A stretch of DNA of 32,000 bases from Geobacter metallireducens GS-15 (GTDB taxonomy: Bacteria; Desulfobacterota; Desulfuromonadia; Geobacterales; Geobacteraceae): the NCBI RefSeq assembly GCF_000012925.1, contig NC_007517.1, positions 3,360,001 to 3,392,000 on the forward strand, given 5' to 3'. The position numbers were made by a program, and so were the translations under genes. Shown one piece after another: positions 1 through 32,000 of the stretch; positions within the stretch are counted from its first letter, which is position 1; the number at the start of each line of letters is the position of its first letter. The notes under the pieces were generated by a model, which saw only the letters and a list, made by a program, of their open reading frames with translations, searched no databases and was not told the DNA's origin.

Positions 1-278
1 CAATGGTAATCCACGATCTCCACATCAAAGGCGTTGCCATCCTCAAAGCGAAAGCAAAGGCGCCACTGATCGTTGATCCGGATGCTCCACTGTCCTTTGC
101 GGTCACCGCGCAAGACTTCCAGGCGGTTGCCCGGGGGCGAGCGGAGATCTTCGGGCGAGTGGGCGTCATCAAGCATTTGCAGCTTTCGCTCGGCAACCGT
201 AGAGAACGCCTTGAACCGACGCGGGCATTTCCCCTCGAACAAAGCCTGGGTGTCCTTGCAGCGGAATGACTTGATCAT
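1..278 (-). CDS. higB: HigB-type toxin (RelE/ParE superfamily, plasmid maintenance system killer), 92 aa. The stop codon runs off the left window edge
   Basis: My own minus-strand translation from the ATG at 278 gives MIKSFRCKDTQALFEGKCPRRFKAFSTVAERKLQMLDDAHSPEDLRSPPGNRLEVLRGDRKGQWSIRINDQWRLCFRFEDGNAFDVEIVDYH. The length and the C-terminal WRLCFRFEDGNA..VEIVDYH signature are typical of HigB. It is missing from the ORF track because no stop lies inside the window. Confidence 0.75.
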   Translation of the reverse strand, partial: MIKSFRCKDTQALFEGKCPRRFKAFSTVAERKLQMLDDAHSPEDLRSPPGNRLEVLRGDRKGQWSIRINDQWRLCFRFEDGNAFDVEIVDYH

Positions 279-326
279 GGCAAAAAGATATAACGCTCCA
301 CGTTAAACGTCAAGCAGATTTACCCC

Positions 327-2684
327 CTACCTTAGCAGCACCACCGTGGCCCCCTCGCCCCCCTCGAAGGGCTCGCCGGGGCGGAACTCCCGCACCAGGG
401 GATGGCCGTCCAGGTACTCCCGCACCCCCCGCATGAGGGCGCCGGTCCCCTTGCCGTGAACGATCCGCACCTCGCCGTACCCTTCCAGGGATGCATGGTT
501 CAGGAACGGCTCCAGCCGCCCCAGGGCATCGTCCACCCGCAGGCCGATGAGGTTCAGTTCGTGGGGTGTGGACTCCCGGGAAGGGGCGGCGATCTTGGCG
601 GCGGCCCTGGCCTTGGGTTTCTTCCCCCCCTTTTCCCTCGGCGGGGCCACGTCGGCCGCCTCCACCACCAGCTCGAAGGTGCCGGCCCGGACCTTGAGGG
701 TCTCCCCCTTCCGGTCCACGGCGAGGACGGTCACGTCGTGGCCGAGACGCTTCACATGGACCGTGTCCCCCTCGCTGATGGCCTCCAGGGGAACGCGCTC
801 CTCGGGGTGGAACTCCTGGAGCTGCTCCTCCACCCGCGCCTCGGCCTCGTCGATCTTTTTCCGGGCCTCGCGGCTCTTCTCTTTCCGGGCCTCCTCGATG
901 ATGGCGTTCACCTCCCGCCGGGCACTTCGGACAATCTCCTTCGCCTCCTGAAACGCCTTTTCCACCGCCTCCCGCCGCTTCGCCTCGGCCTCGGCCAGCC
1001 GCTCACGGACGATGCGGGCCTTTTCCTCGGCATCCCGCCGCAGTCGCTCCGCCTCGGCCAGGGCCTCCTCGTGGCGCCGGCGCTGGTCCTTCAGCTCGGC
1101 CAGAAGCTCGTGGAACTCGGTCTCCATGCGGGAGAGCATGCCGGTGGCGAACTCCACCACCCGGTCCGGGAGGCCGTAACGGCGGGCGATCTCCAGGGCG
1201 TGGGACTGCCCCGGCTCCCCCTTCTTGAGGCGGTAGAGGGGGGTGAGGGTCGCCCGGTCGAACTCCATGGAGGCGTTCACCATCCCGTCCCGCTTGTGGA
1301 CGAAGCCGACGATGTCGGTGAGGTGGGTCGTGGCGATGACCCGTGCCCCCTTCTCCTGGAGATCGGCCAGGACGGCGCAGGAGATGGCCGCCCCCTGGAC
1401 CGGCTCGGTACCGGTCCCCAGCTCGTCCAGAAGCACCACGGTCCGGTCGTCGGCCCGTTCCAGGATCCCCGCGATGTTGGAGACGTGGGCCGAGAAGGTG
1501 GAGAGGCTCTGCTCGATGGACTGCTCATCGCCGATGTCCACCAGGAGGTCGGAGATGAGGGGGAACGACGAGGTGGATGCGGCCGGTACCGGAAGCCCGG
1601 CCAGGGCCATGAGGTGGAGGAGGCCGGTGGTCTTGAGGGAGATGGTTTTGCCGCCGGCGTTGGGGCCGGTGATGACCATGACCTGCTCAGTCTCCCCGAG
1701 GGAAAGGTCCAGGGGCACGACCCTGCCGGCACCCCGCTCCCGGGCCATGAGGGCCAGGAGGGGATGCCGCCCTTCGTTTACCCGGATGAAGCGGGCGTCG
1801 TTGATCTCGGGGTTTTCGGCGGAGAGGGAATCGGCGAAGGTGGCCACGGCGTTCAGGAGGTCCAGGTGGACCAGGGTCCGGAACTGTTCCGCCAGGGGAT
1901 CGGCCTCGCGGCGAAGCATCCGGCAGATGGCCCGGACGATGCGGATCATCTCGGCCTTCTCCTCGGCCACCAGGTTTTCCAACTCGTTGGCGAGGCCGAT
2001 GATTTCCAATGGTTCCATGAAGGCGGTCTCGCCGGAGTTGGAGACGTCGTGGACCACGCCGGGGACCATCCCCTTGGAGTCCATCCGGACCGGGATCACC
2101 CACCGGCCACCCCGCTGGGTGATGAAGTCGTCCTGGAGGAAGGTGGTGACGCCGGTCTCCCGGACGATCTCGGCCAGCCGCCGCCGGATCCGCTCGGTGA
2201 GGGCGCGCTTTTTCTTGCGCAGGTCGAAGAGGAGCGGCGAGGCGGAGTCGAGGATCTCCCCCTCGCTGTCGATGGACACCTCCAGCTCGTCCAGGATGTC
2301 GGGGAAGCCGGTCACGTGGCCAGCCAACTCCTTCAGGAGCGGGATGTCGGACCGGTAGGCGAACTGTTTGGCGATGGCGGTCATGGTCCGGAGCACCGGA
2401 AAGAGTATCACCAATTCCGTGGGGTCGAGGACCGCACCCTCGGGGCGCACCGCGTCCAGAAGGGCCGAGATGTCGTCGAACGTGGAGAGGGGGATGGCGA
2501 TCCCCTGCTGGGTCATGCGCCGGATCTCGTCCACCTGGCCGAAGCGCCGGGTGATGGCCGACCAATCGTCCAGGGGACGGATCAGGGCGATCTCATCCTG
2601 GGTGGCGGTGCTGTGGCCGTAGCCGCCGACGGCCGCGAGGACCTTGTCGAATTCGAGGGTGCGGAGGGTTTCGTGTCGTATCAT
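327..2684 (-). CDS. mutS2: Endonuclease MutS2 (MutS ATPase core plus C-terminal Smr domain)
   Basis: 799-aa ORF. Walker A GPNAGGKT, the MutS signature STFSAHV and DELGTGTEP, a long coiled coil, and a C-terminal Smr region (LNLIGLRVDDA..VRIVHGKGTGALR). Start trimmed to MIRHETLRTLEFDKVL (ATG at 2684). Confidence 0.9.
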   Translation of the reverse strand: MIRHETLRTLEFDKVLAAVGGYGHSTATQDEIALIRPLDDWSAITRRFGQVDEIRRMTQQGIAIPLSTFDDISALLDAVRPEGAVLDPTELVILFPVLRTMTAIAKQFAYRSDIPLLKELAGHVTGFPDILDELEVSIDSEGEILDSASPLLFDLRKKKRALTERIRRRLAEIVRETGVTTFLQDDFITQRGGRWVIPVRMDSKGMVPGVVHDVSNSGETAFMEPLEIIGLANELENLVAEEKAEMIRIVRAICRMLRREADPLAEQFRTLVHLDLLNAVATFADSLSAENPEINDARFIRVNEGRHPLLALMARERGAGRVVPLDLSLGETEQVMVITGPNAGGKTISLKTTGLLHLMALAGLPVPAASTSSFPLISDLLVDIGDEQSIEQSLSTFSAHVSNIAGILERADDRTVVLLDELGTGTEPVQGAAISCAVLADLQEKGARVIATTHLTDIVGFVHKRDGMVNASMEFDRATLTPLYRLKKGEPGQSHALEIARRYGLPDRVVEFATGMLSRMETEFHELLAELKDQRRRHEEALAEAERLRRDAEEKARIVRERLAEAEAKRREAVEKAFQEAKEIVRSARREVNAIIEEARKEKSREARKKIDEAEARVEEQLQEFHPEERVPLEAISEGDTVHVKRLGHDVTVLAVDRKGETLKVRAGTFELVVEAADVAPPREKGGKKPKARAAAKIAAPSRESTPHELNLIGLRVDDALGRLEPFLNHASLEGYGEVRIVHGKGTGALMRGVREYLDGHPLVREFRPGEPFEGGEGATVVLLR

Positions 2685-2746
2685 CAGAAAAATCCTTAGT
2701 AAAAGGCTTATTGAAACACAGAGCAACCGTGTTCTCAGTCAACAAA

Positions 2747-4004
<1,258 letters not shown>

Positions 4005-4018
4005 AATGGTTTTGGGAC

Positions 4019-4384
4019 TTATTCCTTCTCGTATTTCCCGCTGGCGCGCCGCTTCCGCCGCGCCTTCTGCTTTTTCAGCTTTTCCGCCTTGGGGTCCCGG
4101 AAGCTCTCTCCCTTCTGCAACCGCTCGATCCGCACCAGAATCTCCCGTCGGGCCAGGAACCGGTTCACCGACTGGCTCCGGTCCTTCATGCACTTCACCT
4201 CGATTCCCGTGGGGCGGTGCTTGATCTGGACGCAGGTGGCGGTCTTGTTCACGTGCTGCCCCCCTGCGCCGGAGGAGCGGACGAAGCTCTCTTCCAGGTC
4301 GGCCTCGGCCACCCCCAGCTCCGTCATCTTCTCCCGGAGCCAGCGGTTCTTCTCCTCGCTGACGGCAAAGGTCGGGGTGGCCAT
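4019..4384 (-). CDS. arfB: GGQ-motif peptidyl-tRNA hydrolase, ArfB (YaeJ)-like ribosome rescue factor
   Basis: 121 aa with SGAGGQHVNKT (RF-1 domain GGQ loop) and a basic C-terminal tail KLKKQKARRKRRASGKYEKE, as in ArfB. Confidence 0.7.
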   Translation of the reverse strand: MATPTFAVSEEKNRWLREKMTELGVAEADLEESFVRSSGAGGQHVNKTATCVQIKHRPTGIEVKCMKDRSQSVNRFLARREILVRIERLQKGESFRDPKAEKLKKQKARRKRRASGKYEKE

Positions 4385-4387
4385 GGG

Positions 4388-5317
4388 CTACGCCTCCTCC
4401 ACGTCGTCAAGGTGGTAGAGCCGCCGATGGCGCTGTTCCAGGTAGAGCCTCCCCAGGAGCGGACCGGCCACGGCCACGAGGATCAGCATGCACCCTACGA
4501 GCTCCCGGGGGGTGAGGCGCTCCCCCAGGATAAAGACCCCGGCCAGCATGCTCCAGACCGGGTCAAGGGTGTAGATGAGCCCCGCCTTGGTGGGGGTGGT
4601 GAAGCGCTGGAAGGCGTTCTGGAGCGTGAAACAGATGACCGTGGGGAAGATGGCGCAGTAGGCCAGGGACCACCCCCCGGCCGCGCCGATGGTGAACGCC
4701 GGCCACGGCATGGCAAGGGTGATGGCCGCCCCCGCGAGGGCCACGGTGGAGAACTGCACGAAGGTGACCAGGTAGACGTCCTCATCCCGCAGGACCCGCG
4801 ACACGGTAATGATGTGAATGGCAATGAACACGGCGCAGACCGTGGAGAGGAGGTCACCCCGGTTGAACCCCTCGGCCCCACCGCTGGCCAGTTCCCAGAG
4901 ACCGGCGACCGCCAGGAAAACTCCGGCAAAGGTGATCCGGTCGAGCCGCTCCCGCCAGATCAGGAACGAAATGAGGGGGATGAAGAGGACGAAGAGATTG
5001 TTGAGGTAGCCGGCCCGGGAGATGGTGGTCCCCGAGACCCCCAGGACAAAGGTGAGGTTCACCGCCGCCAGGGCCACCCCCACCATGGCTCCGCGCCGGA
5101 CAATGTCACGGTTCAGGCGGGAAAGCCGCGGGATGCAGATGATCCCCATGAGAAGCGCCGCCAGGGCGAAGCGGAAGAAGAAAAACTGGATTGGGGGAAT
5201 CTCCCGCATTCCGATCTTGTTGAAGAGGAAGCTCCCGCCCCACAGGACCGTGGTGAAGACGAGGATGGCGGTGACCTTCCCCTGGGGCATCGGTGCCGAT
5301 TCGCGCGTGTGTGTCAT
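4388..5317 (-). CDS. DMT-superfamily (EamA-like) membrane transporter
   Basis: 309 aa with about 10 hydrophobic segments and two EamA-like halves (TVLWGGSFLFNK..., PTKAGLIYTLDPVWSMLAGVFILGE). Confidence 0.85.
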   Translation of the reverse strand: MTHTRESAPMPQGKVTAILVFTTVLWGGSFLFNKIGMREIPPIQFFFFRFALAALLMGIICIPRLSRLNRDIVRRGAMVGVALAAVNLTFVLGVSGTTISRAGYLNNLFVLFIPLISFLIWRERLDRITFAGVFLAVAGLWELASGGAEGFNRGDLLSTVCAVFIAIHIITVSRVLRDEDVYLVTFVQFSTVALAGAAITLAMPWPAFTIGAAGGWSLAYCAIFPTVICFTLQNAFQRFTTPTKAGLIYTLDPVWSMLAGVFILGERLTPRELVGCMLILVAVAGPLLGRLYLEQRHRRLYHLDDVEEA

Positions 5318-5456
5318 TGGGTCATTAAAGACCGGGGGGCTGAGGAAGTCAACACGCAGTTTTTACCCTTTTTCCCGGCTCGAATTGCGCATCCCGGCGA
5401 AAGTGTTAGACTTAACAGACTGTATGGGTAACGGATACCTGGAAGGAAAACGAACG

Positions 5457-6086
5457 ATGATCCCCATAACCGATTCCCGCATCGAGGAGTACCTCATGGG
5501 GCTGGCGCCCGAGGATAACCCCAGCCTCCTCGCAATGGAAAGCCGGGCCAAGGCTTTGGGCTTCCCCATCGTTGACCGCCTGGTTGGGCGGTTCCTCTAT
5601 ATCCTCACACGCATCAAGCAGCCTCGGCTCGTGGTGGAACTGGGCTCGGGGTTCGGCTACTCGGCCTGGTGGTTCGCCCGGGCCATCAGCATCACGGGGA
5701 AGGTGGTCATGACCGACTACTCCCCCACCAATATTGCTTATGCCCGGGAAATGTTCCAGGAAAGCGGCCTCAGCGACCGGGTGGAGTTCCGGGTCGGCGA
5801 CGCCCTGAATATCGGCCGCGATTACCGCGACATCGACATCCTCTTCATCGACCTGGACAAGCACCAGTACCGGGAAGCCATGGAGGCCATGATCCCGCAC
5901 CTCGCCCCCCATGCCCTGGTCATCGCCGACAACGTCCTCTGGTACGGCAAGGTGGTGGAGGGAGAGGACGACCCCGAAACCCGCGGCATCCGGGACTTCA
6001 ACGATTTCATGACCGGTAGGAAGGACTTTTTCACCTCCATCCTTCCGCTGCGCGACGGGGTGATGGTCGCCTATCGCCTGTCATAA
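5457..6086 (+). CDS. Class I SAM-dependent O-methyltransferase (caffeoyl-CoA OMT / YrrM-like)
   Basis: VVELGSGFGYSAWW SAM-binding motif, DILFIDLDKHQY, ADNVLWYGKV. Start set at the ATG at 5457, preceded by GGAAGGA. The longer track ORF overlaps the opposite-strand EamA gene. Confidence 0.85.
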   Translation: MIPITDSRIEEYLMGLAPEDNPSLLAMESRAKALGFPIVDRLVGRFLYILTRIKQPRLVVELGSGFGYSAWWFARAISITGKVVMTDYSPTNIAYAREMFQESGLSDRVEFRVGDALNIGRDYRDIDILFIDLDKHQYREAMEAMIPHLAPHALVIADNVLWYGKVVEGEDDPETRGIRDFNDFMTGRKDFFTSILPLRDGVMVAYRLS

Positions 6087-6114
6087 CGCCAGAACGGCAT
6101 CACAAGGGGGAACC

Positions 6115-6528
6115 ATGAAACGAATCGTCACTGCGGCAGTCATCCCGTTCCTCGCCCTCACGGCGGGGTGCGCCACCAAAACATTCGTCCAGGAGCAGAC
6201 CGCCCCCCTGGCGGACCGGATCAGCGGACTGGAAAAGCGGCTGAATACCATCGAAGCCCAGGTTGCCGATCTGTCGAAACGCCCCGTGGCCACACCAGCC
6301 GACCTGGACGCCGTGAAACGCGAAAACGCCGACATTCGCACCCAGGCCCAGCAGTCGGCCCAAAACGCCCAGCAATCGGCGGAAGCGGCCGCCGCCGCTG
6401 CAACCAGGGCCGAGACGGCGGCCACAAAGGCCGATGCGGCCGCAACGAAGGCAGAGGGAGCCGCCCGGCAGGCGGAACAGTCGGCGGGGAAATCAGCGAA
6501 GGCCTTCGAACTCCAGCAGAAAAAATAA
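6115..6528 (+). CDS. Lpp-like coiled-coil/alanine-rich lipoprotein ending in Lys-Lys
   Basis: Signal peptide with lipobox LTAGC, a heptad-like Ala/Gln-rich helix, and the C-terminus ...ELQQKK. Confidence 0.8.
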   Translation: MKRIVTAAVIPFLALTAGCATKTFVQEQTAPLADRISGLEKRLNTIEAQVADLSKRPVATPADLDAVKRENADIRTQAQQSAQNAQQSAEAAAAAATRAETAATKADAAATKAEGAARQAEQSAGKSAKAFELQQKK

Positions 6529-6534
6529 AAGCAT

Positions 6535-6680
6535 TCAATAACACGGAGAAACGGAGAACACGGAGTAAAGTCCGGCACGTGAGTTCAAGGACCATCCGAT
6601 TGTTATCACCTGTGGGGTCGGCAAAAAACTTATTCTATTCTATTGGGTTCTCCGTGCTCTCCGTCTCTCCGTGTTATTCA
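6535..6680. repeat. REP/MITE-like palindromic element, copy B
   Basis: ~34-nt arms AATAACACGGAGAAACGGAGAACACGGAGTAAAG (6537-6570) and its inverted repeat TTCTCCGTGCTCTCCGTCTCTCCGTGTTATT (6648-6678) flank ~77 nt of unrelated spacer. Confidence 0.7.
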
Positions 6681-6706
6681 ACTTCTGTTGTTACCGAATT
6701 AGCGGG

Positions 6707-7609
6707 TCACCGGCCGATGTCGACCGGCACCCCCCGCTTTTCGGCCAGGGCCCGGAAGAGACGCGGGAAATCCACCCGGTCGAGCCTCCCCCGCGCCATG
6801 ATTAGGCGGGTCGCCTCCGCCGCGTAGTCGATCCCGGCTCCCTCATCCCGATGGACCTCGATGAGGAGCCGCCCCTCCTGATCACCCACCTTCACCGGCT
6901 CCCGGACGATGGCTACCGGCGTCCCGAGGGAAACCAGCCGGAAAAGAACGGGGATATCCTCGGGATAGAGCCGGATACAGCCGTGGCTCACGTTACGACC
7001 AACCCCCCATGGCCGGTTGGTGCCGTGAATCATCAGGCCGTCGTCGGTAAGCCGCAGGGCGTGGCTTCCGAGAGGATTGTCGGGTCCCGGGGGAACCACG
7101 GCGGGTAGGCGAGGCCGCTCCTGGCGTATGGAGAGAGGAACGTGCCAGGCGGGATTGGCGCGCTTCTCCGTCACCCGGTAGACGCCGAGGGGGGTCTCCT
7201 TCCCCTCGCTTCCTGTCCCGACCGGAAAGGAGACAATGCGCGGCGTCCCCCCTTCCGGAACGAAGTAGAGGCGAAGTTCGGACAGATTCACCACCAGCCG
7301 TCCCGGCACCACCGCCGCCGGAACCACGTGCCGTCCGGGGATGGTGACGGGGCTGCCCGCGGTTGGGACAAAGGGGTCGAGACCGGGATTGGCCGCCGCA
7401 ATCTCATTGAAACCGAGGTCGTGGCTCCGGGCGACCTCGATGAGCGATTCTCCCTTCCGGGCCTCCTGAAGCGAACTCCGTCCCACCACCTCGGCCGGCC
7501 CCGGAAAGATGGTCGCCCCTGCCAACCGCGCCCCCAGAAGCGCCGCCCACACCAACAGCGCAACCTCCCGGCGCCACCGATTCCCGCCATTGCCCCACGG
7601 TGCCGCCAT
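6707..7609 (-). CDS. L,D-transpeptidase (YkuD domain) with an N-terminal LysM-like domain
   Basis: Catalytic motif HGTNRPWGVGRNVSHGCIRLYPEDI. LysM-like segment GESLIEVARSHDLGFNEIAAANP. N-terminal signal sequence. Confidence 0.85.
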   Translation of the reverse strand: MAAPWGNGGNRWRREVALLVWAALLGARLAGATIFPGPAEVVGRSSLQEARKGESLIEVARSHDLGFNEIAAANPGLDPFVPTAGSPVTIPGRHVVPAAVVPGRLVVNLSELRLYFVPEGGTPRIVSFPVGTGSEGKETPLGVYRVTEKRANPAWHVPLSIRQERPRLPAVVPPGPDNPLGSHALRLTDDGLMIHGTNRPWGVGRNVSHGCIRLYPEDIPVLFRLVSLGTPVAIVREPVKVGDQEGRLLIEVHRDEGAGIDYAAEATRLIMARGRLDRVDFPRLFRALAEKRGVPVDIGR

Positions 7610-7618
7610 GGACCTTTC

Positions 7619-8359
7619 CTACTGCCCGAACACCGTCTTCAGCAGATCCGTGGTCCGGGCCGCCGGGTTCGTCCTGATCTTCTTCTCCTCCGCGGCCACC
7701 ATGGTGAAGAGTCCGTCCAGGGCCTTATTGGTCACGTAATCGTTCAGGTCCAGGGAGGGCTTTCCTCCGAAGGCGGCCAGGGGGAGCGCCTGGTACTTCC
7801 CGACCATATCCTGGAAGGCCTTGACGGTCCCCACCTCTCCCATGGTTTTACCCACGGTCGGCTTGAAGGCGTCGTAGAGCTTGCCGCGTGTCTTCTTCTC
7901 GAAGAAGTCGGTGGCGGCCCGGTCGCCGCCGTTCAGGAGCCCCCGCGCATCCTCCACGCTCATGTCCCGGATGGCGTCGCCGAAGAAGTGCGCAGCCTGG
8001 GGCGCCGCCTTCTCCGCCGCCCGGTTCATGCTCAGAACGAACTCGTCCACCTGCCTCTGGTACCCCACGGTCCCCAGGAGATCGGCCACCTTCTGGATCT
8101 TGTCGGGGAGCATGATCTTGATGAGGCTGTTGCCGAAGTAGCCGTCGGGCTTCGCCACCTCGTTCACGGCCCGCTCGGTGCCGGTGGCAAGTGCCTCCTT
8201 GAGCCCCTTGATGATGGTGGAGTCGTCCAGGCTGCTCCCCATCCCCCCCTGGAGGAGCGGCGCCGCCTGGCGGGTGAGGTCGTCCAGAAATCCTGCCTGG
8301 CTGGGGGATGCGGAGATGATAAGCGAGAGAGAAAGGATGGAGACGAGAATGTAGCGCAT
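7619..8359 (-). CDS. DUF4197-family periplasmic protein
   Basis: Signal peptide, then GLKEALATGTERAV...MNRAAEKAAPQAA...LDLNDYVTNKALDGLFTMVAAEEKKIRTNPAARTTDLLKTVFG, recognised from memory as the DUF4197 pattern. Confidence 0.75.
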   Translation of the reverse strand: MRYILVSILSLSLIISASPSQAGFLDDLTRQAAPLLQGGMGSSLDDSTIIKGLKEALATGTERAVNEVAKPDGYFGNSLIKIMLPDKIQKVADLLGTVGYQRQVDEFVLSMNRAAEKAAPQAAHFFGDAIRDMSVEDARGLLNGGDRAATDFFEKKTRGKLYDAFKPTVGKTMGEVGTVKAFQDMVGKYQALPLAAFGGKPSLDLNDYVTNKALDGLFTMVAAEEKKIRTNPAARTTDLLKTVFGQ

Positions 8360-8490
8360 GGGGCACCTCCCGGTGGTTAATCAGCTTCACTAGGGAAGTA
8401 TGCCCCCGTTTCAGGCCAACGCAAGCGGGAGATAGATTGAGGTTTCGCCACGGGCAGTCCGGTAAGCCGCAGGACCTGGCCCGCAGGAAG

Positions 8491-9519
8491 TTACTTCATG
8501 ACGACCTTGTTCTTGCCGGTGTACTTGGCCTGCATCTGGCACTCGTCGGCCTTGCGGACCAGCTCTTCGAGGGAATGGTCCACGTCGGGGCCGAAAGTCC
8601 CCTGGGCCACACCGATGCTGATGGTGACCGGGACGATCCGGGCAGTCGCCTCCTCCACCTGGACCCTGAGGTTCTCGGCCACGGACTTGAGGGAGGCCGG
8701 CTCCACCGGCGAGAGGTAGACGATGAACTCGTCCCCGTCGTACCGCCCCACCACGTCGGAGCGCCGCAGGTGCGACGTGATGGTGTCGGCCACCACCTGG
8801 AGCACCCGGTCGCCGGTCTGGTGACCGTAATTTTCCCCCAGAAGCTTGAAGTAGTCGATGTCGATGAGCATGATGGCCGCGTTGTTCCCGTTACGCTGGG
8901 CCGCGTAGGCCAAGGGGGAGACGGCCTGGAAGAAGCCGGCCCGGGTGAGGACCCCGGTCAGGGCATCGGTATGGGACTGGACTGCCAGCTGCCGCGCCTC
9001 GTTCCAGAGGCGGAAGAGGGCCTCTCCGAGAAGTTCCGATTCGGCCGTGGCCATGCCGCAGATGCCGATCCCGTCGATGAACCGGCGCAGATACCTACCG
9101 TAGCCCAGGTCGTTGGCATCCTCGCCGGTGACATCCTTGGTCATGCGGCAGAGGCTGGCAAAGGCAGGGTGAAGGAGATAGAGCTGGAGCCGGAAACCAA
9201 GGAGACAGGCGGCCTCGGGAGTGGGCGCCGCCTGGTAGAGCTCGAACTGCTCGTCGATGTTCCGCCCGATCATCTCCAGCTCTTCCCGGGTCTCGGCCGG
9301 CTTGTAGATAACGAGGGGAGCGGCCCCTCCCTCGGAGATGGGGGTGTTGAGGCGCTCGTAGAGAGCGCTGTGGTGGTTGGTTTCAGCGGCCACGGCTTCC
9401 CAGAAGCTCCGGGCATCGTCCCGGACGGCATGGGCGGCAAAGGCCCTGAAGATGGCCGCGGCCTTTTTCTCCAGGGACAGGCACGAGTCAAGGATCTCCT
9501 GCAAAATGTCACACCCCAC
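8491..9519 (-). CDS. Diguanylate-cyclase-family (GGDEF domain) protein with an N-terminal helical sensor domain. The active-site motif reads DGDEF
   Basis: DALTGVLTRAGF...IDIDYFKLLGENYGHQTGDRVL...RRSDVVGRYDGDEFIV, with RxxD I-site RRSD present. Confidence 0.85.
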   Translation of the reverse strand: MGCDILQEILDSCLSLEKKAAAIFRAFAAHAVRDDARSFWEAVAAETNHHSALYERLNTPISEGGAAPLVIYKPAETREELEMIGRNIDEQFELYQAAPTPEAACLLGFRLQLYLLHPAFASLCRMTKDVTGEDANDLGYGRYLRRFIDGIGICGMATAESELLGEALFRLWNEARQLAVQSHTDALTGVLTRAGFFQAVSPLAYAAQRNGNNAAIMLIDIDYFKLLGENYGHQTGDRVLQVVADTITSHLRRSDVVGRYDGDEFIVYLSPVEPASLKSVAENLRVQVEEATARIVPVTISIGVAQGTFGPDVDHSLEELVRKADECQMQAKYTGKNKVVMK

Positions 9520-9685
9520 AGCCGCCTCCTCTCCCCACCCATGGGCAGGGACCGGGTTTTCCTCAGTACAAGGTTGTAAACACTATCACGAAAGACGCCC
9601 GCAATTCCACGCAGTTATTCTTAATAAAACCCATCTATAGAATAAGCATCAATCCCCGTTTGCCCCTGCCGGACTCCGGCATGGC

Positions 9686-12364
9686 CTAGTGGGCCTCGCT
9701 CCAGTTCCCGCCGTGGTTTATATCCACTTTAAGCGGCACGCGCAGGCTCACGGCGTGCTCCATCTCGCGCCGCACGAGCTGTTCCATGGCAACCACCTCG
9801 CCCTTGGGCACCTCGAAGACGAGTTCGTCGTGGACCTGCATGATGAGCCGGCTCCCCACGACGTCGCGCCGCATCCGGGCCGTCACCTTCACCATGGCCT
9901 CCTTGATGATGTCGGCGGCGGACCCCTGGATGGGGTAGTTGACGGCGTTGCGCTGGGCAAAGGCCCGGATGTTACCGTTGGCGCTCTTGATGTCGGGAAT
10001 CGGGAGCCTGCGCCCAAGGAGCGTGGTCACATGCCCCTTCTCCTCCGCCTCCCGCACGCAGCCGTCCAGGAACGCCCGGGCACCGGGATGGCGGGCGAAG
10101 TAGTTGTCGATGAACTCCCTGGCCACTTTTGTTGCGATGCCGAGCTGCTTGGCGAGACTGAAGGCCCCCTGGCCGTAGATGACCCCGAAGTTGATGGCCT
10201 TGGCCTGGCGCCGCATCTCGGGGGTCACCATCTCGGGGAAGAGGCCGAAGACCTCGGCGGCGGTGCGGGTGTGGATGTCCTCGTCTTTGGCAAAGGCGTC
10301 ACAGAAGACCCGGTCCTCCGAGAAATGGGCCAGGACCCGGAGCTCGATCTGGGAGTAGTCGGCGGAGAGGAGCAGGTGCCCCTCCTCGGCGATGAAAGCC
10401 CGGCGGATCCGTCGCCCCTCCTCGGTCCGGACCGGGATGTTCTGCAGGTTCGGCTCCGACGAGGAGAGCCGCCCCGTGTTGGTGACGGTCTGGTTGTAGG
10501 AGGTATGGACCCTTCCCGTGGCTGGCTGCACCAGCTTGGGGAGGGCGTCGGTATAGGTGGATTTGAGTTTGGCGAGCCCCCGGTACTGGAGGATGAGGGC
10601 CGCGATCTCGTGGCCGGCCTCGGCCAGCCGCTCCAGTTCCTCCACGTTGGTGGACCAACCGGTCTTGGTCTTGGTCTTCTTACCGGTGGGGAGCTTCAGC
10701 TTCTCGAAGAGCACCTCCCCGAGCTGCTTGGGGGAGTTGAGATTGAAGGGCTCCGGAGCGAGCCCCGTGATCCGCCCCTCCAGTTCCGCCAGCTGTTTCC
10801 CGAAACCGGCGGATAGTTCCCCGAGAAGGGGGAGGTCCAGCTTTACCCCGGCCAGCTCCATCTCGGCCAGGATCGGCACCAGGGGCATCTCCACATCAAA
10901 AAAGAGCCGCTCCATCCCCCACACCGCCACCCGGGGGAGGAAGAGACGGTGGAGGAGCCACGCGGCGTCCGAGTCCTCGCAGGAATAGGTGGAGGCTTTC
11001 TCCACCGGCACCTGGGCGAAGTTCACCTGCTCCTTCCCCTTTCCCGCCACCTCCTCGTAGGAGATCATCTTGTGATCCAGATGCTCCACGGCCAGGGAGT
11101 CGAGGCCGTGGCCGGAGCGGACCGGGTTCAGGAGGTAGGAGGCCACCATGGTGTCGCACCAGACCCCGCCAAGCTCGATGCCGTGGCGCCGGAAGACCTG
11201 GTAGTCGTACTTCAGGTTCTGCCCCACCTTGCGGATTTTCGGGTCGATGAGGAGGGGCGTCAGGGCGTCCAGCACCCGCCGGCGGGGGAGCTGCTCCGGC
11301 GCCCCCAGATAGAAGTGCCCCACCGGGATGTAGCACGCCTCGTGGTCCCGGTAGCTGAGTGAAATGCCGACGATCTCCGCCTCCAGGGGGTTCAGGCTCG
11401 TGGTCTCCAGGTCCACGGCAAAGGTGCCGGCGGCTTTCAAATCTGCAAGAAGCGCCTCAAATTCCTCCTCGGTGGCGACGGTCCGGTACTGCTCGGTGGA
11501 GAGGGTCGCCTCGCTGGTCAGCTCCTTCATGAGGGTGGTGAAGCCGTACTCCTTGATGAGCTCGGCCAGACGCCGGTTGTCGGGGGAAGAGGCGGCAAAG
11601 GCGGCAAAATCAAACGCCATCGGCACGTCCCGCACGATGGTGGCCAACTGCCGGGAGAGGCGGGCCTGGTCGGCAAACTCCCGGAGCTTCTCCCCGGTCT
11701 TTCCTTTCACCTCGCCAGCCCGCTCCAGAAGCGTGTCCAGGGAGCCGAACTCCTGGATCAGTTTGATGGCGGTCTTCTCGCCGATGCCGGGAACGCCGGG
11801 GATGTTGTCGGAGGTGTCACCGGCGAGGCCGAGGATGTCGATCACCCCTTCCGGCCCGACGCCGAACCGCTCCTGCACGTCGGGGATGCCCGAGGCCTTC
11901 TCCTTCATGGTGTCGAGGAGCGTGACCCGCTCGCTCACGATCTGCATCAGGTCCTTGTCGCCGGTGACCACCACCGCCTCCATCCCACGCTCCTCGCACT
12001 CCCGGGCGATGGTGCCGATGATGTCGTCGGCCTCGTACCCCGCCAGCTCCAGCACCGGGATATTGAAGGCCCGGACCATCTCCTTGATGGGGGCGATCTG
12101 GGGGACGAGATCGTCGGGCATGGCGGAGCGGTTGGCCTTGTAGTCGGGGTAGAGGTCGGTGCGAAAGGTAGTGCGCCCCACGTCGAAGACCACGGCGATA
12201 TGGTCGGGGCGGCGGTCCTTGATGACCTTGAGGAGCATCTGGGTGAAACCGTAGAGGGCGTTAGTGGGGAACCCCTTGGGGGACGAGAGGTGCCGGATGG
12301 CGTAGTAGGCCCGGTAGATATAGGAGGAGCCGTCGATGAGGTAGAGGGTCTGTTTCCCGGTCAT
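9686..12364 (-). CDS. polA: DNA polymerase I
   Basis: 5' nuclease (LYLIDGSSYIYRAYYA), 3'-5' exonuclease (FAVDLETTSL) and polymerase motifs (DYSQIELRVLAH, RRQAKAINFGVIYG, QVHDELVFE). Start trimmed to MTGKQTLYLIDG (ATG at 12364). Confidence 0.95.
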   Translation of the reverse strand: MTGKQTLYLIDGSSYIYRAYYAIRHLSSPKGFPTNALYGFTQMLLKVIKDRRPDHIAVVFDVGRTTFRTDLYPDYKANRSAMPDDLVPQIAPIKEMVRAFNIPVLELAGYEADDIIGTIARECEERGMEAVVVTGDKDLMQIVSERVTLLDTMKEKASGIPDVQERFGVGPEGVIDILGLAGDTSDNIPGVPGIGEKTAIKLIQEFGSLDTLLERAGEVKGKTGEKLREFADQARLSRQLATIVRDVPMAFDFAAFAASSPDNRRLAELIKEYGFTTLMKELTSEATLSTEQYRTVATEEEFEALLADLKAAGTFAVDLETTSLNPLEAEIVGISLSYRDHEACYIPVGHFYLGAPEQLPRRRVLDALTPLLIDPKIRKVGQNLKYDYQVFRRHGIELGGVWCDTMVASYLLNPVRSGHGLDSLAVEHLDHKMISYEEVAGKGKEQVNFAQVPVEKASTYSCEDSDAAWLLHRLFLPRVAVWGMERLFFDVEMPLVPILAEMELAGVKLDLPLLGELSAGFGKQLAELEGRITGLAPEPFNLNSPKQLGEVLFEKLKLPTGKKTKTKTGWSTNVEELERLAEAGHEIAALILQYRGLAKLKSTYTDALPKLVQPATGRVHTSYNQTVTNTGRLSSSEPNLQNIPVRTEEGRRIRRAFIAEEGHLLLSADYSQIELRVLAHFSEDRVFCDAFAKDEDIHTRTAAEVFGLFPEMVTPEMRRQAKAINFGVIYGQGAFSLAKQLGIATKVAREFIDNYFARHPGARAFLDGCVREAEEKGHVTTLLGRRLPIPDIKSANGNIRAFAQRNAVNYPIQGSAADIIKEAMVKVTARMRRDVVGSRLIMQVHDELVFEVPKGEVVAMEQLVRREMEHAVSLRVPLKVDINHGGNWSEAH

Positions 12365-12546
12365 GGCGCCACCTCCCGTTCCTCCCGCGTGAAAAAGACA
12401 AAGGCCATGGCGGGGCGCCGGCTCGCATCCCGCATGGCGAACTGCATCCCGTCGAACCGCCACCCCTTGGCGGTCCACTCGTTGAGGATCTCCTCCAGGA
12501 CATCCTCGGTAACCGTATTTATCTCAACAACCTTGTATATGGGCAT
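12361..12546 (-). CDS. Small DUF4177-like protein (61 aa), translationally coupled to polA
   Basis: MPIYKVVEI...GWRFDG...FVFFTRE resembles DUF4177. Its TGA overlaps the polA ATG (ATGA at 12361-12364). Confidence 0.5.
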   Translation of the reverse strand: MPIYKVVEINTVTEDVLEEILNEWTAKGWRFDGMQFAMRDASRRPAMAFVFFTREEREVAP

Positions 12547-12821
12547 TGCGCACCTCTTTCATTGTTCTCCTCTGAGCCTCGCAGGATAGTAGCCCATATC
12601 GCGCCGTCCATCAAGGCATAAGGCCCTGCGGAATGACAATGCCATCACCCCGTAACTCATTAATAATGCTGACAAAATTTTAATTTTCCGTCAATTGCAT
12701 CTCCTGGATGCCATGGTATCATGGAGTCACACAGAAGAAAGGAGGTGCCCAGAGGGATTTCTCATTGTGGACCAACCGGCGCGCCCCACGGCGTGCCCAT
12801 CAACGACACGAGGTGTGCGGT

Positions 12822-12995
12822 ATGATGGAAAAAGAAAACGAAACGATCGAAAAGCTGGCTGAAGACGCTGAAATCAACCTTTCCACCGACTACGACAAGA
12901 GGGACCTGAAGGAACGGCGGGGGGTGCAGAAGGGGAATCTCTACGACGGTTCCAAGAAGCTCAAGCACAGCGTGCCCAAGGGGAAGCGGGTCTGA
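12822..12995 (+). CDS. Hypothetical small charged protein (57 aa)
   Basis: ATG at 12822 preceded by GAGGTG. Followed by a strong hairpin at 13033-13067. No recognisable domain. Confidence 0.3.
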   Translation: MMEKENETIEKLAEDAEINLSTDYDKRDLKERRGVQKGNLYDGSKKLKHSVPKGKRV

Positions 12996-13032
12996 CAGCC
13001 TGACAATGAAATAGCAGCACTGATGCGGAAAT

Positions 13033-13067
13033 GAGGGGGGAGGAACGCAAACGGGCGTCCTCCCCCC
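13033..13067 (+). terminator. GC-rich stem-loop (14-bp stem) without a clear U-tract
   Basis: GGGGGGAGGAACGC-aaacgg-GCGTCCTCCCCCC, read directly from the sequence. Confidence 0.35.
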
Positions 13068-13095
13068 TTGACTGTGGCGGATGAGTGATTATGTT
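13068..13095 (+). promoter_or_regulatory. Candidate promoter of hsp20 (TTGACT-N16-TATGTT). The -35 lies in CCCCCTTGA context, reminiscent of sigma-32 -35 boxes
   Basis: Hexamers at 13068-13073 and 13090-13095, ~35 nt upstream of the hsp20 ATG. AGGAGG RBS at 13114-13119. Confidence 0.3.
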
Positions 13096-13129
13096 ATGGG
13101 TAACACAACCACCAGGAGGTGCATGAACC

Positions 13130-13573
13130 ATGGCAATCGTCAAGTACACCCCGTTTGGGGACCTCAGGAATCTGCAGGAGCAGATGAACCGGCTTCTGGA
13201 CATGGCGTGGAGCAGGGAGAGCGGCGAAGAACTCCGCGAAGGGGTATGGCAGCCGCCGGTGGACATCTTCGAGGATGAAAACGGCGTCGTCATCAAGGCC
13301 GAACTCCCCGGCATCGACCAGAAGGACATCGAGGTAAAAATCGAGGACAACACCCTCACCATCCGGGGCGAGCGCAAGCACGACCAGGAAGTGAAGAAGG
13401 AGAACTACCATCGGGTTGAGCGGTACTACGGCTCCTTCATGCGGAGCTTCTCGCTCCCCACCACCATCGACCGCGATACCGTCAAGGCGGTCTGCGACAA
13501 GGGAATCCTGACTATAACCCTTCCCCGGCGCGAGGAAACCAAGCCGAAGCAGATCAACGTGGAAGTGAAATAA
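13130..13573 (+). CDS. Small heat-shock protein, Hsp20/alpha-crystallin family
   Basis: 147 aa. VDIFEDENGVVIKAELPGIDQKDIEVKIEDNTLTIRGERK...GSFMRSFSLP...GILTITLPR. Confidence 0.9.
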   Translation: MAIVKYTPFGDLRNLQEQMNRLLDMAWSRESGEELREGVWQPPVDIFEDENGVVIKAELPGIDQKDIEVKIEDNTLTIRGERKHDQEVKKENYHRVERYYGSFMRSFSLPTTIDRDTVKAVCDKGILTITLPRREETKPKQINVEVK

Positions 13574-13575
13574 AG

Positions 13576-13694
13576 CCGGGACCAGGGATCGGGGACCAGC
13601 AAGAAGCAAAAGATTTTCCCGGTCCCTAATCCCCGGTTTTCCCGGTCCCTAATCCCCGGTTTTCCCGGTCCCTGGTCCCTGGTCCCCGGTCCCC
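13576..13694. repeat. GGTCCC/GGGACC-type repeat block. A 23-bp unit TTTTCCCGGTCCCTAATCCCCGG is present 2.5 times in tandem, and inverted GGGACCAGGGA arms are also present
   Basis: Units at 13614-13636, 13637-13659 and a partial one from 13660. GGGACCAGGGATCGGGGACC (13578-13597) is complementary to GGTCCCTGGTCCC... (13668-13694). It lies between convergent hsp20 and the larE-like gene. Confidence 0.6.
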
Positions 13695-14491
13695 AGATTC
13701 ATGCTGCCTGTCCTATACCCCTCCAGATCCAGCGCCACGTAGGTAAACCCCGCCCCCTTGAAGAAGGCCGCCACCTTCCGGCGCATCGCCGGTTCCAGAA
13801 AGCGCGCAATCTCCGCTTCGCCCAGCTCGATGCGGGCCGTATCGCCATGGTAGCGGACCCGGTACGTGAAAAACCCCTCCCCCTTCAGGAACTCCTCGCA
13901 CTCCCCCACCTGCCGGAGCCGCTCCGGCGTGATTTCGGTCCCGTAGGGGAAGCGGCTCGACAGGCAGGCAAAAGCCTGCTTGTTCCACGTGGGAAGCCCC
14001 AGTTCCCGCGAGAGTTGCCGGATATCCTCCTTGCCGAGCCCCGCCTCCAGGAGCGGGCTCCGGACGCCGAGCTCCTGGATCGCCTGCCGGCCGGGACGGA
14101 AATCGGAGAGGTCATCCACGTTGCTCCCGTCGGCCGCCCAGGAAAGCCCCAACCCCGCGGCCCGTGCGCCTGCCAGCTGGAACAGCTCCTTCTTGCAGTG
14201 GTAGCAGCGGTTGCGGGGATTCCCGGCAAAACCGGGGATCTCCAGTTCGTTTGACTCCACCACCACCTGCCGGACACCTATCTCCAGGGCCAGGGCCACC
14301 GCCTCCCGGAACTCGGACTCGGGATAGGTGGGAGAGGTGGCGGTCAGGGCCACGGCCCTATCGCCCAGGACATCATGGGCCACCCGCAGGAGGAACGTGG
14401 AGTCCACCCCGCCGGAAAAGGCAACCAGCACCGAACCCATCTCCCTGAGGATGGCCTTGAGTTTTTCATATTTATCGTGAATGTCGTTCAT
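13649..14491 (-). CDS. larE: PP-loop ATP pyrophosphatase, LarE-like sulfur transferase (TIGR00268-type)
   Basis: PP-loop VAFSGGVDSTF, CYHCKKELF, and the conserved Cys segment FACLSSRFPYG. The last ~15 codons (GTGDQGPGTGKTGD) are read from the repeat block. Confidence 0.7.
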   Translation of the reverse strand: MNDIHDKYEKLKAILREMGSVLVAFSGGVDSTFLLRVAHDVLGDRAVALTATSPTYPESEFREAVALALEIGVRQVVVESNELEIPGFAGNPRNRCYHCKKELFQLAGARAAGLGLSWAADGSNVDDLSDFRPGRQAIQELGVRSPLLEAGLGKEDIRQLSRELGLPTWNKQAFACLSSRFPYGTEITPERLRQVGECEEFLKGEGFFTYRVRYHGDTARIELGEAEIARFLEPAMRRKVAAFFKGAGFTYVALDLEGYRTGSMNLGTGDQGPGTGKTGD

Positions 14492-14507
14492 CGGTGGTCC
14501 CTTAAAC

Positions 14508-14536
14508 GAGAAGCCCGTTCGGGGAACGGGCTTCTC
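14508..14536 (-). terminator. Perfect 13-bp stem hairpin downstream of cysK
   Basis: GAGAAGCCCGTTC-ggg-GAACGGGCTTCTC. On the minus strand it is followed by GTTTAAG (short T run). Confidence 0.5.
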
Positions 14537-14569
14537 TGGTCATTATCCGTGCAGTTTCGACGCTGACAG

Positions 14570-15493
14570 CTAGTCGAACACGCCCGTCGAAAGGTACCGC
14601 TCCCCGGTATCGCAGAGGATCGTCACCACGTTCTTGCCGGGGCCGAGCCTTTTCGCCACCTGGAGGGCGGCAAAGACGTTGGCGCCGGAGGATATCCCCA
14701 CGAGGACCCCTTCTTCCTGGGCCAGGCGCCGAACGGTTTCGTAGGCGTCCTCGTTGGTCACCCGGATCACCTCATCGTAGACCTTCGTGTTGAGCACGTC
14801 GGGGACGAAGCCGGCACCGATCCCCTGAATCTTGTGGGGACCGGGCTGCCCGCCGGAGAGAATGGGAGAGGCATCGGGCTCCACCGCCACGATTCGCACA
14901 GCGGCGTTGTGTTCCTTCAGCACCTCGCCGACGCCGGTGATGGTGCCGCCGGTTCCGACCCCGGCCACGAAGGCGTCGATGCTCTGGCCGCTGAGGGCCC
15001 TGACGATCTCGGGGCCGGTGGTCCTGCGGTGCGCCTCGGGGTTCGCCCCGTTCTTGAACTGCTGCATCATGATGTGCCCCGGCTGGGCGGCCAGTTCCTC
15101 GGCCTTCTGGACGGCCCCGCGCATCCCCTGGGCCCCGGGGGTCAGGACGAGTTCGGCCCCGTAGGCGGCCAGGAGCCTGCGCCGCTCCACGGTCATGGTG
15201 TCGGGCATGGTGAGAACGAGCTTGTATCCCTTGATGGCGCAGATCATGGAGAGGCCGATCCCGGTATTGCCGCTGGTGGGCTCCACCACGGTCATCCCCG
15301 GCTTGAGGGAACCGTCTTTCTCGGCCGCCTCGATCATCGCCAGGCAGATGCGGTCCTTCACGCTGCCACCCGGGTTAAAGAACTCCGCCTTGCCATACAC
15401 GGCCGCGGAACCGGGCGCCTCAAGCTTCGCCAGACGCTGCAGCGGCGTGTTGCCGATCTGCTCGATTACCTTGTCGCTGTCAAATACCGGCAT
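14570..15493 (-). CDS. cysK: Cysteine synthase A (O-acetylserine sulfhydrylase)
   Basis: IGNTPL, the PLP lysine region [34 protein letters not shown]. Confidence 0.9.
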
Positions 15494-15508
15494 CTCCGTC
15501 TCCTTTTC

Positions 15509-15973
15509 TCAGATGAAATACATAAAACGGTGGTCCTGCTCCCGCTTGATCCCCATGGACTGGCCCCGATCGCACAGATCCTTCACCGTGATGGCCGAAA
15601 AATACTCCACAAGCCTGCTGCTTGCCTCGCACCAGAGTTCCTGGGTGACGCACGTGCCGTCGAAGCCGCACTCGACTTTTTTCTTCCGCTTGTTGGTACA
15701 CTCCACGAGGTTCATGTCCCTCTCCGTCGCGAGCAGAACATCGGCCACCGTGATCTCCTCGGGTTTCTTGGCGAGACAGTACCCCCCCTGGGGGCCCCGC
15801 TTGCTCTTGAGGATGCCGGCCCGCTTGAGCCCTTGGAAGATCTGCTCCAGATACCGGGGAGAGATTCCCTGGCGCCGGGAGATATCCTGAACCTGAGACG
15901 GAAGATTTCCGGAGTTATAGGCTATATCAAAGATTGCCCGCAGACCGTAGCGGCTTTTCGTCGAGAGCTTCAC
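15509..15973 (-). CDS. Rrf2-family transcriptional regulator (CymR/IscR-like)
   Basis: MKLSTKSRYGLRAIFDIA...ISPRYLEQIFQGLKRAGILKSKRGPQGGY wHTH, and a Cys cluster C-x9-C-x5-C (ECTNKRKKKVECGFDGTC). Confidence 0.85.
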   Translation of the reverse strand: MKLSTKSRYGLRAIFDIAYNSGNLPSQVQDISRRQGISPRYLEQIFQGLKRAGILKSKRGPQGGYCLAKKPEEITVADVLLATERDMNLVECTNKRKKKVECGFDGTCVTQELWCEASSRLVEYFSAITVKDLCDRGQSMGIKREQDHRFMYFI

Positions 15974-16129
15974 ACGATCCTCCTTAAGCGTTTTACGTCA
16001 CTATACGTTCCTTTACCTGCAGCGTCAAGAATATAAACAATCAGCACAAAAGTTTCCACGGAAACAACATGGGAATTCACGATAAACTCTTCCGGAACGG
16101 CAGAACGTGAAAGGCGAGGCTCTTAGGTA

Positions 16130-16597
16130 TTACTGGATATGGCAGGACAAACACAGGCTGCCGGTGGCAGGATCTACGGCCAGATGAAAGGGGGGTGGAT
16201 TGCCGAGGTTGTGACAGGAAATGCAGACGACCATCCCGTCCGCCAACTCGATTCCCGCCTCCCGAAGGAACTCGACCGGACGGTATGCAGCTTCTCGCCC
16301 CGGTGGGGGGTAGCGGCGCATGATTGGGTGGGGGGTTCTGATCGAACAGTTCTCGCGGCAGTAGGCGACATCCTTTGCGATAGTTCCGTCGTGGCAGGCG
16401 ACGCACTCTTCGAAGCTTGCGCGCCGGTCGACCATGGCGCCGTAATGGTCGACCGTTTCGGCGCGGGCAGACGCCGAACCCGTCGACAGCACCACCGCCA
16501 CTGCCAGACCTGCGGATGTGATGCGGTTCACCCCATGACGGCACCTCTTCAGCGGAATCGTACCCAACAAGGATACCACGGGGCCGGCCATCCGCAA
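16130..16597 (-). CDS. Small periplasmic c-type cytochrome with three CXXCH haem motifs
   Basis: Signal-like N-terminus; CVACH, CISCH, CLSCH. Confidence 0.75.
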   Translation of the reverse strand: MRMAGPVVSLLGTIPLKRCRHGVNRITSAGLAVAVVLSTGSASARAETVDHYGAMVDRRASFEECVACHDGTIAKDVAYCRENCSIRTPHPIMRRYPPPGREAAYRPVEFLREAGIELADGMVVCISCHNLGNPPPFHLAVDPATGSLCLSCHIQ

Positions 16598-16618
16598 CGG
16601 CCCCGCCGCGCCCGCATC

Positions 16619-16828
16619 TCACCAGAACGTCTGAGGAGGCTCCACCCTGCCGAGATACTTGATCTCGCCGTCTTCCACCTTGAAGCTGTCGCCGATCGAA
16701 TTGACCCAGGCGTCGCCCTCCTCGAGGGGAGACGGAACCTCGCGCCTCCCCAGGTACATCTCTTCTTCGCCCACGTAGGCGAACCAGTCCAGGTTACCGG
16801 TCATCCAGATCTTGTTTTTGAGTTCCAT
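16619..16828 (-). CDS. Hypothetical 69-aa protein upstream of the cytochrome
   Basis: ATG at 16828 with GGAGGC 8 nt upstream. Ends 21 nt before the cytochrome start. No recognised domain. Confidence 0.45.
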   Translation of the reverse strand: MELKNKIWMTGNLDWFAYVGEEEMYLGRREVPSPLEEGDAWVNSIGDSFKVEDGEIKYLGRVEPPQTFW

Positions 16829-16979
16829 GGGAACATGCCTCCAATAAATATTTATACGCATCATACTCAAGAATCAGCGACGCGGTCAAGGAGGGGAGAT
16901 TTTTCCTTGTTGGCAACGGGCGTTTCTGGTATTTCTACCGGGATTCGATTCACTTTCTTCAATAACGAGGGGAACTTCC

Positions 16980-17828
16980 ATGAAATTTACCAAGATGCAC
17001 GGCGCCGGCAACGACTACGTCTACGTGAACTGCTTCGAGGAGCGGGTCGACAACCCGGAGCAGGTTGCCATAAAGGTTTCCAACCGCAACTTCGGCATCG
17101 GCTCCGACGGCCTCATCCTCATCATGCCCTCCGACAAGGCCGACGTCCGGATGCGGATGTTCAACTCCGACGGCTCCGAGTCGGAGATGTGCGGCAACGG
17201 CATCCGCTGCGTGGCCAAGTACGCCTACGACCATGGCATCGTCTCCAAGAAGGAGATCACCGCCGAGACCGGCGCCGGCATCCTGACGCTGCAGCTGGTG
17301 CCCGGTGCCGACGGCAAGATCGAGAAGGTGCGGGTCAACATGGGCGTTCCCCGACTGAAGCGGGCCGAGATCCCCATGGCGGGCGAGCCCGCCGACGGGC
17401 AGATCGTCAGCCAGCCCCTCAACATCCTCCACACCACCTTCAACATCACCTGCGTCTCCATGGGGAACCCCCACTGCGTCATCTTCGTGGACGACGTGGA
17501 GAGCTTCCAGGTGGAAAAGTACGGCCCCCTCATCGAGAACCACGAGCTCTTCCCCCGCCGCACCAACGTGGAGTTCGTCCAGATCATATCCCGCACCGAG
17601 GTGCGCCAGCGGACCTGGGAGCGGGGCGCCGGCGAAACCCTGGCCTGCGGCACCGGCGCCAGCGCCGTCTGCGTGGCCGGAGCCCTCAACTGCCTCACCG
17701 AGAAGAAGATCCTCAACCACCTCTCGGGCGGCGACCTGGAACTGGAATGGGCCGACGACGGCTTCCTCTACATGACCGGCCCGGCCACGGAGGTCTTCTC
17801 CGGCGAGATCGACCTGGCAAAGCTGTAA
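16980..17828 (+). CDS. dapF: Diaminopimelate epimerase
   Basis: [16 protein letters not shown], catalytic Cys motifs MCGNGIRC and ACGTGASA. Confidence 0.95.
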
Positions 17829-17852
17829 TTCCGGCTGACACGACCACAGAAT

Positions 17853-17901
17853 AAGGGCCAAAGGCCGATCGGGGTTCACTCCCCGGGCGCCTTTGGCCCT
17901 T
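17853..17901 (+). terminator. Nested GC-rich hairpin between dapF and the HIT gene (13-bp outer stem, 5-bp inner stem)
   Basis: AAGGGCCAAAGGC ...CGGGGttcactCCCCG... GCCTTTGGCCCTT. No U-tract. Ends ~8 nt before the HIT RBS. Confidence 0.4.
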
Positions 17902-17918
17902 CGTCCTTGGAGGTATCC

Positions 17919-18335
17919 ATGTCCACCTGCCCCATGTGCACGAAATGGCACGACGAACCGCCCCTGCGTATCGCCGAGCTGGAGCACACACTCGTCATGC
18001 TGAACCGCGACCAGTTCTTCCCCGGCTACACCTTCGTCTTCACCAAGGAGCACGTCACCGAGCTCTTCCACCTGGACCGCGACATCCGGCAGGGGATCAT
18101 GGATGAGGTAACCGCCGTGGCCGCGGCCCTTTATACCATCTTCCGCCCCGCTAAAATGAACTACGAGCTCCTCGGCAACATGGTTCCCCACATGCACTGG
18201 CACCTGGTCCCCCGCTTCGGGACCGACCCCCTCTGGCCCCGCCCCATCTGGAGCGAGCCCCACGGGGAGGTGATTCTCGCCGATGCAGAGTATGCCGGGC
18301 GGATCGAGCAGATCAGAAAGCAGCTCATTGAATAA
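17919..18335 (+). CDS. HIT-family (histidine triad) nucleotide hydrolase/transferase
   Basis: Histidine triad HMHWHLVPR. ATG at 17919 after GGAGGT. The track start at 17907 is a TTG. Confidence 0.8.
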   Translation: MSTCPMCTKWHDEPPLRIAELEHTLVMLNRDQFFPGYTFVFTKEHVTELFHLDRDIRQGIMDEVTAVAAALYTIFRPAKMNYELLGNMVPHMHWHLVPRFGTDPLWPRPIWSEPHGEVILADAEYAGRIEQIRKQLIE

Positions 18336-18490
18336 CACGGAGAGACGGAGAACGCGGAGAAAATCCTAGACCAGTAAATACACATGCAGGACAGACTGAC
18401 GTGATTCACAACCGGTCCTGCATGTTTGTCCAAGAAACCAGTTTTTTCTCAGCTTTTCCTCCGTGCCCTCCGTCTCTCCGTGTTATTTAC
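18328..18490. repeat. REP/MITE-like palindromic element, copy C
   Basis: Arms AATAACACGGAGAGACGGAGAACGCGGAGAA (18331-18361) and TTCCTCCGTGCCCTCCGTCTCTCCGTGTTATT (18466-18487), with an internal 11-bp hairpin ACATGCAGGAC/GTCCTGCATGT. The HIT stop codon lies inside the left arm. Confidence 0.7.
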
Positions 18491-18519
18491 GACGGTTTTA
18501 TCCGAAAGGAAGGTTACTC

Positions 18520-19377
18520 ATGGATTACTTCGGCGCCCACATGTCCATCGCCGGCGGTCTCCACAACGCCCCCGACCGGGGGGTGAAGGTGGGGTGCGGC
18601 GTCATCCAGATCTTCACCCAGAACTCCAACCAGTGGCGGGGGAAAATCCCCAGTGACTCCGACGTGGCCCTCTTCCGGGAGAAGTGGGCGGAATCGGGGC
18701 TCCACGAGATCATCTGCCACGACATCTACCTCATCAACCTGGCGGCCCCGGAGGGGGAGACCCGTGACAAGAGCCTCCTCTCCTTCCGGGAGGAGATGGA
18801 GCGTTGCGCCCGCCTCGGCATCGACAAGATCGTCATGCACCCGGGCGCCCATGTGGGAGACGGCGAGGAGACCGGCATCAAGCGCATCTGCGAGGCCTTC
18901 GACGCGCTCATCCCCGCGGTCCCCGAGTTCACCGGGAAGATCCTCCTGGAGACCACCGCCGGCCAAGGGACGAACCTGGGGTACACCTTCGAGCACCTGC
19001 GGGCCATCATCGACGGCTCCGCGCACCCCGACCGCTTCGCCGTCTGCTACGACACCTGCCACACCTTCGCCGCCGGCTACGACATCACTACGCCGGAAGG
19101 GTACAAGCAGGTCTTCGCCGACTTCGACCGGATCATCGGCATCGACAGGCTCCAGTGCTTCCACATCAACGACTCCAAGAAGGGGCTCAACTGCCGGGTC
19201 GACCGCCACGAGCACATCGGCCAGGGGGCCATGGGGCTCGAAGGGTTCCGCACCCTGGTCAATGACCCGCGATTCGCCAAGGTCCCCAAAATTCTCGAAA
19301 CCCCCAAGGGAGACAACGACGAGTTCGACGTCATGAACCTGAAGACGCTCCGGGGACTGATGGCAGGAAAGAACTGA
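18520..19377 (+). CDS. nfo: Endonuclease IV (AP endonuclease)
   Basis: 285 aa. GAHMSIAGG, IVMHPG.H, LLETTAGQGTNLG, CYDTCHTFAAGYD, HINDSK...DRHEHIG. Confidence 0.9.
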   Translation: MDYFGAHMSIAGGLHNAPDRGVKVGCGVIQIFTQNSNQWRGKIPSDSDVALFREKWAESGLHEIICHDIYLINLAAPEGETRDKSLLSFREEMERCARLGIDKIVMHPGAHVGDGEETGIKRICEAFDALIPAVPEFTGKILLETTAGQGTNLGYTFEHLRAIIDGSAHPDRFAVCYDTCHTFAAGYDITTPEGYKQVFADFDRIIGIDRLQCFHINDSKKGLNCRVDRHEHIGQGAMGLEGFRTLVNDPRFAKVPKILETPKGDNDEFDVMNLKTLRGLMAGKN

Positions 19378-19380
19378 GCG

Positions 19381-20196
19381 ATGCCCGACCTGATCGTTAC
19401 CGGCTCCCTCTGCACCCGCTGCGGCGCCTGCGTTGCCACCTGTCCCGCGCGGATTATCGAGCTGCCGAAGGGGGTGCCGCGTTTCACTGCCACTGGGGAA
19501 GCGCGCTGCATCATCTGCGGCCACTGCGAGGCGGTCTGCCCCACCGCCGCCCTGACGGTGAACGATCCCCGCCTTGACCCGACTGTGCCTCCACCACCCG
19601 AAGCCCCGCTCCCCCCTGAGATTCTGGATGCCTACCTGAGGATGCGGCGCTCCATCCGGCGTTTCCGGACCGAGGCGGTGCCCCGTAAGACCATCGAAAG
19701 CCTTCTGGACGTGGTCCGCTACGCCCCCACCAGCAGCAACAGGCAAGCCGTCAGGTGGCTGGTCATCCACGACACCGCTGAAGTGCGCCGGCTCACCGGA
19801 CTCGTCATCGACTGGTTCCGCTCCCGATTGGCGGACCCCTCCTGTCCGAACCGCACGACCCTGGCAGCGATGATCCGCTCCTGGAACAATGGCAGCGATC
19901 CCATCTGCCGCAATGCCCCCCACCTGGTCATCCCCTGCACCCCCCGGCAGCATTCGCTGGCCCCCTTCGACGCCACCATAGCCGCCGCCCATCTGGAAAT
20001 CGTAGCGCCGGCTCACGGCATCGGCACCTGCTGGGGAGGCTACTTTCAGATGGCCGCCGAGGTGTGGGAACCGCTGCGGCTTGCCCTGAACCTCTCCGAT
20101 GGGTACTATCCCGAATGCGCCCTGCTTCTCGGCTACCCCGCGACCACCTACCGCCGCCCCCCCAAACGCAACCGCCTCGACGTCACCTGGCGCTGA
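19381..20196 (+). CDS. Nitroreductase-family protein with an N-terminal 2x[4Fe-4S] ferredoxin domain
   Basis: CTRCGACVATCP and CIICGHCEAVCP, then RRSIRRFRTEAVP...APTSSNRQAVRW. Confidence 0.8.
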   Translation: MPDLIVTGSLCTRCGACVATCPARIIELPKGVPRFTATGEARCIICGHCEAVCPTAALTVNDPRLDPTVPPPPEAPLPPEILDAYLRMRRSIRRFRTEAVPRKTIESLLDVVRYAPTSSNRQAVRWLVIHDTAEVRRLTGLVIDWFRSRLADPSCPNRTTLAAMIRSWNNGSDPICRNAPHLVIPCTPRQHSLAPFDATIAAAHLEIVAPAHGIGTCWGGYFQMAAEVWEPLRLALNLSDGYYPECALLLGYPATTYRRPPKRNRLDVTWR

Positions 20197-20331
20197 GGAG
20201 TTCTCCCGGCAGTTCCAAGGCCGTTACCGGCATCTATTTTTTCTCAAGTATTCCTCGTTTCCGGCCGAAACTAATGAATAGACAAGTTGAACCACGCACT
20301 ACAGCTAAATGATCAAAAACCGGGGGTCAGG

Positions 20332-21678
20332 ATGGGTTGGAACCTGTTCAGAGGGCGAATTCGCCTTCCGTTACTTGCAGCTGCCATCGTATTTTTTTCG
20401 TTTCCTTTCCAGGTGTGGGGAGGGAGCGCTGCTCCCTCCGACGCGGAGCGGATCAGCGAACTGGAAAAACGCCTGGAAGAGCATGCAAAAATAATCGAGA
20501 AACTTGTGGAACGAATCCGGGAACTGGAGAAGAAGCCCCCCCAGGAAAGCCTTGAACCGGTTGCAGCGGCAGGTGCTTCTTCGCCGCCGGTGGAGGCCGT
20601 GGCGAATGCCCCGGCGGCCAGTGGAAGCGATTTGTCGATGTTCGAGGATGTCACGTGGCTCCACGGCTTTGCCGATGTCGGCCTCACCTACAGCGGGAGG
20701 CACCAGGGCGATAACGCGAAGAGGAAGGGTTTTTCCGTCGGAGCGCTGGACTTCTATCTGACTCCCCAATTGGGACCCCGGGTCAAGGGCCTTGCGGAGC
20801 TGATTTTCGAGGTGAATAACGAAGGCGAGACCATGGCAGAGCTGGAAAGGCTTCAAATCGGATACTCCTTCAACGATTATCTCACGCTCTGGGGCGGCCG
20901 ATATCACACCCCCCTGGGCTACTGGAATACCGCGTTTCACCACGGCAAACAGATCCAGACGACAATTCTGCGCCCTAAATTCCTTGATTTCGAGGAAGAT
21001 GACGGCGTGCTCCCGGTGCACATGACAGGGCTGTGGGGTTCCGGGTCGGTGCGGTTGGGCGACGGGAAGATGAATTATGACCTGTATGTGGCGAATGGCC
21101 CGAAAATAAAAGACCTAGCCACTGGGGGAGACGGAAGGCTTGAACCGAATTCGTTCACCGATGACAACCATAATCTGGCTCTGGGATTCAATGTCAGTTA
21201 CGACTTTTCGGGCGCGCTCGACGGCCTGAGGCTTGGCGCCCATGGACTCCGCACCGATGTGGACGGTTATGATGCGGCCGATCAGCGCCTGAGCCGCTCC
21301 GAGCTGAATATTCTTGGCGGTTACGGGATATACACCACCAATGACTGGGAGATCATCGGAGAGTTCTACCAGTTTCTCAACCGTGACCGGTCCGGCGGCA
21401 GCGGGTACCATTCCAGTGCCGCCGGCTTCCTGCAGGCGGGCCGGCTCATTGGCAGCTTTACCCCCTACGCCCGGTTCGAGTTCGCTTCCCTTGACCAGAA
21501 GGACAATTATTTCAGCAGGCTGAAGGAAGGTTCCTCTTACCGGCGTGGTCTTGCAGGGGTTCGCTTCGACCTGAGTCCGAAGACGGCGCTGAAGGTGGAG
21601 GGAGACCACACGCGCATCCTGAACCGTGAGCATGATGACTATTTCGAGATAAGTTCCCAGCTCGCCATCCATTTTTAA
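20332..21678 (+). CDS. Outer-membrane beta-barrel porin-like protein with an N-terminal coiled coil
   Basis: Signal peptide, coiled coil ISELEKRLEEHAKIIEKLVERIRELEKK, alternating beta-strand pattern, and a C-terminal aromatic residue (...QLAIHF). Start at the ATG at 20332. Confidence 0.65.
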   Translation: MGWNLFRGRIRLPLLAAAIVFFSFPFQVWGGSAAPSDAERISELEKRLEEHAKIIEKLVERIRELEKKPPQESLEPVAAAGASSPPVEAVANAPAASGSDLSMFEDVTWLHGFADVGLTYSGRHQGDNAKRKGFSVGALDFYLTPQLGPRVKGLAELIFEVNNEGETMAELERLQIGYSFNDYLTLWGGRYHTPLGYWNTAFHHGKQIQTTILRPKFLDFEEDDGVLPVHMTGLWGSGSVRLGDGKMNYDLYVANGPKIKDLATGGDGRLEPNSFTDDNHNLALGFNVSYDFSGALDGLRLGAHGLRTDVDGYDAADQRLSRSELNILGGYGIYTTNDWEIIGEFYQFLNRDRSGGSGYHSSAAGFLQAGRLIGSFTPYARFEFASLDQKDNYFSRLKEGSSYRRGLAGVRFDLSPKTALKVEGDHTRILNREHDDYFEISSQLAIHF

Positions 21679-21692
21679 AGAGAGAGCTCAGC

Positions 21693-22094
21693 ATGATGGC
21701 ACGATGCCTGGTTTTATTCACCGTCGCCCTGCTGGCCGCAAGTCTGGCCGGATCGGCGCGGGCCGAGATCTTCGTCGTGAGCAATAGCGGCACGTCCCTT
21801 GACTCCGATGAAATATTCGATGTGTTTCTCGGCGGCAAGCAGTTCAGCGGAGACACAAAACTGGTTCCAGTAGACAATGCCGCCGCCCACGAAGAGTTCC
21901 TGGCCAAGGTATTGCGGATGAGCCATTCGCGCTATACCGCCCTCTGGATACGAAAGTCGTTCAGGGACGGTACCCGCCAACCGCCTGTGAAGGCTGGTGA
22001 TACTGAAACCATTGAATTCGTGAGGAAAACACCCGGAGCGGTTGGCTATGTGAGAGTCCTCCCCAAAGGGCTCAAGGTTATCAGGTCCTATTGA
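21693..22094 (+). CDS. Small periplasmic PBP-like (phosphate-binding-protein-like) domain protein
   Basis: Signal peptide plus a ~110-aa domain (IFVVSNS...FLGGK...W....F......P......E..I.FV...PGAVGYV). Its stop overlaps the kinase start (TGATG). Confidence 0.55.
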   Translation: MMARCLVLFTVALLAASLAGSARAEIFVVSNSGTSLDSDEIFDVFLGGKQFSGDTKLVPVDNAAAHEEFLAKVLRMSHSRYTALWIRKSFRDGTRQPPVKAGDTETIEFVRKTPGAVGYVRVLPKGLKVIRSY

Positions 22095-24517
22095 TGGGCA
22101 ACGATATGAGAAACGACGTCAAATCACTCCGTGCGGGCATATTCTCAGAAATCATCATCGTCTTCCTCCCCCTGACGATGCTGCTCATCTATCAGACCGT
22201 CAGCGACATCACCGTCTCCGACAGGCTTGCCGACACCCATCGGCTCCTTGCCGCCTCGTCGTCGGCCTACCAGAGATACAGACTGTTCGTCAACGGCGTC
22301 GTTGATGCGATCGATACCGGCAGAGTCTCCGAGGATGCCGTCCACAACCTCGAACATACAACCGTTGAACTCAAGTCCATCACCACCGGGGACCGCAGCA
22401 GTGATTTCAGTTCCCTGGCGGCCAGGACAAACGCCCTGCTCGCGCACCTGAGGAAAGACCGCTCCTTCGGGAAGGTACTGCCGCTGCGGGATACCATCAA
22501 TGGGATCGATGCGGACCTGTCGGCGCTTGCCGCACAATGCGACGAAACAAATCGACAAATGATCCTGGAGAACATCAATTCCACCCAGTCCAGAAAGATC
22601 ATGGTGTTCACGGCCCTGGCACTGGGAGCACTCGTCACACTTGCCCTGATTGTCATGCTTATTCGGCATGTTACCCGGTTCGAGCTGGTCTTGCGGGAGA
22701 GCGAAGAGCGAATGCGGGTAATGTTCGAGTCGATCAACGCCGGCATTGTGCTCATCGATTGCGATAACAACAGCATCGTGGATGTCAATCCGACTGCGCT
22801 TCGCCTGCACGGGGGAACAAAGGAGGAATTGATAGGGTATCCGAGTGAGCGTCTCTTCCATGGGGACAATGTGCGGACAGATCCGGAGCATGACGAGGGG
22901 AAGGCAATCGACATATCCAAGGGGATGTTGAGCCTGTGCAATGGCGAACGCCTTCCCGTCCTTGAATCGGTCAACTACGTGGCCATAAACGGTCGCCGGT
23001 ATATGCTGAAAAGCTTTGTCGACCTGTCGAAACAGATGACCCTGGAAACCGAGCTCCTTGCCGCCAAGGAGGCTGCCGAGGCGGCCAGCAGGGCCAAAAG
23101 CATATTTCTCGCCAGCATGAGCCATGAAATCCGGACTCCCATGAACGCTATCATCGGCTATGCGCAACTGCTGAAGCGAGAAGGCAATCTTGCGCCACAA
23201 CAGGGACAATACCTCAATGTCATCAACAACAGCGGAGAGCATCTCCTCAAGCTGATCAACGACATTCTCGAAATGTCGAAAATCGAGTCCGGCACGGTCA
23301 ACCTCACGCCGGTTCCCTTCAATTTTCACAATCTGCTGCACGACGTGGAATCCCTGTTCGCCGACCGGGCCAGGCAGAAGAAGCTGCGGTTCGACGTCCG
23401 GTTGCAGGGCGAGGTACCCGTGGTGCTGGATGCGGATGAGATGAAAGTGCGCCAGGTCCTCATCAACATGATCGGCAACGCGCTCAAATTCACCGACGAG
23501 GGGACGATTGCCGTCACGGTTTCCTCCTCGACCGACAGCCCGGACAAAGAACGTGACACGTACGGCGAAACGGCCATAACCGTCGATGTCGAAGACTCGG
23601 GAATCGGAATCTCTGCCGAGGAGGCAGACCAAGTCTTTGCCCTGTTCGAGCAGACCGAAAGCGGCCGACGCAGGATAGGAGGAACGGGACTCGGCATGCC
23701 AATCAGCCGCCAGTTCGCCCGACTGATGGGAGGAGACCTGTTTCTTGTGCGCGGCGAGCCCGGCATCGGCTCGGCATTCCGTTTTGTCTTCAGGGCAAAG
23801 GCGCTGGACCTGGCGGAATTCAAGCAGCCGGCAGTCGATGAGCGGTTCTTCTGGCGGATTATCCCGGACGAAAAAGAATGGCGCGTCCTGGTCGTCGATG
23901 ACCAGGAGAACAACCGGAGCCTTTTGTCGCACATGCTCACCAGGGCCGGCTTTGCGGTTCGCGAGGCGGACGGCGGCATTGACGGCGTCGCCCAGTTTCG
24001 CGCCTGGCTTCCCGATATCGTTCTGATGGATATCCTGATGCCGGATATGGACGGCTATGAGGCCCTGCGGCAGATAAAGGCAACCTCAGAGGGGGGCGTT
24101 ACCCCCGTAATCGCCGTTACCGCCAGCGTCATGATGGATGAACATCAGAAGGCCCTCGATCTTGGATTTGACGGTTTCATCATGAAGCCGGTTTCCATGG
24201 AGTGCCTCTTCGAGGAAATCCGGCGTCTCACCAACGTGGCCTATCTGTACGATGACAGCAGGTCCTCCGGGGATGCGGCCGCGGAGATCCTTCCCCCCTG
24301 GGTTGACAGGCTGACCACGCTGCCGGACGTTCTCCTGGGGGCCATGCGTGATGCGCTTGAGGCGGGAGACATTGCTTCACTTCGGGGGCTCATCGAGCAG
24401 ATAGGCGAGTCCGAACCGATACCGGCCGAAGCGTTACGCCGCCTTGTCGATTCTTATTCCTACGACGAACTGACCACACTGCTTGCAGGGGGGGACGCCA
24501 GATATGCCAGCGCTTGA
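22094..24517 (+). CDS. Hybrid sensor histidine kinase/response regulator (periplasmic domain, PAS, HisKA, HATPase_c, REC, and a C-terminal helical tail lacking His)
   Basis: Two TM segments, H-box SMSHEIRTPMNAI, N/G boxes NMIGNALKFT and DSGIGI..GGTGLGM, and REC VLVVDDQENNRSLL...DIVLMDILMPDMDG. Confidence 0.9.
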   Translation: MGNDMRNDVKSLRAGIFSEIIIVFLPLTMLLIYQTVSDITVSDRLADTHRLLAASSSAYQRYRLFVNGVVDAIDTGRVSEDAVHNLEHTTVELKSITTGDRSSDFSSLAARTNALLAHLRKDRSFGKVLPLRDTINGIDADLSALAAQCDETNRQMILENINSTQSRKIMVFTALALGALVTLALIVMLIRHVTRFELVLRESEERMRVMFESINAGIVLIDCDNNSIVDVNPTALRLHGGTKEELIGYPSERLFHGDNVRTDPEHDEGKAIDISKGMLSLCNGERLPVLESVNYVAINGRRYMLKSFVDLSKQMTLETELLAAKEAAEAASRAKSIFLASMSHEIRTPMNAIIGYAQLLKREGNLAPQQGQYLNVINNSGEHLLKLINDILEMSKIESGTVNLTPVPFNFHNLLHDVESLFADRARQKKLRFDVRLQGEVPVVLDADEMKVRQVLINMIGNALKFTDEGTIAVTVSSSTDSPDKERDTYGETAITVDVEDSGIGISAEEADQVFALFEQTESGRRRIGGTGLGMPISRQFARLMGGDLFLVRGEPGIGSAFRFVFRAKALDLAEFKQPAVDERFFWRIIPDEKEWRVLVVDDQENNRSLLSHMLTRAGFAVREADGGIDGVAQFRAWLPDIVLMDILMPDMDGYEALRQIKATSEGGVTPVIAVTASVMMDEHQKALDLGFDGFIMKPVSMECLFEEIRRLTNVAYLYDDSRSSGDAAAEILPPWVDRLTTLPDVLLGAMRDALEAGDIASLRGLIEQIGESEPIPAEALRRLVDSYSYDELTTLLAGGDARYASA

Positions 24518-25589
24518 GCAGCCGCCCAATATCATGATAGTGGACGACACTCCTGCCAATCTCCGGCTTCTTGAAACGATGCTGCAGGAAAAGAATTACC
24601 GCGTGCTGTTGTTTCCACGGGCGGATATCGCCCTGAAAGCGGCGAAGAAAAATCCCCCCGACCTGGTGCTGCTCGACATCACCATGCCGGGAATGGATGG
24701 CTTCCAGTTTTGCGCGAGCCTGAAGGCGGACAGCCGTTTATGCTCCACTCCGGTAATCTTTCTCAGCGGCCTGAACGAGCCGGCGGATAAGGTCAAGGCG
24801 TTCAGCCTGGGGGGGGTGGATTACATAACCAAGCCGTTCCAGCTCGAAGAGGTCCATGCGCGGGTGGAAACCCATCTCAACCTTCGTCGTCTGCAGATGG
24901 AAGTGGAATCCCATAACCGCAACCTTGAGAGCCAAGTTGAGGCGTATGCGAAAGAGATTATCGCCTCCCAGATGGCGACCATTTTCGCCCTGGCGAAACT
25001 TGCCGAGTCCCGCGATGACAACACCGGCAAGCACGTCGAACGGGTTCAGATTTACTGCCGCCTGCTTGCGCAGCGACTGGCGGAAAAGGGACCGTACCGG
25101 GGAGAAGTCACCCCGGAATTCATCAACAACATAACCTTTGCAAGCCCGCTCCATGACATAGGAAAGGTGGCCATAGTCGACCGCGTGCTGCTTAAGCCCG
25201 ACAAACTGACAGCGGAAGAATTCAAGATCATGCAGACCCATACGGTAATCGGAGCGCAAACCCTTGCCACGGCCCTGGCAAAATATCCGCAGAACGAGTT
25301 TCTCCGTACCGGCATTGCCATAGCGCAGTCACATCACGAATGGTGGGATGGCACCGGTTACCCCGACGGGATCAAGGGGAGGGAAATCCCGCTCCATGCC
25401 CGCATCACCGCCGTCGCGGACGTTTACGACGCACTCCGTTCCAATCGATGCTATCGGTTGTCACTACCCCATGAGGAAGTCCGTGCAATGATTCTGGAAG
25501 GATCAGGCACCCAGTTCGACCCGGATGTGGTTGCAGCGTTCATCGAATCCGAGGATGAATTCTTTGCGATAAGCTGCGAATTGGGCTGA
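24504..25589 (+). CDS. Response regulator with an HD-GYP output domain (RpfG-type c-di-GMP phosphodiesterase)
   Basis: REC IMIVDDTPANLRLL...LVLLDITMPGMDG...KPF, plus HDIGKV and HHEWWDGTGYPDG. Overlaps the kinase gene by 14 nt. Confidence 0.9.
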   Translation: MPALEQPPNIMIVDDTPANLRLLETMLQEKNYRVLLFPRADIALKAAKKNPPDLVLLDITMPGMDGFQFCASLKADSRLCSTPVIFLSGLNEPADKVKAFSLGGVDYITKPFQLEEVHARVETHLNLRRLQMEVESHNRNLESQVEAYAKEIIASQMATIFALAKLAESRDDNTGKHVERVQIYCRLLAQRLAEKGPYRGEVTPEFINNITFASPLHDIGKVAIVDRVLLKPDKLTAEEFKIMQTHTVIGAQTLATALAKYPQNEFLRTGIAIAQSHHEWWDGTGYPDGIKGREIPLHARITAVADVYDALRSNRCYRLSLPHEEVRAMILEGSGTQFDPDVVAAFIESEDEFFAISCELG

Positions 25590-25651
25590 TGGGGCACCGG
25601 TAGAGGCTGGTCGGCAACGGGAGACCTGGCGCTGAGGCAGTCGCAGGGCCG

Positions 25652-26101
25652 TCAGGCGTTTGCGTCGGTCTTCTCGGCACTCGCATGCACCCCGGCAGGG
25701 GGAGCAGCGGCCTTCGCGAATGCTTCGAGCTCGAAGCGGTTGTGCAGGTACGGATTGCGCCCCAGCAGTTTTTGAACGGCACTGGAGCCGAGGTAGAGGG
25801 GAATGAGGAGGATGCCCCACCGCTCGTACTGGCGGACATGGACATGCTCGTGGGTGCGCAGCTGCGCCAGGAGGGAGTGATCGAGCCCGATCACCACATG
25901 GCCGAAGGTAATGGCCTCGAAGTGGAAGATGCGGGGGAGCAGGGGAAAGAGGCGAAAGAGCTTGCCGCCGGCCACCTCGACCACCCCGTCGGCCACGCGG
26001 CAGGTGGCCCCCAGACATATCGCGACAGCCGCCAGGAGAAGCCCCAGAACGCTTGCGGGAGAGGCCCACAGGTAGCGGAGAATGAGAAGCAAACGGTTCA
26101 T
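25652..26101 (-). CDS. Hypothetical small membrane protein with an HExxH motif (THEHVHVRQYERWG)
   Basis: 149-aa ORF with host-like GC and an N-terminal TM segment. It starts 31 nt downstream (on the minus strand) of the last attC. Confidence 0.55.
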   Translation of the reverse strand: MNRLLLILRYLWASPASVLGLLLAAVAICLGATCRVADGVVEVAGGKLFRLFPLLPRIFHFEAITFGHVVIGLDHSLLAQLRTHEHVHVRQYERWGILLIPLYLGSSAVQKLLGRNPYLHNRFELEAFAKAAAPPAGVHASAEKTDANA

Positions 26102-26132
26102 GGCGGGAAAGGGAACTGTTCCAGAAAGAGCA

Positions 26133-26199
26133 CGGCAACCCGCGTCAGGCTTCAGGGGTTGGAGCGATAGCGACGGTGCACTGGAAGTTACAGTTGGAC
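26133..26199 (-). other. Integron attC recombination site (distal, slightly divergent copy)
   Basis: Minus strand: GTCCAAC-tgtaaCTTCCAGtgcaccgtcgctatcgctccaaCCCCTGAAGcctgacgcgg-GTTGCCG. Same architecture and core as the attCs at 29243 and 30026. Starts right after the higA stop. Confidence 0.7.
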
Positions 26200-26502
26200 T
26201 CAGGCGGCCTTGTTGAAAGGCTTAATTTCCTGCTCCAATGTGTCTTCGGCGTCACGCGCCACTTCAAGGTCGTAGTGTGCCTGCAAGTTGATCCAGAATT
26301 GGGCGGTAGTTCCGAAATACCGGCCAAGGCGAAGCGCGGTGTCTGCCGAGATGCCGCGCTTTTCCAGAACGATTTCATTTATACGCCGCGCAGGCACATG
26401 AATTTCCTTGGCGAGCCGATACTGACTGATGCCCAACGGAACAAGAAACTCTTCTCTCAGGATTTCGCCGGGATGAATGGGCGGAAAATCTCTTTTGCTC
26501 AT
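26200..26502 (-). CDS. higA: HigA-family antitoxin (HTH_XRE, addiction module antidote protein)
   Basis: 100 aa. PIHPGEILREEFLVPLGISQYRLAKEIHVPARRINEIVLEKRGISADTALRLGRYFGTTAQFWINLQ. Confidence 0.85.
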   Translation of the reverse strand: MSKRDFPPIHPGEILREEFLVPLGISQYRLAKEIHVPARRINEIVLEKRGISADTALRLGRYFGTTAQFWINLQAHYDLEVARDAEDTLEQEIKPFNKAA

Positions 26503-26511
26503 GACTCACTC

Positions 26512-26568
26512 CCTAATGGTAGTCCACAATCTCCACTTCAAAGGCGTTACCGTCCCGCCAACGAAATA
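26512..26568 (-). pseudogene. higB: HigB toxin remnant: only the last 18 codons (LFRWRDGNAFEVEIVDYH*), preceded by an in-frame TGA
   Basis: My own translation of the minus strand. It matches the C-terminus of the intact HigB at 1-278 at 15 of 18 positions. The stop is 9 nt before the higA ATG. Upstream sequence (26572-26730) is AT-rich with no HigB similarity. Confidence 0.7.
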
Positions 26569-26730
26569 ATCACCGGCGCAAGGAACGAGCGTCCGGTGTA
26601 TTACCTGGTTATGCACTTATGCCCTGTCAACGTGCTGTTTATGCTGTCTTTTGTTACGTGTTGACCCTATTGCCCATCGCCTTTTACTTAATAATTCACT
26701 GATTTATGATCGTACCAGACTCGCGTACGG

Positions 26731-27795
26731 CTAGTACCGCAAGTAAAGCGTGAAATCATGGCCTGCGTTAATTGGGTAGCTACCAAAGACCATGCTGTTG
26801 TCGAGTACGGTCCAATTCGATCCGTCGAAGCGATATGAATTCGCCGGGCCGGTCACGATCGGACTGCTGAGTATGACGATGATGTCATTTGTCCCGCGGG
26901 CGGCAATGCTCATGGATTGGGGATTTCTTGTTTCCCGGTAAGTTAGCCTAGCCCAGTTGAGTCCGTTGTCGGAAGTATAAATGAAAAGAAAGTAATGACT
27001 AATTTGTTCACCGGGTAGTGGGTCCCGTTGGCGAACCACCGCGACATAAAAGCGCTGTCGGTCGCGAGCGAGGGCGTGCGCACCTATAGGCGGTCCAAAT
27101 CCCTGTTCGGGTACGTTAGCACTGAACAAGTACCCTGGTTGCCACACGGGATTTCCCCCTTGAATATCACCCGTTACCATCTGAAGTTGGTTATTCATCA
27201 GCCAAGAGACTATGATTTTGCCATTTCGGTTCACGAGGGCAGGCTTATCAATGAGATTGTTATTCGCAGCTACACCGCTCACAGGAGTCACCTCAGCTTT
27301 AAAGTCCTGAGGATATGAATTGTCATATATAACGACCTTTGCTTGATTGTAATGATTATACGCTACCAACCATTTCTCTCCCTCGATATGGACAATCGAT
27401 GTTCCCGAATGGATCTCATTTGGATGACCGTCACCCACTGTTCTAGGTGTGTTGTCCCACGAGTTGTATAAGCCTCTTAATACTCTTACAGGATATGACC
27501 CACTTGCTTTAAAGATTGCCAGGTAGATGCCCACATCATCTGTATCAATGCCCGGCGCAAAGTCTACATTTTGAGGTGTTCCTGCTGCCGCAGACCAGGT
27601 CGTTCCATCATCTGACCAGCGGAAGCGAAGATTCCAGCTCGTGTCAACGTAAGCAAAAACATAGGGGTTTTTTGTATCCCCATTTTGGTTTATACAAAAT
27701 GGTGGGCAGCATGCTGAAAGCCCTATTAATACCAATATACTTATGAGAATCCATGTGAACGTGTTACTAATATTCAAGATTTTTTTCATTTTCAT
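26731..27795 (-). CDS. Lipoprotein with BNR/Asp-box repeats (predicted beta-propeller, sialidase-like fold)
   Basis: Signal peptide with lipobox LSAC. Asp-boxes SDDGTTW and SDNGLNW. Low-GC ORF. Confidence 0.7.
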   Translation of the reverse strand: MKMKKILNISNTFTWILISILVLIGLSACCPPFCINQNGDTKNPYVFAYVDTSWNLRFRWSDDGTTWSAAAGTPQNVDFAPGIDTDDVGIYLAIFKASGSYPVRVLRGLYNSWDNTPRTVGDGHPNEIHSGTSIVHIEGEKWLVAYNHYNQAKVVIYDNSYPQDFKAEVTPVSGVAANNNLIDKPALVNRNGKIIVSWLMNNQLQMVTGDIQGGNPVWQPGYLFSANVPEQGFGPPIGAHALARDRQRFYVAVVRQRDPLPGEQISHYFLFIYTSDNGLNWARLTYRETRNPQSMSIAARGTNDIIVILSSPIVTGPANSYRFDGSNWTVLDNSMVFGSYPINAGHDFTLYLRY

Positions 27796-27853
27796 ACCCT
27801 CTCTTAATTTTTGAAAATATTGAACCTAAAAAAATATGACCGATATATATTCT

Positions 27854-29225
27854 GGCTCTTTAGCAGAATCTGTGGTGACACAGGGGTTCTGGCAAGTCGC
27901 CAAGTGTGTGATATAGCGCCACTTGCAGGCACTTGATGGTTCGGAAACCGTACGCTTTTCTGATAGTCAGTTTTGCTTTGAGGTTCAGACCCTCTACCGC
28001 GCCGCTGGAAAGTCGGCCTTTTGCCTTGAACCAGTTGAGAATCATCGGTTTGTGGTTGCGTAACATCCTGGCAACCTTCTTCATCGGTTCCAGGTCAGTT
28101 TGCATTGTCCTGATGACCCAGTCGTCGAGGAACTTGCCAGCAAAGTCAGACCGCTGGTAGTCCCAGAACTGCTGAAAGTCCTCGCGCAGCAGATATGCCT
28201 TGATTGATGAGAGGTTGAGCTTGAGCAAATCTCCCAATCGTGACGTCTGCTTCTCGGACAGATTTTCCGGCCGTTTCAGCAGCAACCAACGGCCCTTTTC
28301 CAGGACGTTCTCCTGCTTGGCGGCCTTGAACTCCTTGGCTTCGGTGCGCCGAACCTCGTCAATCGCTTCGTTAAACTTCCGCATGATGTGGAAGCGGTCG
28401 AGGATGTTCACGGCATTGGGTGCCCGCTTGGCGATAACCTTGAGATACGGTGCCCACATGTCGCTGCAGACATACTTGAGCTTGGCGCTGCGTTCTTTGC
28501 CGAATTCCCGAAAGAAGCGCAGTAGCGTTCTTATCCGACGTTGCGGACCACACCAGAGAAGACGCCTGACGCCGGCATTGAGCTGATAGACCATCGTAAG
28601 ATACTGATGGCCCTTGAAGACGGCAATTTCATCAACACCGATTTCCGTAACGCCATCAAGGTTTCTGTTTGCCAGGCCGTAATCGACAGCATACTGCACC
28701 GCCCGAAAGATGCTGTCCCAACTGGTCTTAAAGATTTCGGCAACTTCCTTCCAGGAGAGTCGCCGAGCCCACCGGGCAAGATAGACCTGGTACGAGATCG
28801 TCATTTGCTCTTTGCCATACCCCCAGGGGAGGGATTCAACCTTTACCCCATGGATTGGGCACAGAACCCGACGGGGAGCGTAGCGAAAGAAGACCTTGAA
28901 CGCCCAGATCGGCACATACTCGAACAGTCGGGCCGGTTGCGTGTCGTATGTCTTGCCTCGCTTGCCACATTCCGGGCATTCGGGCTTGCTGTTGCGACGA
29001 GCCTTGATGTCAATGACCAGTGCTTCTGAGCCGCCGACTTTCGCCAGTCGGCAATCTCCGTAAATGAAGGACTTGAAACGCTCGAACTTGTTCAGTACAG
29101 TCTTGATAAGCATTGCTTCTCCCGTGTCGGACTTGATCGTTTCTCGCAAAAACAATCTTATCCTTCACGGAGGGGCAATGCCCTTATTTTTTCAGCCAAC
29201 TACCCACAGATTCTGCGGACGAGGC
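27854..29225 (-). mobile_element. ISL3-family insertion sequence (1372 bp) with imperfect terminal IRs and an 8-bp target-site duplication
   Basis: IRs GGCTCTTTAGCAGAATCTGTGG (27854-27875) and the reverse complement of CCCACAGATTCTGCGGACGAGGC (29203-29225). Direct repeats TATATTCT at 27846-27853 and 29226-29233. Confidence 0.85.
27860..29113 (-). CDS. ISL3-family transposase
   Basis: zf-ISL3 CPECGKRGKTYD...CPIHG plus a DDE_Tnp_ISL3 region (IGVDEIAVFKGHQYLTMVY..., CSDMWAPYLKVI, DRFHIMRKFNEAIDEVRR). Start at MLIKTVL (ATG at 29113) after GGGAGAAG. Confidence 0.9.
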   Translation of the reverse strand: MLIKTVLNKFERFKSFIYGDCRLAKVGGSEALVIDIKARRNSKPECPECGKRGKTYDTQPARLFEYVPIWAFKVFFRYAPRRVLCPIHGVKVESLPWGYGKEQMTISYQVYLARWARRLSWKEVAEIFKTSWDSIFRAVQYAVDYGLANRNLDGVTEIGVDEIAVFKGHQYLTMVYQLNAGVRRLLWCGPQRRIRTLLRFFREFGKERSAKLKYVCSDMWAPYLKVIAKRAPNAVNILDRFHIMRKFNEAIDEVRRTEAKEFKAAKQENVLEKGRWLLLKRPENLSEKQTSRLGDLLKLNLSSIKAYLLREDFQQFWDYQRSDFAGKFLDDWVIRTMQTDLEPMKKVARMLRNHKPMILNWFKAKGRLSSGAVEGLNLKAKLTIRKAYGFRTIKCLQVALYHTLGDLPEPLCHHRFC

Positions 29226-29242
29226 TATATTCTTAATAATAA

Positions 29243-29305
29243 GCATAACGTCAGGCTTCAGGGGCCGGAGCGATAGCGACGGTCCCCTGGAAGTAAATGT
29301 TAGCC
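29243..29305 (-). other. Integron attC recombination site
   Basis: Minus strand: GGCTAAC-atttaCTTCCAGGGGaccgtcgctatcgctccggCCCCTGAAGcctgac-GTTATGC. R''/L''/L'/R' arrangement with unpaired bases. The R'' box contains the TIR gene stop codon. Confidence 0.75.
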
Positions 29306-30010
29306 AGCAATACAGCGTCCTTGTTTACAACCTGGAAATCTGGAAGGCGGAACGTCTGTGCCACCCCTAGCCCAGTCAATTGCCGCGAACGCGAAACTGT
29401 CACAGCAGGGGAATCTATAGACTTCCCTGTAGTCATCTCGGGCACCCAGGCTTTTGACGTGAAGAGCCGGTTCCGGATGGTAGGAGCAATGCGGAGGATC
29501 CCGCTGATCAAATTGGTGGCCACAGTTGGTGCAGATCGCTAAATCCTGAAATTTCGGAACAGGAGAAGCAGGAAGAGCACGCATTATGTACTCAGAGAGC
29601 TCATTCAGATGGTCTAACCCGTGTGGGAATGCTTGATTCTGTCGGAGCGTTCGAGGTAACTCCTTTGTGCTCATCTTTTCGTAGTAGACGAAAAGCCTCC
29701 CTTGCGGCTTTACGCCACTCAAGACATCGTTGTAAAAGCTATCCCACTCGTAACGTACCCATTTAGACTCAAGATTCTCGCGTGATGTCCCCACAGCAAT
29801 GAGTACGGTACTTGAATCCAATGCATCGTCTATGCACTTCTTGTACTCAGACTCTCCAAGGCGAGGAAGGGAAAGGTTGCTGTAGAACACATCCAAGCCG
29901 CGACTTGTAAACTCCCGGTAGAGAAGATCCGCAAGCTGGCTGTCACGCGTTGGTAGTCCTTGCTCATCAGAATTCTTGAACGATATGAAGACTTGATAAC
30001 TGTGGGCCAT
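29300..30010 (-). CDS. TIR-domain (ThsB-like) protein with a C-terminal Cys/His-rich zinc-module-like domain (236 aa)
   Basis: N-terminus YQVFISFKNSDEQG...LIAVGTS...SKWVRYEW (TIR_2/ThsB-like, putative catalytic Glu88). C-terminus C160-x2-C-x11-C-x-YHP-x2-P-x2-H...C202C203...GC228KQGRC233. Confidence 0.8.
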   Translation of the reverse strand: MAHSYQVFISFKNSDEQGLPTRDSQLADLLYREFTSRGLDVFYSNLSLPRLGESEYKKCIDDALDSSTVLIAVGTSRENLESKWVRYEWDSFYNDVLSGVKPQGRLFVYYEKMSTKELPRTLRQNQAFPHGLDHLNELSEYIMRALPASPVPKFQDLAICTNCGHQFDQRDPPHCSYHPEPALHVKSLGARDDYREVYRFPCCDSFAFAAIDWARGGTDVPPSRFPGCKQGRCIAG

Positions 30011-30025
30011 ATTTAAACTCTATCG

Positions 30026-30088
30026 GGCTAACGTCTCGCTTCAGGGGCCGGCGCGATAGCGACGGTCCCCTGGAAGTGTCAGTTGGGC
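30026..30088 (-). other. Integron attC recombination site
   Basis: Minus strand: GCCCAAC-tgacaCTTCCAGGGGaccgtcgctatcgcgccggCCCCTGAAGcgagac-GTTAGCC. About 90% identical to the attC at 29243. Confidence 0.75.
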
Positions 30089-30097
30089 AGCCGTCCT

Positions 30098-30541
30098 CTA
30101 GCAAAAGGTACTGGTTTTGCCCTTACTGAGCCATTCTCCGATTAGGCCAGTAAGGATTATCGAAATGAACGTGGAGAACCAAAAGCCACTTATAAGAAGG
30201 CCCTTGTACTCCTTTTTCAGAAGTTCGTCCGGATGCGTAGGGAAGGAGAGTGCTGGGTTGCGCGCATCGTAGTAGATGGTGATAACATCGCCGACCGCTC
30301 CACCGCAGACTCGCCATGTCCTGCGGTAGAGTTGGTTGCCAACGGTGTAGGAATATATTTCCAGCTTTTTGGGTGTCGTATTGTCTATGCCAACGATGGT
30401 GGCTTTGGTAGCCACTGGAGCTTGGCTTAATTGGTAATATTGCGGCCAATTACTCCAAGTAAAGGCAATGAAAACGGCAAACACACCAGCTAGCACCAAC
30501 CAAAGGGGAAGAAATATGGCTATTTTTTTCAAAAGTCCCAT
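30098..30541 (-). CDS. DUF3592-like membrane protein (first cassette)
   Basis: 147 aa. N-terminal TM, a beta-rich middle (ATIVGID...YSYTVGNQLYRRTW....GDVITIYYDARNP), and C-terminal TM segments. Confidence 0.65.
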   Translation of the reverse strand: MGLLKKIAIFLPLWLVLAGVFAVFIAFTWSNWPQYYQLSQAPVATKATIVGIDNTTPKKLEIYSYTVGNQLYRRTWRVCGGAVGDVITIYYDARNPALSFPTHPDELLKKEYKGLLISGFWFSTFISIILTGLIGEWLSKGKTSTFC

Positions 30542-30704
30542 TGTGCAACGACCCTACATTCGCCCATTTCATTGTGTTTGAGTCACCAAGCCCCCCAACG
30601 TTGATTGGACGCCCTAAAAGGCGTGGAATTTTGCGCCAGTATGGTGTATAAGGCAGTCTTGAGTCAAGCTAATTAATGAATTCTACTCGTAAAGGGATTC
30701 TGAA
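30542..30704. promoter_or_regulatory. Integron attI / divergent promoter region
   Basis: 163-bp gap between divergent intI and the first cassette. Candidate crossover boxes on the cassette strand are GTTGGGG (plus 30593-30599) and GTTGCAC (30543-30549). Candidate cassette-directed promoter is TTGACT (30667-30662)-N18-CATACT (30643-30638). Confidence 0.45.
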
Positions 30705-31709
30705 ATGCACCCCATCAACATGGGCAAAAACGCCTCTGCTGTCGAACCCGAAAAACCCCGCCTCCTGGATATCCTCCGCACCAGAATCCGCCTCAAACAT
30801 TACAGCCTCCGCACGGAGCAGACTTACACCGAATGGGCGAAGCGCTACATTCTCTTCCATGGCAAACGCCATCCCGCCGAGATGGGGAAGGAAGAGGTGG
30901 AGGCGTTTCTCTCCCATCTGGCGGTGAAGCACAATGTCTCGGCCTCGACCCAGAGCCAAGCCCGGGCCGCGATTCTTTTTCTCTACCGCGAGGTACTCGA
31001 CATTGAACTCCCCTGGCTGGACGATGTGGAACAGGCGAAGAAGCCCCAACGGCTGCCGGTGGTGCTGACGGTAAGCGAGGTGCAGGCTCTCCTCTCCCGC
31101 CTGACCGGAACCCATGCGCTGATGGGGCGACTGATGTACGGTACCGGCATGCGCCTGATGGAGACGGTGCGGCTGCGGGTGAAGGATGTGGATTTCGAGC
31201 GGAGCGAGATCATCGTCCGGGAAGGTAAGGGTGCAAAGGATCGGATCACCATGCTCCCCCAAGCGGTTGCGGCCCCGCTGCGGGAGCACCTGGGGCGGGT
31301 GGAGGCTCTTCACGGGGCGGATTTGAGGGCCGGCTTCGGCGAGGTCCACCTCCCCCATGCCCTCGGGAAGAAGTACCCGAACGCGGGTCGGGAATGGGGA
31401 TGGCAGTATGTGTTCCCGGCAAAGCAGCTTTCGACGGACCCGCGCACGGGGGTAACCCGTCGGCACCACGCTGACGAGAAGGGAATCCAGCGGGCCATCC
31501 GTCAGGCAGTGCGGGACGCGGAGCTTGCCAAGCCAGCCACTCCCCACACGCTACGGCACTCCTTCGCGACGCACCTGCTCCAGTCGGGCTACGATATCCG
31601 CACGGTGCAGGAACTTCTGGGCCACAAGGATGTGCAGACGACGATGATCTACACCCATGTGCTGAACCGTGGCGGCAAAGGGGTGGAAAGTCCCCTTGAT
31701 CGGCTGTAG
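30705..31709 (+). CDS. intI: Integron integrase IntI (tyrosine recombinase)
   Basis: 334 aa. [39 protein letters not shown], the IntI-specific extra segment [21 protein letters not shown]...DPRTG..RRHH, and [35 protein letters not shown]. Confidence 0.9.
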
Positions 31710-31746
31710 AATTGTCCGGTAACGTCATTGCCACGGAGGTAACGCC

Positions 31747-32000
31747 ATGAGGGAAAAGATCGAGATCATACCGGGGGATATCACGAAGCTGGCGGTGGAC
31801 ACCATTGTGAACGCGGCCAACAATTCGCTCCTTGGGGGGGGCGGGGTTGACGGCGCCATCCACCGGGCCGCGGGGCCGGAGCTGCTGGCGGAGTGCCGGA
31901 CCCTGAACGGCTGCGCCACCGGCGACGCCAAGATAACGAAGGGGTATCGCCTCCCGGCGAAGCACGTGATCCACACGGTGGGGCCGGTGTGGCACGGGGG
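31747..32000 (+). CDS. ymdB: Macro-domain protein (YmdB-like O-acetyl-ADP-ribose deacetylase), 3' end outside the window
   Basis: My own translation from the ATG at 31747: [51 protein letters not shown]...[24 protein letters not shown]. Missing from the track because no stop lies in the window. Confidence 0.85.

Follow-up and report, generated by a model that had tools for sequence, protein, structure and literature searches.

A chromosomal integron of ordinary kind in Geobacter metallireducens GS-15, with four cassettes and an insertion sequence that interrupts one of these

Sedentary chromosomal integrons carry tens of cassettes, the IntegronFinder-based threshold being more than 10 attC sites, and the superintegron of Vibrio cholerae holds about 180 cassettes, against four in the locus described here. 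Chromosomal integrons are also found in soil and freshwater Proteobacteria (Nitrosomonas europaea, Azoarcus, Dechloromonas), whose integrases belong to the same clade as the IntI of Geobacter metallireducens. The latter protein appears in Nemergut 2008 (PMC2426708), where horizontal transfer of its gene is suggested, in Cambray 2011 (PMC3108266) and in Elsaied 2011 (PMC3146285). Being already annotated in GenBank and used in published integron surveys, the integrase is of low novelty. The genes Gmet_3001 to Gmet_3006 are unmentioned in the searchable literature, and the detailed anatomy of the array, with its four cassettes, its one heterologous attC, its ISL3 insertion and its truncated higB, was not found there.

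The window analysed is a stretch of 32,000 nucleotides of the G. metallireducens GS-15 genome, and the region of interest spans Gmet_3000 to Gmet_3006. It was compared with the corresponding loci of G. grbiciae (L089) and of a related MAG (L088). We conclude with high confidence that intI, attI and an attC array together form a complete chromosomal integron here. The integron is of the ordinary kind: an intact integrase, an attachment site and four captured cassettes, one of which is split by an insertion sequence (IS). Its features, with the evidence for each, are as follows.

25652-26101, minus strand: Gmet_3000, conserved chromosomal flank gene of 149 aa that marks the array end (orthologues in L088 and L089)
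26137-26199, plus strand: terminal attC, D1 family, decayed (repeat identity, covariance models)
26143-26561, minus strand: cassette 4, 419 bp (blastn against L088, attC crossovers)
26556-26614, plus strand: attC-X, heterologous, closing cassette 3 (fold, scanner, covariance model R2)
26562-29248, minus strand: cassette 3, 2687 bp in all and 1307 bp once the IS and the target duplication are subtracted (attC2 and attC-X)
27854-29225, minus strand: ISL3-family IS, 1372 bp, within cassette 3, in its 5' leader (transposase, inverted repeats, target duplication)
29243-29305, plus strand: attC2, of the attC1 family, R' GCATAAC and R'' GTTAGCC (fold, scanner, covariance models)
29249-30031, minus strand: cassette 2, 783 bp (attC crossover points)
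30026-30088, plus strand, the recombinogenic bottom strand: attC1 (fold, scanner, covariance models)
30032-30598, minus strand: cassette 1, 567 bp (attI and attC1 crossover points)
30599-30704, minus strand: attI region and intergenic control region between intI and the cassettes (three-species alignment)
30638-30667, minus strand: candidate Pc promoter directed into the array, TTGACT, 18-nt spacer, CATACT (consensus match)
30705-31709, plus strand: intI, full-length integron integrase of 334 aa, ABB33221.1 (TIGR02249, VchIntIA alignment)

The identity of the integrase is established. The ORF at 30705-31709, in which an IntI-specific insertion had been recognized in the earlier note, scored 482.7 bits with the 'integron integrase' model TIGR02249 (cut-off 265), and its residues 24-334 align (297 bits) with VchIntIA (PDB 2A3V), including the IntI-specific segment, to which the insertion corresponds. 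In this alignment the motif residues R, K, HxxR, H and Y can be seen, and the protein exactly matches one named 'integron integrase [Geobacter metallireducens GS-15]'. With the equivalog model of the class 1 integrase IntI1 (NF011946), it reached 404 bits, under the cut-off of 435. Its closest relatives, in Gallionella, Nitrosomonas and Rhodocyclaceae, are 64-75% identical. A search near intI for a LexA-type box, the sign of SOS regulation, gave no match.

The three imperfect palindromes of one family previously noticed at 26133-26199, 29243-29305 and 30026-30088 were recovered as copies of a 63-nt direct repeat (D1), at 26140-26202 (76% identity), 29246-29308 (reference) and 30029-30091 (86%). 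A 38-nt core of D1 is present in two exact copies, against none expected from shuffled sequences, and the repeat was found nowhere else in the window. In attC1, the R' box GGCTAAC is followed by a 6-nt spacer, a 12-bp stem with a T and a G bulged on the 3' arm and the R'' box GTTGGGC; as DNA, the plus strand folds at -18.9 kcal/mol (z = -3.7) versus -13.2 for the minus strand. For attC2, the plus-strand fold is at -13.3 kcal/mol (z = -2.8) and has two bulges, both on its 3' arm. Both folds have paired R boxes, an unpaired spacer, a 12-bp stem and bulged T/G on the 3' arm only, i.e. what defines an attC: R''/R' boxes (RYYYAAC...GTTRRRY) and an imperfect hairpin, one arm of which bears extrahelical bases in the bottom strand. 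The terminal copy is different: it carries stem mutations, the R' AAC of the family is replaced by CGC (26141-26143), and its hairpin did not fold (z = -0.2). The R boxes, bulged stems and extrahelical bases that the earlier note attributed to each site, and proposed to check by folding the bottom strands, are present, on the plus strand only, in the folds of attC1 and attC2; no such hairpin is formed by the terminal copy. The spacer and R'' of the latter (TTACAGTTGGAC) are common to a site of the MAG (L088, 7221-7285), which has AGC at the position of the CGC.

Two covariance models were custom-built for this analysis and are distinct from the attC model of IntegronFinder: R1, trained on 12 Geobacter sites only, and R2, a broadened general attC model. 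Their validation was the strand and side bias of hits in about 80 (82) unrelated intI loci. In beta- and gammaproteobacterial loci that had been selected through intI homology alone, R1 detected about 24 sites (E <= 0.01), each of which lay upstream of intI and on the same strand as that gene; the 232 hits of R2 in intI loci had the same geometry. In the window, R1 and R2 gave 83.6 and 75.6 bits for attC1, 81.9 and 74.5 for attC2, and 65 and 49.9 for the terminal attC, so that all three repeats are matched on the plus strand (50-84 bits). The strand asymmetry is plain, the reverse strand being 60 bits below the plus strand (23 bits for attC1 with R1). A covariation test on the D1 family alignment found 89% of cells paired, which is like the shuffles, these sites being too similar to be informative. 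A metagenome contig, from another genome, has at least 10 attCs of the D1 family in one array.

Three repeats cannot bound the four cassettes counted in the earlier note; the count was right, and the missing boundary is the heterologous attC-X at 26556-26614, which had been overlooked. This site has the R' box CGCCAAC, a 13-bp stem with two T bulged on the 3' arm and the R'' box GTTATGC, and its plus strand folds at -11.1 kcal/mol. The family-specific model R1 did not match it; R2, with attC-X outside its training set, gave 23.0 bits (E ~9e-4) on the plus strand only. A rule-based structural scanner returned four hits in the window (shuffle mean 0.75), of which the three inside the array are attC1, attC2 and attC-X, the last on the strand expected. 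Three of the four attCs form one Geobacter-specific family (76-86%), the last of them decayed, and attC-X, unrelated in sequence, belongs to a different one; the homogeneity claimed earlier holds for the former but not for the latter.

The position of attI follows from the three-species alignment, which is nearly identical from the ATG of intI to the AAC at 30597-30599 and unrelated immediately to the left. Blastn homology of the window on the intI side begins at 30597 with G. grbiciae and at 30587 with the MAG. On the cassette strand, the attI crossover G|TT lies between 30599 and 30598, beside intI, and the first cassette starts there. Cassette starts and R'' boxes agree along the array: the first six bases of cassette 1, TTGGGG, agree at 6/7 with the R'' box of attC1 (GTTGGGC) when this is reverse-complemented, those of cassette 2, TTAGCC, are exactly complementary to the R'' box of its own attC (GGCTAA), and those of cassette 3, TTATGC, to that of attC-X (7/7 with the G). 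Overall, the six bases after each crossover G are complementary to the next downstream R'' box at 6/7, 7/7, 7/7 and 5/7 positions; the same cassette-circle complementarity in G. grbiciae is 7/7, 6/7, 6/7 and 7/7. The candidate Pc is the sole sigma-70-like match in 30450-30950 (9/12 consensus positions), and its stretch is 100% conserved across the three Geobacter loci.

All ORFs between the repeats are on the minus strand and are transcribed away from intI, and the GC content drops from 0.61-0.63 in the flanks to 0.45-0.53 in the cassettes, both as first described. Cassette 1 encodes a membrane protein of 147 aa (30098-30541, Gmet_3005) with a weak match to Pfam DUF3592 (21.6 bits, under the cut-off of 25.3); blastn gave no homology to it in the arrays of the two relatives. 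The product of cassette 2 (29300-30010, 236 aa, Gmet_3004) is a TIR-domain protein (Pfam TIR_2, 28.2 bits, cut-off 28), with weak ThsB/PDC-S66 matches in PADLOC and a weak match to Thoeris ThcB4. Cassette 3, whose GC content is 0.45 without the IS, encodes a predicted lipoprotein of 354 aa (26731-27795, Gmet_3002), named 'Lipoprotein' in UniRef and without matches in Pfam, NCBIfam and PADLOC.

The features listed in the earlier note were all found at or near the coordinates given, but the ISL3-family IS inside the array had been missed. Its transposase ORF (27860-29155) scored 309 bits with NF033550 (cut-off 180) and 264 bits with DDE_Tnp_ISL3. Its terminal inverted repeats, at 27854-27875 and 29204-29225, were verified by script, as was the target duplication of 8 bp (TATATTCT, 27846-27853 and 29226-29233); a DDE transposase, inverted repeats and an 8-bp duplication are what is expected of the ISL3 family. 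The element stands between any Pc-driven transcript and cassettes 3 and 4, and short-read assemblies of the species break at it. It occupies, with a GC content of 0.53, part of the interval over which the GC drop had been noted.

Cassette 4 is an orphan higA antitoxin cassette, its higB severed at the attC crossover. It consists of a 3' remnant of higB (26512-26561, ending in FRWRDGNAFEVEIVDYH and the stop), i.e. about the 17 last codons of a gene that should be intact in a HigBA cassette, and of an intact higA (26200-26502, 100 aa, Gmet_3001; TIGR02607, 113 bits, cut-off 47.7). Both relatives have an intact higB-higA pair. Window positions 26143-26560 align by blastn with 7787-8207 of L088 at 88.8%, and the alignment ends at most 1 nt from both predicted crossovers. 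The truncation was probably brought about by IntI-mediated recombination between attC-X and a secondary GTT site within higB.

In G. grbiciae and in the MAG, whose IntIs are identical to that of GS-15 at 333/334 and 316/334 positions, the integron is flanked by the same genes and carries different cassettes. On the intI side, the flank consists in all three genomes of the macro-domain and dtd (D-Tyr-tRNA deacylase) genes; on the array side, GS-15 has Gmet_3000 and a two-component system. Synteny extends over both flanks in G. grbiciae, where the Gmet_3000 orthologue (L089, 10001-10450) adjoins the array end, and in the MAG too, except for the two-component pair; there, two extra genes separate the last family attC from the orthologue (L088, 4898-5347). 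The blastn homology with the relatives breaks off at 30597 and is picked up again at 26560 or below, at the crossover points that had been predicted. The G. grbiciae array contains a 300-nt cassette duplicated at 100% identity. Comparison of the same locus in related genomes, proposed earlier as a check, revealed a cassette content different from that of the same-site relatives, bounded by attC sites, and not an identical gene content devoid of attC repeats. All three refuting conditions named in the earlier note, on the attC model, the integrase and the relatives, were examined in equivalent form, and none of them proved true.

Could the repeats be generic REP- or MITE-like palindromes that happen to lie beside a tyrosine recombinase, the low-GC genes being an island acquired by another route? 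They are indeed short, imperfect, intergenic palindromes for which covariation within the family cannot be demonstrated. However, they are confined to the array within the window and, in relatives and metagenome contigs, to attI-side arrays or attC-like tandem arrays; the sites that the model derived from them finds at unrelated intI loci are strictly biased in strand and in side, and between-species homology breaks at the G|TT crossover. In addition, neither a tRNA gene nor island-type direct repeats were found. We consider this explanation to be extremely improbable. It is also very improbable that a mobile (class 1-5-like) integron, carried by a transposon or plasmid, landed in the chromosome. 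The array does contain an IS, and IntI is nearest to beta- and gammaproteobacterial integrases and not to those of other Deltaproteobacteria, in agreement with the horizontal transfer suggested in PMC2426708. Against this, the NF011946 score is under the cut-off, tni/Tn402-type genes and a plasmid context are absent, the flanks are syntenic housekeeping genes, and the IS, simply inserted within a single cassette, has a duplication of its own.

A more serious alternative, although still an unlikely one, is that of a fossil, in which IntI is inactive in G. metallireducens, the array is frozen, the cassettes are not expressed from Pc and the region has become ordinary chromosomal DNA. The decayed terminal attC without its canonical R' triplet, the ISL3 element in cassette 3, the truncated higB and the lack of a LexA-type box near intI all point that way, as does the finding that short-read assemblies with this exact IntI share the two proximal cassettes; the G. 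metallireducens assemblies examined, which all have the same first two, probably come from one or two strains. On the other side, IntI is complete in length and in its catalytic motif residues, the structures of attC1 and attC2 are intact and the attI region is almost perfectly conserved in three genomes. Moreover, IntI differs at one residue only from that of G. grbiciae, yet the two arrays share nothing but a diverged higA; integrases so close, with almost no cassette in common, imply that turnover took very little evolutionary time.

For the complete chromosomal integron that we favour, the steps can be drawn from established integron biology. IntI, a tyrosine recombinase, would recombine the folded bottom strand of attC (here the plus strand of the window) with double-stranded attI, and promoterless cassettes would be inserted at attI, beside intI, at the 30599/30598 crossover. 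Their transcription would come from a promoter in the intergenic stretch between intI and attI, the candidate being at 30667-30638. IntI is probably active at present, and the candidate Pc may drive the cassettes.

As to its type, the earlier note had a sedentary chromosomal integron. The fixed chromosomal location among related species is there, in three Geobacter genomes, but the large array is not, with only four attC sites and four cassettes in the window; the array is small, and not a large 'sedentary' super-integron. The resemblance to the Vibrio cholerae superintegron lies in an integrase that aligns end to end with VchIntIA (2A3V), attCs that are largely of one homogeneous family specific to the species group, like the VCRs, a toxin-antitoxin-type cassette and a chromosomal location conserved between related species. 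The differences are that VCRs are about 120 nt long whereas the attCs here are of 59-63 nt, that one site is heterologous and that the toxin-antitoxin cassette lacks its toxin gene. With class 1 mobile integrons, the locus shares the logic of recombination, i.e. IntI, attI and attCs in which R and L boxes are combined with extrahelical bases; it departs from them by the NF011946 score (404 versus 435 bits), by a candidate Pc that is intergenic instead of inside intI, and by the absence of the Tn402 backbone, 3'-conserved segment and resistance cassettes. From the chromosomal integrons of soil and freshwater Proteobacteria it does not differ in kind: there as here, intI and attI are divergent, and promoterless cassettes form an array delimited by attC sites.

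The intI open reading frame (ORF) was present at 30705-31709 on the plus strand, as described earlier, and encodes a protein of 334 aa. The IntI-specific insertion which the earlier note had read in it was borne out: the protein passed TIGR02249, the curated integron-integrase model (482.7 bits, cut-off 265), and its residues 24-334 aligned with VchIntIA (PDB 2A3V) at 297 bits, over a stretch which takes in that segment as well as the tyrosine-recombinase active-site motif residues. It stayed below the cut-off of NF011946, the equivalog of class-1 IntI1 (404 versus 435 bits). Among the matches listed in species-representative genomes, the nearest integrases (64-75% identity) were those of Gallionella, Nitrosomonadales and Rhodocyclaceae. 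The integrase is already known, both in databases and in integron phylogenies. By exact-sequence match it is ABB33221.1, named 'integron integrase [Geobacter metallireducens GS-15]', and the adjoining ORFs are ABB33215 to ABB33220 (Gmet_3000 to Gmet_3005); strain RCH3 has proteins identical to those of GS-15 for intI and the neighbouring ORFs. One G. metallireducens intI was placed beside a betaproteobacterial clade by Nemergut et al. 2008 (PMC2426708), a 'Gme' integrase is in the list of Cambray et al. 2011 (PMC3108266), and Elsaied et al. 2011 had the G. metallireducens integrase among their references (PMC3146285); an IntegronFinder survey found that over half of the strains in one Geobacteraceae subclade have complete integrons (PMC11434368). 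The locus tags Gmet_3001 to Gmet_3006 are not mentioned in the searchable literature. Near the intI promoter there was no match to GGTTN2CN4GN3ACC, which we take to be the Geobacter-type LexA box, and the 14 one-mismatch matches found elsewhere in the search equal the chance expectation.

The three repeats of one family announced in the earlier note were recovered as 63-nt direct repeats at 29246-29308 (the reference copy), 30029-30091 (86%) and 26140-26202 (76%); their 38-nt core has two exact occurrences, against none in shuffles. The corresponding sites are attC2 (29243-29305), attC1 (30026-30088) and a terminal attC (26137-26199). All ORFs between the repeats are on the minus strand, i.e. 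transcribed away from intI as had been claimed, and because the cassettes are on that strand the plus strand of the window is the attC bottom strand. The boxes of an attC site run R''-L''...L'-R', and the extrahelical bases of its bottom strand are on the '' arm. When folded as single-stranded DNA, the plus strands of attC1 and attC2 have paired R boxes, an unpaired spacer of 5-6 nt and a 12-bp stem; each stem has two single-base bulges, a T and a G, which sit on its 3' arm. The fold of attC1 reached -18.9 kcal/mol on the plus strand (z = -3.7) versus -13.2 on the minus strand, and that of attC2 -13.3 kcal/mol (z = -2.8) versus -11.2. Judged against general attC knowledge, these predicted folds are the canonical attC layout. 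The extrahelical bases proposed for all three sites were found when the bottom strands of these two were folded. The terminal copy carries stem mutations, folds into no hairpin (z = -0.2) and has CGC in place of the family's R' AAC (AGC at the orthologous site of a relative). An Rfam scan of the whole window at the gathering threshold returned no family and, as far as it shows, the attC sites belong to none. Eight metagenome contigs have the exact attC core, and one metagenome contig of 8.3 kb carries at least 10 sites of this family.

Cassettes of the array, numbered from intI outward
30032-30598, minus strand: cassette 1, coding for a 147-aa membrane protein (weak match to DUF3592, under the cut-off)
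29249-30031, minus strand: cassette 2, coding for a 236-aa TIR_2 protein (weak similarity to ThsB, PDC-S66 and ThcB4)
26562-29248, minus strand: cassette 3, coding for a predicted 354-aa lipoprotein of no known family, with an ISL3 element in its leader
26143-26561, minus strand: cassette 4, with intact higA (TIGR02607, 113 bits) and the last ~17 codons of higB

PADLOC returned only weak TIR/ThsB-like matches for the cassette-2 protein, and none for the other cassettes. The drop in GC first seen by eye is real: 0.45-0.53 in the cassettes versus 0.61 in the left flank and 0.63 both in intI and beyond it on the right. The ISL3 element (27854-29225, 1372 bp) has terminal inverted repeats and an 8-bp target duplication, TATATTCT; the species' short-read assemblies break at it. 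The array ends ~40 bp short of the start codon of Gmet_3000, the chromosomal flank gene.

A four-cassette array, as had been proposed, was correct as to the number of cassettes. Three sites are too few to bound them. Between the 354-aa ORF and higA there is a further plus-strand hairpin at 26556-26614, attC-X, whose sequence differs from that of the other sites: the claimed homogeneity of the attC sites holds for the three family members and ends with this heterologous one. In it, CGCCAAC leads into a 13-bp stem, whose 3' arm bears two bulged T, and GTTATGC follows. At 7/7 positions its R'' box is complementary to GTTATGC at the junction after attC2, as expected if cassette 3 was once a circle. 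Along the rest of the chain the junction-to-R'' match is 6/7 from attI to attC1, 7/7 from attC1 to attC2 and 5/7 from attC-X to the terminal site; the values in G. grbiciae are 7/7, 6/7, 6/7 and 7/7. A non-coding spacer of 116 bp (26615-26730) separates the stop of the lipoprotein ORF from attC-X. The inverted repeat at 26626-26665 (GTCAAC...GTTGAC) was rejected as an attC site: its fold is weak (-2.7 kcal/mol, z = -1.4) and neither of the covariance models described below matches it.

A rule-based scanner (AAC...GTT 48-140 nt apart, spacers of 3-8 nt, a stem no shorter than 9 bp, and 1-3 bulges restricted to the 3' arm) gave four matches over both strands of the 32-kb window, against a mean of 0.75 in block shuffles. 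Three of the four were attC1, attC2 and attC-X, all on the plus strand; the other, at 1977-2043, was a false positive, a weak structure within a long ORF where model R2 has no match. Two covariance models, R1 and R2, were made in this analysis to stand in for the attC model of IntegronFinder. R1, built from an alignment of 12 family sites from three Geobacter genomes (too nearly identical for a covariation test to be informative), scored the three family sites at 83.6, 81.9 and 65.0 bits on the plus strand; the reverse strands of the first two gave 23 and 12.8 bits, and nothing else had E < 1. This family-specific model did not detect attC-X, which only R2 and the scanner picked up. Both models were applied to 82 loci selected by a single criterion, an encoded IntI homologue, and each turned so that intI is on the plus strand. 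About 24 heterologous R1 matches at E <= 0.01 were obtained in beta- and gammaproteobacterial contigs, all on the plus strand and all upstream of intI. R2, built from 40 matches (28 of them heterologous), gave 232 matches of this same geometry at E <= 0.01, the upstream position being judged by eye from the intI-locus coordinates; the only exceptions were a flipped locus, that of G. grbiciae, and one reverse-strand duplicate. In the window, R2 matched attC-X, which is outside its training set, at 26555-26615 on the plus strand (23.0 bits, E about 9e-4), and revealed no further site.

When the three Geobacter loci (those of the window, of G. grbiciae and of a related MAG) were aligned, they were almost identical from the intI ATG to ...AAC (30597-30599) and unrelated directly beyond; the blastn homology between the window and G. 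grbiciae also starts at 30597. From this, the attI crossover, which reads G|TT on the cassette strand, falls between 30599 and 30598. The sole sigma-70-like match in the region (TTGACT, 18-nt spacer, CATACT; cassette strand, 30667-30638) lies in a fully conserved stretch and is a candidate for the cassette promoter, Pc.

The IntI of G. grbiciae (locus L089) is identical to that of G. metallireducens at 333 of 334 residues, and that of the MAG (locus L088) at 316. In both, the neighbours of intI are again the macro-domain and dtd genes, and the array meets the Gmet_3000 orthologue; at least three Geobacter genomes have the integron at one fixed location. Sites of the same attC family number five in L089 and at least four in L088. 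The cassette content at this locus differs: L089 has two ORFs without known function, one cassette duplicated at 100% identity and an intact higBA, and L088 a 272-aa ORF, an intact higBA, DUF2442, then LysE and a methyltransferase. The attC repeats aside, 26562-30596 of the window had no blastn homology to either array. The L089 duplication covers 300 nt (6567-6866 and 8772-9071): the first cassette is the same as the fourth, each is followed by an identical attC, and no ORF was called in the 300-nt stretch. In L088, the last family-type attC is at 7221-7285 and has AGC at R'; the LysE-family and methyltransferase genes (5348-7220) separate it from the Gmet_3000 orthologue. A 33-bit attC-like R2 match (6510-6580) between these two genes indicates that the L088 array probably reaches further, by way of heterologous attC sites.

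Directly past Gmet_3000, window positions 22091-25589 code for a hybrid histidine kinase/response regulator of 808 aa and an HD-GYP-type response regulator of 368 aa, a pair syntenic in G. grbiciae and missing at the corresponding place of L088. On the intI-distal side, a PemK-type toxin and a small upstream ORF are inserted between dtd and a DUF2400 gene in L088 (12003-12622) and L089 (3842-4461); G. metallireducens is without the pair at that position. Elsewhere in the window, a perfect tandem repeat (13614-13673; 2.6 copies of the 23-nt unit TTTTCCCGGTCCCTAATCCCCGG, running into GGTCCC-rich sequence) lies just downstream of a small heat-shock (Hsp20-like) ORF (13130-13573) and overlaps the start codon region of the minus-strand ORF 13649-14491.

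The integron interpretation of the earlier note was correct, with additions: the region is a complete chromosomal integron. The bias of the covariance-model matches in strand and side, together with the positions of the breakpoints, excludes a REP-like repeat family which happens to stand next to an unrelated recombinase. A mobile integron carried on a transposon is excluded as well, since the housekeeping genes of the flanks are conserved and the integrase stays below the IntI1 equivalog cut-off. A fossil, now inactive, is the other way to read a locus with a decayed terminal attC, an IS and a truncated higB. These are ordinary wear of such arrays, and cassettes turned over while IntI changed by one residue, which argues for recent activity; we consider a fossil unlikely.

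Over 26143-26560, cassette 4, with its orphan higA, is 88.8% identical by blastn to the higBA cassette of L088 (7787-8207); this block starts at the attC crossover C and stops no more than 1 nt from the attC-X G|TT. In a codon-level comparison, homology to higB is clear only from TGG CGG GAC GGT AAC... on. Since no more than 1 nt separates the crossover from the start of homology to the intact higB, this cassette has the look of an IntI-mediated deletion product: recombination of attC-X with a GTT secondary site within higB would have removed most of the toxin gene. This is the simplest reading of the truncated higB; an unrelated deletion is a possible origin too. Tentatively, and short of expecting every part to hold, we would join these elements as follows: the integron was very recently active, the orphan higA arose by the IntI-mediated attC-X/higB deletion, and the TIR cassette is a possible anti-phage defence. 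If true, this would be a natural case in which an integron has disarmed a toxin-antitoxin cassette; its host is a strict anaerobe, and its intI has no recognisable LexA box.

Beyond correct annotation these results carry little weight, since the element is already known, its integrase catalogued, and the whole a textbook example of a chromosomal integron, in a metal-reducing bacterium that is well studied. The modest addition is a base-accurate map of the attI crossover, the four cassettes, the heterologous attC, the ISL3 element, the truncated higB and the decayed terminal attC. With near-identical integrases and wholly different attI-proximal cassettes, G. metallireducens and G. grbiciae make a handy natural system for cassette turnover in an anaerobe. 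As to type, the label of sedentary chromosomal integron fits the fixed location in three Geobacter genomes and not the size of the array: as it has only four cassettes and one heterologous attC, we prefer the name of small chromosomal integron to that of large sedentary 'super-integron'.
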